Made by a program: the position numbers and the translations under genes
Shown: one piece after another, positions 1 through 64,000 of the stretch
Position numbering within the stretch: position 1 is the first letter of the stretch
How the letters are laid out: each line of letters starts with the position of its first letter
Notes under the pieces: generated by a model
Told to the model about the DNA's origin: nothing
The model's database searches: none
Seen by the model: only the letters and a program-made list of their open reading frames with translations
Assembly (NCBI GenBank): GCA_001786835.1
Contig: MFTO01000013.1
Span: 1,002-65,001 of the forward strand
Length of the DNA stretch: 64,000 nt
From: Candidatus Nomurabacteria bacterium RIFCSPHIGHO2_01_FULL_40_20
GTDB taxonomy: Bacteria > Patescibacteriota > Minisyncoccia > Phycocordibacterales > UBA9973
Direction of reading: 5' to 3'

Positions 1-1192
1 AGGTAGTATAATTTTTACAAGTATAGCACTCGCAATTTTTTTCAATTGGTGAATGGTCGCTTTTATATTTTGCGTTGGAAATATTTATTTTCCCTTCTTT
101 AGTATAGAGCGTGCCGTTTCGCGCATTTCTGGTCGGCGCGACACAGTCAAATAAATCTACGCCGTTTTCAACTCCCATAAATAAATCTTCCGGTTCACCG
201 ATACCGAGCAAATGCCGTGGTTTCCCTTCTGGCAATGTTTCATTTACCCACTTTACTGCCGTAGACATATCTTCTTTTGCAAAACTTCCGCCGATTCCGA
301 AGCCATCAAAGTCTAAACTTCCGACAAATTCCGCAGACTTTTTTCGCAACCTCTCATTTCTTCCACCTTGCACGATGCCAAAGAGCATCGGAGCAAAATT
401 TTCTATACGGGGTGTCTCGCAGGCGGACGCGCCGAGAGGCAGCGCTGGTTCAGTAGAACCAGACAGCGACCCCGCAGAGAAATATTTTGCTCCGATGCTT
501 AATCTTTGATGTTCCATTAAACTACGTTCTGCCCAACGGTGTGTGCGTTCAAGCGCTTCTTCTTGATAACGCAAATCCTCCGCCGGAGAAGTGCATTCAT
601 CAAAAGCGAAAATAATATCTGCGCCCAAATTGTGCTGAATTTCAATTGATTTCTCCGGCGTGATGTAGTGCAAAGTGCCGTCTAGGTGTGACTTAAAAGA
701 AACGCCATCCGCGCCAATTTTTGCAAGCCGAGGGGCGTCAGAATCATCAAACCCCGAACCAAAGCCCTTGGCTTGGTACGGGGCAGGCCTCTCTGAAATT
801 GATTTTTCTATTTCTGCTGTTTTCATTATTTTAGAAATACCTGCCCCGTAGGAAGCTTGCTTTCCTTCGGGGTCTTTGCCAAAAGCGACACCTAAAGAAA
901 AAACTTGGAACCCTCCGGAGTCGGTCATGGTAGGACCCTGCCAATTCATAAACTTTCCCAAACCTCCAGCGTCCCGCACGATTTCGTCTCCCGGTTGTAA
1001 ATACAAATGATAAGTATTGCCGAGCACGACTTCTGCGCCCAACTCCGCCACTTGCTCCGGGATGAGAGCTTTGACTGTCGCCTTTGTCCCTACCGGCACA
1101 AAAGCCGGAGTCAAAATCACCCCATGCAGAGTTTCCAGCACACCCGCCCTACCTAGGAATCCCTTTAATTTTTTTTCAATCTTAAACTGCAT
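1..1192 (-). CDS. tgt: Queuine tRNA-ribosyltransferase (tRNA-guanine transglycosylase), 3'-partial. The start ATG is at 1190-1192 and the C-terminus runs off the window start. It is not in the ORF track because it is truncated.
   Basis: Manual reverse translation gives MQFKIEKKLKGFLGRAGVLETLHGVILTPAFVPVGTKATVKAL...LGNTYHLYLQPG...IFAFDECTS...GIVQGG...DLFDCVAPTRNARNG, which are TGT hallmarks. Confidence 0.85.
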   Translation of the reverse strand, partial: MQFKIEKKLKGFLGRAGVLETLHGVILTPAFVPVGTKATVKALIPEQVAELGAEVVLGNTYHLYLQPGDEIVRDAGGLGKFMNWQGPTMTDSGGFQVFSLGVAFGKDPEGKQASYGAGISKIMKTAEIEKSISERPAPYQAKGFGSGFDDSDAPRLAKIGADGVSFKSHLDGTLHYITPEKSIEIQHNLGADIIFAFDECTSPAEDLRYQEEALERTHRWAERSLMEHQRLSIGAKYFSAGSLSGSTEPALPLGASACETPRIENFAPMLFGIVQGGRNERLRKKSAEFVGSLDFDGFGIGGSFAKEDMSTAVKWVNETLPEGKPRHLLGIGEPEDLFMGVENGVDLFDCVAPTRNARNGTLYTKEGKINISNAKYKSDHSPIEKNCECYTCKNYTT

Positions 1193-1380
1193 CCCAGTAC
1201 TAAAATTTTTAGTTTTTATTCATAATGGTTATTTATTTTAATAAAAAATTTAGTACGGGACAAGTTTTATAAGCTTTTTTATGACTGTGGATAACTTTGA
1301 CTTTTACTTAGCATTTGGTATAATAGACATATTAGGCCTTCGGGCTCCGAGGACCCCCACGAAAGTGGGGGTCCGATTCG

Positions 1381-1767
1381 TTATAGTTGATTTTTAAACT
1401 TTATAATAATTTTTTTAAATGTTTCTTCGGGTAAACGATCTATCTTTCGAATCAATCTTTTTGCACTAAGAATTCTGGATTGTGACAAAATAACATAAGA
1501 TTCATTTCCTTCACCATAAAGTATCTTAAAATAAAATTTATTGCTTTTAGGTTTTGACGTAAGAGGAACAACCCAAAGCATCTCTTTATTGAAAACTTTC
1601 AAAATAAGTACCGGCCGTTCGTAGTTTTCATTTTTCCCATCAATCTCTACGCCGATATTAATTCCCAATGAGCACCACCACACTTCACGCGTGTTCGAAA
1701 AAGGAATTGAAACCCTATCATGTAAACGTTTTTTATCTTCATTCCAATTATCAAAATCTTTATTCAT
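1381..1767 (-). CDS. PemK/MazF-like endoribonuclease toxin (type II TA toxin candidate)
   Basis: The segment WWCSLGINIGVEIDGKNENYERPVLILKVFNKEMLWVVPLTSKPK...YVILSQSRILSAKRLIRKIDRLPEETFKKI follows the MazF/Kid pattern (W..., RPvlvl, vvPlTs, ...q.R.i...Rl..ig.l....f..i). Confidence 0.5.
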   Translation of the reverse strand: MNKDFDNWNEDKKRLHDRVSIPFSNTREVWWCSLGINIGVEIDGKNENYERPVLILKVFNKEMLWVVPLTSKPKSNKFYFKILYGEGNESYVILSQSRILSAKRLIRKIDRLPEETFKKIIIKFKNQL

Positions 1768-1822
1768 AAATTATTTTTTAAATTACTGCAAGAATGGTTC
1801 CCATAATCTACTCGTAATCTAA

Positions 1823-2149
1823 TTAAAATTTTTGATAAATCTCAAGTCGTTGTTTTATTGACTTGAGTATATTTTTCAAAAATTCAGAAAGCTTTGGATC
1901 AGTATCATCACTTGGAGCTTCTTTTAATTTATACCCCAAAACTTTTGCCATATATTCTCCAGCTGTATTTTTATCAATTATAAATTCTTTATGCAAATCT
2001 GAATGAGTAGTATTTTGTAGTTTACCAAGACTTTGGGTTGCTACGGCATCACTAAATACTTTTGCTTCAGCATCTTCACTGAAGTCACTTCCCCATTCTT
2101 TTGAAAAAGCTAATGCTCGATTTTTAATTTCATTTGGGCTAAGTAACAT
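1823..2149 (-). CDS. Hypothetical acidic protein upstream of the MazF-like gene; possible cognate antitoxin, unproven
   Basis: A 108-aa ORF sits 55 nt upstream on the same strand as the toxin-like gene. I see no recognisable antitoxin fold motif. Confidence 0.3.
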   Translation of the reverse strand: MLLSPNEIKNRALAFSKEWGSDFSEDAEAKVFSDAVATQSLGKLQNTTHSDLHKEFIIDKNTAGEYMAKVLGYKLKEAPSDDTDPKLSEFLKNILKSIKQRLEIYQKF

Positions 2150-2161
2150 AGAATTATTATA

Positions 2162-2953
2162 TTATATTTCCACCTCCACAAATTTTAATTCTTGGATATT
2201 AACCGGACTTACGAGTAAAACTTTTACAAAAGAATCCCTCGGGTCTGAAATCACGGCTTCTACTTTTGCGAGTGTGTAAGGCGCGATACCCGGCAGAACT
2301 GCTTCCATTCCCGGAGAGACGACAAAATCCCTCGGAAGACTAATCTCAAAATTACCCCCGCCTCGACCGATTATTTCTGTAAAAACATTACCATCTCCCA
2401 AAACAACCTCAGTCTTTATTTTAGGTGAAGAAAATAAAATTACTTTCGAAGAACCAGAGTTAACTGATTCAATGCGACCCAAGGGAACATCCCCTTCTGC
2501 AAAGACTAAATCTCCCACTAAAACCCCATTTTTCTCTCCCGCGTCAATAACCAAAGTGTCATACAATGATTTAGGTGGTTTTGATAAAATACTCGCTAAA
2601 ACTAAATCTCTCTCCTCTCCCCCCCTACCTAGAATTTCTTTCATTCCAACGTTCTCTCCCAAAAGAGAATTATAGTTTGAGAGCGTAGCAGTATTTTCAT
2701 TCAACCTTTCCCTTAGACTCTCATTTTCTAGATAAAGATTTTTCTTTGATTTAAAATACGCCCCGATATTTCCAAACTTCTCTCCGATACTATTGCCCAA
2801 AACTAAAACCGGTTTAAAAACAGCATGTGAGACAAAAGAGAGCCCGCTAAAAATATTGCTCCCAAAATAAATCAAAAAAAGCAAAATTATTACAACAAGG
2901 ACTATCTTCTCTATTTTCTTTCTTTTTATTTTTCTATTTTGGAGGTAATTCAT
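2162..2953 (-). CDS. mreC: Rod shape-determining protein MreC
   Basis: It has an N-terminal TM helix, a coiled-coil segment and a C-terminal beta domain, and lies immediately downstream of mreB with a 20-nt overlap. Confidence 0.7.
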   Translation of the reverse strand: MNYLQNRKIKRKKIEKIVLVVIILLFLIYFGSNIFSGLSFVSHAVFKPVLVLGNSIGEKFGNIGAYFKSKKNLYLENESLRERLNENTATLSNYNSLLGENVGMKEILGRGGEERDLVLASILSKPPKSLYDTLVIDAGEKNGVLVGDLVFAEGDVPLGRIESVNSGSSKVILFSSPKIKTEVVLGDGNVFTEIIGRGGGNFEISLPRDFVVSPGMEAVLPGIAPYTLAKVEAVISDPRDSFVKVLLVSPVNIQELKFVEVEI

Positions 2954-3980
2954 CTTGATTCCCGATCAAAATTTCTTGGTAAAACAAAATATCGTCTAAG
3001 ATAATGCCGGCGCCTCGCGCAACTGCGGTAAGAGGGTCATCAACCACATACACAGGGATTTTGAGCACATTTTGGAGGAGCTTATCTAGTCCAGAGAGAA
3101 GGGCGCCTCCACCTGTGAGCACAATGCCTCGATGCATAATGTCGGAAAGTATTTCAGGAGGCGTCGTCTCAAGCACATCTTTAACTCCTTCAATCAATTC
3201 TCTGACTGAAGATAAAATGGCTTCACGAACATCAGAATCAGTAACTATTACTTCGCGAGGCAATCCTGTAAGTAAATCGCGTCCGCGCACTTCTGTCTCC
3301 ATGTATTCACCCGGTAATACCGAACCAATATTTATTTTCACCATTTCAGCCGTAGTCTCGCCGATTAAAATTTTAAATTCGTCACGCATATAAGTGATGA
3401 TATCGTTGTTTAATTTATCGCCGGCTATTTTTATATTTTTTGACTTCACAATGCCTGAAAGTGATATCACGGCAATATCAGTCGTGCCACCACCGATGTC
3501 TATAATCATAGAGCCCACCGCTTCCTTGATAGGTAGACGCACCCCGATTGCGGCCGCCATCGGTTCTTCCACTAAATACACATCTCTCGCGCCTGCGGAG
3601 CGAGCCGCATCATACACTGCGCGAGTCTCCACATTCGTGCTCCCCGATGGCACCCCCACCACTACTCTGGGACGCCCGAGTTTTTTGGATAACTTGTCCG
3701 CTTTATTTATGAGATACGTTAACATCTCTTCGGTCACTTCAAAATCAGATATCACGCCATCTACCAACGGACGCACTGCTTTGATATGCCCCGGGGTCCG
3801 GCCAAGCATCTCTTTGGCTTTAGCGCCGACCGCGAGCACTTGATTGGTCTTGATGTTTACCGCCACCACCGACGGCTCGTTTATCACAATGCCATGCCCT
3901 TTCAAATACACAAGGGTGTTTGACGTGCCCAAGTCTATACCTATGTCGTTTGAAATGTATTTATAAAAATTTTTAAACAT
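2934..3980 (-). CDS. mreB: Rod shape-determining protein MreB (actin homologue)
   Basis: The sequence contains IGIDLGTSNTLVY...VVNEPSVVA...IDIGGGTTDIAVIS...VLTGGGALL, the actin-fold phosphate motifs. Confidence 0.95.
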   Translation of the reverse strand: MFKNFYKYISNDIGIDLGTSNTLVYLKGHGIVINEPSVVAVNIKTNQVLAVGAKAKEMLGRTPGHIKAVRPLVDGVISDFEVTEEMLTYLINKADKLSKKLGRPRVVVGVPSGSTNVETRAVYDAARSAGARDVYLVEEPMAAAIGVRLPIKEAVGSMIIDIGGGTTDIAVISLSGIVKSKNIKIAGDKLNNDIITYMRDEFKILIGETTAEMVKINIGSVLPGEYMETEVRGRDLLTGLPREVIVTDSDVREAILSSVRELIEGVKDVLETTPPEILSDIMHRGIVLTGGGALLSGLDKLLQNVLKIPVYVVDDPLTAVARGAGIILDDILFYQEILIGNQDELPPK

Positions 3981-4000
3981 TATGAATTAGTTTCTAGGTT

Positions 4001-5281
4001 CTAGTGACTAGGTTTTAGTAAATTTATTAATTCTTCTTTTGAAATAATTTTGCCTTTTTCTTCGGTGCGCGCCTTTATCTCTATCCCGTTTTCTTTAAGA
4101 CTTCTCGCGGACACCACCCCCCGGAGTGGCATACCAAGCAAATCCGCATCCGCAAATTTCTCTCCGGCGGAAATTTCTTTACGGTCATCAAATAAAACTT
4201 CAATATTTTTTTTCTGCAAATCCTCATAAAGCTCATCTGCGTATTTTTGCACTTCCTCATCTTCCCCTAAGGAAAGTAAATGCAACGCAAAAGGCGCGAT
4301 TGCCTCCGGCCAGATGATGCCTTTATCGTCGGAGAGCGCTTCCACCACGGTGCCCATCAGACGCCCCGGTCCGATACCGTATGAACCCATAAATACCGGC
4401 TTTCTTTCTCCATCCTCTGTCTGATAAGACAAATCTAGTGCGTCAGAAAATCTAGTGCCTAATGTAAATATATTACCCACTTCTACAGATTTATTTTCAA
4501 CCAATTTTTCTTTCGATAAACCTAAGTTCTTTATTACTTCATCGTTGTAAACTTCTTTGTTGATTGCAATACCTTTATCCTCATCTACATAAATAGTGTC
4601 TTCACCCGCAGAAGTAATTGTCTGAAATTCGTGAGAGAATTTTGAAAACATCCCACCGGAAGCAAAAGTAAGATAGGTTAAATGCCCAATGCCGGTTCTT
4701 TTAAAAATATTTTTATACGCTTCTGTCACTTTTCCATAAAACTCCAAGTGTTCTTTCTCGTCTTTTGCAAAGGAATACAAGTCCTTCATCACAAATTCGC
4801 GAGTACGGATAATGCCAGACTTTGCCCGTATTTCATTTCTGAATTTAGTTTGAAATTGATACACAGAAGATGGCAGGTCACGATATGAATTCAAGAAACC
4901 TTTAAACATTTTCGTTATTGGAGCTTCGTGGGTAATAGCCAATCCAAGCTCGGTATCGTTTTTTAATTTTGTCTTAAACCAAACATCAACCTCCTTATCA
5001 TCCCATTGGTTCGTCGGCTCCCAAGTTTCCCTCTCTTGGAGAGAAGACATAAATATTTCTTGCCCTCCAATTTTATTCATCTCCTCTCGGATAATGTTTT
5101 CAATCTTTTTTATTATCCGAAGTCCAAGGGGGAGATAGTCGTATATCCCCGCCATTTCCTTATGAATAAATCCCCCCCGAATCAGAAGTTCGGCGTTTTT
5201 GGACACTTCGTCTGCGGGCGCTTCTTTCCTAGTTTTGGTGAAAAGTTTAGTTTGTCGCATGCCATTAGTCATACTTGCCAT
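4001..5281 (-). CDS. proS: Prolyl-tRNA synthetase, short bacterial-type form without an INS editing domain
   Basis: The N-terminus QTKLFTKTRKEAPADEVSKNAELLIRGGFI matches bacterial ProRS, class II motifs are present, and the protein is 426 aa. Confidence 0.9.
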   Translation of the reverse strand: MASMTNGMRQTKLFTKTRKEAPADEVSKNAELLIRGGFIHKEMAGIYDYLPLGLRIIKKIENIIREEMNKIGGQEIFMSSLQERETWEPTNQWDDKEVDVWFKTKLKNDTELGLAITHEAPITKMFKGFLNSYRDLPSSVYQFQTKFRNEIRAKSGIIRTREFVMKDLYSFAKDEKEHLEFYGKVTEAYKNIFKRTGIGHLTYLTFASGGMFSKFSHEFQTITSAGEDTIYVDEDKGIAINKEVYNDEVIKNLGLSKEKLVENKSVEVGNIFTLGTRFSDALDLSYQTEDGERKPVFMGSYGIGPGRLMGTVVEALSDDKGIIWPEAIAPFALHLLSLGEDEEVQKYADELYEDLQKKNIEVLFDDRKEISAGEKFADADLLGMPLRGVVSARSLKENGIEIKARTEEKGKIISKEELINLLKPSH

Positions 5282-5375
5282 ACTAACCTAAAAAGGCGCC
5301 TTTAGCAAAGAGCCCTATGGCTAAAGAGCCATATAAAGGTTGCAAAAGCGCTCTCTTTCTGCTAGAATTGTATTC

Positions 5376-6104
5376 ATGCAAAAAACACCAATTACAAAGG
5401 ATTCGGCAGACACAAGCATTGAAAAAATGTTTGAGGCTGGAGCGCAGTATGGATATTCTAAAACTAGACGCCATCCATCAATCTCCCCTTTTATACACAC
5501 AACCAAAAACAGGACCGACATAATCGATTTGGAAAAAACAAGTCTTTTGACAGAGACGGCGATAGAGTTCGCCAAGAGTTTGGGCGCCCAAAAGAAAGTT
5601 CTTCTTTTTGTCGGCACCAAGCCGGAAGCCAAAGAAGCAGTCAAGGAGGTTACTCTATCCATCGGTATGCCCTACGTAACCGAACGCTGGATTGGAGGCA
5701 CGCTTTCTAATTTTTCTGAAATAAAAAAGAGAATTACCGAGCTTGAAAACTATCAAAAAGAAAACAAAGAGGGCGGACTTGAAAAATACACCAAAAAAGA
5801 ACGTTTAGTTTTATCAAAAAAAATGGAGAGACTCGCTAGGTATTACACTGGTCTCTTGGGGCTCAAAAAATTACCGGATGCCCTCTTTATAGTGGACGCC
5901 AAGGCAGAACACATAGCAGAAAGGGAGGCGAGGGGTATGGGTATTCCTGTTATTGCTCTTATCAATTCAGATTCTAATATAAAAAATATAAATTATCCTA
6001 TTGTGGGAAACGATGGAGCAGTGCCGTCCGTCCGTCTCTTTACTAAAGCAATTGCGGATGCATATAAAAAGGGAGGAGAGTCACTACCTGAAAAAGTTTC
6101 CTAA
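5376..6104 (+). CDS. rpsB: 30S ribosomal protein S2. The track ORF begins at 5340, but a promoter at 5340-5368 indicates a leaderless start at ATG 5376.
   Basis: S2 motifs are present (MFEAGAQYGYSKTRRHPSISPFI, LLFVGTKPEAKEAV, VTERWIGGTLSNF). A -35 TTGCAA (5340-5345) and -10 TAGAAT (5363-5368) sit 7 nt before ATG 5376. Confidence 0.9.
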   Translation: MQKTPITKDSADTSIEKMFEAGAQYGYSKTRRHPSISPFIHTTKNRTDIIDLEKTSLLTETAIEFAKSLGAQKKVLLFVGTKPEAKEAVKEVTLSIGMPYVTERWIGGTLSNFSEIKKRITELENYQKENKEGGLEKYTKKERLVLSKKMERLARYYTGLLGLKKLPDALFIVDAKAEHIAEREARGMGIPVIALINSDSNIKNINYPIVGNDGAVPSVRLFTKAIADAYKKGGESLPEKVS

Positions 6105-6111
6105 ATAAAAT

Positions 6112-6891
6112 ATGTCAGTCAACGTCACAACAGAGTTGGTCAAAGAACTCCGCGATGCGACTGGAATTTCGGTGATGCAATGCAGACGCGCGCTCATTGA
6201 GGCAGAGGGCGATATGAAAAAGGCGCTTGCGATATTAAAAAAAACAAGCTCCGATATTGCTCTAAAAAAAGCTGACCGAGTGGCAACGGACGGAGCTGTG
6301 ATGATAAAAACAAACGGCGCAAAAACTGTTCTTCTTGCTCTCCACTGTGAGACAGACTTCGTATCAAGAAATGAAGATTTCACTAACCTACTTTCTAGCC
6401 TTATAGATTTAGCGCTCACAAAAGGAATAGAGGAAATGAAGAAAGTAGCCAAAGATATGATAGACTCGGTAATCCAAAAAACCGGTGAAAAGATAGAGTT
6501 AGGCGAGGTATACGAAATCAGGGGTGAGGTTGTGGGTAGCTATGTGCACAACAATAAAATAGGAATCATCGTGTCACTCGTAGGTGGAAACCAAGAACTT
6601 GCCAAAGATATTGCCATGCACGTAGCCGCCATGAAGCCAGAATACATCACGGATAACGATATAAACGAAGAGACAAAAAAAACAATGACAGAGATATTTG
6701 AAAAGGAAGTAGCGAAAATAGACAAGCCCGAAGAAATAAAAAAGAAAATGCTGGAGGGTAAAATCAATACTTATTTTAAAGAAAAAACTCTAAAGAGTCA
6801 GCCATTCATAAAGAATCCTGATGAAACCGTAGGTCAACTGCTGGAGAGAAACAAAGCAAAGATAATAGAGGTCAAACGATACTTTATCTAA
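6112..6891 (+). CDS. tsf: Elongation factor Ts
   Basis: The N-terminal UBA-like segment LVKELRDATGISVMQCRRALIEAEGDMKKAL is present, and the gene is in the conserved rpsB-tsf arrangement. Confidence 0.9.
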   Translation: MSVNVTTELVKELRDATGISVMQCRRALIEAEGDMKKALAILKKTSSDIALKKADRVATDGAVMIKTNGAKTVLLALHCETDFVSRNEDFTNLLSSLIDLALTKGIEEMKKVAKDMIDSVIQKTGEKIELGEVYEIRGEVVGSYVHNNKIGIIVSLVGGNQELAKDIAMHVAAMKPEYITDNDINEETKKTMTEIFEKEVAKIDKPEEIKKKMLEGKINTYFKEKTLKSQPFIKNPDETVGQLLERNKAKIIEVKRYFI

Positions 6892-6903
6892 AAAGATATG
6901 AAT

Positions 6904-6986
6904 CCCGTTAGAAATCTTATATGTTGAAACTTTTAATTAAAATTAATATAACTACGGAAATGCAAAGCATTTCCTATTTCTAACGA
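6904..6986. repeat. Short element with 12-bp inverted termini CCCGTTAGAAAT...ATTTCTAACGAG abutting the ATG of the 6988 gene; it contains an internal perfect hairpin GGAAATGC-AAA-GCATTTCC
   Basis: The same termini recur at 20039-20100. Confidence 0.7.
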
Positions 6987-6987
6987 G

Positions 6988-7389
6988 ATGAATATATTTT
7001 TAATTTTATTTTTAATATCACTCGGAGGCATCGTCTTTATGATTTCTCGAAAAATGATTCTCTTTAAAAGAGGCACTGTGACGGCAAGTGGAGAATTTCC
7101 TTTTAAGACTCCGGAAATGGAAGAAATAAAATACATTATTGTAAAAAAAATAAAAAACTACGGATACGCCATTCTAATTTCAACTCTGCGTTTTTCGATA
7201 AAATCAACCCACTTCGCAAAGACAAAAAGCAAAGATTTAATAGAAAAAATTAAAACAAAATTTTATAAAAATGAAAAAGTAAATGAAGAGGTGAAAGAGG
7301 TCTCAAAATTCTTAAAAAGCGTGTCTGAATACAAAAATAAAATAAAAAAGATAAAGAGTAGAATAAAAGAAGAAGAGGGTATAGAATAG
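6988..7389 (+). CDS. Hypothetical membrane-anchored, Lys-rich protein
   Basis: It has an N-terminal hydrophobic helix followed by a K/E-rich low-complexity tail, and no recognisable domain. Confidence 0.35.
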   Translation: MNIFLILFLISLGGIVFMISRKMILFKRGTVTASGEFPFKTPEMEEIKYIIVKKIKNYGYAILISTLRFSIKSTHFAKTKSKDLIEKIKTKFYKNEKVNEEVKEVSKFLKSVSEYKNKIKKIKSRIKEEEGIE

Positions 7390-7400
7390 AAAAAAATACT

Positions 7401-7473
7401 GCCGGGGTAGCTCAACGGTTGAGCAACTGTTTTGTAAACAGTAGGTTGGAGGTTCAAATCCTCTCCCCGGCTC
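7401..7473 (+). tRNA. tRNA-Thr (anticodon UGU)
   Basis: A cloverleaf was folded by hand: acceptor GCCGGGG/CCCCGGC, D-stem GCTC/GAGC, anticodon stem ACTGT/ACAGT with loop TTTGTAA, T-arm GGAGG-TTCAAAT-CCTCT, discriminator T. Confidence 0.9.
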
Positions 7474-7521
7474 AAAAAAATTGACATAAACGTCCCTTTG
7501 TTTTAGAGTTACATTGAAGTA

Positions 7522-7998
7522 ATGTTGCTTCGAAAAATTAATAAAATTCTATACATCATGGAAAATTACACCGATTTAGATGTTAATAGAGTTATTGCCG
7601 ACCTTGAAGTACTTTCAGCAGAAATGAGTGCTCGCACTGGTGGACTTCTCCGTATGTTCTTAATTTCCTACAAAAATATCGAGAAACGTAAAATGAAAGA
7701 TGTGCCAAATGAGAACATAGTTGAAGCCAGTTTTGGAATGTCTTCCCAGCACATGTTTTTTTTCGCAATGAAGGAGAAAAGGTGTTTCATCAGCCAGCAC
7801 GGAGTTTTTAAGAAGGAAGGAGCAAGCGTCTTTGACCTGCCATCTGGTTCATCTTACTCGGATGAATCATGGAACAAAGCGATCGCGGTTTTCGGGGGTG
7901 CCGCTACATGCTTTGTAGAAGCGATAGAGAGTAGTAAGAGTCTCAAGGAGCTCGAATATAAGTTATTTTTTTCCACCACTCCTACACAAATAACTTAA
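7522..7998 (+). CDS. Hypothetical protein
   Basis: A 158-aa ORF is preceded by a TTGACA-17-TAGAGT promoter at about 7483-7511. I see no domain. Confidence 0.4.
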   Translation: MLLRKINKILYIMENYTDLDVNRVIADLEVLSAEMSARTGGLLRMFLISYKNIEKRKMKDVPNENIVEASFGMSSQHMFFFAMKEKRCFISQHGVFKKEGASVFDLPSGSSYSDESWNKAIAVFGGAATCFVEAIESSKSLKELEYKLFFSTTPTQIT

Positions 7999-8010
7999 AA
8001 ACTCAACACC

Positions 8011-8301
8011 ATGCTTGCGTACGTTTTAGAATTTTACCGTGAAATACGAGGCTATACCCGTTTTGAGCTGGAAGGGCTTACGGGAATTCCGGCCCACGTA
8101 ATTTCTGAATTTGAAAGTGGCAAGATATTGCCAGATACTGCTCAACTAGAAGCACTCGGTAAAGTGTTTCGAGTGCCCAGCGACTTGCTACTTCGCATGG
8201 CTAAGAACGAAGAAATAGAGGGAGAGATCTTAGAGGGTGATTCTATTCTTATTGAACATGTCTTTAGATCGTATATGAAAATGAAGATAAAAGGAGAGTA
8301 A
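8011..8301 (+). CDS. XRE-family helix-turn-helix DNA-binding protein
   Basis: The segment IRGYTRFELEGLTGIPAHVISEFESGKILPDTAQLEALGKVFRVPSDLL is an HTH_XRE pattern. A rho-independent terminator (AAGCCG...CGGCTT followed by T7) lies at about 8361-8395. Confidence 0.6.
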   Translation: MLAYVLEFYREIRGYTRFELEGLTGIPAHVISEFESGKILPDTAQLEALGKVFRVPSDLLLRMAKNEEIEGEILEGDSILIEHVFRSYMKMKIKGE

Positions 8302-8487
8302 ATGCGAGGAGATGCTTCAGGGAGAGGATTCTCATCGTTTAAGAATTAAGTAACTGCGGGTTTTTGCTAAGCCGTCCAACTGGTCGGCTTTTTTTATATC
8401 TAAAACTTACTTTGAAAATAAAAACCCCTCCGAACCATTGCTGGCCGAAGGGATCTCGCTGTGCTTGGCAGGCGCTAGAAAGTGGAT

Positions 8488-8622
8488 TACATCTTCTTTG
8501 TGTTTTTGTGTTCTGGCCCTTTATGAAAGAGCAAAATCGCTGAACAGACAGCGCTCAAAAACATGCAGAAAAAAGCGCCATACATTCCCCAGCTAAAATA
8601 GCTCTCAATGATAAATTGAATC
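8488..8622 (-). CDS. Possible 44-aa hydrophobic peptide; below the ORF-track threshold, found by hand
   Basis: It translates to MIQFIIESYFSWGMYGAFFCMFLSAVCSAILLFHKGPEHKNTKKM*. It is followed by copy 1 of the repeated 3' element. Confidence 0.2.
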
Positions 8623-8834
8623 ATACAATTATGTATTTAGAGTCAATGAAACAAATAGTATCTCTATTAAAATATTAGTCCTATTTAAAGGTTTTGTCAA
8701 AGACATCTAGACTTTTTGAGGTTTTCATGCTATAAATCTTAACAAGAACTTGACTCTTTGAAATTGGTTTTATTGGGTGAGCAGAGAAGACTTTTAGAAG
8801 CCTTTTGCGCTCACCTTTTTAATAAAACTTTAAT

Positions 8835-9191
8835 ATGAAAAAACATTTAGTTATTACCGCCAGTCTGGTTTTCTTTTCTAGCGTTATTTATTACTTTATC
8901 TCTTTATCCTTTAGGATAAGTCCAGAGTCAAAAGAGTTTTGGTTTGGTTTACTTGCTGTTATATTTGCGTCATCTGTTTTTCCCTTCTTAGCGATGTTTA
9001 GATCGTATTCTAAATCTGATGTCGTAATACCTAACATCCCTCTTTTGCTTTTGATGGGTTTCGTTACCGTTATAATACCTCATAGTGGATTACCAGATAT
9101 ACTAACGACAACTTGTATGGGAACAACGATCGCATTAATGGTTTCTGGCATTTACCTATCACGTTGGTGGTCAACAATGAACAAAATATAA
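8835..9191 (+). CDS. Hypothetical integral membrane protein (about 4 TM)
   Basis: Hydrophobic segments run throughout. A stable hairpin followed by a T-run at 8776-8821 sits 19 nt upstream of the ATG. Confidence 0.4.
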   Translation: MKKHLVITASLVFFSSVIYYFISLSFRISPESKEFWFGLLAVIFASSVFPFLAMFRSYSKSDVVIPNIPLLLLMGFVTVIIPHSGLPDILTTTCMGTTIALMVSGIYLSRWWSTMNKI

Positions 9192-9248
9192 CCTAACTTA
9201 CTCAACCTAGATTAAAATTTATTTTACAATCTAAAAATAAATATCGAA

Positions 9249-9851
9249 ATGAAAACGAACGAGCTGAGTCCAATCAACGGAATCCAAGTTTTTGAAGCTT
9301 TGGGTTCTCAAGGTGATTTTGATTTTCTAGAGAGAAATCCAAATCTATCTTCCGAAAAGCATATAGTACTAGCAACTTGTTATGGAGGTAGTGATTTAGA
9401 ATGGCAGGGAGTTCTCTTTTTTGTGCCGGATAAACGTCGTTACAGTAATGTAGAAGCAAGGGACTATTCCGTTGAAAAAATATCTGAATCAGATATGATA
9501 CAGGTTTTGTGTTGTGACGCTTTCTTCGCACACCTTGATTTGAGGCACTATGATCTGAACATAGCCCTCTTCTTTGTAGACAAGACAGAAGCAGATGACC
9601 TAACCTATAAAGTAAAGTCGTTTGATTCCGTTGAAGATGTTGAATCTGAGGAGAGAGTTGAAGCAAATGTAAAGGACGTTTCAGATGCGCTTGATTTACT
9701 TGCCATGGATTTGCTAATCGGTAGGTATACGAAAATAGCAGAAAGTTTGTATTTTAAAGAAACTTCCACTCTCTTGGGCCTAAAGAAAGTTTTATTAAAA
9801 CTCGAACAGTATAAAAACCACTTTCTTAAATCCTTAAAGATTGCAAAATGA
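9249..9851 (+). CDS. Hypothetical protein
   Basis: A 200-aa ORF is followed by a terminator hairpin (CGCTCGTGA/TCACGAGCG followed by T5) at about 9897-9935. Confidence 0.4.
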   Translation: MKTNELSPINGIQVFEALGSQGDFDFLERNPNLSSEKHIVLATCYGGSDLEWQGVLFFVPDKRRYSNVEARDYSVEKISESDMIQVLCCDAFFAHLDLRHYDLNIALFFVDKTEADDLTYKVKSFDSVEDVESEERVEANVKDVSDALDLLAMDLLIGRYTKIAESLYFKETSTLLGLKKVLLKLEQYKNHFLKSLKIAK

Positions 9852-9932
9852 ATTGTCTGGATACGATACGACCTCTTAGCAAAGTCTACCTATCTAACAA
9901 GCGAGCGCTCGTGATTTCGGTCACGAGCGTTT

Positions 9933-10412
9933 TTATTTATAAAATAAAAAATCCCTTCGAGCCATTGCTGACCGAAGGGACACGTTCACCGCACCTGAAA
10001 GTGGATTGAAGAGAGATTGGGCCGTGGTATGTCTCTTGAGCTCTTTATATGCAAAAAACGTATGAATTATCCAGTGAGTCCAGAAGAGCATTCCCACTAA
10101 AAGCAGAAAAAATCCCAGTGATGCTATCGATAACTCAAAAATCCAAAGCGCAGATACATAAAACATCAGAAAAAGCACAATTGAGAGAATTCTCATGACA
10201 CCCTGCATTCTTATCATCCCGTAAACATGTTTTAGAGATATGTAATGATATTTCGGATTTAGGTTGTCTAACCGAGTTACTCTTCTGACGATTTTCTTAT
10301 GAGTGAGAATCATCCAGGCAGTAACGTATCCAAATGAGACGCCTGAGTTAAGAACAATCATCAATCGTAGAATTAGAGGCCAATCAATTGTTGAGTTATA
10401 CATGATCATCAA
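9933..10412 (-). CDS. Hypothetical membrane protein. The 3' end as called reads through a terminator-like repeat, so the true stop may be misassigned.
   Basis: It has several hydrophobic helices, and its C-terminal about 20 codons overlie the repeated 3' element at 9946-10020. Confidence 0.35.
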   Translation of the reverse strand: MMIMYNSTIDWPLILRLMIVLNSGVSFGYVTAWMILTHKKIVRRVTRLDNLNPKYHYISLKHVYGMIRMQGVMRILSIVLFLMFYVSALWIFELSIASLGFFLLLVGMLFWTHWIIHTFFAYKELKRHTTAQSLFNPLSGAVNVSLRSAMARRDFLFYK

Positions 10413-10818
10413 AGTTTTCAGTTAAGGAATGTTGTTTCGGTCCCATTGGTTTTTTTGCGTTCAGAGTTTGCAAGAGTTCCTTCAGATATTCTCTTGCCTC
10501 TTGCAAGTTGGCGATATCTGATATGTATGTTTCTTGGCTAAGAGAACCTTTATGAAAACGCTCTTCAACTTTCTGTATTCTGTCATCGACCGATGTGAGG
10601 ACTTTAGTAAGGTCATCTTCCGAAGGATGCAACGTTGCTTTTCCTTCGCCTATCCACTCTAAGATAGCAAGGTAGACAACGGCGTCTCCATTAGGAAAAG
10701 GTTCAAGGCTTTCGATACTCTGCGTCGCAAGTTCACCCAGAATGTGATTGTCAATAAAACTGAATGTATCAAAAAACTCCGCAATGGGAATCGACGATAA
10801 GCGCTTTTTTTGTGACAT
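10396..10818 (-). CDS. Hypothetical protein in an operon with the membrane protein above (17-nt overlap)
   Basis: A 140-aa soluble ORF with no recognisable motif. Confidence 0.4.
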   Translation of the reverse strand: MSQKKRLSSIPIAEFFDTFSFIDNHILGELATQSIESLEPFPNGDAVVYLAILEWIGEGKATLHPSEDDLTKVLTSVDDRIQKVEERFHKGSLSQETYISDIANLQEAREYLKELLQTLNAKKPMGPKQHSLTENFDDHV

Positions 10819-11026
10819 GGTGGTTATATTTAAAAGTCAATGAAAAATTATTTATTTATTTTTACAATACATCTTTTCACGCTTTTTGTAAAGTTTTACT
10901 TTTTTGGATTTAAAATAAAAATCCCCAGCCAAAGTAGCCGGGGACTGAACAGACGCGCTCTCCTCGTATGAGCCGAAAGGAGCCTCTTCTTCCACTGCGC
11001 TTGAAAGTGGAGTTAAAAAATCTTAC

Positions 11027-11344
11027 TTACTCTCGTTGGAGAGTTTTTCTTAGATTGTAGGAAATTTCTCTTGGTCTTAAAGAATACATTTCTTTTTCTT
11101 TTGGGAAAATTTCCTGGTCAATTCCATCGTAAGCGTAAGTTCTTATTCTCGTAGAGCGGGTTTTTCCTTCAAAAGGAATATCCTCTATGTTTTTGATTAC
11201 CTTCTCAGGCTTCCCGAAATTTGGGAACCTTATCGCGAAGTATGTGGCAAATAGAAATGCAATTATAGTACCAATTACAAAAGCAAGATACAGAAAAAAA
11301 TAATCCCATCCGGTAACTGTTAGAAAAAATGATTGAAGTATCAT
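11027..11344 (-). CDS. Hypothetical small membrane protein
   Basis: An N-terminal double TM; the third, diverged copy of the 3' repeat element lies just downstream at 10921-11020. Confidence 0.4.
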   Translation of the reverse strand: MILQSFFLTVTGWDYFFLYLAFVIGTIIAFLFATYFAIRFPNFGKPEKVIKNIEDIPFEGKTRSTRIRTYAYDGIDQEIFPKEKEMYSLRPREISYNLRKTLQRE

Positions 11345-11515
11345 GGCTTAATATTTAATTTTTTAAGAAGATTCTTATTTGATAATATTTTACCATTTAA
11401 AAGAAACTTGCACTAGGCTTGGATAGTATGTTGAACTAGTTGAAAAATTTTAGGGAATGTGGTATTAATTAAGCAGATTTCGTTGAAATTTTCTCACTCA
11501 AAAATACAAAACGTT

Positions 11516-12064
11516 ATGAAAAAGATAATTTCAAAGTTCTTGGATAGAACAAGAAAGATGAGCAATTTGGTGTTTATGACTGTACTTGTCATTATCTTTT
11601 TACTTCCATCAATAATACTACTAGTTATTCCATCGCTGTACATTTCAAAACATATTGAAAACCCAATTATCGCATTTGGTGGTTTAGCGTACTATTGCGT
11701 ACTTCTTATAATGGCCATGAAAGTGTTGTACTCGTTGAGGCCTAAAAATTGGGAGGACGGAAGTAAACGTAGTGGGAGAGCAGATCCAGAAAGTCAGTCA
11801 TTTTCTTCTCTTTCAGAGAAAATAATATTCGCATATTTGCGACGCGAATTGTCACCATCTGAACATGAACGAGTTGAAAAAATAATTTCGGAAAGTATCT
11901 TGACTTACCCTGTTTTCGAAAAAATACTAGGGGCTTACAAATCTTATCTTAGAAGATACGGTGACAGGGCAGAAGAAGTCATGGAAGCAGACCATAAAGA
12001 GTTCGATGAATTTACCGACCAATACTTTACTGAAATGAAGCAGAAAGATCCTGAGTTAAATTAA
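11516..12064 (+). CDS. Hypothetical membrane protein. The track start is 11459, but the likely start is MKKIISKF at 11516.
   Basis: A -35 TTGAAA / -10 TACAAA promoter lies directly upstream of 11516. A terminator hairpin GCCCA...TGGGC followed by T7 lies at about 12085-12117. Confidence 0.4.
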   Translation: MKKIISKFLDRTRKMSNLVFMTVLVIIFLLPSIILLVIPSLYISKHIENPIIAFGGLAYYCVLLIMAMKVLYSLRPKNWEDGSKRSGRADPESQSFSSLSEKIIFAYLRRELSPSEHERVEKIISESILTYPVFEKILGAYKSYLRRYGDRAEEVMEADHKEFDEFTDQYFTEMKQKDPELN

Positions 12065-12121
12065 CTCAGAAAGTAAGAAGGTGAAAATAATGCCCATTCA
12101 GAAATGTTTGGGCTTTTTTTA

Positions 12122-12694
12122 TTAAATTCCTAATTCTCTAAGTTCAATTTCAAGAGATTCAGTATCTATAAACAAAATACTTTTTATACCAAGGGCTTCA
12201 CTGGCTTTGATGTTTTCTTCCCGGTCGTCTATGAATATTGTTTCTTCTGGAGAGAGTCCGGAGCGCTCTAGGGCGATACGATAAATTTTTGGTTCGGGTT
12301 TTATAGCTTTAATTTCGAAAGATACTACTATGTCGTCGAACAACTTTTTTAAGTTGTTTTCTTCCATTAATTGCTCAAAGAATGGACGGGTAGCATTACT
12401 TAAGAGAATTATTTTGTAATTTGCTTTTAGCTTTTTTATTAATTCTATAACCCCCCTATTAATCACTGCCAGCTTTAACCACGCCTTACGAACCTCTTTT
12501 GGGTCCTCTTGCGCTAGCTTACCCATAGCCTCAAAAAGTTCTTCTTCCGTGATTTCTTCTTTATCAGCTATCGGTCCGTATCTTTTTTCTATCTCTTTGG
12601 CTTTTTCATCCCCGAATTTACTTTTGAGCCAAACGATACCAACCTCACTTGAGACCACACCATAGAAATCAAAAATGATGGCTTTATAATTCAT
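12122..12694 (-). CDS. HAD-superfamily hydrolase (subfamily IA-like)
   Basis: HAD motifs I-IV are present: IIFDFYGVV, LLSNATRP, K-PEPKIY, and FIDDREENI. Confidence 0.8.
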   Translation of the reverse strand: MNYKAIIFDFYGVVSSEVGIVWLKSKFGDEKAKEIEKRYGPIADKEEITEEELFEAMGKLAQEDPKEVRKAWLKLAVINRGVIELIKKLKANYKIILLSNATRPFFEQLMEENNLKKLFDDIVVSFEIKAIKPEPKIYRIALERSGLSPEETIFIDDREENIKASEALGIKSILFIDTESLEIELRELGI

Positions 12695-12712
12695 GATTTT
12701 AGTATAGCAAAA

Positions 12713-12934
12713 TTAGGTAAACATAGAATGATAAACAGTCCAAAATAAATCATAAGGCCAAGTAAGGGCAGGAACTACAAACCACCAAAAAAAAGTTATT
12801 ATATTACCGCTTAGTGAACCTGTCCAAATAAAAGCTGATGGTCCAGAAATGAATAGTCCCTTTATCTCTAAGACAAGAGAAATCACCAACCCAATTCCAA
12901 GGTAAAATATCGCAATTTGCTTGATTGTTTTCAT
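12713..12934 (-). CDS. Hypothetical small membrane protein
   Basis: A 73-aa ORF with two hydrophobic helices that overlaps the upstream gene by 4 nt. Confidence 0.3.
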   Translation of the reverse strand: MKTIKQIAIFYLGIGLVISLVLEIKGLFISGPSAFIWTGSLSGNIITFFWWFVVPALTWPYDLFWTVYHSMFT

Positions 12935-13302
12935 AATTTTGACTCCTTAGGATTACAAGACCATTCGACGGGTGGACAAGCATTTGGACATCCTCCTGCT
13001 CTGTCACAAAACCCTCCACAACGAGACACAATTTTCTTCGTATTTTTATTTACATAATAAAATGGACCGTCTACTTCAGCCATACAGTTAATAGATATCA
13101 AATCTCCGCATTCAGCAACAAGTTCACACTCTGAACCCTCTAATGTATTTAGAATTTCAGTGTATTCTTTTTTAGTCTCTTTTGCTGATAAAAGATATCC
13201 TACAAGAACGATTACTAAAATTATAATTGATGCTATGTAAAAATAAGTTTTCTTTTTCATATTTTTAGTACATATAAGTTCGAAAGTATTAGATTGGAAC
13301 AA
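12931..13302 (-). CDS. Hypothetical secreted cysteine-rich protein; the probable start is the internal MKKKTYFYIAS
   Basis: A signal or TM-like N-terminus is followed by at least 10 Cys (CGGFCDRAGGCPNACPPVEWSC). Confidence 0.4.
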   Translation of the reverse strand: MFQSNTFELICTKNMKKKTYFYIASIIILVIVLVGYLLSAKETKKEYTEILNTLEGSECELVAECGDLISINCMAEVDGPFYYVNKNTKKIVSRCGGFCDRAGGCPNACPPVEWSCNPKESKL

Positions 13303-13752
13303 CTATGGTTGACCCCAGTCTAAAAGTTCGGTAAAGCGAAGATAGTATCCATAGGGGTCAGCCATACGAAAGTCATGCCAGACCCTATAGTCGTCCCTGC
13401 TTTCTTGTAGTTCTTTTACAATGTACTGTGGTAAATTACTTTTTACCATTGAATAGAAATCTTCAATATTAGATGTTGGCATTGTTAATTCTATTGCATA
13501 GCCACGTATGGTATCTCGTGGGAATTTCTTAAAATACGACTGATTAAAAACCCTATCATCGTCTCCATAAAAATTAATAATTGTATCTCCTAATTTGTCT
13601 TTTCGCTTTAACACAAGATATCCGGGATAGTTTTTTCCTTTTTTGTCTTCACTAATAACCTCAAAACCTAACTTTGAGTAAAATTCTTTAACTTTACCAA
13701 AATCTGGGATATGTAGTTCAATAATAAGGTTATTGTTTATTTTACTTTTCAT
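13303..13752 (-). CDS. Glyoxalase/bleomycin-resistance/VOC-family protein
   Basis: The N-terminal IELHIPDFGKVKEFYSKLGFEV is a paired beta-alpha-beta-beta-beta motif typical of the VOC superfamily. Confidence 0.55.
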   Translation of the reverse strand: MKSKINNNLIIELHIPDFGKVKEFYSKLGFEVISEDKKGKNYPGYLVLKRKDKLGDTIINFYGDDDRVFNQSYFKKFPRDTIRGYAIELTMPTSNIEDFYSMVKSNLPQYIVKELQESRDDYRVWHDFRMADPYGYYLRFTELLDWGQP

Positions 13753-13797
13753 AAAGTTATTATAATCACGTCTAGTCTCGGCATATAGTTATTATTT

Positions 13798-14493
13798 TTA
13801 CTCTATTCCTTCTTTTACTTCCTCTTCTTCTCCCTCTTCCTCTAGCCCAAAAGTTTCTTGAATCAAAGGCTCAAGCTTATCTATGTCTTGAAATCCGGTA
13901 TACAAATCCCCTTCTACCACTAAGGCGGGGAGTTTGGTATCTTCTATTTTATAAATCGCGAGCATCGCTTCCACTGCCGAGAGGTCGGTGGAAAAATCAA
14001 AAGAATAAACCCGCAATTCCGGATACTTGTTTTTCAGCCGTGAAAGCACGAGTCCTTGGCGTTCACATTCACTGCAATTTTCCGCGGTAGTGTAAAAATA
14101 AAGAACAAAAGCGTATTTAAAACCACAACGAGAAGATATTTGCTTCATCAAAAGATAATCCTTGATTTGGAGAAGTGAATAATATTTTCTCAAATATTCC
14201 ACCTCTTCTGTTTTACCTAGATTACTCTCGCCCCATTCTAGCTTTGCTCCGAGCTCTCCCAATAAATCAGAGAGCACCGAAAAACCGGAGACATTTTTAC
14301 AAGAGAGTTCGGAGAGGAGCGCAAACTGCGTTTCGGAAGATAAAATATCAAGCGATATTTCGTCTTGGATTAGTTTTAATTGGTTAATTTTTTTGGTGCT
14401 GAAATAATCGCTCAAGTAGCTCGCCGAAAGAAAAAGCGTCAGAGTGATAAGAAATACGATAAAATATTTTTTCCAATCAACGTTGTTTTTCAT
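13798..14493 (-). CDS. Membrane-anchored thioredoxin-like CxxC protein with an acidic C-terminal tail
   Basis: An N-terminal TM, a CSEC motif in ...TAENCSECERQG, and a Glu-rich C-terminus. Confidence 0.45.
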   Translation of the reverse strand: MKNNVDWKKYFIVFLITLTLFLSASYLSDYFSTKKINQLKLIQDEISLDILSSETQFALLSELSCKNVSGFSVLSDLLGELGAKLEWGESNLGKTEEVEYLRKYYSLLQIKDYLLMKQISSRCGFKYAFVLYFYTTAENCSECERQGLVLSRLKNKYPELRVYSFDFSTDLSAVEAMLAIYKIEDTKLPALVVEGDLYTGFQDIDKLEPLIQETFGLEEEGEEEEVKEGIE

Positions 14494-14505
14494 GTTTTAA
14501 AATAT

Positions 14506-15747
14506 TTAGCGCCAAGAAGGTCTTTTAGCGACAATCGTATTGTAAATAGAACTGAAAAGCCAAAATGGAGCAACGACACTATAAATTGAAAAGAAATACA
14601 GAATATGGAGAGGAAAGACTTTTTTCTCCGCTATTTTATGCCCTAAAACGATGGACACAATAACGAGAGAGTATAGGATTAAAATGACAAAAAGAACAGA
14701 TTTGGTATTTATAAAAAAAGGGTCAAAATTATAAAATGGAGAACTAAATTCAAAACCCACCGTGCGCAATTCTACAATTTTGCCTTCTACGAAATTCCAT
14801 AAACGAATTGCGATGCGACTAAAAAGATAACTCGCGGCAATAATGGAAACAATCCCCGCGGGCACGGTGAAAAGTGAAAAATTCCCATATTTTTTCTGAA
14901 ATAAAACCCCGCGATAATCAATGGTGTTGTTGATAAACCCGTAAATCCAGCGCAACCTTTGTTGATAAAGTCTCCTGACTGAAGACGGAGTATTGGTATA
15001 AACAAAAGCATCGTGGCATTGTTCTATTTTCATATGATTCTTTTGCATCCGATAGGCTATTTCCATGTCTTCGGTATTATGCGCGCTTCGATAAGGACCT
15101 AACTCTTCAAAAACCTTCCTGCGAAAAATAGTAAGCGGTCCCGGAGTCACGTGGATAGCATTTATGAGTCCTAGCATTTTCTTTACATAAATAGACATAT
15201 AATATTCGGCTTTCTGAGCATATTCTATAATATTTTTTGGGTTGCTTACTTCAATAGATGGCGCAACCGCCATAGTGCTCTCATCTCTTTCAAAATAGCT
15301 CATAATACGCACGAGCGAATCCGAATCCACATAAGAATCCGCATCTAGACATCCGGAAAATTCGGTATCACAATTCTCAAGTCCTAAATTAAGCGCCGTG
15401 TGCTTGCCACCATTTTCTTTATGAAAGACTTTGACGTTTGAATATTTGGCAAATTTTTGAATAATATTTAATGTGCCATCCGTGGAACCATCGTCCACTA
15501 AAAAAATTTTTAGTTTTTCTTTGGGATAGTTCAGGTCGAGAAGCGAGCGAACTGTTTTATAAATCGTGCGCTCTTCGTTGAAGCAAGGCACAGTGACTGT
15601 CACAGTGGGGTATCTGGCGAGCACTACCTTGCCTTTCCTGTTTTTGATTGTTTTACGGTTCTCCAAGAAAGTAACGAGCAAAAACACTTGGACGTAAACC
15701 GCCAAGAAAGTAAGAACATAAAAAATAATATTGAAAGTCGTAGCCAT
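14506..15747 (-). CDS. Family-2 glycosyltransferase, processive type (PgaC/chitin-synthase-like)
   Basis: TVPCFNEE, the LVDDGSTDGT (DxD region) and the QQRLRWIYGF (QxxRW) motif are present, with C-terminal TM helices. Confidence 0.85.
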   Translation of the reverse strand: MATTFNIIFYVLTFLAVYVQVFLLVTFLENRKTIKNRKGKVVLARYPTVTVTVPCFNEERTIYKTVRSLLDLNYPKEKLKIFLVDDGSTDGTLNIIQKFAKYSNVKVFHKENGGKHTALNLGLENCDTEFSGCLDADSYVDSDSLVRIMSYFERDESTMAVAPSIEVSNPKNIIEYAQKAEYYMSIYVKKMLGLINAIHVTPGPLTIFRRKVFEELGPYRSAHNTEDMEIAYRMQKNHMKIEQCHDAFVYTNTPSSVRRLYQQRLRWIYGFINNTIDYRGVLFQKKYGNFSLFTVPAGIVSIIAASYLFSRIAIRLWNFVEGKIVELRTVGFEFSSPFYNFDPFFINTKSVLFVILILYSLVIVSIVLGHKIAEKKVFPLHILYFFSIYSVVAPFWLFSSIYNTIVAKRPSWR

Positions 15748-15826
15748 ATGTCCTTACATTATAACAACTTTTGGGTAAAAAGGCAAAAGCGCGCCGGCAT
15801 ACGCCGGCGCGCTTTATTGAGTAAAT

Positions 15827-16291
15827 CTACATTTTCATTTCAGTTTTTCCTCCCATTCCTCCTCCACTCATAGTATCCCTCCCGCCACAAGACATGCAAA
15901 CTCCTTCTTTGCATTTTTTGCACCTGCAACCAAAAATTTTCACAAGAGCGGAGATGCCCACTAAGAGATATACCAGTCCCTCAAGGAGAGGTATAGAGCC
16001 CAAGAGCATGTTTATTACATTCCAAGAGCCTACGCTACCTAAGAGCATTCCAAGGCCCATCAGACCCCAATTGAGTCCTCCCGCGATAAGCAGAAAATTC
16101 CCGATTTTGCTCGTAGTGCAGTGCGCTCCTTTACAACAGCATCCATCTTTACAATTTGCACACATATTTTTATTAAAAATTATTTTTATAAACCCCGCCT
16201 TTTCGACAAAAGAGGTCGGGTTTGGTATTAATATTTCCATTATACCATATCGCAAAAAAATGCTACAATATATCACATTAGAAATAAACAA
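15827..16291 (-). CDS. DUF378-family membrane protein with Cys-rich N- and C-terminal extensions; the true start is probably an internal Met
   Basis: The core IAGGLNWGLMGLGMLLGSVGSWNVINMLLGSIPLLEGLVYLLVGISALVKIFG matches DUF378, flanked by CANCKDGCCCKGAHC and CRCKKCKEGVCMSCGG. Confidence 0.5.
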   Translation of the reverse strand: MFISNVIYCSIFLRYGIMEILIPNPTSFVEKAGFIKIIFNKNMCANCKDGCCCKGAHCTTSKIGNFLLIAGGLNWGLMGLGMLLGSVGSWNVINMLLGSIPLLEGLVYLLVGISALVKIFGCRCKKCKEGVCMSCGGRDTMSGGGMGGKTEMKM

Positions 16292-16299
16292 AAAAAATC

Positions 16300-16995
16300 A
16301 TGGAAAATGCAACAGAAAATACAAAAGAAAACAATAGTCAAAAGCCGATGGACTCAAAACCGATAGTTGGGGCAATACTGATAGTGGGGATAATGATAGC
16401 TGGGGCTATATTGCTCAAAGGAGGAGGTGGCGTAAATACTTCATCCAAAACCCCCATATCTAAGGAAGACCATATATTGGGAAATCCTAAAGCAGAAATC
16501 GTAATTGTAGAATATTCTGATACCGAATGCCCTTTCTGTAAAGTTTTCCACCAAACCATGCATCAGGTAGTAAACAAAAGCGAAGGAAAAGTCGCTTGGG
16601 TTTACAAACATTATCCAATCGAAGGACTGCACCCTAAAGCGCCCCTTGAAGCCGAAGCCACCGAATGCGCTTGGGAACAAGGAGGCAATACTGTGTTTTG
16701 GGAATATATAGATGAAGTATTTTTGCGAACAGAATCCAACAACAAGCTTGACCTGGCAGAATTGCCGAAAATAGCAGAAAGTCTAGGTCTTGATGTAGGG
16801 AAATTTAATTCCTGCGTTGACAGCGGAAAGTATAAAGAAAAAGTGCAAAGTCATATAAGCGATGGCAACCTAGCGGGTGTCCGTGGCACACCCTCTTCCT
16901 TTATTCTAAAAAATGGAAGCGTGGTCGGCACTATCCCCGGCGCGCAATCCTTTGAAGGCGTAATGGCGCAACTCGAGACACTTTTGATTGACTAG
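16300..16995 (+). CDS. DsbA-like thiol:disulfide oxidoreductase (thioredoxin fold, CPFC active site), membrane-anchored
   Basis: An N-terminal TM and then [18 protein letters not shown]...[22 protein letters not shown]. Confidence 0.75.
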
Positions 16996-18221
16996 TCAAA
17001 ATAGTTCTTAAGTCGAGAGATTTTTTCGTGACTGCGGAGTTTTTCGTGGACTTTGGCTTCAATTTGGCGGATACGTTCACGGGTCACACCAAATTCTTCC
17101 CCTACTCGCTCTAAGGTATGCTGAATGCCATCTATAAGTCCATAGCGCATTTCCAAGATTTTTCGCTCTTTGGGATTTAATTCGTCTAGCACGCTTTTGA
17201 TTTGGTCGGAAAGAATTCTTCTGGACGAATCTTGGTCCGGGCGGAGAATCTTGTCGTCGGGAATAAAGTTCTCCAGCGTTGACTTGTCGTCATCGTCCCC
17301 CACTGGTTGTTCCAGCGAGATAGTTTCTTGAGAAATATTTTCAATCACGTGAATTTTTTCAACCGGGATACCCATCTCGGTCGCTATTTCCTCTGCTAGT
17401 GGCTCCCGGCCCAAATCTTGACTAAGTCTCCGATGCACTTGTTTATATTTGGAAATTGTTTCCACCATGTGGACCGGTATACGAATGGTGCGGGATTGGT
17501 CTGCGAGCGCTCTGGTGATAGACTGGCGAATCCACCAAGTGGCATAAGTAGAAAATTTATATCCCTTTGTCCAATCAAATTTCTCCACCGCTTTAAAAAG
17601 ACCCAAGTTCCCCTCTTGAATTAAATCAAGTAAATTTAAGTTCGCGCTTCGACCCACATATTTCTTGGCAATAGACACCACCAAGCGCAGATTTGCCCGA
17701 GCCAGCAGATTTTTTGCTTCCAAATCTCCTTTTTCTATTCTCCTGGCAAGTTCTTTTTCTTCGCTCGCATAAATGAGTGGATACTGCCCAATTTCTTTTA
17801 AATACATCTGAATAGAATCGTGAATAGCTGATTTATTTAAATCAAGATTACTAGGGTCATTATCAAGATTGAGAAGATTCCCTCCTTCGAGTACATCTAT
17901 ACCAGCAACTCCAAATTTTTCATATAGCTCGTCTAGAAATAAAATATTATTTTCAATATTTGGGAATGTCTTCAAAATTTCATCATAGGTTATAAAACCG
18001 CGCTTCCGCCCTTTTTCAATCAAGATATCGGACCGATGAAGCAGTTCTTCCGCCTTTTTTTCGGCAACAGTTGGTTTTTTTAGTTTAGGGACAGACTTCT
18101 TTATAATTTTTTTCTTAACCCTCTTAAATTTTTTGGTTTTTTTAACCTTTTTTGTCTTAGCTCTTTTTAGAGCTTTTTTCTTTTTATTCAGCTTTTTATT
18201 CTTCATTTTTTTCTTTTTCAT
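16992..18221 (-). CDS. rpoD: RNA polymerase sigma-70 factor RpoD with a Lys-rich N-terminal extension
   Basis: Regions 1.2, 2, 3 and 4 are present ([47 protein letters not shown], and a region-4 HTH). Confidence 0.95.
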
Positions 18222-18250
18222 AATTCTTATCTTTTGATTTATCTTGGGGC

Positions 18251-20038
18251 CTATAATTTTTTTATGCGACCATTTTTTAAATCTTGTATTTTGTTACTGA
18301 TAATTTGACACTCTTTTAAAATTTCGGTCGACTTTGAGACATCTTTCCCTTCTTCTGCCAGACGCAATTCTTTCATTTTCTCTGCCAAGTTTTCTTTCAG
18401 ATATTCTTCCTTGAAATTAGAAAGTAATTCATCCAAATCTTTTTTCAAGTCCACGTCTCCTCCGTAAAAAACTTCTGCTTCGTAAATCAAATCTTCTTTA
18501 CTACTCCCCAACTTTTCTAAAATCTTATCGACACCCCCATTTAAAAATTCTCCGAGCTTTTGCAACACCCCTGATACATCAACTACGGGTTTCGGTAGTT
18601 CTCGTTGCCAAAAAATGATACCAAAGAGTCTCCGTTCGATATAATCCTTGCGAAAAAGGCTCGAGTGTTTCTCTTTCGCTTCCTGTATTTCATCTTTTTC
18701 AAATTTTAAATTTTCGTTAACTCTCTTTAAATCTTCTCCTAACGCTACCTCCGGTATTCCCGATGCGTCACTTATTTTTTTTACAAAATGCACTTTTTCA
18801 ATAGAGCTTGGAATAGCACTAACGTATGGCAATAACTTTTCTTTTATCAATCTTCCGGCTTTTCGTTCGTCATCTGCTACCTCCTTCAAAATCCTCTCTA
18901 AAATAAACAAAATTACATGTTTGGATTCCCGTATCGCTTCCCGCCAAGCGGGCACGCCTTCTTTAGAAATCAAGTCTGCCGGGTCAAAACCCTCCTTGAT
19001 ATTTGCCACCTTCACGTCCATGCCCAAAGAAAGAGCGATTCTGCCGGCTCTAGCTGTTGCACTTACCCCCGCCTTATCTGCATCGAAAGCAAGGATAATA
19101 TTCTCGGAGAGTCTGCGTACCAGACCTAAATTTGAAACTGCATTTTCTCGCGAGACAGTATTTTCCGACAGAGCTGTGCCGGAAGTGGCAATTGTATTCT
19201 TGAATCCTGCCTGATGAGACAATACTAAATCCATCTGACCTTCAACTAAAATAGAAAAATTATTTTTGCGGATAGAATCTTTGGCGCGATCCAGCCCATA
19301 GAGCACAAGCGACTTGTTGAATATAGGCGTGTCGGGACTGTTTAAATATTTTGGGCCGACGTTTTCTGTCGGTCTCCCGACCCCTTCTAGCGTCGGGACT
19401 TCTTCTCCGAAAATCCGGCCGGAGAATGCTATAATTCTGCCACTCGAGTCTCCAATCGGAAACATAATTCTGGAACGAAATCTATCATACATTCCTTTAT
19501 CGCTACCTTTGGCAAGTCCGGCGCGCTCTATTTCCGGGTCGGAGAATCCTTTTGTTTTCAAATACTGGTAAAGGTCTCTCCAAGATTCTCTCGCAAATCC
19601 TATTTTAAAGTCCTGCACAGATCCCTCGGACAGTCCACGCCCTCTTAAATAAGAAAGGGCTTCAGGATTGTCTCTGAGATTCTGAATAAAAAACAGAGAG
19701 GATTCTTCCATCGCTTTGTAAAGTCTCTCCTTCTCACTTTCTTTTTCTTTATTAAATTCTCCGAGGACTACACCGGCTTTATCCGCCAAGAGCTTCAGGG
19801 CTCCCTTGAAATCCAGTCCTTCAAATTCTTCCACAAAAGAAAATATGTCTCCTTTAGCCCCGCAACCAAAACAATAATAACTTCCTCGAGCGGGCGAGAC
19901 GAAAAACGACGGTGTCTTTTCGTTATGAAAAGGACATTTGGCTTTTAGGTTTGCGCCAGTTTTTTCCAACTTTATATAAGAAGAGACTACTTCTTCGACT
20001 GAAAGCCTCTCCTTAATTTGTTCTACTGGAGAGTTCAT
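18251..20038 (-). CDS. dnaG: DNA primase DnaG
   Basis: A CHC2 zinc finger ([13 protein letters not shown]...[11 protein letters not shown]) and a TOPRIM domain ([15 protein letters not shown]). Confidence 0.9.
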
Positions 20039-20100
20039 CCCGTTAGAAATTTAACTCTAATAATTTGACCTTTAAACCCGTTATTAAAATTTCTAACGGG
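20039..20100. repeat. Second copy of the CCCGTTAGAAAT...ATTTCTAACGGG inverted-terminus element, lying between the rpoC stop and the dnaG ATG and abutting that ATG
   Basis: Read directly; the 12/12 bp termini are perfect inverted repeats. Confidence 0.7.
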
Positions 20101-20116
20101 ATTCATGACTTTCTAA

Positions 20117-23100
20117 TTATTCTTCTAAACTCGCTTCTAATTTATTTTTCCCCGAGAAACCGCTTCCTTTGGAGGAAAATCCCGTACCGGCTGGGATAAG
20201 CCGTCCGATAATTACATTCTCTTTAAGTCCGCGAAGATTATCAACTCCGCCTTTGATGGCATTCTCGATCAAAACTCGATTGGTATTCTGGAACGAAGCT
20301 GCCGAGAGCCAGCTCTTGGTGCGAAGCGATACCTCCGTAATGCCGAGCACTATCGTCTCTCCTTTGGCAATATTGCCACCCGCTTTCTTTACTCTTTGAT
20401 TTTCTTCTATCAGGGCTGTGTTTTCCACGATATCGCCGACGGAAAAATTGGTCTCACCCGCATCTTTGATTTTTCTCCTTGAGAACATCTGGCGAACTAT
20501 TATTTCGGTATGTTTTCGTCCAATCGAAGCGCTTTGCATTTCGTAAACTTTATTTATTTCTCGGATGATGTAGTCTTCAACCAACTCTTTGCCTCCGTAT
20601 TTGAAGATTTCACTTATATCCGCAGACCCGTCAGTCAAAAGTTCGCCTTTTTTTACTTCATCTCCGGTTTTAACGAGCGGAATTCTATGAAAAGATGCCA
20701 CATACTCTATTTCGTTACCTTTCCCGTCACCCTTGCTCTCGCTCTGAACTTTGATTATTTTTTCTTTACCGTCTTTATCTTTCACTTCCACTACCACGCC
20801 ATCAGTTTGAGAAACTACTGCCGGATTTTTCGGAATTCGACGTTCAAATATTTCTTCCACCCGAGGTAGTCCGGTAGTAATGTCTGTTCCGGCTACACCT
20901 CCCTGATGGAATGTTCGGAGCGTCAGCTGTGTGCCCGGTTCACCGATTGCTTGGGCGGCAATAATGCCAACCGCTTCTCCTTCTTCCACGAGTTTATTTC
21001 TTCCCAAATCAAGTCCGTAGCACATACGACAAAGACCATGAACTGTCTCGCAAGAAAAAGGCGAGCGCACAAACACTTCTTCAAAACCCGCTTCTTCAAT
21101 TTTATAAGCTTCTTCTTTGGTGACCAAAAATCCTTTTTTATACGCCACTTTTCCATTTTTGCCTTTCAGGTCACCCGCCAATACTCGGCCACGGATATTT
21201 TTAGAAAGAGGAATTTCAATGCCGGAAATATTTTCTTTGGTGACAATTTTCCCTTCTTTTGTTCCGCAATCTTCCTCGGTTATCACCACATCTTGCGCCA
21301 CATCCACCAGTCGGCGGGTCAAATAACCTGCTTTTGCGGTATTGAGCGCCGTGTCAGAGGCGCCCTTTCTGGCTCCGTGAGTCGTCACGAAGTACTCAAT
21401 CGGAGAAAGTCCTTCATGATAGGATGGCAAAATCGGAAATTCCAAAGTTTTACCCTGGTTGTTTTGGATAAGACCTTTCATTCCGGTCATCTGTACCAAT
21501 TGACCCATCGAACCCCTGGCTCCGGAGGTAAATAAGTCAAAAGTAGGACCATTTTTATCCAGTGTAGCAGGCACGACTTTTTCCAAATCTTTCTTGGTAT
21601 TAGTCCAAACTTCAATAATTTTCTGGTATCTTTCTTTCTCAGATAAAAAACCGTCAACCCATTCCGATATAATTTGTTCTTCCGCTTTTTTACTTTCTTC
21701 GATAATTTTTACTTTCTCTATCGGTACCTTCACATTGTCGAGACCCCAAGTAATCCCCGAGACCGTGGAATATTTGAAACCGAAAGCTTTTATTTTGTCT
21801 AATATCGGAGGAGTAGCATCTACGCCATAATGCATGATAAGTTCATCAAGTAAAGCCGAGAGTCTTTTTTGATTCATTTCATCTCCCACATAAGCGAAAT
21901 CATCCGGCAAAATGCTATTGAATAAAAGTTTGCCGACAGAAGTTTCAAAAATCTCTCCTTTGAATTGACTGTATTTGATAGAATCGGTTGCCAAAACTTT
22001 TATTTTGGCGCGAAGCGACACGATATCATATTCATAGGAGGTAATAGCCTGGTTCGGACTGGCAAAATATCTTCCTTCCCCTTTTTCTTCATTTACAGAC
22101 TTTGTCATCCAAAAGGCGCCCAAAACTATATCTCGACTCGGGTGCACTATGGGATCACCATTCTGAGGCTTGAGTAGATTTTTGTTCGCCGCCATCAATT
22201 CTTTAGCTTCCCATTGCGCTTCAACCGAGAGAGGCACATACACCGCCATCTGGTCGCCGTCAAAGTCCGCATTGAACGCGGCGCAGACCAGCGGGTGCAC
22301 TTGCACGGCATTGCCTTCGATTAATATAGGATTGAAAGCTTGAATACCTAGACGGTGAAGGGTAGGCGCGCGGTTGAGTAATACATATTTTCCTTCTATC
22401 ACTTCTTCTAACATTGCCCAAACTTCCGGAGTACGCTCTTCTATGAGTTTATTAGCCCCGCGAATGTTAAAAGCGAGTTCCGCTTGCAGAATTTTTGAAA
22501 TCACAAACGGTCGGAAAAGCTCAAGCGCCATATGCTTCGGCAAACCGCATTGATTGAGCTTTAGTTGTGGACCGACAACGATAACCGAACGACCGGAATA
22601 GTCCACACGTTTACCGAGCAAATTCTGGCGAAAAAGTCCTTGTTTGCTTTTCAAATTATCCGAAAGAGATTTTAGTGGACGTTTTTGAGATTGGCTCATA
22701 GCCGCAGAATCATTTTGTTTGGCGATGGAATTATCAATCAGAGCGTCTACCGCTTCTTGGATAATTCTTTTTTCATTGCGAAGTATGACGTCCGGCGCAT
22801 TTATTTCTTTCAGTTTCTTTAGACGATTATTGCGATTTATCACTCGGCGATATAGGTCGTTTAAGTCGGAGGTTGCATGCCTGCCACCGTCGAGCGCCAC
22901 CATCGGACGAAGCACCGGCGGGATAACCGGAATAACAGTGAGGAACATCCACTCCGGTCTGATTCCCGCATAAGTCATAGCGCGAATAAGAGAAAGTCTT
23001 TTTTGTAATTTCTCTTTTTCGGCAGTGTTGGCTTTTTCCAGCATTGTTTCGGTATGCGCTTTTAATTTATTTAAATCCAGATTTTTAAAAATAGAATGGA

Positions 23101-23752
23101 TAGCTTCTGCGCCAATATTTGCCTCAAAACAAGTGCCGTATTTCAGAGAATAATGATGAAAAGAGATTTCATTGAGAACTTTTCCTTCATAAATTTCTCC
23201 GATTTCTTTCTTGGTGACAGAGAGAAGATTTTTTAACTTTTCGCGAGTTTCTTCGTCTGCTGCATTTTTTAATTTTGCTTTATATTCTTTCTCCAAGGAA
23301 GTAACCACGGATTCTTTTTCATCTTCGTGCACGCGAGTTATGATATAGCCAGCAAAGTAAATTACTTTTTCCAGGTCAGAAACAGAAATATTGAGAAGAA
23401 TGCTCATACGAGAAGGCACTCCGCGTAAAAACCAAATATGCGCCACCGGAGTCGCCAGTTCAATGTGTCCCATACGTTCTCGACGGACTATGGACCTCGT
23501 GACTTCCACTCCGCATTTCTCGCAAATTATATCTTTGTATCTTATTCGGCGATATTTTCCGCAATAGCATTCATAATCCTTCTCTGGTCCGAAAATTTTC
23601 TCGTCGAAAAGACCACCGCGTTCGCTTCGCCCCGTGCGATAGTTTATTGTCTCCGGTTTGGTCACTTCTCCATAGGACCATTCTTTTATTTGCTCCGGCG
23701 AGGAGAGCTTGAGTGTTATAGAATCAAAATCAGTTGTGTTTAATGTTTTCAT
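20117..23752 (-). CDS. rpoC: DNA-directed RNA polymerase subunit beta'
   Basis: [11 protein letters not shown] (the catalytic triad region), an N-terminal zinc finger (CYCGKY...CEKCGVE), and a length of 1211 aa. Confidence 0.97.
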
Positions 23753-23796
23753 TGGTTAATTTAATTAAAATTTATAATTCTTATTCTGATTTTGAC

Positions 23797-26700
23797 CTAA
23801 TTTTTTTCCCGCTTCTTTAAGTCCACATCGAGCGCGAGCCCTCGTAAATAATTTAGCATCACATTGAACGACGCAGGAGAATTTGGCGGTCTAATCTTCT
23901 CATTTTTAATGATGGAATCAAAGGTTTGTGAACGACCGGCTATATCATCGGACTTTATGGTAAGCATTTCCCGCAAACTGTAAGCGGCTCCATATCCTTC
24001 GAGCGCCCAGACTTCCATTTCTCCGAATCGCTGACCTCCGCCTTGAGCTTTTCCACCGAGAGGTTGCTGGGTAATAAGCGAATACGGTCCGATAGAGCGC
24101 ATATGGATTTTATCTTCCACCATGTGGTGGAGTTTGAGCATATACATATACCCTACCGCGATGTCTTGCTTGAAAGCGTCGCCGGTTCGTCCGTCAAAAA
24201 GTTGCATTTTGCCGTTTTCCGGAAGTTTTGCTTTTTTTAATTCTTCCATTATCTCTTCGTGGCTTGCTCCCAAAAAAGGAGGTACCACGGCTTGATAACC
24301 CAAAGTATTGGCAGCCAGTCCCAAATGCATCTCGAGTATTTGCCCCAAATTCATACGCGAAGGCACACCCAAGGGAGAGAGTATAATATCAATCGGCTTG
24401 CCGTCTTTGGTATATGGCATATCTTCCTCCGGTAAAATAGTCGAGATAACTCCCTTGTTGCCATGTCGCCCGGAGAGTTTGTCTCCAACCGAAATATTCC
24501 TGACTTGCGCGACTTCAATCACGATTTTTTTAATAATTCCGGCTTCAAGGGTATGACCCAAGTCGCGAGAAAAAATTTTAACGCCGATAATTCGTCCGCG
24601 TTTGCCATGCTCCATTCGAAGCGATGTATCTTTGACATCGCGGGCCTTCTCGGCAAAAATAGAGCGAAGCAGTCTTTCCTCTGGAGTAAGCTCGGTCTCG
24701 CCTTTTGGTGTAATTTTACCGACTAAAATATCGTTTTCTCTTACTTCCGCTCCAATGCGCACAACGCCATCTTCATCCAAATCTTTGAGTTTTATTTCAC
24801 CCACATTTGGAATATCGCGAGTGGTAATTTCGGGACCGAGTTTGGTATCGCGAACGGTAGCGATAAATTCTTCCACATACATAGAAGTAAACTTGCTGTC
24901 TTTTACTAACCGCTCGGAGATAATTATCGCATCTTCGTAATTGGAGCCGGACCAAGAAAGAAAAGCTACGAAAATATTTTGCCCGAGTGATATCTGACCT
25001 CCTACTGTACTTGTAGTATCAGCCAAAACATCGCCTTTTTTTACTTTGTCTCCGACATTTACCGAGGGACGTTGGTGAAAAGCGGCAAAGTTGTTGTTGC
25101 GCAAGAAATTTATGAGCTCGTAAGTTTTTTCCGACTTGCCTTTCACGACGATTTTTCTTGCATCTAGATAAGTTACAACACCTTCTTCCTCTGCTATCAG
25201 CAATCTGCCGGAATCTCGTGAAGCAAATTCTTCCATACCCGTTGCAACCAAAGGCGCCTCCGGCAATACACAGGGCACGGCCTGTTTCTGCATGTTGCTA
25301 CCCATGAGAGCGCGGTTGGCATCATTGTGCTCGAGAAATGGAATCATAGAAGTAGCGATAGAGAATCCCTGATTTGCAGCCACATCAATAAAGTCCACTT
25401 CCGCTGGAGGAATAAGCCCGGGTTGAGTTTTAATTCTAGCGGCTACTTTTTTGTCCGTTATTTTACCATCTTCGTCATAAGCAATTCCCGCATGAGCGAT
25501 ATTATATTTTTCTTCTTCAAGGGCATTTAAATAGACAACTTCGCCGGTAACTTTTCCTCCTTTGACTTTTATATATGGAGTTTCAATAATGCCGAATTCG
25601 TTTATTTTGGCGTAAGTGGACAAGTGCAAGATTAGCCCGATGTTCGGACCTTCCGGGGTGTGAATCGGGCAGACTCGGCCGTAGTGCGAGGGATGCACGT
25701 CGCGCACTTCTAGTCCCGCGCGCTCGCGAGTAAGACCTCCGGGACCAAGCGCCGAGAGTAAACGAATGTGCTCGATTTCCGCCAAGACATTTTCTTGGTT
25801 CATAAACTGCGAAAGCTGGTTGGTAGTGAAAAATTCTTTGATACGGGCCTGAAGCGGACGCTGATTGATGATGTTTATCGGCATAGCGGTATCAACGTCC
25901 ACGATGGACATTCGGTCTTGAATATTTCTTTTGATTTGCATCATGCCGGTGCGAACTTTCTGTTGAAGCATTTCACCGACGAAGCGCACTCGTCGCTGAC
26001 CCAAGTGATCTATGTCGTCGGCTTTGGCGCTCGGAGTATTGTTGAGTAAAATAATATTGTAAATAATTGTCGCCAAGTCTTCTTTGGAGAGTGTTCGGCG
26101 CGCAAGCTCGGTCTCTTCCATCCCCTTGTCAAAACGCTTGTTGAAACGATATCGGCCGACGGGCGAAAGATCGTATCGTTCAGGAGTAAAAAGTGAATCA
26201 ATAAACTCTTTGGCATTCTCCGCGGTAGCCATGTCTCCGTCTCGAAGACGCTTGTAAATTTCAATATATGTATCATTTAAGGTCTTGGCTATATCTTTCG
26301 CAAGACAAGTTTTAACTACTTCCACAAAAACATCGCTCGAGATAGAGTCTTCCCCACCCTCTGTGCCAGCAAATGATTTTTCAAAAGCTTTGAGCATTGC
26401 TTCATTTTCAAGATAGCCCATAACCCGAAGAAGGGTGGTTGCCGGGAATTTTCTTTTTTTATCTATGCGAACATAAATCGCTCCATCGACATCGGACTCT
26501 ATCTCAATCCAAACACCGCGAGCCGGAATTATTTTTGCGCCAAAATAACGCTTGCCTTTATTTTCAGACTCGGTAAAAAATACTCCGAAAGAACGCGCCA
26601 GCTGAGGCACGATTACTCTCTCTACGCCGTTTATAATGAAAGTTCCGTGTTTGGTCATTATAGGAAATTCGGACATAAAAATTTCCTGTTCTTTGACGGT

Positions 26701-27000
26701 ATTTAAAATTTTGTTGGTGAGCTTTACTTTTACCTTCAGATGTCCTTGGAAAGAGAGCTTGTTTACTTTGGAATAATTCTCGTCGTATTTTGATTCACCC
26801 AAGAAGAAAGAAGAAAACTCCAGTTGAAATTTCTTTCCGGAGTAGTCGGAAATTGGAGAGAATTCTTTGAAAACCTCGCCGATGCCTTTGCGCACCAACC
26901 AGTCGAAAGACTCGGTTTGCGCTTCTATTAAATTTGGGAACTTGATAAGAGGTTTTTTGTATCTTGAGAAATACTTTTTCGGATGTTTTGTTGTTTGCAT
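23797..27000 (-). CDS. rpoB: DNA-directed RNA polymerase subunit beta
   Basis: Conserved beta regions are present (FFGSSQLSQFMDQ-like QLSQFMNQEN, the GLTRERAGLEVRDVH region, and the C-terminal flap). A promoter -35 TTGACA (27107-27112) and -10 TATACT (27083-27088) lies upstream on the minus strand. Confidence 0.97.
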   Translation of the reverse strand: MQTTKHPKKYFSRYKKPLIKFPNLIEAQTESFDWLVRKGIGEVFKEFSPISDYSGKKFQLEFSSFFLGESKYDENYSKVNKLSFQGHLKVKVKLTNKILNTVKEQEIFMSEFPIMTKHGTFIINGVERVIVPQLARSFGVFFTESENKGKRYFGAKIIPARGVWIEIESDVDGAIYVRIDKKRKFPATTLLRVMGYLENEAMLKAFEKSFAGTEGGEDSISSDVFVEVVKTCLAKDIAKTLNDTYIEIYKRLRDGDMATAENAKEFIDSLFTPERYDLSPVGRYRFNKRFDKGMEETELARRTLSKEDLATIIYNIILLNNTPSAKADDIDHLGQRRVRFVGEMLQQKVRTGMMQIKRNIQDRMSIVDVDTAMPINIINQRPLQARIKEFFTTNQLSQFMNQENVLAEIEHIRLLSALGPGGLTRERAGLEVRDVHPSHYGRVCPIHTPEGPNIGLILHLSTYAKINEFGIIETPYIKVKGGKVTGEVVYLNALEEEKYNIAHAGIAYDEDGKITDKKVAARIKTQPGLIPPAEVDFIDVAANQGFSIATSMIPFLEHNDANRALMGSNMQKQAVPCVLPEAPLVATGMEEFASRDSGRLLIAEEEGVVTYLDARKIVVKGKSEKTYELINFLRNNNFAAFHQRPSVNVGDKVKKGDVLADTTSTVGGQISLGQNIFVAFLSWSGSNYEDAIIISERLVKDSKFTSMYVEEFIATVRDTKLGPEITTRDIPNVGEIKLKDLDEDGVVRIGAEVRENDILVGKITPKGETELTPEERLLRSIFAEKARDVKDTSLRMEHGKRGRIIGVKIFSRDLGHTLEAGIIKKIVIEVAQVRNISVGDKLSGRHGNKGVISTILPEEDMPYTKDGKPIDIILSPLGVPSRMNLGQILEMHLGLAANTLGYQAVVPPFLGASHEEIMEELKKAKLPENGKMQLFDGRTGDAFKQDIAVGYMYMLKLHHMVEDKIHMRSIGPYSLITQQPLGGKAQGGGQRFGEMEVWALEGYGAAYSLREMLTIKSDDIAGRSQTFDSIIKNEKIRPPNSPASFNVMLNYLRGLALDVDLKKREKN

Positions 27001-27082
27001 AACCTAAAGAGGCCTTTAAAAGGCTTTAAAATAATAATTTAGGAATGAGACATCCGAAACTCAATCAGTCAATCTTGCAGAG

Positions 27083-27112
27083 AAGTATACAGATTTCCAT
27101 ATTTTTGTCAAA
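27083..27112 (-). promoter_or_regulatory. Sigma-70 promoter of rpoBC: -35 TTGACA, a 16-17 nt spacer, -10 TATACT, then an about 75-nt leader
   Basis: Read directly on the minus strand 75-110 nt upstream of the rpoB ATG. Confidence 0.65.
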
Positions 27113-27125
27113 TTTTAACTGGGGA

Positions 27126-27818
27126 TTAACTCCTTCTCTTCCACCCCTCAATCTTTTTATGATTTCCAGAGAGTAGCACTTTAGGAACTTTATAACTTTT
27201 AGACTTCTTGCCCCGCCCTGGCGGGGTGTATTTTAAAATTTCTGGCCGAGTATAAACTTCGCTTGTTGACACTCGTTCTTCTTCTAGAGACTCAAATTTA
27301 CCAAGCACGCCTTTGATTTGACGAGAAATACAGTCTATCAGAACCATCGCGGGAAGTTCACCACCTGTGAGAACATAATCCCCTATTGAAATTTCTTCTG
27401 CTTTGAAAATTTTTACCACTCGAGTATCAATGCCTTCATACCTACCGGAAATTAAAATAATATCCGTATATTTTTTGACTGCACTCTTTGCATACACGGT
27501 TGTAAATTTTTTGCCTGATGGAGAGAAAAGAATAATTTTTGTTTTTTTATTCTTTCCCTTCGATGAACTCAAGGCTTTACTGACTGCGTGAATTATGGGC
27601 TCGGCACGCATTACCATACCGGGACCTCCACCATATGGTCGGTCGTCCACAGGTCGGTAATTATTCTGATTTTTATTCTTGAGCACTTTTACAAAATCGC
27701 GTGGATTATAAAATTTAAAATCTATCAGTTTGTTCTTTTTCGCCCGCGCCAAAATAGACTCGTTAAAATACGAACTAAACATGTTGGGGAATATAGAGAT
27801 AATGTGAAATTTAATCAT
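27126..27818 (-). CDS. trmD: tRNA (guanine37-N1)-methyltransferase TrmD
   Basis: FHIISIFPNMF, DDRPYGGGPGMVM and YVLTGGELPAMVLID are the SPOUT/TrmD knot motifs. Confidence 0.9.
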   Translation of the reverse strand: MIKFHIISIFPNMFSSYFNESILARAKKNKLIDFKFYNPRDFVKVLKNKNQNNYRPVDDRPYGGGPGMVMRAEPIIHAVSKALSSSKGKNKKTKIILFSPSGKKFTTVYAKSAVKKYTDIILISGRYEGIDTRVVKIFKAEEISIGDYVLTGGELPAMVLIDCISRQIKGVLGKFESLEEERVSTSEVYTRPEILKYTPPGRGKKSKSYKVPKVLLSGNHKKIEGWKRRS

Positions 27819-27937
27819 AAAAAATTGCTGTGCCCGTCCGTAGCTTTAGCGCAGGAGGGTAATAACGTGGAAACGCATAAAAATACTATAATCTAAAACT
27901 GTAAAAACTGCCACTCAACAATAATCAACAATAAATA

Positions 27938-27971
27938 TGACACAAATTCTGCATAGGCAGAAAGTATGTCA
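27938..27971. repeat. Palindrome IR(a): TGACACAAATTCTGC-ATAG-GCAGAAAGTATGTCA (15-4-15, imperfect), directly 3' of the paralog-1 stop and about 40 nt upstream of the trmD -10
   Basis: Read directly; it is related to IR(b) and IR(c). Confidence 0.8.
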
Positions 27972-27975
27972 TTAT

Positions 27976-28455
27976 CTATATTTTGTATGGCTTTGCTAAT
28001 TTAAATGTTTTGATGCAATCTTTCAACCTTATCTCATCCAAATATTTCAAAAAATCTTTCGGCAAGGGTGATGGTCCGACCCAAACACTTTTTTGAATCA
28101 TAATGTAACTAAATTTTTTCAAATGAAAACGAAACCACTCTCTTTCAGCTTTTTGAACTACTGGTATATCAAACATAACTATGAGATTTTTAGACAAATC
28201 AACCGTTGTTGGTCTTGAAAAAGATTTCAATGAATCTTCTTTTCTCTTGAGATACTTTTTACCGTTAGCGGTTATTATAAAGCCATTTAATTCTTTCTTA
28301 ATTAAATCATTTCGAGCCAAGCGGTCAGCACTAGAGCGCAGACTTCTCCTTGAAAAACTATTAAAACGAGGAATGCCGAAAAGGTTAACGGGTACACCTT
28401 TATACTTTATTTCTGTATTCCAAAGTTCTTTTAAAATTTCTTCCACCATAGACAT
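27976..28455 (-). CDS. Winged-helix plus PaaX-middle-domain/Cas2-like protein, paralog 1. The track start is 28488 (GTG inside a palindrome), but the likely start is ATG at about 28455 (MSMVEEIL...).
   Basis: The C-terminal half (LIVMFDIPVVQKAEREWFRFHLKKFSYIMIQKSVWVGPSPLP) resembles E. coli PaaX (WLLLL...VKKQLIWQGFGALAPSLMASP) and the Cas2 beta-alpha-beta core (YDV...QNSVFEC). The N-terminal half is wHTH-like. Its paralog is at 52547..53035. Confidence 0.6.
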   Translation of the reverse strand: MSMVEEILKELWNTEIKYKGVPVNLFGIPRFNSFSRRSLRSSADRLARNDLIKKELNGFIITANGKKYLKRKEDSLKSFSRPTTVDLSKNLIVMFDIPVVQKAEREWFRFHLKKFSYIMIQKSVWVGPSPLPKDFLKYLDEIRLKDCIKTFKLAKPYKI

Positions 28456-28482
28456 GGAAGAAGTATACTCTAAATAAGTTTC

Positions 28483-28516
28483 TGACACAAATTCTGCATA
28501 GGCAGAACTTGTGTCA
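28483..28516. repeat. Palindrome IR(b): TGACACAAATTCTGC-ATAG-GCAGAACTTGTGTCA, overlapping the -35 region of the paralog-1 promoter (-10 TATACT at 28463-28468, then a leaderless ATG)
   Basis: Read directly. Confidence 0.8.
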
Positions 28517-29350
28517 TTAAAGATATTTCTTTTTATCCCTTTTAGTCATATATTTTTGACGATCAAACCTAGGTATATTCATCTCGTCTAGGGTTTTGCG
28601 CATTTTTTGGATATCTTCTAAATTTATACCGAATTCACCACTACCGCTTTTACTATACCGATTTTCAACACCAGCATATCCTTCTCTGTCTTTGTAATAA
28701 TCAGACTTAATAGTTGCTGCTGACTCAACTTTGATTATTCTTTTTGCTGTATTTTCTTTTGCTCCCATTGCTTGCATTGCAATCATCCTTTGAAAGGCTT
28801 TATTGGTGGCAACCTTGGTTTTCATTGTTTGGATAATAGACCTCACTCCACTTTGTATTGACTTGCCAAAGAGAACAACAATCATTCCAAGTTCGGTAAT
28901 TGTTAATGTATCGTATATATTACTAAAATCACCGCCTATATTATTTGAAATAGCTATGGAAAGATTAACAATCCCATCAGAAACTGGACCGTAATTTAAG
29001 AAGTCGGCTGCTAGTCCAGCGGCAATGAGACCCTTAATAATCGCCCCTTTCACATATTTGCTAGGGCGAGTAAGGTTTTCTTTGATATGCTTTTTGAGAT
29101 TTTCTTTTTCAACGTCATATTCGGTCTTGCCACCTTTTTTTAATTCGCCGGTATCTGGATTGGTATCTTTTAAATACGGACGTTTTTGCATTTCACTTTT
29201 AATATCAAATATTTCCGTAGCAAGTTCAGAATTCTTTTCCGTTATTTCAATACCGTAAAGTACAGAATTGGCATCGTCAAAATTGAGTGTTTTCTCTAAC
29301 CGCATCCTGTCCTCTTTTGAACCCATAGGTATAAAATTTTCGTTTGTCAT
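28517..29350 (-). CDS. Hypothetical protein with a central hydrophobic/Gly-rich segment (gene B of the palindrome-flanked island)
   Basis: A 277-aa ORF with no recognised domain and a hydrophobic stretch IIKGLIAAGLAADFLNYGPVSDGIVNLSIAISNNIGG.... Confidence 0.4.
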   Translation of the reverse strand: MTNENFIPMGSKEDRMRLEKTLNFDDANSVLYGIEITEKNSELATEIFDIKSEMQKRPYLKDTNPDTGELKKGGKTEYDVEKENLKKHIKENLTRPSKYVKGAIIKGLIAAGLAADFLNYGPVSDGIVNLSIAISNNIGGDFSNIYDTLTITELGMIVVLFGKSIQSGVRSIIQTMKTKVATNKAFQRMIAMQAMGAKENTAKRIIKVESAATIKSDYYKDREGYAGVENRYSKSGSGEFGINLEDIQKMRKTLDEMNIPRFDRQKYMTKRDKKKYL

Positions 29351-29370
29351 AATTTTTACTTTATTATTTT

Positions 29371-29535
29371 ATAAAGAAGCTTTCTCCGGTATCGACTTTA
29401 CTATATCTAAAAATTCACCGGAAAGACCTTTGACTATGTCCAAATACTGAAGATTTTCTTCTTCAGTAGCGCTACCGTCTTTCACTTTTTTCGCTAAAAC
29501 TTCAAGTTCTTCTATTGTAATTGGTTCCATATTTT
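29371..29535 (-). CDS. Possible 54-aa acidic small protein upstream of gene B (found by hand)
   Basis: It translates to MEPITIEELEVLAKKVKDGSATEEENLQYLDIVKGLSGEFLDIVKSIPEKASL*. A TTGACT-17-TACACT promoter containing a G10 tract lies upstream. Confidence 0.25.
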
Positions 29536-29567
29536 TATAAATTAAAACTTGTAATACCTAAAGTGTA

Positions 29568-29577
29568 CCCCCCCCCC
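29568..29577. promoter_or_regulatory. Homopolymeric C10 (G10 on the coding strand) tract inside the 17-nt spacer of a TTGACT/TACACT promoter driving the small-ORF/gene-B operon
   Basis: The minus strand reads TTGACT-taattgcGGGGGGGGGG-TACACT. Confidence 0.6.
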
Positions 29578-29598
29578 GCAATTAAGTCAAGGGGAGAA

Positions 29599-29642
29599 AT
29601 CAATGACACAAATTCTGCCTAGGCAGAATATGTGTCATTGAT
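29599..29642. repeat. Palindrome IR(c): ATCAATGACACAAATTCTGC-CTAG-GCAGAATATGTGTCATTGAT (20-4-20), upstream of the small-ORF/gene-B promoter
   Basis: Read directly. Confidence 0.8.
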
Positions 29643-29648
29643 TTTAAA

Positions 29649-29676
29649 AACAAAAAACTCGGTTTCCCGAGTCCTT
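29649..29676 (-). terminator. Rho-independent terminator of the rpsP-KH operon
   Basis: The minus strand reads ACUCGGGAAACCGAGU followed by U6 (plus strand AAAAAACTCGGTTTCCCGAGT). Confidence 0.7.
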
Positions 29677-29714
29677 TGCTAGAACCTAGTCACTAGTAGA
29701 CTAGAACCTAATTT

Positions 29715-30047
29715 TTATATCCCTTTCAAATCTTCCATCGCTTGGTCTACAGTCTTTAGGCTAGAAGCTCCTCCTTCGGACCTTTCAGGCCTGCTACCAC
29801 CTTCCGGCTCGTTTATTTTCAGATTTACGCGAGCGTTATTTTTCATCCCGATGATACGTAGAAGTGTGCGGATAGCTTTGGCGGTGTTGCCCATTCGCCC
29901 GATAATCTTGCCCATATCGGCAGGGTTCACGGTGAGCGTTATGAGCACCCCCATCTCATCGACAGTACGATCGATTTTGACATCATTCGGATTATCAACG
30001 AGAGCTTTTACTACATATTCTAGAAATACCTTATCTTGGTCTTGCAT
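29715..30047 (-). CDS. KH-domain RNA-binding protein (YlqC/UPF0109 family) of the rpsP operon
   Basis: VKALVDNPNDVKIDRTVDEMGVLITLTVNPADMGKIIGRMGNTAKAIRTLL is the KH GXXG motif, and the gene follows rpsP. Confidence 0.8.
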   Translation of the reverse strand: MQDQDKVFLEYVVKALVDNPNDVKIDRTVDEMGVLITLTVNPADMGKIIGRMGNTAKAIRTLLRIIGMKNNARVNLKINEPEGGSRPERSEGGASSLKTVDQAMEDLKGI

Positions 30048-30168
30048 GTGTTTCAGAGAATAAATATTTTAATGTTATCAATTGTGCAGTATACGACCCA
30101 ATGACTGCATGCGGTAATTATACCCCGTAGTAAAATTTTTGCAAAATTTACTACGGGGGCAGGCAAAA

Positions 30169-30477
30169 TTACTTCTTTGCCTTTAGTTCCTTTCGCTTTA
30201 TTGTAGGCTTCTTTTTTGGGAGTACATTTATCTTCTTACCTTCTATCGCTTTTTGGTGCACCAAGAAGTTGTGCATCGTATCGGACGGTTTTGCTCCTTT
30301 GGCAATCCAGTATTTCATTCTATCGGTCTTAAAGTCCGTGAGGCCGGCTTTTGGATTGTAAGTACCCAATATTTCCAAAAATTTCCCACTTTTTGTAGAG
30401 TTCTTTGAATCAGTCAAAACCGCCCGAAAAGCCGGGTCGTTTTTTCTGCCAATCCTCTGTAATCTTATTTTAAGCAT
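30169..30477 (-). CDS. rpsP: 30S ribosomal protein S16
   Basis: MLKIRLQRIGRKNDPAFRAVLTDSK...YNPKAG. Confidence 0.9.
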   Translation of the reverse strand: MLKIRLQRIGRKNDPAFRAVLTDSKNSTKSGKFLEILGTYNPKAGLTDFKTDRMKYWIAKGAKPSDTMHNFLVHQKAIEGKKINVLPKKKPTIKRKELKAKK

Positions 30478-30524
30478 AAGAACAATCTAGCATAGTCTAA
30501 AGAAAATGCAAACTAAAAAATTTA

Positions 30525-31451
30525 CTACTCGGATTGCATGCCGTAGCCAGAGGACTGTTCTCCATACCCATTTACTTTCTTAAATCCTTTTACCGTCTTC
30601 TGCCCTTCTACAGAATATTGTCCGGGAACATCATAAAAACCTTTTACGCTTTTTTGTCCTTCGACTTCATTGAAACCCTTTACATCATACTGTCCGTCCA
30701 CAGCATTGAAACCTTTTACACTATATTGACCAGAAACTTCATTAAATCCTTGAACATTATAAAATCCGGGAACTTCATTGAATCCCTTTATTTCATTAAA
30801 TCCGGTTACAACATAGAACCCAGTTACTTCATTGAAGCCGTTTACACTATAAAATCCGGGCACTTCAGTAAAGCCAACCACGGGATAACTGCCAATAACA
30901 TTGTAAAATCCGGTTACTTCGTTTTGTCCTATAACAGTATAAAATCCGGGAACAGTAATATCTCCATCCACAGGGTAACTGCCAGGAACAGTGATACTTC
31001 CGGGTACAGTGATATTTCCATTTACATTGTAATGACCAACAACCGTCTTACTACCCGGAACTATATAACTAGCATTCACGCTATATCCTCCAGGAATCGT
31101 ATAGCTTCCCGGAATAATATAAAAACCGTTTATCGCAATCATACCTGGTACTGTAATATTTCCGGGAATAATATAATGCGCATTTACAGCATAACTGCCG
31201 GGAACAAGGTACTGGCCGTTGATACTGTAAAAACCTGGAACAGGATAAAAGGCATAAATGTAATAAAATCCAGGTATTCCATAATCCGCATCAACTCCAT
31301 AAAATCCTGGCGTGCCATAACCATAACAGTCGCAGGAGTAATCATAAAAACACCCGCACGCTTCCGCTTTCGGCGCAAAGAGAGCAAAAGACACAAAGAC
31401 CATAAGGCCTATAACTGCCAATATCATTATATTTGACTTTTTTAATTTCAC
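30525..31451 (-). CDS. Secreted Cys/Tyr/Gly-rich protein with about 45 tandem hexapeptide repeats (consensus x-x-x-V-x-G)
   Basis: A signal peptide, then ACGCFYDYSCDCYGYG, then a run of HYIIPG NITVPG ... FNEVTG FYVVTG FNEIKG FNEVPG ... QKTVKG. The underlying DNA has 18-bp periodicity. Confidence 0.6.
   Translation of the reverse strand: MKLKKSNIMILAVIGLMVFVSFALFAPKAEACGCFYDYSCDCYGYGTPGFYGVDADYGIPGFYYIYAFYPVPGFYSINGQYLVPGSYAVNAHYIIPGNITVPGMIAINGFYIIPGSYTIPGGYSVNASYIVPGSKTVVGHYNVNGNITVPGSITVPGSYPVDGDITVPGFYTVIGQNEVTGFYNVIGSYPVVGFTEVPGFYSVNGFNEVTGFYVVTGFNEIKGFNEVPGFYNVQGFNEVSGQYSVKGFNAVDGQYDVKGFNEVEGQKSVKGFYDVPGQYSVEGQKTVKGFKKVNGYGEQSSGYGMQSE
30560..31300. repeat. Coding tandem repeat with 18-bp periodicity (hexapeptide units) inside the 30525..31451 CDS
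   Basis: The protein shows about 45 consecutive xxxVxG units. Confidence 0.7.
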
Positions 31452-31517
31452 CCTCTCACACTAGCATATTTTACCTCTTTTGTCAATAAGAGTTCTTTTA
31501 TGCTATAATGCAAGAGC

Positions 31518-33497
31518 ATGAAAGAAAAAAGGAGAATTCTAGAGGGCACCATATCTATAAACTCCAAAGGCGTGGGCTATGTGGACTTGGGAGAAGAAAA
31601 AAGGCAAGGCAAAAAGAATGACCGAAAGACTGATGTGGAAATCGATTTCAAGCATTTGAAAACCGCGCTTCATGGAGACACGGTGGAAATAGTCCTCCAT
31701 CCGAGGTCTGGGGAGAGGCGAACGGGCGAAGTAGCGCGAGTCATTTCCCGCGCCAAGAATCGTTTTGTGGGAGTCTTGGAAAAAGACCCCGCCTCCTTCG
31801 GGGCAAGCAATGGAATATTCTTTCTTAAGCCGGATGATACAAAAATGTATACCGATATTCTGGTTCCGGAAAGCAAGCTTCACGGCGCCAAACCAAACCA
31901 AAAAATATTTGTGGAAATTGTTTCTTGGCAGGACCCGCGAAAAGCGCCAGTCGGTAAAGTGCTTAAAATCTTGGGGCGCCCCGGCGAGAATGACACCGAG
32001 ATGCACGCTATTGCGATTGAGAAAGGTTTTGATAGTGTTTTGCCAGAAGAAATCGAAAAAGAAGCGCAAAAAATCAAACAAGCGGGTTTAAAAAAAGAAG
32101 ATTATAAAGATCGTCGTGACTTTCGAAAAACTTTAACCTTCACTATAGATCCGTCTGATGCTAAAGATTTTGATGACGCTATTTCTTTTAAAAAAATAAA
32201 CGGCGGACTTTTTGAAATAGGTATCCATATCGCCGATGTCACTCACTATGTAAAAAAAGGTGGCGCCATAGACCTTGAAGCGCGGGAGAGAGGCACTTCG
32301 GTTTATCTCGTTGACCGGACCATCCCGATGTTGCCGGAAGTCCTTTCCAACGACCTGTGTTCCTTGGTCCCAGATAAAGATCGCTTTACTATGAGCGCGG
32401 TATTTGAAATGAACCAAAACGGAGAAGTTTTAAAAGAGTGGTTTGGCAGAACTGTGATTCATTCCCAAAAACGTTTTAGTTACGAAGAAGCCGAAAAAAC
32501 AATCAAGAATAAAAATCTGGCCCTACACGAGGAACTTTCGATACTCAATAATATCGCTAGAAAATTAACTAAACGAAGATTTGATAGTGGCGCCATTTCG
32601 CTCGATCAAGAAGAAGTAAAGTTTATGCTGGGTGAAGGAGGCCGTCCGATTAAAGTCATTAAAAAAGTCCGTGGAGACTCAAACAAGCTGATAGAGGAAT
32701 TTATGTTGCTCGCCAACAAGCGGGTGGCCGAGCTTTTATCTAAAGGAACTCATCAAAAAGTAAAAAGTCCGGCAGATGAGGGAATATTTCTTTACCGAGT
32801 GCACGACGTGCCAAGCAAGGAAAAAATGGAGGAGCTTGCTCATTTTTTAAAAAGCTTGGGCTACAACTTAAAACAAAAAAATGGCATTATTGAAAATCAT
32901 GATTTAAACAAGCTCCTACATACTCTAGATGGCAAGCCGGAGCAAGACACCGTCTCCCGCGCTATCGTCCGCTCCATGGCTAAAGCCATTTATTCCACCA
33001 AAAATATCGGCCACTACGGACTTGCTTTTGAATTCTACACTCACTTCACTTCTCCGATCCGGCGCTACCCCGACATAGTGGTACATCGGCTCCTCCTCGA
33101 GCACCTGGCAAATCGCAAAATAAATCCGTCCCATTTTAAAGAATACGAACAAATTTCAAGAACGACTTCGGAACAGGAAAAACGCGCCGCCGAAGCCGAA
33201 CGCGCTTCTATCAAATACAAACAGGTGGAATATATGTCTACCCGCCTCGGAGAAAAGTTTGAGGGTGTGATTAGCGGAATCACCGAATGGGGCATGTATG
33301 TGGAAGAATTGGAAACCAAATGCGAAGGGTTGGTGCGCACGCGGGATATGGGGGATGATTTTTATATCTTCAATGAAAAAAAACTCGAGCTCGTCGGCCA
33401 AAAAACGAAACGAAAATACCGCTTTGGCGATAAGGTAAAAATAAAAGTAAAGGGAGTTGATTTGGAACGCAAAACAATAGATTATATATTGGCATGA
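31518..33497 (+). CDS. rnr: Ribonuclease R (RNB-family 3'-5' exoribonuclease with cold-shock and S1 domains)
   Basis: The RNB catalytic motif is present (DPSDAKDFDDAISF, YLVDRTIPMLP), with a C-terminal S1 domain (GVISGITEWGMYVEL). Confidence 0.9.
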   Translation: MKEKRRILEGTISINSKGVGYVDLGEEKRQGKKNDRKTDVEIDFKHLKTALHGDTVEIVLHPRSGERRTGEVARVISRAKNRFVGVLEKDPASFGASNGIFFLKPDDTKMYTDILVPESKLHGAKPNQKIFVEIVSWQDPRKAPVGKVLKILGRPGENDTEMHAIAIEKGFDSVLPEEIEKEAQKIKQAGLKKEDYKDRRDFRKTLTFTIDPSDAKDFDDAISFKKINGGLFEIGIHIADVTHYVKKGGAIDLEARERGTSVYLVDRTIPMLPEVLSNDLCSLVPDKDRFTMSAVFEMNQNGEVLKEWFGRTVIHSQKRFSYEEAEKTIKNKNLALHEELSILNNIARKLTKRRFDSGAISLDQEEVKFMLGEGGRPIKVIKKVRGDSNKLIEEFMLLANKRVAELLSKGTHQKVKSPADEGIFLYRVHDVPSKEKMEELAHFLKSLGYNLKQKNGIIENHDLNKLLHTLDGKPEQDTVSRAIVRSMAKAIYSTKNIGHYGLAFEFYTHFTSPIRRYPDIVVHRLLLEHLANRKINPSHFKEYEQISRTTSEQEKRAAEAERASIKYKQVEYMSTRLGEKFEGVISGITEWGMYVEELETKCEGLVRTRDMGDDFYIFNEKKLELVGQKTKRKYRFGDKVKIKVKGVDLERKTIDYILA

Positions 33498-35395
33498 GAA
33501 ACTTTTGGCAAAAAATAAAATTCGGCGCTTTTACACTTCTGGCTATCGTGTTGGGAGTTTTTGTCACTTCGTTCGCTTTCGACCATATAGAAAATTTAGC
33601 TTTTCAAAGTAAAGAACGCGCTGTGGCCGACACTCTAACTTTGGAAGAATTATCAAATACACCCGCTGAGATAAAAGAAGAAACACAAAAATATTTTTAT
33701 TTCACCAAAGACGAAGAAGCCAAACCGAAAGTCTCAGCCGAGGCTTACATCGTCGGTGACCTGAATACTGGAGAGGTAATCGTAGCAAAGAACGCAGACC
33801 AAAAGTTCCCCATTGCTTCTGTCTCTAAGCTCATGACCGCGCTGGTCTCCAAAGAACTCGCAAACGAGGATGACACTGCAAAAGTGAGCGCAAGCGCGCT
33901 CTCTACCTATGGCGAGAACGGCGGACTTCACGCGGGAGAGAAAATCAAAATAAAAGACCTCTTTTATCCCCTGCTACTTGAGTCTTCAAACGACGCTGCT
34001 GAAATTTTGGCAGAATTTTTTGGACGCGAGATTTTCATCCGAAAATTAAACCAACAATCTTTAAAACTAAAAATGAATTCTACATCATTCTTTGACCCGA
34101 GTGGGCTCTCTAGGGAAAATCAATCCACTGTCTCTGATTTATTTAAATTATCTGGTCATCTGTATCAAAACGAATCAGAACTCCTTTCTATCAGTAAAAC
34201 CAAAAGCTACGATAACAAAAAACACATCTGGTTTAGCATCAACCAATTCTTGCATAAAAAAAATTATGTCGGAGGAAAAAGCGGATTCACTGACCCAGCC
34301 GGGCAAACGGTCATATCTATTTTTGATATGCCCTTGGCAGAAGAAACTACTCGACCTATAGGTATAGTATTGCTTAAGAGCCAAGACCGTGTCCGCGATG
34401 TGGAAAATATTTTAAATTATCTAACAAAATATGTTTACTACGGAGGACGCACGGACGCCACCGCAGACTGGATAGCAGAGCGCCTCGACATCGGAGACTT
34501 GCGAGAACCGGATTATGCGCGACTCTCTTTCTTGGGCGATATGATGCTTGATCGAGGAGTGCGAAGTTCTGTCGCTAAAAATTTCGCCGGCAATTATTCC
34601 GCTCTTTTTGATAATATGGAAATTTTAAAAAACTCTGACATAGTATTTGCCAATCTTGAAGGTCCGGCGTCAGATAAAGGCGAGGATCAAAAAAATCTTT
34701 ACTCCTTCCGTATGGACCCGTCCGTTATACCGGCTATCAAGGGTGGAGGGGTAAGTATTGTAAATGTGACAAACAATCACGTGGGTGACTGGGGTCGCGA
34801 GGCATATGCGGATACTCTGGCGCGCCTAAAAGAAAATGAAATTCTCTACACCGGCGGAGGCACAAAGGCGCAAGCAGAAGCTCCGACAATTGTAGAAAAA
34901 AATGGATTAAAAATCGGTTACTTAGGATTTTCAGATGTAGGTCCAAATGGAATGGTAGCCAGAGAGGATGAGGCAGGAGTGCTACTTGCGAATAATCCGC
35001 GTTTTGAAGAAATTATAAAGAGCGCGTCGGAACAAGTGGACTTTTTAGTAGTCTCCTTCCACTTCGGTGAAGAATATAAAAATACTCACAACGACCGCCA
35101 AGAATATCTCGCTCACACTGCGATAGATAATGGCGCCCGCATCATCGTCGGCCATCATCCGCATGTTATGCAAGATACCGAAGTTTATAAAAACGGATTT
35201 ATTATTTATTCACTCGGCAACTTTATCTTTGACCAACGCTTCTCGCCGGAGACATCAAAAGGGACACTATATGAAATCGAAGTCCGGCAAGACGGCTCCA
35301 TGACAGAGAAGAAAAATATTATAGAAACCAACCGCGTCTTTCAGCCGGAGAAAGTAATCAAGGGTAAAGAGGAGGTTATAAAATTTACTCAATAG
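33494..35395 (+). CDS. Fusion of a D-alanyl-D-alanine carboxypeptidase (serine-type PBP, S11) with a CapA/PGA_cap metallophosphatase-like domain
   Basis: The N-terminal half has SVSKLMT (SxxK), SGN-like, and KSGFT (KTG). The C-terminal half (ANLEGPAS..., VSFHFGEEY, GHHPHVMQD, SLGNFIFDQ) matches CapA capsule-synthesis family proteins. Confidence 0.75.
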   Translation: MRNFWQKIKFGAFTLLAIVLGVFVTSFAFDHIENLAFQSKERAVADTLTLEELSNTPAEIKEETQKYFYFTKDEEAKPKVSAEAYIVGDLNTGEVIVAKNADQKFPIASVSKLMTALVSKELANEDDTAKVSASALSTYGENGGLHAGEKIKIKDLFYPLLLESSNDAAEILAEFFGREIFIRKLNQQSLKLKMNSTSFFDPSGLSRENQSTVSDLFKLSGHLYQNESELLSISKTKSYDNKKHIWFSINQFLHKKNYVGGKSGFTDPAGQTVISIFDMPLAEETTRPIGIVLLKSQDRVRDVENILNYLTKYVYYGGRTDATADWIAERLDIGDLREPDYARLSFLGDMMLDRGVRSSVAKNFAGNYSALFDNMEILKNSDIVFANLEGPASDKGEDQKNLYSFRMDPSVIPAIKGGGVSIVNVTNNHVGDWGREAYADTLARLKENEILYTGGGTKAQAEAPTIVEKNGLKIGYLGFSDVGPNGMVAREDEAGVLLANNPRFEEIIKSASEQVDFLVVSFHFGEEYKNTHNDRQEYLAHTAIDNGARIIVGHHPHVMQDTEVYKNGFIIYSLGNFIFDQRFSPETSKGTLYEIEVRQDGSMTEKKNIIETNRVFQPEKVIKGKEEVIKFTQ

Positions 35396-35417
35396 ATCTT
35401 CTTGGTTTTTAAAATCC

Positions 35418-36002
35418 TTAGAGTGGTTTAAAAAGTTTTTCTAATTCTTTTCTCTTACTTGGGTCGAGCTTAGCTTCATAAAGATTTTTTACAATCTCAA
35501 CTTCGGCAAAATTCTTTTCCATTCCTATCTCGAGGAATTCATCGAAGGTAACCGGAAACAATTCTATCTTCTCTCCTGCATCGAGACTCAGCTCGGCCAC
35601 TTTTTTCAAACCTTTGGCGATAAAAGTGTAGATGACCCAATCAATTTTACTAGTGACGTGTTGCGCATCCCACAGGATAAATTCCTCGGCTTCATACCCA
35701 CTCTCTTCTAAAAGTTCACGCCGGGCCGCAGAGAGTATATCTTCACCTTTGTCCACCTGCCCCCCGGTAGCGCCGATGAAAGGCTCTTTACTGGGTTGCT
35801 CTTGCTTGGTCAAAATTATTTTTCCATCGGCAAGTACTGGAAAAACCACTACCGTATCCGGCCTTTTTAATTTTTCAAAAATAGCCATAGAGCCGTCAAA
35901 CATCTTCTGCTCCCATTGATATACATCAAATAAAATACCTTGAAAGACGCGCTTGGCATGCTCTGGAATTGGTTGTTTAGACTCCGGTCTTTTGATTTCC
36001 AT
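35418..36002 (-). CDS. NUDIX hydrolase (ADP-ribose pyrophosphatase-like)
   Basis: The Nudix box GGQVDKGEDILSAARRELLEESGY. Confidence 0.8.
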   Translation of the reverse strand: MEIKRPESKQPIPEHAKRVFQGILFDVYQWEQKMFDGSMAIFEKLKRPDTVVVFPVLADGKIILTKQEQPSKEPFIGATGGQVDKGEDILSAARRELLEESGYEAEEFILWDAQHVTSKIDWVIYTFIAKGLKKVAELSLDAGEKIELFPVTFDEFLEIGMEKNFAEVEIVKNLYEAKLDPSKRKELEKLFKPL

Positions 36003-36029
36003 CCCCTTTAGTATAGCAAAAATCGTAAG

Positions 36030-36093
36030 TTAAAATCTATTCTCTTATTCGCACGAATTAGAGAAGGTGGTCAGCTCTAGAGTTAGCTCTAGA
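36030..36093. repeat. Dispersed intergenic repeat, copy 1. It contains a 12-2-12 palindrome TTCTCTTATTCG-CA-CGAATTAGAGAA and a tandem AGCTCTAGAGTT hairpin, located upstream (on the minus strand) of the Nudix gene's -10.
   Basis: Read directly. Related copies are at 36646-36672, 36974-37030 and 39707-39740, and the AGCTCTAGAG unit alone at 58927-58952. Confidence 0.8.
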
Positions 36094-36094
36094 G

Positions 36095-36619
36095 TTATAA
36101 TTTCTCTTTTTTCATATCCACTTGCCAAATACCCATGAGAATTGAACTCATGACAAAAACCTCAGTAACTATGCCGGGATATGAAACCATAACAATACTG
36201 TATACAAACCACAAACCGGAGCCAACAAGCGAGAAAATTCTAATCAAAAAAGGATTGTCTCTCCATCTAGCGTAAGTACCCACAACAATCCCAAAAAATG
36301 GAAGAAGGCTAATCAACCCCTGCCAGGACAAAGAGAGAAGAACTCCTGCAAAAAGTATAAAAACAACAACCCACCACGGCGAGGATGCCCAACGTTTCTT
36401 ATCTTTCTTTTCAAATACAAAATTGCGCACTCCAGCAACAATGTTCATGGTAGCTCCAGTAAAAGCACCGAGCATTGCAAAGTGCACGGTAAAGAAAATT
36501 GTCGAGAACATCTGCTTTTTGAGTATTTGCGTTCTCGTTTTCCCTTGAAAGGAGAGAATAATGAAAACAAGGCCGATAAATCCTAAGCCTTGAGTAATCC
36601 AAAATGTCATGTCCCCCAT
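36095..36619 (-). CDS. Hypothetical 5-6 TM membrane protein (YgjV/PnuC-like topology; the family call is weak)
   Basis: Hydrophobic helices throughout. It sits in a cluster of nucleotide-pyrophosphatase genes. Confidence 0.4.
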   Translation of the reverse strand: MGDMTFWITQGLGFIGLVFIILSFQGKTRTQILKKQMFSTIFFTVHFAMLGAFTGATMNIVAGVRNFVFEKKDKKRWASSPWWVVVFILFAGVLLSLSWQGLISLLPFFGIVVGTYARWRDNPFLIRIFSLVGSGLWFVYSIVMVSYPGIVTEVFVMSSILMGIWQVDMKKEKL

Positions 36620-36690
36620 CGTTTTAGTATAGCAAAATACTTAAGATTAAAAACCATTCTCTTATTCGTGCGAATTAGAGAAGGTTAGGG

Positions 36691-36957
36691 TCAAAGAGAG
36701 TCAATGATCTCTTTGACGAGCGAATTGGGTTTAGAAAATAAACTATAAAATTTTACCAAGCTTACTTGGTCCGCTTCTATAATCTCCGCATTAGATAAAA
36801 TCAAGAGGTGTTTTGAGGTGGATTTAAAAGAAAGCTTTATGGCATCCGCAACCTCTCCCACTGACTGCTCTTTGTTTTTCTTCAAAAATTTTAAAATAGC
36901 TAGCCGGCGTCGATTGGCAAACGCTTTGAATATTTTTTCTAAATCTTTTTCTTGCAT
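36691..36957 (-). CDS. ArsR/SmtB-family winged-helix transcriptional regulator
   Basis: FKAFANRRRLAILKFLKK..EQSVGEVADAIKLSFKSTSKHLLILSNAEII is the ArsR HTH signature. A 12-2-12 palindrome lies upstream. Confidence 0.7.
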   Translation of the reverse strand: MQEKDLEKIFKAFANRRRLAILKFLKKNKEQSVGEVADAIKLSFKSTSKHLLILSNAEIIEADQVSLVKFYSLFSKPNSLVKEIIDSL

Positions 36958-36973
36958 AAATCTTATTTTACCA

Positions 36974-37030
36974 CCATTCTCTTATTCGTGCGAATTAGAG
37001 AAGGTGGTCAGCTCTAGAGTTAGCTCTAGA
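36974..37030. repeat. Dispersed intergenic repeat, copy 3, upstream of the ArsR-family gene: TTCTCTTATTCG-TG-CGAATTAGAGAA plus AGCTCTAGAGTTAGCTCTAGAGCT
   Basis: Read directly. Confidence 0.8.
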
Positions 37031-37568
37031 GCTGGTACTCCCAGCCGGGTTGCCAGGATTTGGTTTTGCGCCAGTCTTCGGCTAGGGCTTGTTCCCAAGT
37101 TTTACCTTTAAGTAGCACGTCTAGGGATAATTGCGGAGCTTTGTGAGCAACTATAGCCACATGTTTGCCGTCATAATTTTCTTTTAGAAATTTCAAAAAG
37201 TCTGCCATTCTTGCCTTCACATCTTCATAACTTTCCCCGCCCGGAAATTTATTGTAAATACATTCCTCTTCTTGCATCGGCTCCACCACCAAAGACGACG
37301 CGCCATTTAATTTTCCATAGTCGCATTCACGCAGTCTCTTGTCAGAGATAATTTCATATTTGTCTCCAAACGCAAGATGCGCCGAATCCACCGCCCGTTT
37401 CAAATCCGAGCAAAAAACCACATCAAAATTTTTATCAGCTACAAGATCGCCGAGTTCTTTTGATTGTTTTATTCCTAACTCCGACAACTCCCCCGGCAAT
37501 CCGCCAGTAGAAATATGCTCTTCATTGTCCGTCGTCGTCCCGTGTACAAAATATGTGATTTGAATCAT
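37026..37568 (-). CDS. Histidine-phosphatase superfamily protein (phosphoglycerate-mutase-like) with VHG replacing the canonical RHG
   Basis: IQITYFVHGTTTDN, ...FCSDLKRAVDSA... and ...IVAHKAPQ. Confidence 0.65.
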   Translation of the reverse strand: MIQITYFVHGTTTDNEEHISTGGLPGELSELGIKQSKELGDLVADKNFDVVFCSDLKRAVDSAHLAFGDKYEIISDKRLRECDYGKLNGASSLVVEPMQEEECIYNKFPGGESYEDVKARMADFLKFLKENYDGKHVAIVAHKAPQLSLDVLLKGKTWEQALAEDWRKTKSWQPGWEYQL

Positions 37569-37587
37569 GGGTTTAGTATAGCAAAAG

Positions 37588-37983
37588 TTATTTCTGATAA
37601 TTAAATTTTCCCGTTAATAATTTATAAACAAAAACGACACCAACGATGGTTATGATTACTCCTGTTATCAAACCTGGGTAATATGATTGAGTTTTTAGGG
37701 CTTCGTATACATGGGAAAATTCATAAAGAGATATAATCGAAAAAATCAATGATAAAATAAAGGGTATTCTTTTTTTAGATAAAACAAGAACCAACAAAAC
37801 CGCCAAAAATAAAAACAACGCTATCTGTATGAGTGAAAAAGTAATTTGTTGGTCTAGATTAAAATATTTACTCAAATGCAAAACGGATAAATCTATACTT
37901 GCAAAATCGGTAAATATTTCTTCTAAAAAATGAACTACAAAAAGTGGAACTAGCACGTGAACAAAACTCTCAACTCTTTTCAT
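37588..37983 (-). CDS. Hypothetical 4-TM membrane protein
   Basis: Hydrophobic throughout. A leaderless-type promoter (TTTTGCTATACTAAAG) lies upstream. Confidence 0.4.
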   Translation of the reverse strand: MKRVESFVHVLVPLFVVHFLEEIFTDFASIDLSVLHLSKYFNLDQQITFSLIQIALFLFLAVLLVLVLSKKRIPFILSLIFSIISLYEFSHVYEALKTQSYYPGLITGVIITIVGVVFVYKLLTGKFNYQK

Positions 37984-38080
37984 ACCTTTAGTATAGCAAA
38001 ATATAAGATAGAAAAAGCAAAACCATGCTAGCTTGATTTGTTCGTGCCTTAATGTTAGTTTAAAGAAAAATCATGTACTT

Positions 38081-38566
38081 ATGAAAACGATAAACATAAC
38101 ATCAGGGTCAAAAGACCCTATCGCCTATATCTTAAGTAACTTAGCCCATACACCCTTCTCCTACGGCGGATACACTTTCAAATGCGTTGAAGCTCCGCTT
38201 CAAGGTATAAAAATTGAAAACAAGGTAGAGAGGGAAAGAGTATTTGCTATGGACGGACTAAGCGCGCTTAAAATCGGCAGAAAGATTACGCGGGCAGTAA
38301 AGGACGGTGAAGAAAGATTTGTATATTGGGAGGGAAAGAAAATTCCATATAACTCTCAAGACCACAGATTGCTCATTGTATCTTTTATCGGAGAAAAAGT
38401 TCGACAAAATCCTGAAGTTCAAAAAGCGTTGATAGAAACAAAAGATAAATTCATCTACCACGATGTTGGACCTGAGCATCCAAAAACTTCTTTGCCGGAA
38501 AAACTCTTTATAGAAATTCTGCTTGCAAAAAGAAAAATTCTTTTAAAATTGAAAAATCTAAAATGA
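38081..38566 (+). CDS. NADAR (DUF1768, YbiA-like) domain protein. The track start is 38033, but the likely start is MKTINITSG at 38081.
   Basis: INITSGSKDPIAYILSNLAHTPFSYGGYTFKCVEAPLQGIK follows the NADAR N-terminal pattern (..F....d....LSNF...PF...G..F.svEhyfQa.K). Confidence 0.55.
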   Translation: MKTINITSGSKDPIAYILSNLAHTPFSYGGYTFKCVEAPLQGIKIENKVERERVFAMDGLSALKIGRKITRAVKDGEERFVYWEGKKIPYNSQDHRLLIVSFIGEKVRQNPEVQKALIETKDKFIYHDVGPEHPKTSLPEKLFIEILLAKRKILLKLKNLK

Positions 38567-38572
38567 AGCGCT

Positions 38573-38863
38573 ATGGAAAAATCATTTTTTGAATACTATT
38601 GCAATGTCACAGAAAACATAGTTTTTGCCCAACTTGATGCAGAAATAAAAGAACAAAAAGTCATCACATTAAAAGAATGTGCAAAAACTCTACGACAGCA
38701 AATGCTTCTTCTTAGAAAAGAATTAAAAAACGAGGAGGAAAAAAATGTACTAGTTAAAAATCAAGCAGTAATCTTTAAAAGATATAAAGAGCACTTGATA
38801 AAAAAAATAATCCGCAACTCAATACAAAAAGAATTGAAGAACAGGGGGAAGTTAAAAAAATAA
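38573..38863 (+). CDS. Hypothetical basic coiled-coil protein
   Basis: A 96-aa K/E-rich ORF, 7 nt after the NADAR gene. Confidence 0.35.
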   Translation: MEKSFFEYYCNVTENIVFAQLDAEIKEQKVITLKECAKTLRQQMLLLRKELKNEEEKNVLVKNQAVIFKRYKEHLIKKIIRNSIQKELKNRGKLKK

Positions 38864-38926
38864 CTTCCTTTTTTTATTTCTTCCAATCCGCAACCACCAG
38901 CTTTTTGCCGGAGGAGTTTGCATGAG

Positions 38927-39265
38927 TTACTTTTTAGCAAATCTGTCTTTATCTCGACTCTTGGACTTAGCGATTACTTTCTCTATTTCAATATCCAGGT
39001 CTATGCCATGGCTATTAGCCATACAGATTAGAGTAAACATTACATCCGCAATTTCTTCGCCGAGCTCTTGCTTCTCTTCGTTTGATTTCTTTGGCTTAGA
39101 ACCATACATATGGTTTAAAATTCTTCCCACTTCCCCCACCTCTTCAGCTAAATGGGCAAACTGCGAAAGCGCCGGCCAGTATGGTTCTTCAAAACCTTTC
39201 ACCCACTCATCTATTTCTTTTTGATACTTTTTCATATTTCTAGTATACCAAAATTTACATATCAC
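38927..39265 (-). CDS. MazG-like nucleotide pyrophosphohydrolase
   Basis: LAEEVGEVGRILNH...ELGEEIADVMFTLICMANSHGIDL is the EExxE...EExxD MazG motif pair. Confidence 0.7.
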   Translation of the reverse strand: MICKFWYTRNMKKYQKEIDEWVKGFEEPYWPALSQFAHLAEEVGEVGRILNHMYGSKPKKSNEEKQELGEEIADVMFTLICMANSHGIDLDIEIEKVIAKSKSRDKDRFAKK

Positions 39266-39680
39266 TTCCCCACCAAGTTTTTCGTTCGCCTTTCGCCCAA
39301 GATTTTAATAGTTCTCGTAGGGGTATCGGCAAAAGATTTTTACTTTCAAATTCGGCAGGTGTAATCCAAGTGAAAATCAAATCTTCTTCCATTGGTTTTA
39401 TGTTTTCCGGTTTAAGAACCGAAATATCAAAATAATGCGTAATCTCCCAATGTTTCTCGCCATTTCTCTCCCATGCCTGCTCTATCGCACCCAAATACTC
39501 TTTTACCTCGCAACGAACTCCTGCTTCTTCTAGAATTTCCCGCTTTAGTGCTTCTGGGACACTCTCGCCTTCTTCTACATGCCCACCCAAAAGCGCACAG
39601 TGCCCATCATTTTCAAAAACTAAAAATTTCCCTTCATTCTTTATAATTCCCCGCACCCGCAAGTGCCATTTTGTTTCCAT
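39255..39680 (-). CDS. NUDIX hydrolase
   Basis: The Nudix box GGHVEEGESVPEALKREILEEAGV. Confidence 0.8.
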   Translation of the reverse strand: METKWHLRVRGIIKNEGKFLVFENDGHCALLGGHVEEGESVPEALKREILEEAGVRCEVKEYLGAIEQAWERNGEKHWEITHYFDISVLKPENIKPMEEDLIFTWITPAEFESKNLLPIPLRELLKSWAKGERKTWWGSDM

Positions 39681-39706
39681 GTCCTAAGTATAGCAAAAAC
39701 CCTAAG

Positions 39707-39740
39707 ACAAAATCTATTCTCCTATTCGTACGAATTAGAG
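39707..39740. repeat. Dispersed intergenic repeat, copy 4, upstream of the second Nudix gene: TTCTCCTATTCG-TA-CGAATTAGAGAA
   Basis: Read directly. Confidence 0.75.
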
Positions 39741-39837
39741 AAGATATTCGAGTTCTATAATTAGCTTTAGAGCTAATTCTATATAAAAAAAGAGATCGCT
39801 CGGTTATTCAACCTACTAGATCTCTGTTGTACAGAAA

Positions 39838-40182
39838 TTATTCTTGAACAAAAAAAACTGAAAAATCAACATGTGGCACTTCTACTCCTGAAGGTTTACA
39901 AGTGTCAATATAGTTATTGACGATCATTGCATTCATCCGGATAGTCGAATTAGTCATAGACACAGAAATCCTGCGCTGACTTTTCTTGATGAATCCCACT
40001 TGATTTTCTGTGTCCCGTAATACTTTTTGGTGTATTTCGAGCGCTGTACCAATCTCTTCTTGTGCATTCTTAACCAGTCCTTCTAAAGAAGAAAAAAATA
40101 ATGAAGAAAACTGGATCGCATAATGCTTACGAATGTCCACTAGCTGTTGACTTAAATAAGCTTGAAGTTTTTGAATATCCAT
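39838..40182 (-). CDS. Hypothetical protein (the track start is 40224, but an internal Met is likely)
   Basis: An ORF followed by a hairpin and T7 terminator at about 39790-39837. Confidence 0.3.
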   Translation of the reverse strand: MDIQKLQAYLSQQLVDIRKHYAIQFSSLFFSSLEGLVKNAQEEIGTALEIHQKVLRDTENQVGFIKKSQRRISVSMTNSTIRMNAMIVNNYIDTCKPSGVEVPHVDFSVFFVQE

Positions 40183-40267
40183 ATTAGTGTTTTTAAATGA
40201 ACAAATGAATTTGCATTCTAGCACATAAATACCCTATATGTCAAGGGTAAGATATCGCATTTAACCC

Positions 40268-42529
40268 CTATTTTGCAATACTCACCGCTTCGTCGAAGCG
40301 GACGGAGAGGAGCTTGGAGGCGCCATCGGCGCCGATGGTGACACCGTAAAGAACTCCAGCGCGAGACATAGTCTCGCGGTTGTGGGTGACAACGATGAGC
40401 TGGGATTCGGAAGAAAGTTTCTCTAGCATATCTCCGTATTTGCGCGAGTTCGCTTCATCAAGCGCAGCATCGGTTTCGTCTAATACCAAAAACGGCGGAG
40501 GGTTCACTTGGGTCATTGCAAAGAGTAGCGCGATAGAAGTGAGCGAACGTTCGCCTCCGGAGAGAGATTGAAGCTCTTTGACTTTTTTGTGCGGAAGCGA
40601 GACATTTATCTCTATGCCTTGCTCGGGTTTGGTTTCTTCGTCTTCTAGCGCAATTTCTTCACCCTCTTCATCGGTAATCACTTGCTTGCGTTTTACTTCT
40701 TCTATCACTTTGATATTTCCCGTGCCCCCGCCAAACATGAGCGCAAAAAATTCTTGGAATTCTTTATTTATTTTTTTAACGCCCTCTTGAAATTTTACAT
40801 TTATCTTTTCTTTGAGCTCTGCCATCAAAGTTTCTAAGCCCTCAATACTTTGTTTCAAGTCTTCCAATTCTTTTACTAAAAATTCGTCACGCGCGTTGAC
40901 TTCTTCGTATTCGGCCGTAATGTCATGCTCGCTCCCGAGACCTGAATCCTCAAGCCTGATTTTGAGTTTCTCAATTGCCTTTTTCATTTCTTTTCGATCT
41001 TCCTGCTCAACCCCGGAGGCGTCGCCTCCGGGGTTGCTATAGTCGTTTATTTCTTCTCCCACGAGAACAGTTCCTTCTCGAATTTCGTTTTTAAAAGTTT
41101 CAACGCCAGCCCGCAAGTTTTCCTCGCGCACTTTGTGTAATTCCAAAGCGGAAACTAGTTCCTGATGGCGGACTTTGAGCTCAAATTTCTCGCGCTCCTC
41201 CGCTCTGCTTCGCTCCACGAGCCCACTAATTTCTTTTTTCAAATTCTCGGCAGACTTTGCAAACTCTTCTTCTTTTTTACTAAGCTTTTCTATTTCTCCG
41301 GAAACTTCGTCTTTGGTTTTTTTAAGCTCACGAATCGCGTTCTCGCCTTCTTCGCCTTTGGCGCTTTTTTTCTCGAGAGTTGCGAGCGCCATCCTTATCT
41401 TCTCCAATATTGCGCGCACTTCCGGAATACTCTCGTTCTCTAAGGCCTCTTTAATGTATTCACTTGTCTCGCGCAAAACTTGCCCCACTTCTTCACCCGA
41501 GAATACCACTTCACCTCCGCGGGATTCTTTCCTAGTTTCTTCCGCTTCGAGCATGCCTTCTATTCGCCCGAGCTTGCGCACCAATTCATTCTTTAGTCTC
41601 TCCATATTTGAAACTTCTTGCTCTAAATTTTGAAGTTCTTTTAGTTTGGCGTCTTCCTTTGCCTCGTTCCCCGCGCTTTTACCCGAAATTTCTTTTTCTA
41701 TTTTTGCAATTTCGCTTTTTATTTTTCCGCCCTCGCCTGCAAGCATCTTCCTTTCTTTTTCTAAATACGCATTTTCGGCAAAAAGATATTTTTTATACAA
41801 ATCTAAAAGCTCCACCCGCATATCTTTTACCTTTTGAAATTTCTCCACTTGCTTGCGTAAAAACGCCAAGTGCGGAGCGTTCTCCCGACGTTGGAGCCCC
41901 ACTTCTTTCATATTTTCTTCCGCCCGCTCGAGCTTTCTCTCCGTCTCGCGGATTTTGTATTGATAAATTTTAAGTCCAAGCGCGTCTTCAATCATTTCTT
42001 TGCGCTCTTTGGGATTTGCGTTTAAAATTCTGTCCGCCTCGCCTTGGGAAATGATGTGGTGTCCCGAAGAGCCGATGTGAAGCGAGGCGAGTAATGATTG
42101 GACATCTTTCAAACGCACTTCCTCGCCATTTAGAAGATATTTGTTCACGCCATCCGGATAAACTTCTCGTCCGATAGAAATGGTGTCAAAGTTAACATTC
42201 AAATCCGTGCCATCGTCATTCCACAGTTTAAAAACTCGATCGGAATTGTCGAAATATACAGCGACCGACGCGCGCGAGCCCTTGGGCAATGTCTTGGAGC
42301 CTTTAAATATCAAGTCCGCGCCAAGTTTTCCACGCATGCTCTTCATGGATTGCTCGCCGAGCACAAAGCGAAAGGCTTCTACCACATTTGATTTCCCCGA
42401 GCCGTTGGGACCCACGATGCAGACTATTTTGTTTCCGAATTCTAGCGGAGTTTTCTTGGAAAAAGATTTAAAGCCGTTTAGTTCTATGTGCTTGAGTCTC
42501 ATAAAAGAAAGAAGAGTTAGTCCAGCCAA
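40268..42529 (-). CDS. smc: SMC-family chromosome segregation ATPase (a short 753-aa form)
   Basis: An N-terminal Walker A (CIVGPNGSGKSN), a long coiled coil, and a C-terminal signature plus Walker B (LSGGERSLTSIALLFAM...LVLDETDAALD). Confidence 0.85.
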   Translation of the reverse strand: MAGLTLLSFMRLKHIELNGFKSFSKKTPLEFGNKIVCIVGPNGSGKSNVVEAFRFVLGEQSMKSMRGKLGADLIFKGSKTLPKGSRASVAVYFDNSDRVFKLWNDDGTDLNVNFDTISIGREVYPDGVNKYLLNGEEVRLKDVQSLLASLHIGSSGHHIISQGEADRILNANPKERKEMIEDALGLKIYQYKIRETERKLERAEENMKEVGLQRRENAPHLAFLRKQVEKFQKVKDMRVELLDLYKKYLFAENAYLEKERKMLAGEGGKIKSEIAKIEKEISGKSAGNEAKEDAKLKELQNLEQEVSNMERLKNELVRKLGRIEGMLEAEETRKESRGGEVVFSGEEVGQVLRETSEYIKEALENESIPEVRAILEKIRMALATLEKKSAKGEEGENAIRELKKTKDEVSGEIEKLSKKEEEFAKSAENLKKEISGLVERSRAEEREKFELKVRHQELVSALELHKVREENLRAGVETFKNEIREGTVLVGEEINDYSNPGGDASGVEQEDRKEMKKAIEKLKIRLEDSGLGSEHDITAEYEEVNARDEFLVKELEDLKQSIEGLETLMAELKEKINVKFQEGVKKINKEFQEFFALMFGGGTGNIKVIEEVKRKQVITDEEGEEIALEDEETKPEQGIEINVSLPHKKVKELQSLSGGERSLTSIALLFAMTQVNPPPFLVLDETDAALDEANSRKYGDMLEKLSSESQLIVVTHNRETMSRAGVLYGVTIGADGASKLLSVRFDEAVSIAK

Positions 42530-43284
42530 TTTTTTATTTTTAATGCGTTTTGGGCGGCACTCTGTTCGGCCTCTTGCTTACTCTTGCCCTTGCCTTCGGC
42601 GACAAGTTCGCTTTCAAATAGGATACCCACGGTAAAATGTTTGTCATGGTCAGGACCTACTTCGTGAAGCACTTTGTAGGAAGGGGTGACCCCCACGAAC
42701 TCCTGCGCTTTCTCCTGCACCAAGCTCTTGGCATCGCGCCAGAGCTTTTTGGAAACAATTTCTTCGGTCTTGGTGAGGAGAGTTCCAGAGACAAATTCAT
42801 CTGCCTCGTCATATCCTTGGTCTAGAAAAAGCGCTCCGACATATGCTTCGTAAGTATTCGCCAGGATATACTGCCTGGCTTTACCTGTATCTTTAGCTTC
42901 GCCTTTGGAGAGCAAAAGAAATTCATTCATACCGATTTTGTCCGCCACTTCTGCAATGATGACTGCATTTACCAGCGCCGAACGGAGAGCTGTCAATTCC
43001 CCTTCATTGTGGGTGGGATACTTTTTATATAAAAAGTCGGTGACAATAAGCTCGAGCACTGCGTCGCCTAGAAACTCCAAGCGTTCGTTGTGAGAAAGCC
43101 CGGTATTACCGTTCTCATTGATAAAAGAGCGGTGAATAAAAGCTTGCTTGAGCAGATTTTTATCCTTAAAAGTTATTTTTGTTTTTTTCTCAAAACCTGA
43201 AAAATCTATTGTCTTGTTCATGGCGGTGTTATTTTTGTTTAGAAATAATTTCGACTGCTTTCCCAATAAGCGGAATAATGTCAT
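42517..43284 (-). CDS. rnc: Ribonuclease III
   Basis: HRSFINE...NERLEFLGDAVLELIVTDFLY is the RNase III signature, with a C-terminal dsRBD. Confidence 0.9.
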   Translation of the reverse strand: MTLFRLLGKQSKLFLNKNNTAMNKTIDFSGFEKKTKITFKDKNLLKQAFIHRSFINENGNTGLSHNERLEFLGDAVLELIVTDFLYKKYPTHNEGELTALRSALVNAVIIAEVADKIGMNEFLLLSKGEAKDTGKARQYILANTYEAYVGALFLDQGYDEADEFVSGTLLTKTEEIVSKKLWRDAKSLVQEKAQEFVGVTPSYKVLHEVGPDHDKHFTVGILFESELVAEGKGKSKQEAEQSAAQNALKIKNWLD

Positions 43285-44152
43285 TATAAATGCGAAGTTC
43301 CGGAATCTCCGATAATTGGAACCATTTGGCGCCGTCGAGCCCCCCCGAAGACTCTAAAGTAAGTTCGCGATATTCACTCTCGGCCAGAAAGTAAGAAACT
43401 TGTTTTAGGGTTTTGCCACGCTCGGGGTGCGTTGCCACATACTCATTCTCGCCCAATTTTTTAATAATTGTTATATCAAGGCCGATCTCTTCTTTGATTT
43501 CTCCTATAGTCCCAGTCTCCACATCTTCACCCTCTTCAATATGCCCCTTGGAAAGTGTCCAGTAACCAAAAACATCATGCACTAGGGCAAAATAAGTGAT
43601 GCCATCCTTTTTCGCATAAACCAAAGCTCCCCCCAATTTTTCTTTCGGCAGTTTGGTAATGTCTACCGGTTCTTCTGTCTTTTTCTTTTTGCTGGTTTCT
43701 TCTTTGCCGGGCTCGCCTATTTCTTTATATACCGCCCCCAAAACTCCGTTTACAAATTTGCTGGAATTTTCTCCGCCAAAAGTCTTGGCGAGTTCTATGG
43801 CTTCATTAATCGCCACCTTCGGAGGCACTTGAGTGCGATCGCCGAAAAGGAGCTCGGTCAATCCTATTCGCAAAATATTTCTGTCCACTGCTGAGATTTT
43901 GTCTAGTGGCCAGTCCGGCGCCGCTTTTTCTATAATCTCGTCCACTACTTTTTGCTTTTTCAAAACTTGCTCAGTCAAAGCAAGTACAAAAACATCATCT
44001 TCAAGTCCGGGAGCGAATTCTTTTAAATTTCTATCTAAAACTTTTTTTATTTCTTGGTCATCCCAAGGAGCGCCACTGCGTCCAGCGGGAAAGAAATCCC
44101 ACTCAAAGAGAGTCTGCAGAACTATTGATCTTGAAAGGTGCCTGTTTGCCAT
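43229..44152 (-). CDS. nusB: NusB antitermination factor fused to a C-terminal NUDIX hydrolase domain
   Basis: The N-terminal about 150 aa are NusB-like (RSIVLQTLFEWDF...ILRIGLTELLF...NEAIELAKTFGGENSSKFVNGVLGAV). The C-terminus carries the Nudix box SKGHIEEGEDVETGTIGEIKEEIGL. Confidence 0.8.
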   Translation of the reverse strand: MANRHLSRSIVLQTLFEWDFFPAGRSGAPWDDQEIKKVLDRNLKEFAPGLEDDVFVLALTEQVLKKQKVVDEIIEKAAPDWPLDKISAVDRNILRIGLTELLFGDRTQVPPKVAINEAIELAKTFGGENSSKFVNGVLGAVYKEIGEPGKEETSKKKKTEEPVDITKLPKEKLGGALVYAKKDGITYFALVHDVFGYWTLSKGHIEEGEDVETGTIGEIKEEIGLDITIIKKLGENEYVATHPERGKTLKQVSYFLAESEYRELTLESSGGLDGAKWFQLSEIPELRIYNDIIPLIGKAVEIISKQK

Positions 44153-44241
44153 AATTAGTTTATAAAGTTATAAAGTTGAAAGTTATAAAGTTAATTCGGG
44201 TTTGCGTTTACTTTACGGACTTTATGAACTTGAAGAACTTT

Positions 44242-44505
44242 CTACTTGCTTTCTTCCGCCTTCTTCGCTTTTGCTTTCTTCTGTCCCGACGATTCTGATC
44301 GGGACTCCGATCCCCTCTGGCGTCGGAGCTTCTTTTCTGTCTTTTTTACTAAATCTAAAACTTTTTTACCGTTATAAAAACCGCAGGATGCGCAAACGAT
44401 ATGCCCCGGCTTCTTCGCTCCGCAATTTGAACACTTCATAAAATTGGCGCCCACCAGCGCGTGGTGTGAACGCCTGTTTGCTGTATGCGATTTTGTATGT
44501 CTCAT
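44242..44505 (-). CDS. rpmF: 50S ribosomal protein L32 with a Lys-rich C-terminal tail (the track start is 44517, the probable start is MRHTKS)
   Basis: MRHTKSHTANRRSHHAL...CSNCGAKKPGHIVCASCGFYNGKKV matches the L32 N-terminus and its zinc ribbon. Confidence 0.75.
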   Translation of the reverse strand: MRHTKSHTANRRSHHALVGANFMKCSNCGAKKPGHIVCASCGFYNGKKVLDLVKKTEKKLRRQRGSESRSESSGQKKAKAKKAEESK

Positions 44506-44597
44506 TCGTACTACCATAATGAGTTCAATCTTAGCATATATTTTCTAAATTGCAAAAAAGCTATAAAAACGGAAAAATTTATGATAATATAGGTTTT

Positions 44598-46379
44598 ATG
44601 GACAAAAGAGAGAAAAAGAGCGAAAAATTGCAAAATCAAAGGCACACTTTGGCGCACCTTTTGGCTTCCGCCGTGCTCGAGCTTTATCCGGACACCAAGA
44701 CTACTATTGGTCCCTCGATAGATGACGGTTTTTATTATGATTTTGATTTTTCTTCCCCTATCGGAGACAATGACCTACGGAAGATTGAGAAGAAGATGCG
44801 AGAGAATTTAAAATCTTGGACAGAGTTTACGCATGAAGAAAAGACTGCCGAAGAAGCGAAAGAATATTTTAAAGACAACCTATACAAACTAGAATTAATA
44901 GATGAAGTAGAGCAAAGGCGATCCGCCGACGACAAGGCTTTGGCGGACAAGGAAAAAATTACATTTTATACCTGTGGCAATTTTACCGATTTGTGTCGAG
45001 GTGGACACGTGGAAAACCCGAAAAAAGAAATTGCACCAGATTCTTTCCAACTCGACCGCCTCGCCGGCGCTTATTGGCGCGGAGACGAAAAAAATAAAAT
45101 GCTCACCCGTATTTACGGACTCGCGTTTGATACAAAAGAAGAGCTTTCGGCATACACAATACAGAGAGAAGAAGCTATAAAGAGGGACCACAAAAAGCTG
45201 GGTAGAGAATTAGATATTTTTTTATTTTCGGACTTAGTTGGTAGCGGTCTTCCTCTTTGGACCCCAAAAGGAACATTGATGCGAAATATACTCGACGATT
45301 TCGTTTGGAGCTTAAGAGCTAAATACGGCTATGAAAAAGTAGAAATTCCTCATATTACAAAAAAAGATTTATATATAACTAGCGGACATTGGGATAAATA
45401 TGCGGATGATTTGTTTAGAATCACCACTAGGGAGGGGCACGAATTCGCGATGAAACCTATGAATTGCCCGCATCATACTCAAATCTACAATCGCAAACAA
45501 TGGAGCTATAAAGAGTTACCTCAGCGTTATGCCAGCACTACTATGTGCTACCGCGATGAGCAATCTGGAGAACTTTCGGGACTTTCCCGCGCCAGAGCTT
45601 TTACCCAAGATGATGCTCATGTCTTCTGCAGAATCACAGATGCTAAAGAAGAAATCCAAAAAATTTGGAACATTGTTCATTCTTTTTATGACGCTTTCGG
45701 ACTAGAACTAAAATTGAGATTGTCTCTCCGTGATCCAGCTATTCCGGAAAAATATTTGGGCAATAAAAATCATTGGGACAAAGCAGAGGCTGTGTTAAGA
45801 GAGATTGCAAAAGAAAATAAAATTGAATATTTTGAGGCCATAGGTGAAGCGGCTTTTTATGCCCCCAAACTCGACTTTATGGCAAAAGATTCCATAGGTA
45901 GAGAATGGCAAGTAGCGACTATTCAGCTCGATGTAAATATGCCCGAGCGTTTTGATTTGTATTGTATAAATGAGCGTGGTGAACAAGAACGCATTGTGAT
46001 GATTCACGCCGCTATCATGGGCTCTATTGAAAGATTTTTGTCTATAATAATTGAGCACTACGCGGGCGCCTTCCCTACTTGGCTCGCGCCAGTGCAAGTA
46101 TCTATCGTGCCTGTGCGGGAAAATCATATTGAAGAAGCGCAAAAAGTTTATAATACATTAAAAGAAAATGACATCCGCGTAGAGCTAGAAGATGGTGACG
46201 AATCCCTCGGCAAGCGTATCAATCACGCCAAAGCTCAAAAAATTCCTTACGTCGTAGTCCTAGGCGACAAAGAAGTCTCTTCCGGTACGCTCACCATCGA
46301 AGGCCGAGAATCTAAAACAGAAATGAGCGCTGAGGACTTTCTCGCAAAATTAAAAGAGGAAATAAAAGAGAAAAAATAA
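44598..46379 (+). CDS. thrS: Threonyl-tRNA synthetase lacking the N-terminal TGS domain. The track start is 44550, but the likely start is MDKREK at 44598, preceded by an extended -10 TGATAATAT.
   Basis: HTLAHLLASAV...GPSIDDGFYYDFD (editing domain), CRGGH, class II motifs (FRNE-like, HRAILGSIERF) and a C-terminal anticodon-binding domain. Confidence 0.9.
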   Translation: MDKREKKSEKLQNQRHTLAHLLASAVLELYPDTKTTIGPSIDDGFYYDFDFSSPIGDNDLRKIEKKMRENLKSWTEFTHEEKTAEEAKEYFKDNLYKLELIDEVEQRRSADDKALADKEKITFYTCGNFTDLCRGGHVENPKKEIAPDSFQLDRLAGAYWRGDEKNKMLTRIYGLAFDTKEELSAYTIQREEAIKRDHKKLGRELDIFLFSDLVGSGLPLWTPKGTLMRNILDDFVWSLRAKYGYEKVEIPHITKKDLYITSGHWDKYADDLFRITTREGHEFAMKPMNCPHHTQIYNRKQWSYKELPQRYASTTMCYRDEQSGELSGLSRARAFTQDDAHVFCRITDAKEEIQKIWNIVHSFYDAFGLELKLRLSLRDPAIPEKYLGNKNHWDKAEAVLREIAKENKIEYFEAIGEAAFYAPKLDFMAKDSIGREWQVATIQLDVNMPERFDLYCINERGEQERIVMIHAAIMGSIERFLSIIIEHYAGAFPTWLAPVQVSIVPVRENHIEEAQKVYNTLKENDIRVELEDGDESLGKRINHAKAQKIPYVVVLGDKEVSSGTLTIEGRESKTEMSAEDFLAKLKEEIKEKK

Positions 46380-46684
46380 TGGGAGAAAAATACGAAAAAT
46401 TAGTACGGGACAAAGTTGTTGAAATCCTTAAAGAAAAAGGAATTCCTTATGAGGAAAGAACTGCAACACCTGAGGAAAAAAGTGAAGTTGCTTTTAGAAA
46501 ATTAACGGAAGAGGTTGCTGAATTTTTGGAAGCTAAAAATTTGGAAGAGTTAGCTGATGTAGACCAAGCACTAGACTTAAAAAAAAGTCTGCCGGAATTT
46601 AAGGGTTGGGAAGAAATGAAAGCTAAAAAACTTGCCGAAAAGGGTGGTTTCGAAAAAATGACAATTCTAAAAGGAGAGAAATAG
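46379..46684 (+). CDS. All-alpha NTP pyrophosphohydrolase (MazG/HisE-like house-cleaning enzyme)
   Basis: YEKLVRDKVVEILKEKG is the N-terminus typical of the phosphoribosyl-ATP-PPase-like superfamily. Confidence 0.55.
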   Translation: MGEKYEKLVRDKVVEILKEKGIPYEERTATPEEKSEVAFRKLTEEVAEFLEAKNLEELADVDQALDLKKSLPEFKGWEEMKAKKLAEKGGFEKMTILKGEK

Positions 46685-46713
46685 CCTATATATCAATCTC
46701 TGCAAGTTTATTT

Positions 46714-46983
46714 TTAATAAGTACTTGAAGTTCTTCGTTTGGCTTCGTAAACATAAATTATATTTTCTTTGGAGATAATTTCATAAAAAATCCTATAATT
46801 ACCCACACGCTTTCGCCAAGAATTTTCTTCTCCTTTCATTTTTTGGATATCACCAAAGAAAGGATTTGTAGGTATTTTCTTTATAGCCTCAAAAATACGT
46901 CGAGCATCTGTCTTTGGAACTTTCGCGCAAAATTTATATACAGAATAATCAATTTGTAAAACCCAATTTATTTTTGAACTCAT
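46714..46983 (-). CDS. RelE/ParE-family type II toxin
   Basis: FCAKVPKTDARRIFEAIKKIPTNPFFGDIQKMKGEENSWRKRVGNYRIFYEIISKENIIYVYEAKRR follows the RelE/ParE pattern. Confidence 0.6.
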   Translation of the reverse strand: MSSKINWVLQIDYSVYKFCAKVPKTDARRIFEAIKKIPTNPFFGDIQKMKGEENSWRKRVGNYRIFYEIISKENIIYVYEAKRRTSSTY

Positions 46984-47173
46984 TGAGGGTTAAATAATTT
47001 CCTTTTTTTCTATTTAATTCTGCTCTTTTCAGGGCTTTCTTTTCTGCTAGTGTTGGGATAAATTCTTTTATTTTTTTGAACTCTAAAAAAGACTCATACT
47101 CCCTCTTAGGTACGAGAACTAAATCCCCCATTTTAGCCAAACTCTTTGGAATTACTACATTATAAGTATTCAT
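46949..47173 (-). CDS. Putative antitoxin partner of the RelE/ParE toxin
   Basis: A 74-aa ORF overlapping the toxin start by 35 nt in the typical upstream antitoxin position. Confidence 0.45.
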   Translation of the reverse strand: MNTYNVVIPKSLAKMGDLVLVPKREYESFLEFKKIKEFIPTLAEKKALKRAELNRKKGNYLTLNEFKNKLGFTN

Positions 47174-47197
47174 ATATCTATAATAACATGGCTAATT

Positions 47198-49276
<2,079 letters not shown>

Positions 49277-49371
49277 TTACCCATAAAGTATAGCAATTTT
49301 AACCCGGCTTCGCAAGTCTTTTTTAGCGGAAAAACCTTGATTTTTTAACCTTTTTTCTCTACACTAGATAG

Positions 49372-50502
49372 ATGTCAAACTATGTTATAACCTCCTCGGA
49401 AGAAGAGAAATTATTAAAGGATTTGGAGCCTAAAACTGACGCTCATTCTATGCGCCTAAAGCGCTATTTCTCAATGCCAGATCTTTCCCGTACAGATGGA
49501 AGTCCGCTGTATGAAATTGTAAAAAGAGCCAAAGAAGTACCATCACTTTCAGATTTTGACGACATCAAAGTACCCGAAATTGTACCGACAAATATTCTTT
49601 TTGATTTATTCAATATGGGATCGGATCATCCGGCGCGTAGCCCGTCGGACACTTACTACGTGGATAAGAAAAATGTCCTTCGCACTCACGATACGGTTTT
49701 TTGGTATTACTATCTCAACCATCCGGAAATAAAAAAAAGAATTGCAAACAAGGAAACCTTAGGCGCAGTTTGTTATGGAAAAGTTTACCGCAAAGACGAA
49801 ATAGATCGTCGGCATATGAACGTCTTTCACCAGTTCGGTGGGTGGTTGATAGGACCGGACGATAAAGAAAAAATTACGCCCGAAGATTTAAAAAATACTC
49901 TAAAAGAAATAGCTGTAAATATTTTTGGTAAGGTAAATTTAAGATTCAACGACGATGATTTTCCATATACCGACCCATCATTTGAAATGGAAGCGGAGAT
50001 AAATGGTGAATGGATTGAAATGCTCGGTTGCGGAATGGTGCGAAAGAATGTACTAAAAGATTTAGGGCTCGAGGGCTACCATGGTTGGGCTTTCGGGTTT
50101 GGACTCGAGCGTCTGGCTATTGCTTCTATGGAGCTTCCGGACATTCGATTACTTTGGTCAGAGGACCCACGAGTGACAAGTCAGCTAAAACTCGGTCATA
50201 AATTTGAAGAAGTCTCCAAATACCCGCCGGCGCTTCGCGATATTTCTTTTGTAGTGAAAAACGATTTTATCCCGAACGATTATTTTGACTTTGTGCGCGA
50301 ACTCGCGCCGGGGTTAGTGGAAGAAGTGTCGCTCATAGATAAATATGAAAATGCGGAAAAATTCGGCGCGGATAAAATAAGCTATGCCTACCGAGTGACC
50401 TACCGCTCGCTCGACAAAACCTTAACGAGCGAAGAAGTAGACACTCTGCATAAGCGCCTTGAGACCGAAACTGCCCAAGACTTCGGCGCAACGATTCGCT
50501 AG
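49372..50502 (+). CDS. pheS: Single-chain phenylalanyl-tRNA synthetase-like protein: a PheRS-alpha catalytic core fused to a C-terminal FDX-ACB (PheT B8-like) anticodon-binding domain
   Basis: HPARSPSDTYYV, LRTHDT, YRKDEIDRRHMNVFHQFGGW (motif 2) and WAFGFGLERLAI (motif 3) mark the catalytic core. The C-terminal YPPALRDISFVV...YRVTYRSLDKTLTSEEVD...FGATIR matches the FDX-ACB pattern. A TTGATT-17-TACACT promoter sits 6 nt before the ATG. Confidence 0.7.
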   Translation: MSNYVITSSEEEKLLKDLEPKTDAHSMRLKRYFSMPDLSRTDGSPLYEIVKRAKEVPSLSDFDDIKVPEIVPTNILFDLFNMGSDHPARSPSDTYYVDKKNVLRTHDTVFWYYYLNHPEIKKRIANKETLGAVCYGKVYRKDEIDRRHMNVFHQFGGWLIGPDDKEKITPEDLKNTLKEIAVNIFGKVNLRFNDDDFPYTDPSFEMEAEINGEWIEMLGCGMVRKNVLKDLGLEGYHGWAFGFGLERLAIASMELPDIRLLWSEDPRVTSQLKLGHKFEEVSKYPPALRDISFVVKNDFIPNDYFDFVRELAPGLVEEVSLIDKYENAEKFGADKISYAYRVTYRSLDKTLTSEEVDTLHKRLETETAQDFGATIR

Positions 50503-50509
50503 AATTTTC

Positions 50510-51232
50510 CTATGCCGCTATCCTCATGCTATTGTTTTGGTCAATACCTGTTGTGCCAAGAGTTGGCTTTTTTGAAATTCTATACCTAATTTTTTCATAA
50601 AGATCAGCTATCTTTTGCGTAACTAGAGAAGCTTTTGTCATCGGTGAAACTTTTGCTTCCCTAAGCTCTTCTTCAATTTGAAGTTGGTATAATTTAATAC
50701 TGCTCGCGATGAAAGATATATCAAACAATTCATTATTTACTCCGAGTTTCTCATCAAGGGCTATTTGTCTTATATAATTAGAATTTTTAGGATCAGTAAG
50801 GTCAATGCCTGGAAAAGAAATCTTGTCTTTGAGTTGAGGACTTGAAATAATTGCAGATATTTTTTCCTTATACTGTTTTTCAAGATCTATGATAATAGAA
50901 GACCTGCCTTCAATAGTTGACGAGACTTTTTGTTTATAATCTGTTTTTGAAGTTTCATCCTCTCTTTTTTTAATATCATTCCATTGAGCATCAGTATATC
51001 CATCTAATTTTTCTTCAGGTAAAGATTTGCTTTGAAAATAGCGATTTACCCAATCTATTGCGTATTGCTTACTTTTGTTCTTTATTTCTGAATTCTCTTG
51101 TGAAATAGCAAGAGCTTCATTTGATAGTTCGCCACCTTTAAGCAAAACTTTTAGTTTTTCTTCCGATTCTTTTTTTATTGATTCTAAAGAAGCATTGTCG
51201 ACATTTCCTTTTTCTATGTTAGTGAATTGCAT
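50510..51232 (-). CDS. Hypothetical protein
   Basis: A 240-aa ORF with no recognised domain. Confidence 0.4.
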   Translation of the reverse strand: MQFTNIEKGNVDNASLESIKKESEEKLKVLLKGGELSNEALAISQENSEIKNKSKQYAIDWVNRYFQSKSLPEEKLDGYTDAQWNDIKKREDETSKTDYKQKVSSTIEGRSSIIIDLEKQYKEKISAIISSPQLKDKISFPGIDLTDPKNSNYIRQIALDEKLGVNNELFDISFIASSIKLYQLQIEEELREAKVSPMTKASLVTQKIADLYEKIRYRISKKPTLGTTGIDQNNSMRIAA

Positions 51233-51264
51233 ATTTTATTTAAGTTAATTTACTAATGAGTTTA

Positions 51265-52212
51265 TTATATCAAATCTACCTCAACCGGACTAATTTTGCG
51301 TCCGTGCCGAGAAAGGACGCACCCGCCTGGACAAAAGGCTTGGCCACCACCCTCTTCTAGACACTTATTACACGCGATAAAATGCCGATGGCAGACAGGA
51401 TTTGCGCAGTTCACGTAGTTCTCTGACATATTTCCACAAGAATCGCACTTGCCCACTACTTCACGTTTCGGGTCGTCGGTATAAAATGATTGCGTCACTC
51501 TACCATCAAAAACATAGAGCTTACCTTTGAAGTCTTCATTCGGATAGCGTTCCATGTATGAAACAATTCCGCCATCTAGTTGATACACATCGGTAAACCC
51601 CTGCGAAATTAAAAATCCACTCGCTTTCTCACAGCGCACTCCGCCGGTACAAACCGTGAGCACAGTTTTATTTTTCAAATGTGCGATTTGTTCTACCACG
51701 CGCGGTAAATCTCTAAAATTTTCAATGGGAGGCAAAATAGAACTTTCAAAATAACCCACTTTATGCTCGTAGACGTTTCGCATATCCACAATATAAAATT
51801 CCTTTGGCTCGCCGAAGCCTTGGGCGGAGGCAGCTTTGTTTTCCAAAATCCATTCGTGTAATTCTTCCGGTTTCAAATGCACACCAGTAATTTCGTTCGG
51901 ATCAATATCGCATGTGCCCAAATGAAGCGACACAATTTCTTTCCGCGCTTTGACCGAGAGTTTCGGAAAAGCATTCCCCGTGCCCACGCTTTTCTTCCAG
52001 TGAATATTTTGGAATCTTTTATCTTTAACCATCTCCTCAATATACTTTTCTGTATTTTCTACCGTGCCCTCAACTGTGCCGTTTATCCCCTCACTCGCCA
52101 CAATAATCCGCCCCTTCAAATCTAGTCTTTCACAGAGCGCAAACTGCAAATCTCGCTCCTTTTGTGAATCCTCTAGGTGCACATATTTGTAGTAAAGCAA
52201 AATCTGATACAT
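51265..52212 (-). CDS. trhO: tRNA uridine(34) hydroxylase TrhO (rhodanese-domain, UPF0176/YceA family). The track start is 52248, but the likely start is MYQILLYYKYV at 52212, preceded by TTGCAA-17-TATATT.
   Basis: LYYKYVHLED, RIIVASEGINGTV, and the rhodanese active-site loop CTGGVRCEKAS. Confidence 0.8.
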   Translation of the reverse strand: MYQILLYYKYVHLEDSQKERDLQFALCERLDLKGRIIVASEGINGTVEGTVENTEKYIEEMVKDKRFQNIHWKKSVGTGNAFPKLSVKARKEIVSLHLGTCDIDPNEITGVHLKPEELHEWILENKAASAQGFGEPKEFYIVDMRNVYEHKVGYFESSILPPIENFRDLPRVVEQIAHLKNKTVLTVCTGGVRCEKASGFLISQGFTDVYQLDGGIVSYMERYPNEDFKGKLYVFDGRVTQSFYTDDPKREVVGKCDSCGNMSENYVNCANPVCHRHFIACNKCLEEGGGQAFCPGGCVLSRHGRKISPVEVDLI

Positions 52213-52384
52213 ATGGAAAAATATACCGCTTAAGTTGTAAACTTGCAATATATTTAAATAAGGTGTATATATGTCTTAACATACGTTCGTCGATTATTTC
52301 AAGAAACGAATGTTTCAACATCCCACAAGGTGGGACGCCCTGTTGGTAATTTGGTAATTCAGAACCAGAATTACCCCAGGAAAA

Positions 52385-52440
52385 ACACCCCCTGCAAACT
52401 AATATCAGACACACATGATTATTAGCTCTGTAGGGGCTTT
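52385..52440 (-). terminator. Probable rho-independent terminator belonging to the helicase-nuclease gene, now separated from it by the inserted paralog-2 cassette
   Basis: The minus strand reads GCCCCUACAGAG...UUUGCAGGGGGUG followed by UUUUUCC: a GC-rich stem and a U-run. Confidence 0.5.
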
Positions 52441-52441
52441 T

Positions 52442-52462
52442 TTATTTATATATCTCCGCCAT
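52442..52462. repeat. 21-bp direct repeat TTATTTATATATCTCCGCCAT, copy 1. The minus strand reads ATGGCGGAGATATATAAATAA, which equals the last 6 codons plus stop of the helicase gene.
   Basis: Identical 21-mers at 52442-52462 and 53159-53179 flank the roughly 700-bp paralog-2 cassette. Confidence 0.85.
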
Positions 52463-52469
52463 CTTATGA

Positions 52470-52505
52470 TTGTTAATTTTCCTGCGATAGCAGGAAGTTT
52501 AACAA
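52470..52505. repeat. Palindrome TTGTTAATTTTCCTGC-GATA-GCAGGAAGTTTAACAA, 3' of paralog 2
   Basis: Read directly. It shares the inner core TTCnTGC-N4-GCAnGAA with IR(a), IR(b) and IR(c), but its outer arms differ. Confidence 0.75.
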
Positions 52506-52546
52506 TTATTTTACCCACAACAAAAAATTAACTCTAGTCTATCTGT

Positions 52547-53035
52547 CTATCTTTTTCTTGTTTCAAATCCTTTTGCCAGTTTAAAGGTCTGGATATTGTC
52601 TTTGATCTTTATACGCTTGATGTAATCTAAAAAATCCCGCGGCAGTGGCGAGGGTCCAACCCAGACGCTCTTTTGAATCATCACAAAGCCAAACTTTTTC
52701 AAATGCCAGCGAAACCATTCCCTCTCCGCCTTCTTCTCTTCCGGAATATCATACATCAATAATAAATTCTTCGGCGCCTCTTTATCAAACTTATTTGAAA
52801 ATTGTTTTAAAGAATCTATTTTTCTTTCAATATATTTTCTTCCTTTGGGGGTAATCCGTAAAAAATCATTTTGCTCGTCAACAAATCCATTTTTATACAT
52901 ATAAAATAAAGTCCCTCGCAGAGACCCCTTGGAATAGTCCTTGAATTTTGGAATACCGAAAAGGTTAGTTGAAACCCCTTTGTATCTCAGTGTGGTTTTA
53001 CTTAATTCTTCTAAGATGTTATAAATCAACCCCAT
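52547..53035 (-). CDS. Winged-helix plus PaaX-middle-domain/Cas2-like protein, paralog 2
   Basis: LLMYDIPEEKKAEREWFRWHLKKFGFVMIQKSVWVGPSPLPRDF is about 70% identical to paralog 1 across the C-terminal half. A TATAAT sits 6 nt before the ATG, with a palindrome immediately upstream. Confidence 0.6.
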   Translation of the reverse strand: MGLIYNILEELSKTTLRYKGVSTNLFGIPKFKDYSKGSLRGTLFYMYKNGFVDEQNDFLRITPKGRKYIERKIDSLKQFSNKFDKEAPKNLLLMYDIPEEKKAEREWFRWHLKKFGFVMIQKSVWVGPSPLPRDFLDYIKRIKIKDNIQTFKLAKGFETRKR

Positions 53036-53050
53036 ATAAATATTATATCA

Positions 53051-53090
53051 AAATGTTAAATTCTCTGCTATCGCTAAGTATTTAACATTT
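53051..53090. repeat. Palindrome AAATGTTAAATTCTCTGC-TATC-GCTAAGTATTTAACATTT, directly upstream of the paralog-2 -10 TATAAT (53042-53047) and its leaderless ATG
   Basis: Read directly; the outer 11-bp arms are perfect. Confidence 0.75.
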
Positions 53091-53158
53091 AATTGTATTT
53101 ATTTAATTGCTATATTACTCTAAAAGTATTCATAACCCGAAAGTCTTATTTGCAAGAA

Positions 53159-53179
53159 TTATTTATATATCTCCGCCAT
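53159..53179. repeat. 21-bp direct repeat TTATTTATATATCTCCGCCAT, copy 2 (the authentic 3' end of the helicase-nuclease ORF)
   Basis: See copy 1. Confidence 0.85.
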
Positions 53180-56119
53180 TTTGCAGTATTCGCAGATAGC
53201 GTTTGCTTTGCCGTAAGAGTTAAAGTGACACTCGCGGGTGACCCACTCGCCCGAGTTTAGAAACCTAGAATAGTCCTCGATATCTCGCACTAATAAATCT
53301 ATCTCTTCTTCGGTCATGGGTGCGCGGTAAAATCTTTCCCTTTCATCTTTAGCTTCGAGAAATTCCAAAATTCCTTCCTCCACTTTTACCCGCCACTTGG
53401 GACTAGTCTTCAAAAGATAAGCATACATCGCGAGTTGGCGCATCAAGTTTGAGAGCCGACCCTCGTCGTCTATTTTTTCAATATCGTTTTTTTTCTTCGG
53501 GCTTCCAGTTTTAAAATCGGTCACCCGCACTGTTTTGGCGGAAATATTTTCTACCAGATCTAACCGTCCATAAATTGATAGGTGCGGAAACCTGTCGTCT
53601 TTAACCGATACGCTTTGTTCATTTTTATAATCCCGCGCCAAATTCGGAAAGCTGTTTTTTACCCACTTGGCAACTATCTTCTCTGCCTCCTTGTCGCCCA
53701 AGACCAGTTCCAATATTTCACCCTCTTTTAATCCTCCTCTCTTTTGTAATATTTTATCTATAGCTTTGTGCACTATATCGCCCAGTTCCAAACTACGCGA
53801 TTTAGGCTCGGGCAATTGCAAAAAATTTCGGAAATACCATTTCCACGGGCATTCGAAAAAATTATTGAGGAGCGAGACGGAAACTTTCCTATCTTCATAA
53901 TCTTTTTTGACTATCTCTACTAATTCTTTGAGGGTGGTACTCTCTTTTTCTTTCTTACCCTTGTGAGAACTTCCAGCATAGGATTTCGGATCAAGGGCTA
54001 GAATTTTTTTCTCGGTCTCGCTCGCAGACTGTTTTTCAAAATGGTCGTCCAAATCCGCGACAATCTGGGAGAGCTCTTGGTTTGCGCCAGTATATGAAGA
54101 CAGAGCATAAGAAATTGTGCAAAATCTTTTTGCCCGAGTAATAGCCACATAGAGTTGGCGTTTCAGCACTTCAACGTCTTTCTTTTCAACTTTTTCTTTT
54201 ATACTCTCGGGAAGTGTAAACCCGCCCCGCCTGCCCCCCGAAAATGACCGCTCATCCATGTGCGCAATCCAGACATAATCAAACTCAAGCCCTTTGGAGC
54301 CGTGAAGAGTGAGCACTTTGATACCTTCGTCTTTACCAAAGACAGCAAGCGGAATGCTCTCCCCGTATTCTTCCAGTCTTTCAATAAAAGAAATAAAATC
54401 TTTGAGGTTAAGCTTGGAATCCTTTTCTATTTGTGCGAGCGCGAGGTGGAGAATTGTGCGCACCACTTCTATCCGCACCACTAGATCTTCGTGACTCTTG
54501 GCATCATGCAGTAGTAAATCACTACCAACTTTTTGAATAAAAGAATAGAGACTCATGGAATTTCTCGCGGTGAGCCAAGAGTGGAGTTTCTCAATCCATT
54601 TATTGGTAGCGCTACTTTCGCTAAATAAATCATTTTTCTCGGCTACAACATCAAGTAAGGAAAAATCGCGCATGTTCTGCTCTCGTAAAAATTTATGGGC
54701 GGATAACGGCGGAATATCCGAAACCCCATCAAACAAAGATTCGCCCAGCGCCACGCCGTCTTCGGGATGCGCTAATATTTTTAAAACTCGCAGAAGTGAT
54801 AATGCTTCCGGGGAGTCAAAAAAGTCTTGAGCCTCGCCACTAGACACTGGAAGTCCCATGTCCTTGAGGATTGTGATTACGCTACGAACTTGGCGATTTT
54901 TTGGCACGAGAATTGCTATCTCGTTTGGGTCTATGGTTTTACTTTGCTCACCACCTTCTGTCTTATTTTTTTTCAAAAGCTCTTTGATTTCAAGTCCGCA
55001 GGCAATAATCTCATCGCGTGGGTAGCTCGCTTCCACTAAACGAAGAGGATGACTTCCTTCGCGATTGCTCTTTAATTTCTCGGCAGTCAAAGAACTCTGC
55101 AAAAGAGAGTGAGAGGCATCTAAGATTTTGCCCGTGGAGCGATAATTCTCAACGAGGGTAATTAATTTTGCTTTGCCGAAAGTGTTTTTAAAATTCTCAA
55201 AATACTCTAATGACGCTCCGCCAAAGCCATAAATAAGCTGGCGATCATCCCCCACCACAAAGATGTTTGGCTTTTCCACCTTACTCCAAACCAAAGACAG
55301 AAATTCATTTTGCACTCCGGAAGAATCCTGATGCTCATCTATGAGCACATATAAAAATTCTTCTTTGATTTCAACTCTCGCTGTTTCAGACTCCTCCATT
55401 ATCTTTACTAGATTCTCCAGCACGTCATCATAGTCCAGCACCCCGCTCTCAATTTTTTCTTTTTCATAAAATTCGTAAAACTGCACCGCTTCCCGCGAGC
55501 GAGCGAGCCCCTCTATTTTTGTCTCCACTTCTTTTTTAAGCTCCCCCTTCCGTGCTCCGCGCGAAGAAATACTGTCCGGATTATTTTCAAGCTCGCTTAT
55601 TTCTTTTTCAATTTCTTTGGCAAAATTCTCCGGTGTTATACGCTCGCGTTTCAAAAGTGAAATTAAATTTTTCAAATCACTGAAATATCTCGCCGTATCG
55701 GCGCGAGGACGAAGGTATTCCCAAGGGTGACCGTGTAAGATTCTGTCGCAAAGTAGAATAGAGTCTTTTTCATCCAAGAGTTTCGGCTCCCTCTCCATCC
55801 CAAGCACGCGGTAATATTTCTCTATCATCTCCATGCCGAAACTATGAAAAGTGGCGATTTTCACCTTGCTTGCCTCCACCCCGATATATTTACGCAAGCG
55901 CTCGCGCATAGCACGGACGGCGCTATTGGTAAAAGTAAGGCAAAGTATGTCATCAGCTTTGGTGTCTGTCTCCTTTAAAATATTCCCAATCCTCAGAGCC
56001 AGTACTTGGGTCTTGCCTGTGCCCGGCCCGGCGACCACCATCACGGGCCCTTCAACAGTATCCACCGCCTCCTTTTGGGCTTGGTTTAATTTTTTATATT
56101 CTTCGTCAAATTTTTGCAT
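53159..56119 (-). CDS. UvrD/REP-family helicase fused to a C-terminal PD-(D/E)xK nuclease domain with a Cys cluster (AddB/Cas4-like)
   Basis: The N-terminus has AQKEAVDTVEGPVMVVAGPGTGKTQVL (helicase motif I). The C-terminus has CPWKWYFRNFL...DFKTGSPKK...CHFNSYGKANAICEYCK. The last 6 codons (MAEIYK*) are duplicated at 52442-52462. Confidence 0.85.
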   Translation of the reverse strand: MQKFDEEYKKLNQAQKEAVDTVEGPVMVVAGPGTGKTQVLALRIGNILKETDTKADDILCLTFTNSAVRAMRERLRKYIGVEASKVKIATFHSFGMEMIEKYYRVLGMEREPKLLDEKDSILLCDRILHGHPWEYLRPRADTARYFSDLKNLISLLKRERITPENFAKEIEKEISELENNPDSISSRGARKGELKKEVETKIEGLARSREAVQFYEFYEKEKIESGVLDYDDVLENLVKIMEESETARVEIKEEFLYVLIDEHQDSSGVQNEFLSLVWSKVEKPNIFVVGDDRQLIYGFGGASLEYFENFKNTFGKAKLITLVENYRSTGKILDASHSLLQSSLTAEKLKSNREGSHPLRLVEASYPRDEIIACGLEIKELLKKNKTEGGEQSKTIDPNEIAILVPKNRQVRSVITILKDMGLPVSSGEAQDFFDSPEALSLLRVLKILAHPEDGVALGESLFDGVSDIPPLSAHKFLREQNMRDFSLLDVVAEKNDLFSESSATNKWIEKLHSWLTARNSMSLYSFIQKVGSDLLLHDAKSHEDLVVRIEVVRTILHLALAQIEKDSKLNLKDFISFIERLEEYGESIPLAVFGKDEGIKVLTLHGSKGLEFDYVWIAHMDERSFSGGRRGGFTLPESIKEKVEKKDVEVLKRQLYVAITRAKRFCTISYALSSYTGANQELSQIVADLDDHFEKQSASETEKKILALDPKSYAGSSHKGKKEKESTTLKELVEIVKKDYEDRKVSVSLLNNFFECPWKWYFRNFLQLPEPKSRSLELGDIVHKAIDKILQKRGGLKEGEILELVLGDKEAEKIVAKWVKNSFPNLARDYKNEQSVSVKDDRFPHLSIYGRLDLVENISAKTVRVTDFKTGSPKKKNDIEKIDDEGRLSNLMRQLAMYAYLLKTSPKWRVKVEEGILEFLEAKDERERFYRAPMTEEEIDLLVRDIEDYSRFLNSGEWVTRECHFNSYGKANAICEYCKMAEIYK

Positions 56120-56126
56120 AGAATTT

Positions 56127-57038
56127 TTAAGTTAGCTTAAGCTCTACTTTAGATTTCCAAAAGAAATAACCAATGATAATGAAAGTAGAAAGCGGAGAAA
56201 CATATTCCGGAATATTAAAACCAAAACTATGAAGCACCATCACTATACCCAAAACAAGAATAGAATACATAGCGCCATTTTTGAGATATACATATTTCTT
56301 TATATTTTCTATATTACGAATGGTAAGCTCGCGTACCAAAACTGCACCGAAACCATTACCGAGCAAGATTAACGGCACTGATAAAGTAAAAGCAAAAGCA
56401 CCCAAAACGCCGTCAATAGAAAAAGTAGTATCAATAATTTCCAAGAAAAAAAGTTTTGATAAGTCAGACTGCGCGCTCCCTAAAAGTTTGCGCTCTTGCG
56501 CTTCCGCATTTTGTTTGAAACCGTGGGTTATAAAAAACAGCGAAGAGCCCACCACTGCGCCGAGCGCCATTTCTCCGGAGTGTTTGAGAGCGAGCCAAGT
56601 GATAACTGTAAGCAGTATTGACACAACCGCGTAAAACCACACTCCTTTCGCCATAAAAAATCTCTCTGGCCGAGGAAGCCCCAATTTTTTATCTTCTAAG
56701 AAAAGCCAATGCAAAAACAAAAACAAAAGAAATACTCCGCCGGCAACGAGAAGTATCGGTGCAGACCGCTCGATAGATTCATGCACCACTGGGTCAGAAG
56801 ACCAAGCAGCCGAGAGCACCTGTCCGACGGATAGCGTTGAATTGAAAGCCCAAATTATTAAAAACGGTAAAAGTCCGCGTACTAAAAAAACAGCAATAAA
56901 TATGCCCCAAGTGAGGAACCACCTGCGAGCGCGTTTGCCCATTGTGGAGAGCACTTCGGCGTTGATAATCGCGTTATCAACAGAGGAAACCGCCTCAAAA
57001 AGGGTAAGTCCCAGTATCGTAAAAATAGCCGCAAGCAT
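56127..57038 (-). CDS. TerC-like integral membrane protein
   Basis: FEAVSSVDNAIINAEVL resembles the TerC-family E..LS.DN motif, with at least 7 TM helices. Confidence 0.4.
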   Translation of the reverse strand: MLAAIFTILGLTLFEAVSSVDNAIINAEVLSTMGKRARRWFLTWGIFIAVFLVRGLLPFLIIWAFNSTLSVGQVLSAAWSSDPVVHESIERSAPILLVAGGVFLLFLFLHWLFLEDKKLGLPRPERFFMAKGVWFYAVVSILLTVITWLALKHSGEMALGAVVGSSLFFITHGFKQNAEAQERKLLGSAQSDLSKLFFLEIIDTTFSIDGVLGAFAFTLSVPLILLGNGFGAVLVRELTIRNIENIKKYVYLKNGAMYSILVLGIVMVLHSFGFNIPEYVSPLSTFIIIGYFFWKSKVELKLT

Positions 57039-57047
57039 TTATATATT

Positions 57048-57824
57048 TTAGCGTATTTTCCTCAATTTGCCCACTTTTGTCCGCTTGATAGAAAATGCGA
57101 GCGCGGGAATGGATATTTTTTCGCCAAGGAAATTTGCAATACTGCGCACATAGGTGCCACCCGAGCATTTGATTTTGAATTTGGCGATATAGAAAAATTC
57201 TTTTTTGTTTTTTAAATTTTTCTGCCAAATTTTTAGAATTTCTTTTTGACGAAAATCGCCACGAACTTTGGCAACCCTGCGTTCAATATTTTCCAAAAGT
57301 TTCTTATTAGAAATTTTCCTAATTTTTAAAAATTTTAAATTCTTTACATTCACCACCCTCTCAGGCGCTCCTGCCTGCGCAGGCAGGTCCACTCCCTCCC
57401 GCGCATAAGCAAAGAGCGGTTTGCCTGCTACCGTCTTTGACGAAAACATCGGATATTTCTGCACAAACTTGCCGGTAAAAAATTTCAAATTCTTTCTTAT
57501 CTTTTGCTCTAACTCTGACACCCTTACAAACTCCAGTTTGTAAGGGTGTTGTTTGGGTTGTATTTTGCCGAGAATATCGTACGTGTCCGTGGCAAATCCA
57601 AAGAGAATTTCAAATTCGTATTCTTTGCCTAGGGCTAAATATTTTTCTTTCTTTTTACATTCCTCCCCCGTCAAAATCAATAATAACCCCGACGCCATCG
57701 GGTCCAGTCGCCCAGCATAGGTCATCGGCATATTTTTGTATTCCTTATGTCTACTCCGAAAACCCTCCAACGCTTCAAGTGGAGTCTCCCCTTCTTTTTT
57801 ATTAAGTAGAATTATTTTTTTCAT
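57048..57824 (-). CDS. truB: tRNA pseudouridine(55) synthase TruB-like
   Basis: The catalytic Asp is in YAGRLDPMASGLLLIL, with LGKEYEFEILFGFATDTYD and CSGGTYVRSIANFLGEKI. Confidence 0.75.
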   Translation of the reverse strand: MKKIILLNKKEGETPLEALEGFRSRHKEYKNMPMTYAGRLDPMASGLLLILTGEECKKKEKYLALGKEYEFEILFGFATDTYDILGKIQPKQHPYKLEFVRVSELEQKIRKNLKFFTGKFVQKYPMFSSKTVAGKPLFAYAREGVDLPAQAGAPERVVNVKNLKFLKIRKISNKKLLENIERRVAKVRGDFRQKEILKIWQKNLKNKKEFFYIAKFKIKCSGGTYVRSIANFLGEKISIPALAFSIKRTKVGKLRKIR

Positions 57825-57826
57825 CT

Positions 57827-57912
57827 GCGGAGGCGGAGAGATTCGGACTCTCGAGAGCTTTCACCCTACACGCTTTCCAAGCGTGAGCACTAGACCGCTA
57901 TGCGACGCCTCC
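57827..57912 (-). tRNA. tRNA-Ser (anticodon GGA), type II with a long variable arm
   Basis: The reverse complement GGAGGCGTCGCATAGCGGTCTAGTGCTCACGCTTGGAAAGCGTG...GAGAGTCCGAATCTCTCCGCCTCCG folds with anticodon loop TTGGAAA and T-loop TCCGAAT. Confidence 0.8.
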
Positions 57913-58149
57913 GTTTATTAATTTCTTAAAAGCTTCCCCTCCTTTATAATCTTTTATTTGCTTTTCACGCAACCAAGCTGATTTCTTATCTTCGAACTGT
58001 TCGTTATGAACTACTTTCCAAGGAATACCAACCTTTGTTGATTTATTCCTACCAGAGTTGTGACTTTTTATCCTCTGGTTTAAGTCTGAAGTATATCCTA
58101 TATAATACTTATTATTACTTCCACTTCTTAATATGTAAACGTAATACAT
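57898..58149 (-). CDS. GIY-YIG nuclease-domain small protein (UPF0213-like). Its last about 5 codons overlap the 5' end of tRNA-Ser(GGA).
   Basis: YYVYILRSGSNNKYYIGYTSDLNQRIKSHN is the GIY-YIG motif. Confidence 0.6.
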   Translation of the reverse strand: MYYVYILRSGSNNKYYIGYTSDLNQRIKSHNSGRNKSTKVGIPWKVVHNEQFEDKKSAWLREKQIKDYKGGEAFKKLINGGVA

Positions 58150-58430
58150 AATTTGTATTCAGCGACCCACCGCTTACAGCGGGGTCCCGCCTACGGCGGT
58201 GAGCCTCCGTAGTATTTAATCTACATTATTATATGGGTAAGGCAACCCCAGCACAAATTTTGCGAGGTTATTTAATGGCAAAGCGCTTCGCGCATAAGGG
58301 ATGGCCTATTCGGCCCCGCACTTTGCAAGACAAATGGTAATGATTTTGATAAAATAAATGTATAGGCGAAATTATTAGCAAAATTTAAGCGGGGTGCTCA
58401 TAAATCATAGTCGCTCCGCTCCTTGATTAC

Positions 58431-58805
58431 ATGGCAAAAACAAATTATGTAGATGGGTTTGTATTAGTAGTTCCTAAGAAAAAGTTTGCGGAGTATAAGA
58501 AGATGGCGCAAGAGGCCAGCAAAATGTGGAAAAAATTCGGCGCACTTGATTATAAAGAGTGCGTGATAGAAGACACAAAACCTCCGATGGTAACTTTTAC
58601 TTTCCCGAAAATGATAAAAGCCAAGCCCGGCGAGCAAGTTTGGTTCTCCTACATTGAATACAAATCCCGGGCGCATAGAGATCAAGTAAACAAAAAAGTG
58701 ATGGCGTTGATGGACAAAGAAAAGGATAAATACAAAAACATGCAAATGCCTTTTGATATGAAACGCATGGCTTACGGCGGTTTCAAAGTCGTCGTCGACG
58801 CCTAA
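58431..58805 (+). CDS. DUF1428-family protein
   Basis: YVDGFVLVVPKKKFAEYKKMAQEASKMWKKFGALDYKECV...VWFSYIEYKSRAHRDQVNKKVM matches the DUF1428 pattern. Confidence 0.55.
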   Translation: MAKTNYVDGFVLVVPKKKFAEYKKMAQEASKMWKKFGALDYKECVIEDTKPPMVTFTFPKMIKAKPGEQVWFSYIEYKSRAHRDQVNKKVMALMDKEKDKYKNMQMPFDMKRMAYGGFKVVVDA

Positions 58806-58837
58806 AAATTTTCTGCTATACTCTCACTATCCTGCTT

Positions 58838-58926
58838 GGAAACGTGGCTGAGCGGTTGAAGGCACTGGTTTCGAAAACCAGCATCGGGGCAACTCGATCG
58901 AGAGTTCAAATCTCTCCGTTTCCGCC
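58838..58926 (+). tRNA. tRNA-Ser (anticodon CGA), type II
   Basis: GGAAACGTGGCTGAGCGGTTGAAGGCACTGGTTTCGAAAACCAG...GAGAGTTCAAATCTCTCCGTTTCCG folds with anticodon loop TTCGAAA. It is preceded by an extended -10 TGCTATACT at about 58813-58821. Confidence 0.9.
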
Positions 58927-58962
58927 CGAGCTCTAGAGTTAGCTCTAGAGCTAAATACGTAA

Positions 58963-61646
<2,684 letters not shown>

Positions 61647-61656
61647 GATGTTTCTA

Positions 61657-62256
61657 TTATATTGACGGCATCCAATCGAAAAGATAGCTGGAGAAAGATA
61701 CTTTATAATCGTTCGTCCCGCGGAACCAGTGCACTGTGGAGGTAATTTTCTTTTCTTTTTGGTTTACATCTTCTACTAGAATAACTCGCGCAAAGCCGGA
61801 GCCGACATTGCCGACATCCTGATCATAACTATAACCGTCCCCTTCGCTATAATTGAGCTCTTGGCACGGAAATCCGCCCGACGGAGTGCAGTCGTATATT
61901 TCAATCTCTGTAATTGGCGGAACAAGAGAATTTTGATCGTAAAGATAGCAACCACTCCCTCCTGCCGAAGCTCCCGCTCCACAATTCACAATAGCAGTTT
62001 GAAAATCCGTCCAACCAGTATCGCCTCCGTAGAGCACATAAGTATCTCGCAAACTGCGCATAAGCTCTATCCCTTCTTGGGCGAGATAAGAAGCGACTAA
62101 TTTGTTTTTGGAATGATTGGCATCCGATATGCCTCCGCCCAAGACCACCAGCATCACAAGAACCGACAGGGTAAAAATAGAAATCGCGACAAGCGTTTCT
62201 ACTAGGGTAAACCCGGTAGTTATCTCTCTATTTATTTGTTTAAAATGTTTTTTCAT
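61657..62256 (-). CDS. Type IV pilin / pseudopilin (prepilin-type N-terminal methylation motif)
   Basis: TTGFTLVETLVAISIF is the class III signal peptide (G/FTLxE). Confidence 0.6.
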   Translation of the reverse strand: MKKHFKQINREITTGFTLVETLVAISIFTLSVLVMLVVLGGGISDANHSKNKLVASYLAQEGIELMRSLRDTYVLYGGDTGWTDFQTAIVNCGAGASAGGSGCYLYDQNSLVPPITEIEIYDCTPSGGFPCQELNYSEGDGYSYDQDVGNVGSGFARVILVEDVNQKEKKITSTVHWFRGTNDYKVSFSSYLFDWMPSI

Positions 62257-62258
62257 TT

Positions 62259-62981
62259 TTAAGGCGCGTTTTCAACATCTATCAACCTCTGCGAGACTGT
62301 AGTTTGAAGTGAAAATGGTGTTATAATGTCTTTATATTTTATCTCACCAATAAGATGTATTTTTATTAAGGGTTGCTGGAAATCTCCGTCAATCGGCGGT
62401 TTTGCACCAATAACCTCAAAACCAGAACTGTCCTTGATTGTTATCTCTTCCAAATTCATCTGCACGAAAGTAAGCCCGCCGTTGGTTGATTTTTCAATAT
62501 TGTATTTTGTGGGGTTTACACTATCTTGCCATATCCTATATACCCATTGGTCATTTGTAGCATCCTCTGCCCCATCTCCATGCGCTTCCTCAAAAACTAT
62601 CACTCCCCCGTCAAAGCAATCGAGAGGATCATCTAAACTGTCGCTCTGTGGATCTTGGCTATCGATCCAAATTTCCGTGTCATAACATCTATAATTATAC
62701 CCGGTGCGCAGATTGCGCGACATGTCTTCCATAATAAAAGATAGATTGTCCATGATGGAACGCTGGTCTTCTGTCTTGTTGTGCACTAGGTTCGCATTGA
62801 GAAGAGCCCCAGTGCCAAAAACCACTATAATCACAAAAAGACCGATGGATATCATAGTTTCTATGATAGTAAACCCAGTAGTGAGTTTTGGCGAAGCGCT
62901 TTTAGCGCGCAATTCTATTGCATCGCCAAAATCTACTAACTGGGTAAACCCTTTGTTTAATTTTTTGTTTGCTTTCTCCAT
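62259..62981 (-). CDS. Type IV pilin / pseudopilin with a long N-terminal leader
   Basis: TTGFTIIETMISIGLF. Confidence 0.6.
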   Translation of the reverse strand: MEKANKKLNKGFTQLVDFGDAIELRAKSASPKLTTGFTIIETMISIGLFVIIVVFGTGALLNANLVHNKTEDQRSIMDNLSFIMEDMSRNLRTGYNYRCYDTEIWIDSQDPQSDSLDDPLDCFDGGVIVFEEAHGDGAEDATNDQWVYRIWQDSVNPTKYNIEKSTNGGLTFVQMNLEEITIKDSSGFEVIGAKPPIDGDFQQPLIKIHLIGEIKYKDIITPFSLQTTVSQRLIDVENAP

Positions 62982-62982
62982 T

Positions 62983-63633
62983 TTAATTTAATTGAATCCT
63001 GCCGGAAGGATAAACTTTTATCAGAGAGCTGGTGCCTTGAGGAGAAGAAATGGTAATTTGCAGAAAATCTATAATTGTAGTGCCGTCTGCAATTTGGGCG
63101 CATATAGAATCACCGGTACACCTAAGAGTCGCCCCGGAATCCGGTCTGGTGAAAGTTATGTGAGCCTCACTTATTTCTGTAGCTGTAGCTCCTATAAAAA
63201 TACTAATATCGCTCACAAAGTTGCCCTTGGTGATGGTTATGGTTTCTAGGCATTCAACACTGTTGCCAGGATCATTACTTGGACAAGGGATGTAAGGACC
63301 GTCAAACACTTTACCTTGATCTAGGTCTGCAAAATAAAGAAATGCGCTTGGACTATCTGAAGTAAATAACAGCCCATAGGAAGGCTTCCAAGGATCTGCG
63401 CTAGGCATACTTAAGACAGGTAATTTGCCGGTAGTTGACTCCTTCTGCGCCTGCACAAATTTGAGCGCAATGTCGTTCGCCAGGTTTTTGATATCCACTT
63501 TTATCTGAAATTCTTTATAGCTGAAAAGTCCAATAGCAGACATTATGGAGAAAATACTCAAAACCACTATGAGCTCTACATAAGTCATACCACTATTGGA
63601 ATTTTTAATTTTAAATTTTAAATTTTTAGCCAT
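62983..63633 (-). CDS. Type IV pilin / pseudopilin
   Basis: SGMTYVELIVVLSIFSIM. Confidence 0.6.
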   Translation of the reverse strand: MAKNLKFKIKNSNSGMTYVELIVVLSIFSIMSAIGLFSYKEFQIKVDIKNLANDIALKFVQAQKESTTGKLPVLSMPSADPWKPSYGLLFTSDSPSAFLYFADLDQGKVFDGPYIPCPSNDPGNSVECLETITITKGNFVSDISIFIGATATEISEAHITFTRPDSGATLRCTGDSICAQIADGTTIIDFLQITISSPQGTSSLIKVYPSGRIQLN

Positions 63634-63634
63634 T

Positions 63635-64000
63635 TTAAAAAAGAAAAAATTGGATATTAAAAAGAAAGGCTAAAAATGCGCCAAGCGCCAAAAACGGCGC
63701 GAAAGGAATTTCGCTTTTCCAACCATACTTTTTAGAGAAAACCAAAATAAACATCCCCACTATCCCCCCCGCCCAGAAAGCGATTACCACCCCAGAGAAC
63801 ACCTGTGAAAAGCCCAAAAGCCAACCCAAGCCTATGGCGAGCTTGGCATCCCCGAGCCCCATCCACCTGCCCCGCGAGAGGAGCCAAATGAGAGCAAAAG
63901 GCAGAGCTACGAGTAATCCCGAGAGAACATCTGCCATCTCGGGCAAATGCGGATAAAAGAAAAAATGGTCCACAAACAAGAAAAGCGAGAGAAAAGCCAA
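63635..64000 (-). CDS. pilD: Prepilin peptidase (A24 family), 5'-partial; the N-terminus lies beyond the window end
   Basis: RWMGLGDAKLAIGLGWLLG is the catalytic GxGDxKL region, with TM helices. Confidence 0.65.
   Translation of the reverse strand: MAFLSLFLFVDHFFFYPHLPEMADVLSGLLVALPFALIWLLSRGRWMGLGDAKLAIGLGWLLGFSQVFSGVVIAFWAGGIVGMFILVFSKKYGWKSEIPFAPFLALGAFLAFLFNIQFFLF

Follow-up and report, generated by a model that had tools for sequence, protein, structure and literature searches.

The genomes of CPR bacteria are tiny and encode very few recognizable regulators. The organism considered here, a member of the Nomurabacteria, is a tiny groundwater bacterium of this kind. In the 64-kb stretch of its DNA that we analyzed (64,000 nucleotides; hereinafter, the window), a small gene for a protein with a winged-helix (wHTH) and a Cas2-like domain, paralog 1, is bracketed by three long palindromes, and a second gene of the same type, paralog 2, is accompanied by palindromes of its own. 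This arrangement raises the question whether the palindromes are operators of the adjacent gene, transcription terminators, the ends of an inserted island, or elements that are themselves copied from place to place. Full-text literature searches revealed no account of this protein family or of the palindromic element in CPR. The gene layout, with all genes on the minus strand, is as previously described from the sequence alone, and the coordinates of the features are collected in Table 1.

Table 1. Features of the two regulator loci and other features of the window discussed in the text
Feature	Positions	Strand	Remarks
trmD	27126-27818	-	Pfam tRNA_m1G_MT, E 1.6e-38; conserved downstream neighbour
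IR(a)	27937-27973		Palindrome; 3 arm mismatches, in one arm; most decayed of the three copies
Paralog 1	27976-28455	-	159 aa; wHTH + Cas2-like (PaaX_M), "mini-PaaX"
-10 box of paralog 1	28462-28467	-	TATACT; 6 nt upstream of the ATG
IR(b)	28483-28518		Palindrome; 1 arm mismatch; predicted autorepressor operator of paralog 1
ORF277	28517-29350	-	Near-orphan; hydrophobic centre; TAA stop abuts IR(b)
ORF53	29369-29530	-	First gene of a two-gene variable cassette
ORF53-ORF277 promoter	29562-29590	-	TTGACT, 17-nt spacer with a G10 run, TACACT
IR(c)	29597-29644		Palindrome; 24-nt arms, 1 mismatch, 96% complementarity; most perfect of the three copies
Intrinsic terminator of the KH gene	29647-29672	-	ACTCGG-GAAA-CCGAGT + T-run; canonical, separate from IR(c); read from sequence
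KH protein, KhpA-type	29715-30047	-	Conserved upstream neighbour
rpsP	30169-30477	-	Conserved upstream neighbour
ArsR-family regulator	36691-36957		Bracketed by two identical palindromes
24-nt direct repeat	52442-52465 and 53159-53182		23/24 identical; copies the 3' end of the AddA-like gene
Downstream palindrome of paralog 2	52469-52506
Paralog 2	52547-53035	-	162 aa; same architecture as paralog 1; recognition helix KGSLRGTLFYM
-10 box of paralog 2	53042-53047		TATAAT, TG-extended
Upstream palindrome of paralog 2	53054-53087		TGTTAAA type, centre -35; abuts the TG-extended -10

Both proteins contain the PaaX_M domain (Pfam PF20803; cut-off, 24 bits), with 40 bits and an E-value of 4e-10 for paralog 1 and 56.4 bits and 3e-15 for paralog 2, and are 52% identical to each other. 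The model for the full-length PaaX equivalog, TIGR02277, yields a score of only 28.7 for paralog 1, against a cut-off of 264.55, and the C-terminal effector domain PaaX_C is absent, paralog 1 ending at residue 159. Of the Cas2 models, TIGR01573 scores paralog 1 below its cut-off of 24.5 (23.8) and paralog 2 above it (31.4), and the Pfam model scores them at 23.8, which equals the cut-off, and 28.2, respectively. Pfam matches to the wHTH domain are weak; among solved structures, the N-terminal domain is closest in sequence to 1sd4, a BlaI/MecI protein (E = 0.0025), and the AF2 model of paralog 1, which is of moderate confidence (pLDDT 70.5), contains an H-beta-beta-H-H-wing arrangement at residues 3-61. 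The best Foldseek matches are E. coli PaaX (8a39; 129 columns aligned) and Rv0674; VapD and Cas2 come next. Within the protein, conservation is highest in the Cas2-like domain, where D96, K102, R105, R109, H111, K113, K114, Q121 and S123 are invariant, and D96 aligns with the Asp of the 'MFDMP' strand of Cas2. No domains other than the wHTH and PaaX_M/Cas2-like ones were detected, and there is no HUH/Y1 transposase.

Members of this family, for which we obtained 1702 matches, with 2-3 or more paralogues per genome, are often named 'CRISPR-associated endonuclease Cas2' in databases. The likeness to Cas2 and VapD consists in the ferredoxin-like C-terminal fold, the Asp in beta-1 and the Q-x-S-V-aromatic strand; unlike in those systems, however, the domain is joined here to a DNA-binding one, there is no cas1 beside paralog 1 (the neighbours are trmD, ORF277, ORF53 and the KH gene) and no antitoxin gene nearby, and the 64-kb window contains no CRISPR-array-like repeats. 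The 'Cas2' annotation of this family is misleading. A phage or defence origin was considered as well and dropped: PHROGs gave nothing meaningful, the PADLOC hits were Cas2 models matching the C-terminal domain only, and the family is absent from the 2.9 million viral contigs of IMG/VR, so that there is no sign of horizontal spread.

The window scans and shuffles bear out that three near-identical palindromes bracket paralog 1. When up to three mismatches are allowed, the half-site TGACACAAATTCTGC has nine matches in the 64 kb, against 2.27 expected, a count that none of 100 shuffles reaches; six of these, with 0-3 mismatches, all lie inside IR(a), IR(b) and IR(c), the other three are unrelated three-mismatch matches, and with at most two mismatches there is none outside the three palindromes. 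The core ACA-N3-TCTGC-N4-GCAGA-N3-TGT matches in the window only at IR(a), IR(b) and IR(c) (0.14 matches expected), and a window-wide scan found only 13 long palindromes altogether. The paralog 2 gene, also as previously described, has a different palindrome type of its own, and its two sites are the only matches to this type in the window (expected, 0.09). Thus, the window contains three plus two copies in 64 kb and none away from the two regulator loci. The inner core shared between the two types is wider than the sequence-only reading stated, comprising TCTGC-N4-GCAGA plus ACA/TGT.

The positions of the three palindromes differ in kind. IR(b) covers the -35/spacer region of the paralog 1 promoter, with its centre at -44 from the ATG, and lies 15 nt upstream of the -10 box; this order of the promoter elements and their coordinates were confirmed in the sequence, and the distance of 6 nt between the -10 box and the ATG implies a leaderless mRNA. 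IR(a) lies 2 nt past the stop codon of paralog 1, a terminator-like position, and 23 nt upstream of the predicted -35 of trmD. IR(c) lies between the terminator of the KH gene and the promoter of ORF53, 7 nt upstream of the -35 of the latter. A simple terminator scan was passed by the inner stem of IR(a) only; the stem of the palindrome in general is A+T-rich and conserved in sequence. Rfam searches at a permissive threshold returned only sub-threshold miRNA-hairpin artefacts, on IR(c), and a known RNA family was dropped as an explanation of the palindrome.

The same architecture recurs across the family. Among 82 homologous genes, 58 have an upstream palindrome and 59 have a downstream copy. 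The centre of the upstream palindrome precedes the ATG by 44-49 nt in 40 genes or by 34-38 nt in 14 genes, and in these 54 homologous promoters a TATAAT-like -10 is conserved, ending 6-8 nt before the ATG, with no Shine-Dalgarno sequence. The palindrome covers the -35/spacer and is fixed relative to the -10 and the ATG and not to the preceding gene; this constant spacing supports the autorepressor-operator geometry that had been proposed for IR(b). The downstream copies lie between convergent genes in 37 of 57 cases (65%), so that the notion that the downstream copy is, as a general rule, the operator of the next gene was rejected. Of the 75 family-type palindromes in the 723 kb surrounding family genes, 71 are located within 130 nt of the ends of the family gene, and only four are distant from the family genes, that is, about one per 175 kb. 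The RNA hairpins predicted for the palindromes have energies of -20 to -30 kcal/mol and z-scores of -3.4 to -8.4, and many palindromes have A-run/T-run flanks, such as the one at 9741-9776 of L020, which separates folA from a convergently oriented neighbour; termination could therefore account for part of the selection.

Protein and palindrome are also connected by covariation. The family sites have a constant inner core, ACA-N3-TCTGC-N4-GCAGA-N3-TGT, with ACA and TCTGC preserved in dozens of species, and outer bases that vary yet stay symmetric: positions -17 to -14 differ between loci and are symmetric in 92-99% of the sites against 31-46% expected, compared with 54-66% against 45% expected for positions -10 to -8. 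The pairs with the highest information connect DNA positions -17 to -12 with residues R37, R40, S41, D44 and R45, which form one face of helix 36-48 predicted in the AF2 model. For proteins with the same five-residue signature, the 6-nt arm is identical in 57-80% of the pairs, as opposed to 1-9% for different signatures, and this difference persists whichever identity bin outside the helix is considered. A further, independent sample was drawn site-first, by picking TGACACA sites through DNA pattern alone; in it, 22 of the 22 typical family genes beside these sites have R37/R40/D44/R45. Because the covariation held in this independent sample, the autorepressor reading and the co-divergence of protein and site, which had been suggested on the basis of the two paralogs of the window, are supported in silico. 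In three loci, L019, L021 and L033, the downstream arm matches the type of another paralogue, an outcome that would not be expected if each palindrome were simply a 'private operator'.

The palindromes are not confined to the family genes. In metagenomes scanned by DNA pattern for perfect palindromes of the TGACACA type, 71 sites were found: 27 beside a family gene, 29 clearly away from one and 15 that could not be assigned either way. The occurrence of palindromes at unrelated loci without the gene, which the sequence-only reading had named as evidence against itself, is thus partly observed (29 of the 56 decidable perfect sites) without overturning the binding reading. By the criteria used, about 30% of the 82 homologues lack a palindrome, and about 70% have the common arrangement. 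The non-adjacent copies follow the stop codons of unrelated genes or lie in frame within genes. In coding sequences, which were scanned for this arm type, there are 19 copies, in seven unrelated genes that were named by Pfam: ArgRS, ComEC, PGK, MiaA, a DGR-type RT, TsaE and a DNA alkylation repair protein, all of them in relatives and not in this window. The palindrome is an identical stretch of 34 nt in the seven coding sequences and is always read in one frame, giving the peptide DTNSAMAEFVS. Comparison with close orthologues shows that these copies are confined to sub-clades and add 4-11 residues in variable loops; solved PGK structures displayed no clean length insertion, which is clear only against the close orthologues. 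The ends of the element are well defined, the symmetry of the flanks falling to background about 3 nt past TGACACA. Target-site duplications of 3 to 6 nt were present at none of 39 dispersed copies and one of 2 nt at a single copy, and no transposase or copying mechanism was found. As a negative control, the core pattern has 39 matches in viral contigs, none with symmetric arms; these are chance matches. Judged by this distribution, the palindrome appears to be more than a private operator: with about half of the perfect metagenome copies located away from a family gene, it looks like a copy-and-paste element, and the whole system, with copies after stop codons and in frame in housekeeping genes, resembles a low-copy pair of the REP/RAYT kind, though with a Cas2-fold protein, and not an ordinary operator.

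Thus, IR(a), IR(b) and IR(c) probably represent an element of about 38 bp that is the cognate site of the adjacent PaaX relative, mediates its autorepression and is occasionally copied elsewhere. Under this model, the wHTH + Cas2-like protein would bind the palindrome as a dimer, with the Cas2-like domain, invariant across paralogues, placed on the invariant centre TCTGC-N4-GCAGA, and with ACA plus four variable outer bases, at +/-11 to 17, read by the two winged-helix domains. By occupying IR(b), which covers the -35/spacer of the leaderless promoter, the protein would repress the paralog 1 gene; IR(a), following the stop codon, probably ends or insulates the transcript, possibly looping to IR(b). 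Now and then, the element would be copied to new places, and IR(c) would be one such copy. Given that the arm sequence differs from one paralogue to the next within a genome, we propose that the units could function as modules without cross-talk.

Several alternatives need to be weighed against this model. An ordinary transcription factor with a small regulon, for which the palindromes are locally arisen operators and the other copies are regulon sites or roadblocks, with nothing mobile involved, would account well for the fixed operator geometry, the covariation of helix and arms and the low density of distant copies; it also has a parallel in the window itself, where the ArsR-family regulator lies between two identical palindromes, which are located at its own promoter and at that of the next gene, respectively. 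What makes this explanation unlikely are the identical in-frame copies in seven genes, in sub-clade-specific loops, for which point mutation is not a plausible source, along with the sharp ends of the element and the predominance of downstream copies between convergent genes instead of at promoters. A second alternative is a strict analogue of REP/RAYT, in which the protein itself nicks or mobilizes the palindromes via the Cas2-type Asp; the system would be a mobile one that has become domesticated and is inherited vertically, with the flanking palindromes as its 'home' copies. Cognate palindromes on both sides, one type per paralogue, a vertically maintained position and dispersed copies all fit such a system, as do the exceptional conservation of the Cas2-like domain with its aligned D96 and the 24-nt direct repeat that copies the end of the neighbouring gene and flanks the whole palindrome-paralog 2-palindrome block. 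However, that repeat is found in one of 45 loci tested, namely this block alone, the family was not seen in the viral contigs, the palindromes are far less numerous than REPs, and the dispersed copies lack target-site duplications. Furthermore, we know of no nuclease or transposase activity of PaaX-type Cas2-like domains; in PaaX, this domain is a dimerization module (PMC9493321). We accordingly consider direct mobilization by the protein to be improbable.

The stability of the predicted hairpins, the location of downstream copies right after stop codons, mostly between convergent genes, and the frequent A/T-run flanks would all be expected if the palindromes were simply intrinsic, possibly bidirectional, terminators or RNA hairpins, with an incidental link to the gene. 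A terminator needs no conserved sequence, whereas here dozens of species have kept ACA and TCTGC, with hardly any pairing at positions -10 to -8; the arm bases track the helix of the neighbouring protein, the upstream copy keeps its distance to the -10 and ATG and not to the preceding gene, a separate canonical terminator of the KH gene directly precedes IR(c), and in-frame copies in essential genes cannot terminate efficiently, all of which renders this explanation very unlikely. The sequence-only reading had also taken the 1.7-kb segment for an island that occupies the rimM slot; more generally, the segment, or each palindrome-gene-palindrome unit, could be a mobile island inserted between the KH gene and trmD in place of rimM. 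The terminal palindromes, the near-orphan status of ORF277, the direct repeat around the paralog 2 unit and the differences between species in the genes adjoining the regulator are in line with this possibility, but the synteny comparison contradicts it. The regulator with two flanking palindromes is found in the interval from rpsP-KH to trmD of five further species as well (L001, L002, L003, L005 and L013), the orthologues in these intervals being 63-73% identical, and orthologues of paralog 2 follow the AddA-like gene in four species. Together with a decayed ORF53-ORF277 cassette at the same spot in L002, this identifies the regulator as a conserved resident. The rimM gene is absent from the interval in all five relatives examined, which speaks against a recent displacement, and no RimM was detected among ten mid-size ORFs scanned against Pfam. 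With the direct repeat missing in 44 of the 45 units, and the cassette lacking palindromes in L145 and accompanied only by the regulator's own in L002, insertion of an island is hardly credible.

The autorepressor-element model combines features of several known systems. BlaI and MecI are dimeric autorepressors acting on TACA/TGTA dyads, of which the conserved ACA/TGT of the element is reminiscent; the dimerization domain here is a different one, a sensor-protease partner is lacking, and the site is of much greater length. PaaX of E. coli and Pseudomonas (8a39, 3l09), which responds to phenylacetyl-CoA, shares the N-terminal winged helix, the Cas2-like domain and, in this case by prediction, a long palindrome with widely spaced half-sites at its own promoter. 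The PaaX palindrome is TGATTC-N27-GAATCA, and autorepression is by steric hindrance that occludes RNA polymerase (PMC9493321). Paralog 1, in contrast, has 159 aa as compared with about 305, lacks the C-terminal effector domain and has no paa genes among its recognized neighbours; its site has a conserved centre in addition to the outer arms, each genome has several paralogues with private arms, and further copies follow the stop codon or are dispersed, including within coding sequences. In RAYT systems, a single-copy gene is flanked by cognate palindromes, with a type for each paralogue, a vertically inherited locus and dispersed copies (PMC3337134). All four features recur here, but the protein is not an HUH/Y1 transposase, the copies amount to a handful instead of hundreds and occur also inside coding sequences, and the upstream copy has a fixed promoter geometry. 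Rickettsia palindromic elements are found in frame in unrelated housekeeping genes, where surface loops tolerate them and the peptide that they encode is conserved (PMC10969869). These elements and intragenic MITEs are similar to the present case in that the same palindrome lies in frame in seven unrelated genes, with its presence differing among orthologues in relatives; the Rickettsia elements, however, are about 100-150 bp long and have no known cognate protein, whereas the element described here has about 38 bp, encodes about 11-13 residues and comes with a matching DNA-binding family.

These data assign to an abundant family mislabelled as 'Cas2' a concrete candidate role, namely, dimeric binding to a 38-bp palindrome. 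The putative recognition code, which relates residues 37, 40, 41, 44 and 45 to the four outer bases, could allow target prediction for uncultured organisms and could also serve the construction of orthogonal repressor-operator pairs. The in-frame copies in ArgRS, PGK, MiaA, TsaE and ComEC suggest that short palindromes still move in reduced genomes and remodel essential proteins, a process that was previously best known from Rickettsia. If the protein drives or polices this movement, a Cas2-fold protein would be linked to the handling of spacer-sized DNA outside CRISPR. A bolder proposal, which we regard as improbable, is that the wHTH + Cas2-like proteins of Paceibacteria mobilize, maintain or tame palindromic mobile elements of a new class, low in copy number and vertically inherited. 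Such a system would be a functional analogue of REPIN-RAYT with a Cas2-fold protein in place of the HUH transposase; a simple helix-to-arm code would set its specificity, and its elements could be written in frame into essential genes. If true, this would be the first task of a Cas2-type domain on DNA units of about 35 bp outside CRISPR.

ORF277 has no match in Pfam, NCBIfam, PHROG or PADLOC and a single homologue, with 52% identity, among 5.8 billion proteins; the ORF53-ORF277 pair is conserved in L145, on a contig without palindromes. Being an orphan whose sole homologue is on a palindrome-free contig, ORF277 is uninformative with respect to the regulator and was dropped as a functional clue. 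Capture of the cassette by the palindromes in an integron-like manner was dropped as well because the L002 cassette has no palindrome on its upstream side. IR(c) is missing at the orthologous position in L002, although the cassette is there, so that IR(c), alone of the three, is a lineage-specific copy. The cassette promoter contains a simple repeat in its spacer also in L145 (G6) and in L002 ((GA)10).

Both proteins encoded by the paralogous genes of the window exceed the gathering score of Pfam PaaX_M, which represents the Cas2-like domain of PaaX; their matches to winged helix-turn-helix (wHTH) models are weak, and their scores stay below that required for the PaaX equivalog. The AF2 model (pLDDT 70.5) contains a winged helix with a recognition helix at residues 36-48 and a wing at 52-61, and its best structural matches in the PDB are E. 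coli PaaX (8a39), Rv0674, VapD and Cas2. In the family profile alignment, D96 and the QKSVW strand line up with the Cas2 motifs 'MFDMP ... QFSVY'. Neither cas1 nor a CRISPR array was found among the neighbouring genes or in the 64-kb window. An identical protein, annotated as hypothetical, is encoded in Candidatus Nomurabacteria bacterium RIFCSPLOWO2_01_FULL_41_21, and the family numbers at least 1702 proteins, for which databases use the name 'Cas2' in some cases and 'PaaX' in others. We call this protein, which consists of DNA-binding and dimerisation modules without an effector domain, mini-PaaX; no description of the family or of its palindromic element was found in the literature searched.

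Paralog 1 belongs to a minus-strand gene array (rpsP, KH, ORF53, ORF277, paralog 1, trmD) that includes three palindromes, IR(a), IR(b) and IR(c). These are confirmed to form a single repeat family, as the sequence-only reading had it. The core pattern is restricted to exactly these three sites in 64 kb (0.14 expected); the half-site occurs six times, always within them, and nowhere else at two or fewer mismatches. Only 13 long palindromes are present in the entire window. Paralog 2 is indeed flanked by a different palindrome, the two copies of which are the only ones of that type in the window.

Features of the paralog 1 region, and paralog 2 (positions in the window)
Feature	Position	Strand	Remark
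rpsP	30169-30477	-	
KhpA-type KH protein gene	29715-30047	-	
Canonical terminator of KH gene	29647-29672	-	follows KH gene
IR(c)	29597-29644		palindrome copy
Promoter TTGACT-17-TACACT	29562-29590	-	between IR(c) and ORF53
ORF53	29369-29530	-	
ORF277	28517-29350	-	
IR(b)	28483-28518		palindrome copy
Paralog 1	27976-28455	-	
IR(a)	27937-27973		palindrome copy
trmD	27126-27818	-	
Paralog 2	52547-53035		52% identical to paralog 1

Scanning GTDB species representatives yielded 269 confirmed homologues, of which 80 loci were retained, making 82 genes with the two of the window; several genomes encode 2-3 paralogues. The palindrome is found upstream of 58 of the 82 genes and downstream of 59. The sequence surrounding these genes (723 kb) contains 75 family-type palindromes, of which 71 are no more than 130 nt away from the ends of the family gene. 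For 40 genes, the upstream centre is 44-49 nt from the ATG; for another 14 the distance is 34-38 nt, and a conserved TATAAT-like -10 element, TG-extended in the latter group, ends 6-8 nt 5' of the ATG. No Shine-Dalgarno sequence was found in the promoter and start regions of the homologues, which argues for leaderless mRNAs, with the upstream palindrome covering the -35/spacer region. The downstream centre lies 8-97 nt past the stop codon. A general role of this copy as a promoter operator is ruled out because the next gene is convergent at 37 of 57 downstream palindromes; it occupies the place expected of a bidirectional terminator and may act as a terminator, an insulator or a loop anchor.

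The palindrome would be a protein site, read by a putative dimer, rather than a plain hairpin, judging from 117 centre-aligned sites. The ACA (-13 to -11) and TCTGC (-7 to -3) blocks are conserved. At -17 to -14 there is little information from locus to locus, but 92-99% of the sites are symmetric there (31-46% expected). Symmetry reaches just 54-66% at -10 to -8 (45% expected), so that three central pairs are left free, unlike in a stem selected for pairing; this pattern fits a dimer that reads each half-site in two blocks. The protein-DNA links with the highest information connect positions -17 to -12 with residues 37, 40, 41, 44 and 45, which are spaced i, i+3, i+4, i+7, i+8 on one face of the predicted recognition helix.

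Palindrome arm types (outer bases of the half-site) and the corresponding helix residues
Arm	Helix residues	Remark
TGACACA	R37/R40	
TGCTACA	K37	
TACTACA	K37 + D41	
CT(A/C)TACA	D/E37 + Y40	
TGGTACA	G37 + N41	
GGCAACA	K37 + Q40	
TACTTA	N37/S40/G41	
TGTTAA(A)	G/S37 ... Y45	type of paralog 2

The 6-nt arm is the same in 57-80% of locus pairs with identical five-residue signatures, against 1-9% of those whose signatures differ, and the agreement persists in each bin of sequence identity outside the helix. In an independent test, metagenomes were searched by the TGACACA-type DNA pattern alone, and all 22 of the 22 typical family genes adjoining such sites carry R37/R40/D44/R45. This covariation bears out the proposed co-divergence of protein and site, and the fixed ATG distances of palindromes over the -35/spacer in homologues support, in silico, the proposed autorepressor-operator geometry; the core idea of a dimeric autorepressor with a co-diverged operator thus holds up well at this level. 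Mini-PaaX very probably binds its palindrome, and its autorepression is a likely prediction. As a precedent, PaaX itself recognizes a long palindrome, TGATTC-N27-GAATCA, and represses its own gene by occlusion (PMC9493321). The unvarying centre of the DNA site has its counterpart in a Cas2-like domain that is itself near-invariant, which leads us to propose that a Cas2-like dimer would lie on the dyad, with the winged helices extending to the arms. At three loci (L019, L021, L033), the downstream arm type is that of a different paralogue, unlike the upstream one (in L021, TGACACA upstream and CTATACA downstream), which hints at possible cross-regulation between paralogues.

The palindrome is probably not a private operator alone, which leaves its predicted binding by the protein unaffected. 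The pattern-only metagenome scan detected 71 perfect TGACACA-type sites on 64 contigs, of which 27 are next to a family gene, 29 are clearly not and 15 are too near a contig end to judge. Some non-adjacent copies are intergenic, a few nucleotides from stop codons, and in certain cases the terminal TGA of the element is the stop codon of two convergent genes. A distant copy in L020, with A-run/T-run flanks, separates folA from a convergent kinase-like gene. Other non-adjacent sites, 19 cases, are within coding sequences of seven unrelated genes (Pfam: ArgRS, ComEC, PGK, MiaA, DGR-type reverse transcriptase next to bAvd, TsaE and DNA alkylation repair enzyme), all 19 in a single shared reading frame that is translated to D-T-[NF]-S-A-x-A-E-x-V-S. 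Compared with close orthologues, the element is restricted to a sub-clade and adds 4-11 residues in a variable loop; the ArgRS copy in L012 is partly decayed. Dispersed copies have defined ends, with flank symmetry falling to background ~3 nt beyond TGACACA, and no target-site duplication was found at them. Seven unrelated genes cannot each have evolved one identical 34-nt palindrome on their own, so the palindromes are probably members of a low-copy, copy-and-paste element family. A search of 2.9 million viral contigs found neither the mini-PaaX family nor true copies of the element. The most similar known systems are REP/REPIN sequences with RAYT genes, where a gene is flanked by its own type of repeats and inherited vertically (PMC3337134), and Rickettsia palindromic elements, which insert in frame (PMC10969869); here, in contrast, the partner protein has a Cas2 fold, and the element is just ~38 bp long and low in copy number.

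Several further associations of the element were observed. The reverse transcriptase (RVT_1) carries it in frame in L083, L097 and L128, the bAvd neighbour being seen in L113/L125. A CxxC-rich protein of ~570 aa without a Pfam match repeatedly has a TGACACA/TGCTACA palindrome 3-28 nt from its stop or start (L008 3161-4900; L096, L100, L103, L116 7306-9051, L140); in L096, the palindrome alone separates two tandem copies. Three modifiers of tRNA position 37 are linked to the TGACACA type, MiaA (L127, L135, L138, L089, L137) and TsaE (L098) in frame, and TrmD with the element just upstream in the window; ArgRS carries it too. This post-hoc link may reflect chance in translation-rich small genomes.

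An island occupying the rimM slot, as originally suggested, is not borne out by synteny: in five relatives (L001, L002, L003, L005, L013), paralog 1 orthologues (63-73% identity), each with its two palindromes, are located between rpsP-KH and trmD, and rimM is absent from this interval. The flanking small genes differ among species. In four species, paralog 2 orthologues are preceded by the orthologue of the 986-aa UvrD/PD-(D/E)XK gene. For ORF277, a near-orphan, a single homologue was detected among 5.8 billion proteins. No palindromes accompany the ORF53-ORF277 pair in L145; in L002, the pair is present in decayed form at the corresponding site between KH and the regulator, with no palindrome on its upstream side. 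This distribution suggests that the cassette is an older, variable insertion and that IR(c), the best preserved of the three palindromes, is an additional copy gained in the lineage of the window.

The cassette promoter contains a simple-sequence tract within the -35/-10 spacer in three species (G10 in the window, 29569-29578; (GA)10 in L002, 4195-4230; G6 in L145, 30-60), the classic layout of a putative phase-variable promoter in which slippage would alter spacer length. The ~66-nt trmD leader includes a G+C-rich segment, ACCCTCCTGCGCTAAAGCTACGGACGGGCAC (27830-27870, minus strand), without an Rfam match, amid A+T-rich intergenic DNA. Directly upstream of rpsP, a 308-aa protein (30525-31451, minus strand) with a signal-like N-terminus consists almost wholly of short V-P-G-F-Y-x-V-x-G-type repeats. 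The palindrome-paralog 2-palindrome block is flanked by a 24-nt direct repeat (23/24 identical; 52442-52465 and 53159-53182) that comprises the last codons and stop of an AddA-like gene, one copy being 3 nt from the downstream palindrome; it resembles a long target duplication and is unique among 45 units tested.

A second regulator of the window, an 88-aa ArsR-family protein (36691-36957, minus strand; Pfam HTH_5, E 1.6e-7), has a copy of another imperfect palindrome, CATTCTCTTATTCGTGCGAATTAGAGAAGG, on either side (36655-36684 and 36975-37004; the two are identical) and so shares the design of a regulator placed between copies of its own site. Of the two copies, one is at the promoter of the regulator gene and the other precedes the next gene (YgjV-like, 36095-36619). 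Three copies of a third type of palindrome, CAGCTCTAGAGTTAGCTCTAGAGCTG, are present (36073-36094, 37009-37034, 58929-58950), each just 3' of the stop codon of a gene on the minus strand (YgjV-like, His-phosphatase and a 715-aa ORF, respectively); these are dispersed palindromes of another sequence type in terminator position.

Follow-up and report, generated by a model that had tools for sequence, protein, structure and literature searches.

A poly-G tract of two lengths in a predicted promoter spacer upstream of a conserved two-gene module in Candidatus Nomurabacteria: a candidate for phase variation in the CPR

A homopolymer of ten G residues makes up most of the spacer between the -35 and -10 hexamers of a predicted promoter on the minus strand of the window (the whole stretch of DNA analysed, 64,000 nucleotides), upstream of a conserved two-gene module. 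The tract is one G shorter in two other assemblies of the same locus, and a pure tract of nine G is found at the same place in a distant relative. With moderate confidence, the arrangement represents promoter-spacer phase variation of the porA/tp0126 type, in which poly-G slippage would change the expression of the operon; slippage as the mechanism, an effect on transcription, its reversibility and an adaptive value are what we infer from the layout and its variation. The features of the locus are the following.

29715-30047, minus strand: khpA-like KH-domain gene (Pfam KH_KhpA-B, 4.8e-21)
29645-29680, minus strand: intrinsic terminator of the KH gene, a 14-bp hairpin and U-run (-20.4 kcal/mol, z = -3.8)
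29597-29644, no strand: palindrome copy A, 48 nt, 96% self-complementary (-29.5 kcal/mol, z = -10.4)
29590-29585, minus strand: -35 hexamer TTGACT, from the consensus scan and relatives (TTGACT or TTGACA kept in L028, L029 and L033)
29584-29568, minus strand: promoter spacer of 17 nt, TAATTGC followed by G10
29577-29568, minus strand: G10 homopolymer (C10 on the plus strand), the -10-proximal 10 nt of the spacer
29567-29562, minus strand: -10 hexamer TACACT, with TAAAAT, TACTAT and TAAACT at the equivalent place in relatives
29369-29530, minus strand: gene for a 53-aa acidic peptide (pI 4.4), first in the operon
28517-29350, minus strand: gene for a 277-aa protein of a small family, with an all-helical model
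28483-28516, no strand: palindrome copy B (-24.6 kcal/mol, z = -8.0)
27976-28455, minus strand: gene for a PaaX-like regulator, 159 aa from the ATG at 28455 (Pfam PF20803, PaaX_M, Cas2-like, 5.1e-10, above cutoff)
27937-27972, no strand: palindrome copy C (-20.2 kcal/mol, z = -5.9)
27126-27818, minus strand: trmD, 3' of palindrome copy C

Read on the minus strand from 29600 to 29528, the window sequence is atttctcccc-TTGACT-TAATTGC-GGGGGGGGGG-TACACT-ttaggtattacaagttttaatttataaaaat-ATG, with 31 nt between the -10 hexamer and the ATG (29530) of the 53-aa open reading frame (ORF). The order of -35, G10 and -10 described in the initial annotation is borne out by the window sequence and by a consensus scan, in which TTGACT-17-TACACT matches at 9 of 12 positions, and its statement that ten G residues give a 17-nt spacer holds for the interval 29584-29568. 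The scan is unspecific, giving 16 sites in 2.8 kb versus 8.7 in shuffled sequences, so that the hexamers by themselves are weak evidence. The window also encodes a housekeeping RpoD-like sigma factor that has regions 2, 3 and 4 (L021 7542-8756), and promoters of the -35/-10 type are therefore expected in the organism. The rarity claimed for a tract of this length is also confirmed, as no other run of G or C in the 64-kb window (40% GC) exceeds 7 nt; for independent and identically distributed bases, about 0.012 (C) and 0.003 (G) runs of at least 10 nt are expected. A homopolymer of at least about 8 nt between the -35 and the -10, the feature that defines the porA and tp0126 type, is thus present, and the same layout with G9 occurs in a relative. 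Two other assignments were discarded. In the ORF list of the 64-kb window no ORF of at least 40 aa spans the tract on either strand, which rules out coding-frame phase variation, and an alternative promoter, TTTATA-16-TACAAT at 29541-29514, is ruled out because its -10 overlaps the conserved start codon.

Recovery of the family was limited (three members from a word-index profile search, two loci from a metagenome protein scan), so that seven lineages with accessible upstream sequence are comparable. Their promoters, aligned on the -10, are as follows.

Window, Rifle: -35 TTGACT; spacer TAATTGC-G10 (G9 in two assemblies); -10 TACACT
L028/L035, Hainich groundwater (Germany), 40% protein identity: -35 TTGACT; spacer TCTTCTA-G9; -10 TAAAAT
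L033/L034, 34% identity, module inside the spc ribosomal operon: -35 TTGACA; spacer GATATGTC-GGGGGAGGGG; -10 TACTAT
L029, Trout Bog, 35% identity: -35 TTGACA; spacer AGATGTGT-TGGGAAGGGG; -10 TAAACT
L011, 52% identity: -35 cTGACT; spacer TA-G6 (collapsed); -10 ATAATA
L030: -35 TTGTCA; spacer of 17 nt without G-rich block; -10 TATTAT
L031: weak -35; ordinary spacer without G-run; -10 TATAAT

In relatives whose proteins are 34-40% identical, the small orthologous ORF is preceded by the same -35/-10 pair at 16-18 nt spacing, and the pair is kept where the upstream genes are different (a PEP-utilising enzyme, a kinase in the spc operon, and others). This conservation of the hexamers supports the assignment of the putative promoter at the tract. 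In L011 a better promoter, TTGTAT-16-TATAAT, lies further downstream. The chance that a given 10-mer has at least nine G residues is about 4e-6 per site, and G-runs of at least 6 nt in 29 kb of the relatives' DNA are found solely at this promoter position. On the evidence of these alignments, the operon has inherited the G-rich block next to its -10, and in two lineages from different continents the inherited block is a pure homopolymer predicted to be prone to slippage. Both Hainich replicates have G9, with no variation there.

A C-rich run is located just 5' of the -35 as CTCCCC in the window (29591-29596), CCTCC in L028 (within 64-98) and TTCCCC in L011 (within 26-49). It can pair with the G-run (window 29568-29577), which would place the -35 in a loop of about 13 nt; in the window this pairing is part of the minimum free energy (MFE) fold and is absent from the centroid fold.

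Two relatives have interrupted G-rich blocks, one reported as GGGGGAGGGG and the other as GGGAAGGGG. In these lineages (L029 and L033) G-richness appears to persist without hypermutability, which would also fit a sequence-specific role: the G-rich 10-mer abutting the -10 could be a conserved element that a regulator contacts or that tunes promoter opening, with length change a mildly deleterious by-product. We regard such an element as rather unlikely. It would account for the non-slippery, interrupted blocks (GGGGGAGGGG in L033/L034, TGGGAAGGGG in L029), for the tolerance of spacers of 16, 17 and 18 nt among the lineages, and for a C-rich run in the window, L028 and L011 that is able to pair with the G-run, but not for the two most distant family members (L030 and L031), which keep the operon with ordinary promoter-like spacers and no G-rich block. 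We know of no factor or motif that recognises a G-rich block of this kind, and interrupted tracts beside pure ones are the pattern expected when contingency loci lock, which counts against the element as well.

For the comparison of tract lengths, the locus was retrieved by exact-protein look-ups in the NCBI, ENA, JGI and Logan assemblies. The tract is G10 in the window, ERZ4903055, ERZ4903137, ERZ27254756, ERZ28563641, ERZ28563591, ERZ27254836, ERZ27254846, ERZ27254845 and Logan SRR2090155. It is G9 in ERZ27254763 and in the NCBI match GCA_001785875.1 (contig MFVA01000020.1), which belongs to Candidatus Nomurabacteria RIFCSPLOWO2_01_FULL_41_21 (CPR, Rifle aquifer). These two lengths are the only ones observed in the assemblies, where the ENA, Logan, JGI and NCBI data may share overlapping Rifle read sets, so that the independent observations number fewer than 12. 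The lengths are assembly-level calls and not read counts, and a technical origin may account for part of them. Over 8.3-8.8 kb the G9 contigs depart from the window by the one-G indel alone; for the NCBI contig it is the sole difference over 8,834 + 22,079 nt (about 31 kb), and ERZ27254763 has a single SNP in a further 22 kb. About 38 other homopolymers of at least 7 nt, six of them at least 8 nt long, were compared between the G9 contigs and the window and none differs. Within one MEGAHIT series (k141 contigs, ERZ272547xx-8xx) the tract is G9 in one sample and G10 in four; the same series yields both lengths and thus length tracks the sample rather than the assembler. G9 and G10 are found on slightly different SNP backgrounds, with too few SNPs to infer recurrence. 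The initial annotation had named a uniform tract length, together with loss of the tract from relatives, as the outcome that would speak against a phase-variable promoter; what is found is G9 and G10 between assemblies and G9 in a relative.

The G9/G10 polymorphism is very probably biological. That the two lengths are an artefact of sequencing or assembly at a real tract, in a monomorphic population with a constitutive promoter, is improbable. Homopolymers of such length are error-prone, a G10 tract beside a 48-nt palindrome is difficult for Illumina chemistry, and the variation is of +/-1 only. Contigs of five assemblies (L008, L014, L015, L017 and L018) start or stop within 6 nt of the tract, as would be expected if mixed lengths made the assembly graph ambiguous, or if coverage collapsed at the poly-G and the palindrome beside it; in ERZ27254845 the two contigs are separated at the tract by a 5-nt gap and not by a bubble, which favours a coverage problem in that assembly and, like the breaks, lends the artefact some support. 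An artefact is hard to reconcile with one pipeline giving different lengths in different samples, with G9 contigs of 109 and 151 kb, whose length implies good coverage and in which a consensus flip would take about 50% erroneous reads, or with the constancy of the other homopolymers (0 of about 38 differ). From what is known of mutation at simple sequence repeats, a bacterial G10 tract is in any case expected to slip at a high rate. The poly-G read artefact of two-colour chemistry is ruled out, as at least 10 assemblies continue through the tract and reach unique sequence on either side. In the JGI metagenomes a variable-gap pattern, CTTGACTTAATTGC-N{3,22}-TACACTTTAGGTA, gave 0 matches, and the JGI contigs of the organism (L009, L017) end before or after the tract.

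Other variation was seen among the same assemblies. In a second strain (L014, ERZ27254861), 10 changes are clustered at window 29477-29548, in the 5' UTR and the opening codons of the 53-aa ORF; the sequence is then identical for 1.5 kb, and the contig begins immediately past the tract. ERZ4903055, which elsewhere is 99.9-100% identical to the window across tens of kb, has 21 mismatches and indels within 66 nt at window 7400-7466, followed by a break in the alignment, and as far as the alignment can tell this is a local hypervariable or recombined patch. The same assembly differs from the window by three SNPs in 19 nt at 56244-56262, inside the gene for a TerC-family protein (56127-57038), where the surrounding 22 kb are otherwise identical. 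A scaffold that switches to unrelated sequence 78 nt into the 277-aa gene (L010 816-970, ENA ANAN16-1_SAMN03842439 scaffold_565067) is ruled out as a variant allele of that gene, since its divergent tail is unrelated high-GC sequence and the scaffold is chimeric.

The gene order on the minus strand is rpsP, the KhpA-type KH gene, the 53-aa ORF, the 277-aa ORF, the PaaX-like ORF, trmD and rpoB. A strong terminator ends the KH gene, so that the genes downstream need a promoter of their own. That the hexamers are fortuitous and the operon is read through from the rpsP-KH unit, with the C-run and G-run forming an attenuator-like RNA/DNA hairpin in the intergenic leader, is very improbable: the MFE fold does pair CTCCCC with the G-run and the hexamer scan is unspecific, but the pairing is missing from the centroid structure, the strong terminator and a 22-bp hairpin precede the operon, and the -35/-10 pair is conserved in relatives despite their differing upstream genes.

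The module of peptide and helical protein is situated here between rpsP-KH and trmD, inside a translation-gene operon, in a slot whose usual occupant is rimM. In L033/L034 (L033 1185-2520) it is situated between L5 with a kinase and the S14-S8-L6-L18 genes of the spc operon, and a long hairpin again adjoins the -35. A separate gene nearby (30525-31451, minus strand) encodes a 308-aa protein that begins with a hydrophobic, signal-like segment and continues with short degenerate repeats, dozens of them (..VPGFY.., ..GFNEV.G..). This protein, highly repetitive and rich in Gly, Pro and Tyr, matches no Pfam family and is a probable secreted or surface protein; internal repeats also show in its DNA (65% self-match).

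In each of the seven lineages with upstream sequence (7/7), the gene directly 5' of that for the family protein encodes a homologue of the acidic peptide, and this constancy indicates a real, conserved two-gene module. The peptide is more conserved than its 277-aa partner in the alignment; it was first described as 54 aa long and has 53 aa instead, its acidic character being upheld. A word-index search finds one homologue of the 277-aa protein, at 52% identity, and an exhaustive profile search gives a family of about 25 clusters at 50% identity, with lengths of 240-320 aa and the conserved motifs LTRPSKYVKGAVI-G--AAG, IKTK-A-NQKVQR and R--LDEMGIKRIDR-KY. The 277-aa protein is basic (pI 9.3). 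Its length stands as originally given, and the hydrophobic core then proposed is replaced by two moderately hydrophobic central helices at about residues 100-120 and 145-172 rather than a single clear membrane segment; its Kyte-Doolittle hydropathy peaks at 1.49, and in several relatives the peak is above 1.6. The protein has no signal peptide, and a surface location of the products is no more than a possibility. AlphaFold, with an alignment of 20 sequences, gives an all-helical model (pLDDT 72, pTM 0.65), for which neither fold nor sequence has a significant match in the PDB. The protein matches nothing in Pfam, NCBIfam, PADLOC or PHROGs, and the family is absent from the viral contigs scanned. 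The most that can be said is that the module consists of a putative membrane-associated helical-hairpin protein, of borderline hydrophobicity, and a small acidic partner.

In this genome the PaaX-like gene is probably co-transcribed with the two genes of the operon. Its product has an N-terminal wHTH-like region, with a weak CggR_N HTH match at residues 45-84. The gene is not beside the module in L011, L029, L030, L033 or L035, and the palindromes are likewise missing from the module in all relatives examined. A paralogous pair of PaaX-like genes occurs within 25 kb of each other in the window, at 27976-28455 and 52547-53035 (both minus strand); the products, of 159 and 162 aa, both combine a wHTH with the Cas2-like PaaX_M domain, and the DNA is 73% identical over 128 nt. 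Palindromes flank only the first paralogue and none is found near 52547-53035.

The palindrome is 36-48 nt long with the core TGACACAnnTTCTGCCTA[T/G]GCAGAATTTGTGTCA, and its three copies within the 64 kb are confined to this cluster. Six nucleotides separate the end of copy A from the -35 that follows it. Copy B begins at the stop codon that ends the 277-aa gene, with 27 nt between the copy and the probable ATG of the PaaX-like gene. Copy C, between that gene and trmD, begins 3 nt past the PaaX-like stop codon. In the strain variants L004 and L016, the SNP T>A at 29611 turns copy A into a perfect palindrome. In another Nomurabacteria species, a MAG from Lac Pavin (L020 3655-3700), a perfect copy directly follows secY and is itself followed by UUUUGUUUUU (a U-run); no PaaX-like gene is among the ORFs listed near it, and by its sequence this copy looks like an intrinsic terminator. 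Copies A and B of the window have no U-run after them and copy C has a U-rich stretch only. Where the arms differ, some of the differences still allow G-U pairing on the sense strand. For the palindrome as a whole the candidate roles are operator, terminator and mobile hairpin of the REP type; for copy A they are operator of the PaaX-like protein and hairpin at a gene boundary. Their co-location with the gene suggests that the palindromes may serve as operators of the PaaX-like protein, which would add conventional regulation to the promoter with the tract. A search of Rfam with the palindrome gave only sub-threshold matches to generic hairpins (miRNA precursors). A CRISPR-like array, to which a Cas2-like domain and repeats might point, is ruled out, as the repeats number just three and are separated by 0.5-1.1 kb of sequence that contains genes.

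For phase variation by slippage in the promoter spacer, the following course of events is proposed. TTGACT-N17-TACACT would act as the sigma-70-type promoter of an independent transcription unit between the KH gene and trmD, made up of the genes for the 53-aa peptide and the 277-aa protein and probably, in this genome, for the PaaX-like regulator. The poly-G tract, which makes up 10 of the 17 spacer bases, would undergo slipped-strand mispairing at replication, and each G gained or lost would shift the distance between the -35 and the -10, from 17 nt (the optimum) with G10 to 16 nt with G9 and 18 nt with G11. Such a change would raise or lower transcription of the operon heritably and reversibly, and the population would hold a mix of expression states, a graded volume control as in porA and tp0126. 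Since spacers of 16-18 nt all occur among the lineages, volume control is more likely than ON/OFF switching at the tract. The phase-variable tract of the initial annotation accordingly gains from the G9/G10 difference between assemblies and from the poly-G of a relative, and of the two modes that it allowed, ON/OFF switching gives way to the graded one. Expression would be expected to differ between G9 and G10 by analogy with porA and tp0126 and from the 16- versus 17-nt spacing; the phenotypic effect may be small, as 16- and 17-nt spacers are both normally functional.

Phase variation by promoter homopolymers is textbook knowledge in Neisseria, Treponema, Mycoplasma and Bordetella. In Neisseria meningitidis porA, a poly-G of 9-11 nt between the -35 and the -10 changes by one-nucleotide slippage and gives graded expression, surface expression changing 2-fold from 11G to 10G and 13-fold from 11G to 9G (PMC3639595). 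The window is like porA in having a poly-G in the promoter spacer whose length alters the -35/-10 distance. The porA product, however, is a well-characterised porin of the outer membrane, exposed to antibody selection in a pathogen restricted to its host, with switching and expression both measured, whereas the present case concerns an uncultured CPR bacterium of groundwater, with products of no known family and a polymorphism seen at the DNA level between assemblies alone. In Treponema pallidum, tp0126 has a poly-G between the -35 and the -10 with best transcription at 17 nt, and in tprL tracts of 7-11 G vary within isolates (PMC7864442). For tprE/G/J/L the tract is upstream of the start site and not strictly in the spacer, with length heterogeneity seen by fragment analysis (PMC7864442). 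T. pallidum resembles the CPR bacteria in its reduced genome and in being hard to culture, and its targets are putative outer-membrane proteins. Within the CPR, a Gracilibacteria (BD1-5) genome has a hypervariable intragenic repeat locus (PMC6851277). This locus has in common with what is proposed here a slipped-strand-type hypervariation in a CPR population, together with a fragmented assembly, and differs in that a 9-mer coding repeat (PTD repeats) within a gene alters the protein and not the level of transcription. No report of promoter-homopolymer phase variation in CPR/Patescibacteria was found in the searchable literature, the nearest being this intragenic repeat of a Gracilibacterium. 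The mechanism is already known. As far as that literature goes, what is new is a CPR case, on a conserved module that is specific to the CPR and has a homologous tract in a distantly related lineage.

Practically, a variable tract would account for the contigs that repeatedly break here, and its length in any single MAG would be one state of the population. CPR/Patescibacteria of groundwater are ultra-small and presumed episymbionts. More tentatively than phase variation as such, the locus may be a contingency locus of these bacteria, in which the poly-G spacer has been kept or repeatedly regenerated on different continents (Rifle, USA, and Hainich, Germany) and stochastically tunes a membrane-active module of two proteins specific to the CPR, possibly affecting host attachment or exposure to phage. 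If phase variation is true here, it would be the first by a promoter homopolymer outside host-associated pathogens in this radiation, and the module would be flagged as an interaction determinant. Bet-hedging by hypermutable promoters would then operate in uncultured, genome-reduced environmental bacteria as well. A conserved, uncharacterised gene pair would be singled out as one whose dosage is under fluctuating selection, which would make it a concrete candidate for studies of host interaction or phage exposure where functional leads are few.

Follow-up and report, generated by a model that had tools for sequence, protein, structure and literature searches.

The dispersed 26-bp palindrome of this 64,000-nucleotide stretch (hereafter the window), which extends to 32 bp with its flanks, would be the cognate site of an 88-amino-acid ArsR/SmtB-fold protein that represses its own gene, the two forming a Patescibacteria-wide module with dispersed boxes. 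We assign this reading, which is built on sequence comparisons, a probability of about 70%. Very probably, the ArsR-family protein of the cluster has the palindrome as its operator and its gene is autoregulated; the box-gene-box arrangement, the overlap of box and promoter, the co-variation observed in paralogues and the 12-2-12 geometry of the repeat all point to this pairing. To our knowledge, the Candidate Phyla Radiation (CPR) has so far no characterised pair of transcription factor and operator, and no published description of this protein/palindrome pair was found in the literature on CPR regulons, ArsR proteins, motifs or peptides. The 88-amino-acid protein and its 26-bp site offer a concrete and testable pair, conserved in hundreds of uncultured lineages.

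Within the window, the palindrome occurs four times as TTCTCTAATTCG-NN-CGAATA(A/G)GAGAA, with 0-1 mismatch on the minus strand, at 36040..36065 (copy 1), 36657..36682 (copy 2, 8 nt past the stop codon of the arsR-like gene), 36977..37002 (copy 3) and 39717..39742 (copy 4), all given without strand. This is exactly the number of dispersed palindromes reported in the first-pass annotation, which had described copy 2, in front of the YgjV membrane gene, as partial; we found it complete. Chance and low complexity were rejected as the source of the palindrome, since 100 shuffles of the window produced no match, and a scan relaxed to a minimum of 17 matching positions out of 24 detected no degenerate further copy in the 64 kb. 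Across stretches the consensus is a perfect palindrome, which with its flanks reads CTA-TTCTCTAATTCG-CG-CGAATTAGAGAA-TAG (32 bp). The exact pattern was present in at least 120 stretches of GTDB genomes, nearly all of them from Patescibacteria and from many classes. This taxon restriction, the many independent studies involved and the continuity of protein homology through intragenic copies led us to reject an assembly or adapter artefact, and a phage origin was rejected because IMG/VR viral contigs contained no exact match.

The gene lying between copies 2 and 3 (A2914_01015; 36691..36957, minus strand) encodes a minimal winged-helix protein of 88 amino acids that matches Pfam HTH_5 (PF01022; E = 1.6e-7; 31.5 bits, cut-off 22). 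Its AF2 model (pLDDT 95.3) comprises helices 3-13, 16-28, 33-40 and 44-56, strands 60-65 and 68-73, and helix 79-87, corresponding to the family fold alpha1-alpha2-alpha3-alphaR-beta1-beta2-alpha5; this fold accounts for all 88 residues, and the Pfam matches are HTH_5 and related winged-helix models only. Foldseek aligned the model to CadC, YgaV, HlyU, CzrA, PagR and NolR with TM-scores of 0.80-0.85, and sequence matches in the PDB include Lmo1102, HlyU, CzrA, NolR, PagR and SmtB. A metal- or redox-sensing repressor had been proposed initially, a proposal that the protein itself does not support: it is devoid of Cys, its one His belongs to the recognition helix (LSFKSTSKHL), 24 of 27 aligned homologues are Cys-free, and the sole conserved His is the one in this helix. 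None of the known metal-binding residues was found, neither Cys in alpha3/alpha3N nor a His/Asp/Glu cluster in alpha5 (SLVKEIIDSL). On these residues the protein falls outside the metal- and thiol-sensing subgroups (alpha3, alpha3N, alpha5, alpha5c, BigR/SqrR type), a redox-active Cys pair being absent as well. Given the lack of Cys and of the metal-binding residues of the family, metal or thiol sensing is unsupported and the protein is, as judged from its residues, a sensor-less member of the ArsR/SmtB family without evident effector.

SmtB, CzrA, CadC and AzuR share with our protein the HTH_5 domain, the fold and a 12-2-12 repeat at their own and neighbouring promoters, but the family described here, of only 85-90 amino acids, lacks the alpha3/alpha3N Cys and the alpha5 His/Asp/Glu site, its gene lies between two polar boxes, its box is perfect, 26-32 bp long and found superphylum-wide, and the adjacent genes are other than metal-resistance genes. 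HlyU, PagR, NolR and YgaV, which gave the best matches in both sequence and structure (HlyU at 30-34% identity), are likewise small winged-helix dimers that lack the classical metal sites; however, HlyU and the YgaV/BigR type sense redox state or sulfide through Cys, of which this family has none, and operators of the HlyU/YgaV type are neither conserved past genera nor dispersed in genes, whereas the boxes here are both.

Three of the four copies share one promoter layout, with the box at about -38..-63 from the ATG and a TATACT hexamer 24-25 nt downstream of it. Copy 1 occupies -38..-63 from the ATG of Nudix hydrolase 1 (35418..36002, minus; extended -10 at 36007..36021, minus), copy 2 the same interval from that of a YgjV-family inner-membrane protein (PF10688; 36095..36619, minus; extended -10 TTTTGCTATACTAAA at 36623..36637, minus, where TATACT is followed by 6 nt and the ATG), and copy 4 the interval -37..-62 from that of Nudix hydrolase 2 (39255..39680, minus; extended -10 TTTTGCTATACTTAG at 39684..39698, minus). 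These three Pfam-assigned genes are the candidate targets, and a MazG gene (38927-39235; Pfam) with its own -10 at 39239-39253 lies downstream of Nudix-2. The extended -10 TTTTGCTATACTAAA is found 6 times in the region, and also at 12698 and 52188, against an expectation of 0.42. Copy 3, the putative operator of the arsR-like gene (-20..-45 from its ATG), departs from the layout that had been described for all copies, as it belongs to a different promoter (36965..36994, minus) in which the -35 TTCGCA is the centre of the box and is followed by an 18-nt spacer and the extended -10 TGGTAAAAT, with the ATG (36957) 7 nt beyond in a leaderless geometry. According to the mechanism that we propose, the protein would most likely bind the box as a single dimer or as two paired dimers; the leaderless promoter of the arsR-like gene, with its -35 inside the box, would be repressed by its own product, and the leaderless promoters of Nudix-1, YgjV and Nudix-2 (with MazG downstream) would be modulated, probably repressed, through the boxes at about -38..-63. 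These latter boxes miss the extended -10 promoters; repression is assumed there, and activation or no effect is possible.

Other elements of the initial gene inventory were borne out in part. Pfam recovered the two Nudix hydrolases, MazG, the ArsR-family regulator and the histidine phosphatase (His_Phos_1; 37026-37568, stop codon 37026-37028), and the NusB-Nudix fusion is also present in the window, while of three proposed membrane proteins two were verified, YgjV and an HXXEE protein (37588-37983; Pfam). The supposed NADAR (YbiA-like) gene matches Pfam Phage_30_3 (T4 gp30.3), with no NADAR/YbiA match in Pfam (E <= 0.01) or in the PDB sequence search, and a second HisE/MazG-like gene was not found in the window ORFs scanned.

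The window also contains a genome-specific, terminator-like hairpin which is not the ArsR box, with copies at 36072..36097 (CAGCTCTAGAGTTAGCTCTAGAG, at the 3' end of the YgjV gene) and 37009..37034 (CTCTAGAG, overlapping the last codons and stop codon of His_Phos_1), both given without strand, and a third at 58928-58953, after a tRNA. This separate hairpin already precedes two of the boxes, which makes the box dispensable for termination. It counts against a post-transcriptional role of the palindrome (terminator, 3' hairpin that stabilises the mRNA, or processing site, by analogy with the REP/BIME elements of enterobacteria), which we consider improbable. Such a role would fit the 11-18-bp stem that the palindrome could form as RNA, the folding of the 3' regions of His_Phos_1 (-39.4 kcal/mol, z = -8.3) and arsR (z = -3.95), the many palindromes that adjoin stop codons or sit between convergent genes, and the double changes that preserve symmetry (CA/TG, CG/CG, AC/GT, TC/GA). 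Yet a terminator scan calls none of the 4 copies, whose A+T-rich stems lack a U tract and have the nearest T run 4 nt off; the mismatch seen in the window reads A.A on the sense strand and T.T on its complement rather than G.U; and at least 20 positions are identical across phyla, which is not expected of a structure-only element. Moreover, the copy upstream of arsR lies before the inferred transcription start and would thus be absent from the arsR transcript. Rfam identified two tRNAs only in the window, and no known RNA family at the palindromes.

The association of protein and palindrome was analysed in 80 metagenome loci, which were picked via the protein alone and then checked for the box, with genes called by ORF heuristics. 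The box was located upstream of the gene in 69 of 75 loci, at its 3' end in 68 of 77 and at both in 61 of 72, and box density within 2 kb of the gene was about 10 times that at 2-10 kb. The recognition helix LSFK[AS]TS[KR]HL is almost invariant, alongside an invariant box core CTAATTCG..CGAAT, and HTH_5 paralogues carrying other helices (ISEKSMSKHL; VNFKT[IG]S[AE]H) are flanked by other perfect palindromes. Boxes within one locus resemble each other more than boxes of different loci (27.8/32 versus 23.8/32; permutation p < 0.0002), and rare bases at half-site position 7 occur in both arms together. The orientation of the box relative to the gene is polar and boxes double as -10 elements, with three arrangements among homologues: TGGTAGAAT within the proximal arm and the ATG 6-7 nt on, the -10 immediately past the box, or the box at -36..-61. 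At the gene's own promoter the box overlaps the -35 or the -10. The proposal that an ArsR-family protein reads the palindrome is thus upheld by flanking boxes in ~85-92% of the 80 loci, by promoter overlap and by paralogue co-variation, and the proposed operator geometry agrees with the 12-2-12 inverted repeats reported near or over SmtB/ArsR promoters and sometimes within genes too (PMC8790569). DNA binding, like the regulatory direction of the sites at -38..-63 and a role for the intragenic copies, is something that we infer, and from the conserved adjacency and the helix/operator co-variation such binding would be sequence-specific and by a homodimer. The module would consist of the gene between two polar boxes, with more boxes nearby and across the genome.

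The genes accompanying the boxes do not support the regulon for ADP-ribose/NAD-derived nucleotides suggested by the first-pass annotation. Box neighbours elsewhere are unrelated (e.g. ArgRS, RRF, PurL, TsaE); among 61 genes directly downstream of boxes there were two Nudix matches, both of them the window's own, and the remaining box-downstream genes span 79 unrelated Pfam families. The Nudix/MazG "house-cleaning" link is, on these neighbourhoods, local to this genome, which corrects the functional story to that of a regulator without metal or thiol sensor. Clustering of 107 box-downstream genes gave 83 clusters, the recurrent ones being the arsR-like gene itself and one 4-member family of roughly 430-600 amino acids that is Cys-rich at its N-terminus and matches nothing in Pfam (the copy of locus L012 is cut at the locus end), and with almost no recurrence a conserved partner or target gene was rejected. 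Of the intergenic boxes, 30 of 113 lie between convergent genes and many adjoin stop codons, and ~15% of copies are coding; this distribution goes part of the way towards the mostly coding or promoter-distant placement that the first-pass annotation had named as speaking against its regulon.

Those ~15% of exact-pattern copies lie in frame within conserved genes (Dus, MnmA, TatD, Mpg, DinB, UvrC, AlaRS), and ~19 boxes are in frame within conserved domains, in two reading frames, where they are read as FSNSRELEN or SLIRANRR. In-frame boxes within conserved domains are not predicted by a simple operator model. They decay in related lineages: among 120 close homologues, ~5 retain the Dus copy intact and ~40 have it in decayed form. 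In Dus, MurD-like and UvrC proteins the palindrome takes the place of a loop with length unchanged, and in TatD and MnmA 9 and about 5 amino acids, respectively, are added at the palindrome. A hidden winged-helix gene between two variant palindromes was sought in the FemAB-like gene of loci L141 and L160, and none was found.

By analogy with mobile elements, the palindrome, the winged-helix gene and the second palindrome could constitute a selfish, self-propagating cassette, comparable to a RAYT gene between its REP sequences or an IS between its inverted repeats, whose solo palindromes are non-autonomous copies or excision scars, tolerated where harmless, in-frame protein loops included. We regard this origin, which is compatible with binding of the protein to the palindrome, as unlikely. 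Consistent with it, both gene flanks carry the box in ~85% of loci, often with the stop codon within the downstream palindrome; the gene with its two boxes sits between housekeeping genes that are unrelated from one genome to another; a distinct palindrome goes with each paralogue family, with solo copies of the second family dispersed and often 40-90 nt from type-1 copies; and intergenic modules are duplicated inside the window with 89-96% identity. The in-frame copies in two reading frames and the decay of the Dus copy would also fit, as would the T-A...T-A flanks, which agree with TA duplication; these flanks are themselves palindromic, so a target-site duplication is indistinguishable. A precedent exists in the Rickettsia palindromic elements (RPE), palindromic DNA which, in frame in unrelated housekeeping genes of a reduced genome, adds a short hydrophilic peptide (PMC10969869). 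Nevertheless, RPE span about 100-150 bp, are restricted to one genus and are evident insertions, whereas the box measures 26-32 bp, often replaces a loop and has a dedicated putative binding-protein gene. REP/RAYT systems share with the boxes the cognate palindromes flanking the gene, a palindrome class per subfamily and dispersed solo palindromes, but RAYT is an HUH-Y1 (IS200/IS605-like) transposase and the protein here is a DNA-binding domain only, HTH_5, in which Pfam and structure searches found no nuclease, transposase or recombinase motif. REPs, in addition, number hundreds and are extragenic, while boxes are few (roughly 1-5 exact copies seen per genome; ~0.015 per kb away from the gene), partly intragenic and cross-phylum, with a consensus nearly identical over the superphylum, whereas REP and MITE families are species-specific. 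Loop replacement without length change in Dus, MurD-like and UvrC argues against simple insertion, as do the polarity of the copies and their use as -10 elements against a selfish cassette, and no exact match turned up in the IMG/VR viral contigs.

A less likely possibility is that Patescibacteria contain families of self-contained palindrome-wHTH-palindrome cassettes, whose cognate perfect palindromes of 26-32 bp would disperse over the genome and be written in frame, with length unchanged, into loops of essential enzymes (Dus, MnmA, MurD, UvrC, AlaRS). If true, this would be either a REP/RAYT-like selfish system with a non-catalytic DNA-binding protein or a genome-wide site-specific system under which sites are selected even within genes, and we know of no earlier description of such a selfish or such a genome-wide site-selecting system. 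The in-frame copies would represent either regulatory DNA selected inside coding loops of very compact genomes or a new kind of palindromic selfish element.

ParB/parS-type systems combine a small dimeric protein with a conserved palindrome, whose 5-50 sites on the chromosome include intragenic ones, and with autoregulation through a site adjoining their own gene. By analogy, protein and boxes could mark nucleoid, segregation or replication sites, as in ParB/parS, Noc/NBS, MatP/matS or RTP/Ter, a role that would suit a long palindrome extremely conserved over the superphylum, with few copies per genome, beside genes without common function, and kept identical at synonymous positions in intragenic copies whose flanks have diverged, for example the Dus copy of four genomes. 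We deem it very improbable, since the boxes concentrate within 2 kb of the gene and not over a chromosomal domain, the majority are intergenic and promoter-linked, the Dus copy has decayed in most lineages, and several paralogues coexist, each with its own site. As for the genes near the boxes, Mpg, DinB, UvrC, AlkD-like, TatD, Dus, MnmA, TsaD/E and TGT are suggestive of a DNA-repair or tRNA-modification theme.

All four copies of the 26-bp palindrome reported by the first-pass annotation are present in the window, at 36040-36065, 36657-36682, 36977-37002 and 39717-39742, and each matches the pattern TTCTCTAATTCG-NN-CGAATAAGAGAA, read on the minus strand, with 0-1 mismatch (box core, CTAATTCG). 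The copy upstream of the YgjV gene, which had been called partial, is complete. The pattern found no match in 100 shuffles of the sequence, and when as few as 17 of the 24 positions had to match, the 64 kb yielded no further copy. The genes concerned all lie on the minus strand. The boxes of Nudix-1 and YgjV are placed at -38 to -63 from the ATG and that of Nudix-2 at -37 to -62, in the three cases 24-25 nt upstream of a TATACT hexamer. The box of the arsR-like gene (36691-36957) lies at -20 to -45 from its ATG, and the promoter of this gene runs from a -35 TTCGCA, at the palindrome centre, through 18 nt, TGGTAAAAT and 7 nt to the ATG. The element TTTTGCTATACTAAA was found six times in the region, with the TATACT hexamer always 6-7 nt before an ATG, a spacing that would be compatible with leaderless transcripts. 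Near-identical copies of this 15-nt extended -10 precede the ATGs of unrelated genes (12698-12712, 36007-36021, 36623-36637, 37572-37586, 37987-38001, 39239-39253 and 39684-39698), indicating that promoter modules were duplicated together with their spacers; the duplicated intergenic modules comprise a 57-nt family with 89% identity and a 56-nt family with 96%.

A separate hairpin, CAGCTCTAGAGTTAGCTCTAGAG, precedes two of the boxes. With its extension, CAGCTCTAGAGTTAGCTCTAGAG(CTG), it occurs at the 3' end of the YgjV gene (36072-36097), at the 3' end of the His_Phos_1 gene (37009-37034) and after a tRNA (58928-58953); it occurs in none of the other loci examined and looks like a terminator-like element of this genome's own. 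The layout is thus gene, terminator-like hairpin, box, promoter, gene, and the box would be dispensable for termination in the window. The proposal that the box itself acts as an RNA hairpin or terminator is weak: it has no U tract, a terminator scan called none of the four copies, the mismatch in the window is A.A/T.T and not G.U, and the sequence does not vary as that of an element defined by structure only would.

The 88-aa product of the arsR-like gene, 100% identical to A2914_01015, has a canonical ArsR/SmtB fold, and its AlphaFold model (pLDDT 95) gave TM-scores of 0.80-0.85 against CadC, YgaV, HlyU, CzrA, PagR and NolR. It contains no cysteine, a residue also absent from 24 of 27 aligned homologues, and its sole histidine is inside the recognition helix (LSFKSTSKHL); alpha5 reads SLVKEIIDSL. 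No metal, metalloid or thiol sensory site known from the ArsR family was seen in the sequence, which leaves the metal- or redox-sensing repressor initially proposed without support. In sequence, fold and operator the system resembles the SmtB/ArsR autorepressors, which have 12-2-12 operators (PMC8790569), but its regulator falls outside the metal- or thiol-sensing ArsR/SmtB subgroups.

When each GTDB species, represented by a single genome, was scanned for exact matches to the four 5-bp blocks of the box (TTCTC-NN-ATTCG-NN-CGAAT-NN-GAGAA), at least 120 stretches matched, and nearly all of those listed belong to Patescibacteria of many classes, including Paceibacterota and Kaiser-, Sung-, Uhr-, Vogel-, Taylor-, Wolfe- and Doudnabacteria. 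Most often the box takes the form of a perfect palindrome, TTCTCTAATTCGCGCGAATTAGAGAA, with three extra conserved bases on each side (CTA...TAG). Two or three matches from outside Patescibacteria hit a protein motif by chance, such as SecD/F ILIFERIREE in a Zixibacteria genome. A homologue of the regulator with 42-62% identity and an adjoining box was present in 26 among the 120 pattern-selected loci listed. A cleaner test is provided by 80 metagenome loci picked by protein and not by palindrome (source: at least 548 confirmed stretches among 598 candidates). Here a box lies upstream, at most 176 nt away, in 69 of 75 loci, at the 3' end of the gene in 68 of 77 and on both sides in 61 of 72, and a TAA within the downstream box serves as the stop codon in 25 loci. 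Overlap with the promoter takes three forms: the proximal arm constitutes the extended -10 (CGAA-TGG-TAGAAT), followed by the ATG after 6-7 nt; the -10 directly follows the upstream box, as in the window; or the box sits at -36 to -61, upstream of a TGnTATAAT leaderless promoter, which is the geometry of the three candidate target promoters in the window. The boxes are also polarized relative to the gene, with the distal arm nearer the consensus in 39 vs 14 upstream copies and 32 vs 6 downstream copies. The two copies of a locus resemble each other more than copies taken from separate loci do (27.8 vs 23.8 out of 32 positions; permutation test, p<0.0002), and where half-site position 7 has a rare base, both arms share it. 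The density of additional boxes within 2 kb of the gene is about 10 times that at 2-10 kb, in line with their clustering in the window.

The strongest indication is given by other small HTH_5 genes in these loci. They have a different recognition helix, and each is preceded and followed by a perfect 28-32-bp palindrome of its own: the helix ISEKSMSKHL pairs with ACTATCTCATTTTCGCGCGAAAATGAGATAGT and VNFKT[IG]S[AE]H with TTATTCTAATGTTCTTAAGAACATTAGAATAA. These paralogous genes of 91-98 aa are bracketed by one or the other palindrome at L172 8313-8703 (also in L175), L061 5214-5599 and L090 937-1260; in these genomes the arrangement is typical of the family rather than a one-off. Such co-variation of helix and site is what would be expected of a cognate protein-operator pair. 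We consider it probable (roughly 70%) that the box and the ArsR-like protein form such a pair, and an autorepressed ArsR-type regulator with dispersed boxes would best explain the observations.

The same architecture could also reflect a selfish cassette, REP/RAYT-like or RPE-like, a reading compatible with the protein binding the box. The gene is flanked by palindromes, each family has its own, and solo copies, variable neighbourhoods and in-frame copies fit this possibility, the last with a precedent in RPE elements (PMC10969869); however, the ArsR-like protein has no catalytic domain, copy number is low, the identity of the box extends across phyla and the polarity of its copies is linked to promoters. 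The operator model leaves some copies unexplained. Among 113 intergenic boxes that have heuristic gene calls to either side, co-directional genes flank 66, convergent genes 30 and divergent genes 17, and many of the boxes touch or include a stop codon. Another 21 are inside long ORFs, about 19 of them in Patescibacteria genes with continuous homology on either side and with the site spanned by single Pfam domains. The carriers are Dus (four genomes, same site), MnmA (three), TatD, Mpg, DinB and a glycosyltransferase (two each), as well as MurD-like, UvrC, AlaRS, DegT and FAD oxidase genes. The box is translated as FSNSRELEN in one frame and as SLIRANRR or SLIRTNKR in the other; this second frame is open only where the AATAGG/AATAAG variant eliminates the TAG, and the two copies in Mpg differ in frame. 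In Dus the box is identical between genomes while the flanking codons differ at synonymous sites, but among 120 close homologues only about 5 sites are intact, about 40 are decayed (FSNSYELRN, FSHSQEYEN and others) and the rest are unrelated loops of the same length. Dus, MurD-like and UvrC proteins with the box are unchanged in length relative to orthologues, and TatD and MnmA have gained 5-9 residues. Unchanged length in some genes together with the decay in Dus suggests that intragenic copies are neither simple insertions nor under stable conservation. Very compact genomes could have forced regulatory sites into their coding loops and then turned them over, or the copies could be relics of a selfish process. 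A parS-, NBS- or Ter-like architectural site would account for intragenic conservation, but this option is disfavoured by the clustering of boxes around the regulator gene and by the decay of the Dus copy. We found no published description of a sensor-less minimal ArsR form kept throughout Patescibacteria, of a nearly invariant 26-32-bp perfect box, of a box-gene-box architecture common to several paralogous families or of in-frame box copies within conserved enzymes.

As to gene content, Pfam bears out two Nudix genes, MazG, His_Phos_1 and HTH_5 in the cluster, and the NusB-Nudix fusion is confirmed. Only two of the three membrane proteins were verified (YgjV and HXXEE, both by Pfam); the supposed NADAR gene matches Phage_30_3, with no detectable NADAR link, and a second MazG/HisE-like gene was not found among the ORFs scanned in the window. 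The 107 genes starting just downstream of boxes in other genomes fall into 83 clusters, the sole large one being the regulator itself; 61 of these genes span 79 different Pfam families, and the only Nudix matches are the window's own. The gene after the regulator varies by genome (ArgRS, ABC-F ATPase, RRF, PurL, DHOD-B subunit, SDR, PEBP or an unknown protein). The Nudix/MazG association thus belongs to this genome and not to the system, and of the first-pass annotation the protein-operator pairing is supported while the nucleotide house-cleaning regulon, like the sensing function, is not.

Adjoining the cluster are genes for a 307-aa NusB-Nudix fusion (43229-44152) and for a short, roughly 750-aa SMC_N protein (40268-42529), with RNase III between them. 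Besides the regulator, the only recurrent candidate target is a family of proteins of about 430-600 aa that match no Pfam model and have a Cys-rich N-terminus resembling a zinc ribbon; in four genomes their genes begin 10-126 nt downstream of a box (L012 1-1335, cut at the locus end; L028 2991-4781; L031 2819-4555; L035 1049-2776). About 10 boxes occupy 4 kb around the regulator gene of L132, where three in tandem, 71-80 nt apart, are followed by a SAM riboswitch (RF00162, 48.4 bits, 8466-8587) and by a fourth box, with arm TGGTAGAAT, directly before a 140-aa gene (8240-8700 overall). Some type-1 boxes share their intergenic region with a solo second-family palindrome (TTCTAATGTTCT-NN-AGAACATTAGAA) at a distance of 40-90 nt (L004 7362, 7446; L041 3488, 3540; L104 108, 150; L141 1846, 1934; L160 11266, 11354), and these pairs resemble mosaic repeat clusters or promoters with two inputs. 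In L141 (1464, 1846) and L160 (10861, 11266), no small gene was found between two copies of a variant palindrome, TTCTCATATTCTGCAGAATATGAGAA, that lie 382-405 bp apart in a FemAB-like gene, once in frame (FSYSAEYEN) and again just past the stop codon; both copies are identical in these two related genomes.

Follow-up and report, generated by a model that had tools for sequence, protein, structure and literature searches.

Can a bacterium translate its genome with a PheRS made of a single chain? The question is raised by one gene in a 64-kb stretch of DNA (hereafter the window) from a Parcubacteria/Paceibacteria (CPR) bacterium. Its product joins a PheS-type catalytic core to an FDX-ACB domain, and from the letters alone it had been read as either a reduced monomeric PheRS in a streamlined genome or an extra paralogue. 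Bacteria are generally described as needing the large proofreading subunit. The usual forms of PheRS are the (αβ)2 enzyme of bacteria, the (αβ)2 enzyme of archaea and eukaryotes, and the mitochondrial monomer (PMC3275996). The evidence assembled here leads us to conclude, with a probability of about 0.8, that the single-chain protein is a housekeeping enzyme and very probably the only PheRS of its Paceibacterial host, a monomer-type enzyme whose β subunit has been lost.

The gene is an intact open reading frame with an ATG start and 0 internal stops (Table 1). Homologues of 375–377 aa cover 99–100% of the protein, which supports this ATG as the start. The catalytic core matches the full-length Pfam tRNA-synt_2d profile (PF01409; aa 44–271, E = 2e-53, 181.8 bits against a cutoff of 19.8). 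It belongs to the class II PheRS-type enzymes by this score, above the gathering threshold, and by the invariant Arg140 of motif 2 and Arg247 of motif 3; motif 2 (YRKDEID...FHQ) and motif 3 (GWAFGFGLERLA) are both found. The C-terminal domain matches FDX-ACB (PF03147; aa 282–376) across profile positions 1–94 of 94 (E = 3.5e-21, 75.9 bits against 31.1) and aligns with positions 693–798 of the 798-position bacterial PheT model. This full-length match and a predicted ferredoxin-like β-α-β-β-α-β fold identify it as an FDX-ACB/PheT B8 domain. Residues Ser282, Asp290, Phe293, Arg309, Glu317, Asp323, Ser337, Arg341 and Arg376 of this domain are kept in all single-chain groups. Upstream, the promoter-like element agrees with 8 of 12 consensus positions, scores under the scan threshold and ends 6 nt 5′ of the ATG. 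Direct reading of the sequence finds no Shine-Dalgarno element before the ATG, so the mRNA may be leaderless.

Table 1. Features of the single-chain PheRS gene, in window coordinates
Feature	Position	Strand	Basis and remarks
Single-chain PheRS gene, complete, stop codon included	49372..50502	+	ORF listing; 376 aa
Weak promoter-like element: TTGATT (49337-49342), 17-nt spacer, TACACT (49360-49365)	49337..49365	+	Read from sequence; putative
N-terminal helical extension, aa 1-43	49372..49500	+	Model helices; stands where canonical PheS has its long coiled-coil N-domain
Class II PheS-type catalytic core, aa 44-271	49501..50184	+	Pfam tRNA-synt_2d; aligns to bacterial PheS and mitochondrial PheRS structures
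Pocket segment His106-Asp107-Thr108...Trp111	49687..49704	+	Alignments; start of model helix 107-115
Motif 2 (KVYRKDEIDRRHMNVFHQFGG), Arg140/Asp142/Gln154 retained, Gly156 substituted	49780..49842	+	Alignments
FPYT (FPFT in the E. coli and human enzymes), forming the aromatic wall of the Phe pocket	49960..49971	+	Alignments
Motif 3 (GWAFGFGLERL) with Ala240, Gly242, Arg247	50083..50115	+	Alignments; positions invariant or nearly so
Fusion junction and short linker, aa 272-281	50185..50214	+	PheS C-terminus (...RV..QL) to B8 (KFEEVSKYP...)
FDX-ACB (PheT B8-type) anticodon-binding domain, aa 282-376	50215..50499	+	Pfam; PheT C-terminus alignment

The AlphaFold2 model of the protein (mean pLDDT 94.5, pTM 0.90) finds its best PDB matches in whole-chain human mitochondrial PheRS (3CMQ; TM 0.79/0.73, rmsd 3.3 Å) and adopts the closed, 3CMQ-like state (TM 0.79, versus 0.59 for the open 3TUP). 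Its N-terminal region contains helices at aa 9–18 and 24–34, with a further helix at 45–54 just past the extension, and its FDX-ACB domain consists of strands 287–296, 316–325 and 335–344 and helices 301–311 and 353–371. Structural comparison of the C-terminal domain had been set beforehand as a test; it upholds FDX-ACB, and the whole chain superposes on mitochondrial PheRS. The original prediction, a PheS core followed by FDX-ACB in one 376-aa chain and hence an organellar-type PheRS in a bacterium, is borne out by profile, by sequence match and by whole-chain fold, and the strings quoted with it (YPPALRDISFVV, TLTSEEVD and FGATIR) are all found in the protein. A pseudogene or artefact is ruled out by the intact reading frame, the confident model and thousands of conserved homologues.

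Mitochondrial PheRS (human FARS2, 3CMQ and 3TUP; yeast MSF1; TIGR00469) is the closest known system both in sequence (E = 1e-57) and in fold, and likewise consists of a PheS module and B8 in one chain that lacks a β subunit and an editing domain. The two have the same junction, and compared with canonical PheS both carry the same insertion of 2 residues and the same deletion of 1. They differ in a long insertion after motif 2, present in organellar-type sequences and missing here, and in the transit peptide, which the Paceibacterial protein lacks; it would be a cytoplasmic enzyme of a bacterium. The canonical (αβ)2 PheRS (TIGR00468 PheS with TIGR00472 PheT; 3PCO of E. coli, 1PYS of T. thermophilus) has a homologous catalytic core with its class II motifs, a homologous B8 domain in PheT, and common Phe-pocket residues such as Ala240, whose E. 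coli counterpart is the Ala of GFAFGMG. However, the Paceibacterial enzyme lacks the coiled-coil N-domain, B1–B7 of the β subunit and the B3/B4 editing site. Both hallmarks of canonical PheS are missing: Pfam finds no Phe_tRNA-synt_N domain in the 376-aa protein, and neither the window nor the syntenic loci contain a partner pheT. Viral single-chain PheRS, encoded by huge phages and by giant viruses such as Yasminevirus (VBB18274.1), have the architecture, junction and clade of the Paceibacterial enzyme, so that all three forms, Paceibacterial, organellar-type and viral, are fused at the same point. With about 345–357 aa the viral proteins are shorter; they pass the pheS_mito cutoff, and in them position 156 is acidic and position 111 is often Gln. 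The Paceibacterial type is absent from the viruses of IMG/VR.

Curated equivalog models do not claim the protein. It scores 220.8 against TIGR00469 pheS_mito (cutoff 258.35), 161 bits against TIGR00468 PheS (cutoff 237.45) and 223.3 bits against NF051887 SrmL (cutoff 300), which is nonetheless its best NCBIfam match. A type-B relative (P0121) just passes pheS_mito at 264.3, viral and organellar-type proteins score 260–434 on that model, and the SrmL cutoff is reached by 0 of 10 representatives tested. Because it lies under the pheS_mito and SrmL cutoffs, the Paceibacterial PheRS is organellar-like in architecture and a member of neither equivalog family. It does have the single-chain composition of pheS_mito, an α module plus B8 with no β subunit, the absence of β being read at genome level. 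The SrmL match covers both domains (query 62–366, profile 33–345 of 349), which makes SrmL look like a further PheS-like protein of bacteria built as a single chain. By its own name SrmL is a 'PheS-related mystery ligase' of unknown function. Full-text literature searches turned up no account of SrmL or of a single-chain PheRS in bacteria; PMC13622651 uses pheS only as a counter-selection marker.

In a neighbour-joining tree with bootstrap, all single-chain PheRS (Paceibacterial, organellar-type and huge-phage/giant-virus) split from the 69 canonical PheS included at 100% bootstrap, and the Paceibacterial proteins form their own clade at 100% support. A tree of the FDX-ACB domain (92 columns) has no resolving power. 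This split, together with the two indels common to the single-chain forms, suggests on sequence grounds that they are of one origin.

The single-chain PheRS is no one-off: it has thousands of members and characterises Paceibacteria as a class. In each of two homologue searches, over 6,000 of the 8,000 candidates scored as homologues. All of the 120 matches listed in each are two-domain proteins of 345–448 aa; where names are given among them, these are Nomura-, Yanofsky- and Liptonbacteria, Paceibacterota, Minisyncoccia and Parcubacteria, and several lie on single contigs of 588–914 kb. Single-contig genomes among those encountered are the 813-kb Ga0376277_0000039 and four of 914, 899, 888 and 588 kb, with homologues P0312, P0334, P0355 and P0329 respectively. 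The gene is also a syntenic core gene conserved at close to the gyrB level. The order SMC-rnc-nusB-thrS-gyrB-[single-chain PheRS]-...-addA-terC-truB-ligA is conserved in other MAGs, between which the identity is 78–81% for the single-chain PheRS, 82% for GyrB, 51–64% for ThrRS, 65–67% for LigA and 60–64% for TruB. A mobile or viral origin of the Paceibacterial copy is ruled out by this housekeeping synteny and by the absence of the type from IMG/VR. No tRNA-Phe gene is present in the window or in related loci. The ThrRS of related MAGs has lost its editing-domain signature as well.

If the single chain is to serve as the sole PheRS, neither a β subunit nor a second PheS should accompany it. 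In the window, tblastn with E. coli PheT returns nothing, tblastn with E. coli PheS returns only the single-chain gene, and none of 30 larger ORFs annotated with Pfam is a pheT, as had been noted from the letters alone. For whole genomes, we turned to published marker tables. In the portion of Supplementary Data 4 of PMC5079060 considered here, 'PheRS alpha' is counted as 1 in 18 of 19 Nomurabacteria rows and never as 2, a count which presumes that the authors' annotation recognised the single-chain protein as 'PheRS alpha'. Within that portion the count is also 1 in RIFCSPLOWO2_01_FULL_42_17 (670 kb, 9 scaffolds, 99.9% complete) and in ..._02_FULL_44_12. The former is the genome of homologue P0007, so it carries the single-chain PheRS, and the latter is that of homologue P0046. 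A second source is the anvi'o CPR matrix in the supplement of PMC8672522 (137 genomes read, genome IDs anonymised), whose columns include Pfam B5, a β-only domain that resides with FDX-ACB on one polypeptide in PheT. FDX-ACB occurs in 84 of the 137 genomes, and B5 is missing in 15 of these 84. Phe_tRNA-synt_N is present in 0 of the 15 B5-less genomes versus 45 of the 69 B5-positive ones (p = 1.7e-6), with completeness equal. All three markers are missing in 23 of the 137, so draft genomes are noisy, and because the matrix is anonymised we can only infer that the B5-less, PheS-N-less genotype belongs to Paceibacteria.

Canonical pheS-pheT is present in other CPR, namely Berkelbacteria (L043). 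A B3/B4-B5 profile scan of GTDB genomes places one CPR genome, again Berkelbacteria, among its best 80 loci; with Berkelbacteria PheT as the query, the best 120 matches are all Berkelbacteria-like, which saturates the search for a Paceibacterial PheT. For K01889/K01890, we found no KO-level tables among the supplements of either PMC9166423 or PMC8672522. Among 'core-only' representatives, the candidates for a CPR PheS/PheT seed proved to be either truncated gene models of eukaryotes (Zizania) or genes of giant viruses (Yasminevirus). A companion archaeal-type PheRS is ruled out, as it would carry B5 and count as a second α. The window is part of the genome, and from its relatives we infer that pheT is absent from the host. 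Of the two possibilities first posed, synteny, gyrB-like conservation, a single PheS-like gene and the B5-less genotype favour the reduced monomeric PheRS over the extra paralogue.

A PheRS that has shed its editing subunit could compensate in its amino-acid pocket. Human mitochondrial PheRS works without editing and binds the hydroxyl of m-tyrosine, which is toxic, through Gln124 and Glu159 (PMC3275996). For the mitochondrial enzyme, affinities for Phe and m-Tyr have been reported to differ roughly 5-fold. In alignments with the Paceibacterial enzyme, Gln124 becomes Trp111, Glu159 becomes Gly156 and Thr120 becomes Asp107. Gly156 stands at a conserved Glu/Asp position (human Glu159; FHQMEG in E. 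coli); of the 119 close family members that could be scored, 118 have it, and all other sampled groups have Glu/Asp there save two strays (Gly, Ile) among 86. Trp111 and Gly156 are each fixed in at least 95% of the family; the other single-chain groups almost always have the acidic residue at 156 and have Gln at 111 in about two thirds. Asp107 is specific to the Paceibacterial family, accompanies Gly156 in 126 sequences and never occurs together with an acidic residue at 156. This pairing is probably a single ancestral event and hence weak statistical evidence of coupling. The change from Gln to Trp at 111 is older than that from Glu to Gly at 156, and Trp also occurs in type-B enzymes with an acidic 156. 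The catalytic and specificity residues His106, Arg140, Asp142, Gln154, Phe197, Thr200, Ala240, Gly242 and Arg247 are retained. Loss of the nearly universal PheRS Glu at 156 could signify altered chemistry. Tentatively, and at somewhat below even odds, we propose from these alignments that Trp111, Gly156 and Asp107 may give the pocket a specificity that substitutes for the lost editing.

The enzyme would then work as follows. Acting presumably as a monomer, its PheS core would activate Phe with ATP and aminoacylate the tRNA, while the fused B8/FDX-ACB domain would read the GAA anticodon of tRNA-Phe, presumably after a large hinge movement. Such a movement has been described for mitochondrial PheRS. 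With the β subunit, the B3/B4 editing site would have gone too. In the Paceibacterial sub-lineage the pocket would have been rebuilt: the Gln and Glu that bind the m-Tyr hydroxyl were replaced by Trp111 and Gly156, and a new Asp107 arose that, by helix-face reasoning, would share the face of Trp111. The amino group of the amino acid would stay bound, contacts favouring hydroxylated Phe analogues would be removed, and the specificity of the pocket would stand in for the missing proofreading.

The strongest challenge concerns this last step only. The protein may be the sole PheRS, yet its three pocket residues may be neutral or a structural compensation (e.g. filling space after loss of the α/β interface) with no effect on m-Tyr/Tyr discrimination, mistranslation simply being tolerated. 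Mistranslation tolerance has been reported in some reduced-genome bacteria, in the form of Mycoplasma PheRS editing defects. The early appearance of Trp111, also in type-B enzymes that keep the acidic residue, and the probable single origin of the Asp/Gly pair are consistent with such neutrality, and the ThrRS of related MAGs suggests a general relaxation of proofreading. Against it, the substituted positions are exactly the two reported m-Tyr hydroxyl binders, both substitutions are fixed across the family, and the other single-chain groups largely keep the ancestral residues. We regard this alternative as a serious one that falls short of our preference.

That the protein is instead an extra PheS-like paralogue, an SrmL-like ligase of non-translational or unknown role in a genome with a canonical PheRS elsewhere, is very unlikely. 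It draws on the best NCBIfam match being SrmL (223 bits), the 'hypothetical protein' label of the family at NCBI and the exchange of the nearly universal motif-2 Glu for Gly, and a distant relative in an Oligoflexia MAG, which lies in a non-housekeeping context, may well be such a paralogue. However, the SrmL score is well under its curated cutoff, genomes hold one PheS-like gene and not two, CPR genomes lacking both B5 and the PheS N-domain exist, the gene has housekeeping synteny and gyrB-level conservation, and the Phe-pocket and ATP residues are all kept. Least probable of all is that the enzyme charges tRNA-Phe or another tRNA with a non-Phe amino acid: loss of the conserved Glu and Gln, gain of an Asp within the pocket and scores under all three equivalog cutoffs would fit a changed substrate. 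But FPYT and GWAFGFG, the elements of Phe specificity, remain in place together with Ala240; a PheRS is indispensable to any cell, and the marker counts of these genomes show no other candidate; and type-B relatives with the conventional acidic residue fill the same genomic and phylogenetic niche.

A sole single-chain PheRS in Paceibacteria would bear on the history of the mitochondrial enzyme, whose nearest prokaryotic and viral relatives would then be at hand, making its origin testable. One speculative scenario, which as a whole we consider rather unlikely, is that the fusion of α core and B8 arose once. Organellar PheRS would then descend not from the endosymbiont's pheS-pheT but from a single-chain ancestor shared with the Paceibacterial and huge-phage/giant-virus enzymes, mitochondria having acquired their PheRS horizontally, with a virus or a CPR-like bacterium as the donor. 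No cellular lineage other than Paceibacteria would be known to have such an enzyme as its sole cytoplasmic PheRS, and theirs would have a pocket evolved for editing-free fidelity. Horizontal acquisition has likewise been proposed for the phage-type mitochondrial RNA polymerase.

If the sole-PheRS reading is true class-wide, the β subunit and its Tyr/m-Tyr editing site would be dispensable for free-standing cellular translation. Paceibacteria would offer a natural experiment in editing-free fidelity, with a testable Trp111/Gly156/Asp107 pocket that might prove useful for PheRS engineering or for understanding FARS2. Inhibitors directed against bacterial α/β PheRS would not apply to them, and marker sets that include PheT-specific domains such as Pfam B5 would underestimate the completeness of their genomes. 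'Hypothetical protein' labels at NCBI would also be concealing these PheRS genes; JGI and UniProt recognise the family as PheRS alpha.

The single-chain phenylalanyl-tRNA synthetase (PheRS) is real, and the original prediction placed its ORF exactly (see table). Pfam assigns a class II PheRS-type core (tRNA-synt_2d, aa 44–271, E 2e-53) and, after it, an FDX-ACB domain matched over its full length (aa 282–376, E 3.5e-21), and the final 106 positions of the bacterial PheT model also align with the C-terminal part. The top solved-structure relatives by sequence are human mitochondrial PheRS (mtPheRS, E ~1e-57); bacterial PheS chains match the core only (E ~1e-30), and PheT matches are limited to the final ~100 residues. 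Built from 53 aligned sequences, the AlphaFold2 model has very high confidence (mean pLDDT 94.5, pTM 0.90). In the PDB it best matches human mtPheRS over the whole chain, in the closed form (3CMQ: TM 0.79/0.73, rmsd 3.3 Å), while the open, tRNA-bound form (3TUP) gives a TM of 0.59. Because the whole chain superposes on mtPheRS, the C-terminal domain is FDX-ACB rather than another fold, and the observation stands. We also looked for pheT and a second pheS within the 64-kb window and found neither, in agreement with the earlier remark that it holds no pheT.

Coordinates of features in the window and at loci of other genomes
Feature	Location	Coordinates	Strand	Details
PaaX_M/Cas2-like protein	window	27976-28488	-	small
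D-Ala-D-Ala carboxypeptidase (Peptidase_S11) + PGA_cap	window	33494-35395	+	fusion
Phage_30_3 protein (bacteriophage protein GP30.3)	window	38033-38566	+	177 aa; Pfam E 6.5e-18
NusB + NUDIX hydrolase domain	window	43229-44152	-	fusion
ThrRS	window	44550-46379		609 aa; tRNA_SAD editing-domain signature
Single-chain PheRS	window	49372..50502	+	ATG start, 376 aa
ORF without Pfam match	window	50510-51232	-	240 aa
PaaX_M/Cas2-like protein	window	52547-53035	-	small
Four consecutive ORFs without Pfam match	window	61113-63633	-	177, 199, 240, 216 aa
PaaX_M/Cas2-like protein	L001, syntenic MAG	6004-6576		small
ORFs without Pfam match	L001, syntenic MAG	19863-21155		131, 216, 197 aa
ThrRS	L003/L004/L005, Nomurabacteria MAGs	6622-7866		414 aa; core + anticodon domain, no tRNA_SAD
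Short single-chain PheRS P0280	L007, 341-kb contig	10001-11047		
Short single-chain PheRS P0160	L010, 160-kb contig	10001-11065		
Single-chain PheS + FDX-ACB	L009, Oligoflexia MAG GCA_019694465.1	10001-11245		414 aa
pheS	L043, Berkelbacteria	2698-3378		~226 aa
pheT	L043, Berkelbacteria	3398-5656		752 aa

The window itself cannot show whether this is the sole PheRS, and we therefore turned to published censuses of whole genomes. Per-genome counts of ‘Phenylalanyl tRNA synthetase alpha’ are given in Supplementary Data 4 of Anantharaman et al. 2016 (PMC5079060). In the 19 Nomurabacteria rows covered, the count is 1 in 18, 0 in one and 2 in none; it is 1 for the genomes of two homologues of the query, P0007 (RIFCSPLOWO2_01_FULL_42_17; 670 kb, 9 scaffolds, 99.9% complete) and P0046 (..._02_FULL_44_12). 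JGI names the single-chain protein ‘PheRS alpha chain’ and UniProt ‘phenylalanine--tRNA ligase’, so an extra canonical PheS would have raised the count to 2. PheT carries B5 and FDX-ACB on one polypeptide. The anvi’o CPR training matrix (supplement to PMC8672522; 797 public CPR genomes, of which 137 are covered here) scores the Pfam markers B5 (beta subunit only), FDX-ACB, and Phe_tRNA-synt_N (canonical alpha only). Among these 137 genomes, 84 contain FDX-ACB, and B5 is absent from 15 of the 84 (18%). Phe_tRNA-synt_N occurs in 0 of the 15 B5-less vs 45 of the 69 B5-positive FDX-ACB genomes (Fisher p = 1.7e-6), at the same overall marker completeness (28.1 vs 28.7); all three markers are absent from 23 of the 137, a sign that draft genomes are noisy. 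As every B5-less FDX-ACB genome covered also lacks Phe_tRNA-synt_N, a discrete ‘FDX-ACB only’ genotype exists in CPR, as a sole single-chain PheRS predicts. The matrix is anonymized, and we infer that these genomes are Paceibacteria. One PheS-like gene per genome and the FDX-ACB-only genotype support the original prediction’s main reading, a reduced monomeric PheRS, over its alternative of an extra paralogue.

Other CPR lineages keep the ancestral enzyme. A Candidatus Berkelbacteria genome (L043) has adjacent pheS and pheT genes in a canonical operon, although its short PheS lacks the N-terminal coiled-coil domain. This pattern matches the B5-positive, FDX-ACB-positive, Phe_tRNA-synt_N-negative class, which comprises 24 of the 137 matrix genomes covered. 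The marker patterns (B5, FDX-ACB, Phe_tRNA-synt_N) suggest a reduction series (1,1,1) → (1,1,0) → (0,1,0), in which the Berkelbacteria form may be an intermediate step.

The window is ordinary chromosomal housekeeping DNA, encoding rpoB, rpoC, rpoD, dnaG, trmD, RNase R, RNase III, a NusB-NUDIX fusion, thrS, gyrB, truB, and ligA. The local order SMC-rnc-nusB-thrS-gyrB-[PheRS]-(rhodanese)-addA-like-terC-truB-ligA is also found in other MAGs, for example on an 813-kb contig and in the Nomurabacteria genome GCA_001785985.1. Between syntenic genomes the single-chain PheRS is 78–81% and GyrB 82% identical; the values are 51–64% for ThrRS, 65–67% for LigA, 60–64% for TruB, and 61–64% for the AddA-like helicase. 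Given this synteny and near-GyrB identity, the PheRS gene behaves like a strongly constrained, vertically inherited core gene. The 120 closest homologues listed are 72–83% identical to the query and 374–393 aa long, save a few truncated or extended ones, and the named ones belong to Candidatus Nomurabacteria, Paceibacterota, Parcubacteria, or ‘Patescibacteria group’. Searching again from P0121, the closest representative at 50% clustering (58% identical to the query), gave another large set of two-domain proteins (345–448 aa, mostly 378–390 aa); those with names are Paceibacterota, Minisyncoccia, Liptonbacteria, Yanofskybacteria, or Parcubacteria, and several are encoded on single contigs of 588–914 kb. 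Paceibacteria thus share this architecture across the class, in two pocket variants. Of 119 scorable type A sequences (the query’s family), 118 have Asp107/Trp111/Gly156; of 110 type B sequences, 109 have Thr/Trp/Asp at these positions.

The catalytic and Phe-specificity positions are all kept: His106, Arg140 and Asp142 (motif 2), Gln154, Phe197-Pro-Tyr-Thr200, and Ala240/Gly242/Arg247 (motif 3). Two pocket positions diverge markedly. The motif-2 strand reads FHQFGG in the query vs FHQMEG in E. coli and FHQLEA in human mtPheRS, and the helix after His106 reads HDTVFW vs H(T/M)(S/T)xxQ in those two. By alignment count, human Glu159, Gln124, and Thr120 correspond to Gly156, Trp111, and Asp107. 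mtPheRS, an alpha catalytic module plus B8 (the FDX-ACB domain at the PheT C-terminus), does not edit, and its affinity for m-Tyr is only about 5-fold weaker than for Phe; it holds the m-Tyr hydroxyl through Gln124 NE2 (2.7 Å) and Glu159 OE2 (2.6 Å) (PMC3275996). Both ligands are replaced in the query. Of 86 viral and organellar-type representatives, 84 have Glu/Asp at position 156, and 55 have Gln at position 111, where none has Trp; E. coli has Glu and Gln at the equivalent positions. Across all sequences compared, Asp107 occurs with Gly156 126 times and with an acidic 156 never, and two sequences have Gly156 without Asp107. The Gln→Trp change at 111 is the older one: Trp111 is common to type A, type B, and three of six deeper outliers (P0125, P0126, P0130), and type A is defined by Glu→Gly (156) together with Thr→Asp (107). 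In the AlphaFold2 model Asp107 and Trp111 lie at i and i+4 at the start of helix 107–115 and so share a helix face; since human Gln124 and Glu159 contact the same ligand atom, this geometry plausibly points Asp107 into the pocket beside Gly156.

We propose that the single-chain protein serves as the organism’s cytoplasmic PheRS. As in homologous enzymes (PMC3275996), the core would bind ATP and Phe to form Phe-AMP, and B8 would bind the tRNA-Phe anticodon. As in the model, the apo form would be closed, B8 resting against the core, and tRNA binding would therefore need the large B8 rotation described for those enzymes (PMC3275996). Loss of the beta subunit would leave Tyr- or m-Tyr-tRNA-Phe without post-transfer editing. 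The type-A pocket has lost both meta-hydroxyl hydrogen-bond partners and gained a bulky Trp, and Asp107 possibly assumes the lost Glu’s electrostatic role towards the substrate amino group. We tentatively suggest that quality control may have moved from editing to initial selection in this pocket.

In a distance-based neighbor-joining tree of the catalytic core (173 sequences, 197 columns, 200 bootstraps), all 104 single-chain proteins (Paceibacteria A and B, six outliers, 41 short and 44 long organellar-like) split with 100% support from 69 canonical PheS of many phyla outside Alphaproteobacteria and Cyanobacteria, including CPR Berkelbacteria. Mean distances differ modestly (1.15 vs 1.22), and by itself the FDX-ACB domain has too few positions to test the split. 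Independent rare changes agree with it: a 2-residue insertion (query 162–163) and a 1-residue deletion (near query 210) occur in all single-chain groups and in no canonical PheS, and these groups share one position of the fusion junction. The shared traits could also have arisen by convergence once the alpha/beta interface had been lost. Paceibacteria A and B together form a 100% clade, whose placement among the other single-chain groups has only 48% support.

The short single-chain group is viral. The contigs of P0280 and P0160 have a phage-like gene content, and the short form (about 345–357 aa) is found on 48 IMG/VR contigs (including L091–L134), many of 200–540 kb and one of 1.47 Mb, among them several giant-virus (GVMAG) bins; one representative is from Yasminevirus. 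Paceibacterial-type PheRS was sought in IMG/VR and is absent there. The viral short proteins score 260–308 bits, which passes the curated pheS_mito cutoff, and cluster with organellar-type sequences. This raises the question whether viruses were involved in the origin of mtPheRS.

mtPheRS is the closest known system in how the query enzyme works, yet the query misses the cutoffs of pheS_mito (220.8 vs 258.35), PheS (161 vs 237.45), and SrmL (NCBIfam NF051887 ‘PheS-related mystery ligase’; 223.3 vs 300). We regard it as a separate bacterial branch within the single-chain PheRS clade. The evidence supports an organellar-type PheRS, with a remodeled pocket, as the apparent sole enzyme of a bacterial class. 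We found no paper describing a bacterial single-chain PheRS in the searchable literature, and one may exist outside that scope; databases treat the family implicitly, by the UniProt name PheRS and by single-copy marker sets that count ‘alpha’. The Oligoflexia protein (L009) is 39% identical to the query, scores 253 against the SrmL cutoff of 300, and neighbors M20 peptidase, GCS2, MR_MLE, and beta-lactamase genes. Because these are not housekeeping neighbors and the host is not a CPR bacterium, the protein is probably a true paralogue.

ThrRS has its editing-domain signature in the window, and the syntenic ThrRS is short, without tRNA_SAD, in closely related Nomurabacteria MAGs; editing-domain loss therefore seems under way in a second synthetase of this lineage. 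‘Histidyl tRNA synthetase’ counts 0 in 13 of the 19 Nomurabacteria rows covered, including the 99.9%-complete RIFCSPLOWO2_01_FULL_42_17 (PMC5079060), and HisRS may be highly divergent or replaced. The 240-aa ORF between the PheRS and rhodanese-like genes looks like a lineage-specific insertion, since in L003–L005 the rhodanese gene directly follows PheRS. Near the PaaX_M/Cas2-like genes, neither a CRISPR array nor further cas genes were found. The two unusual fusions are conserved in related MAGs, the Phage_30_3 gene has otherwise chromosomal surroundings, and the run of ORFs downstream of ligA has a counterpart at the same position in L001.
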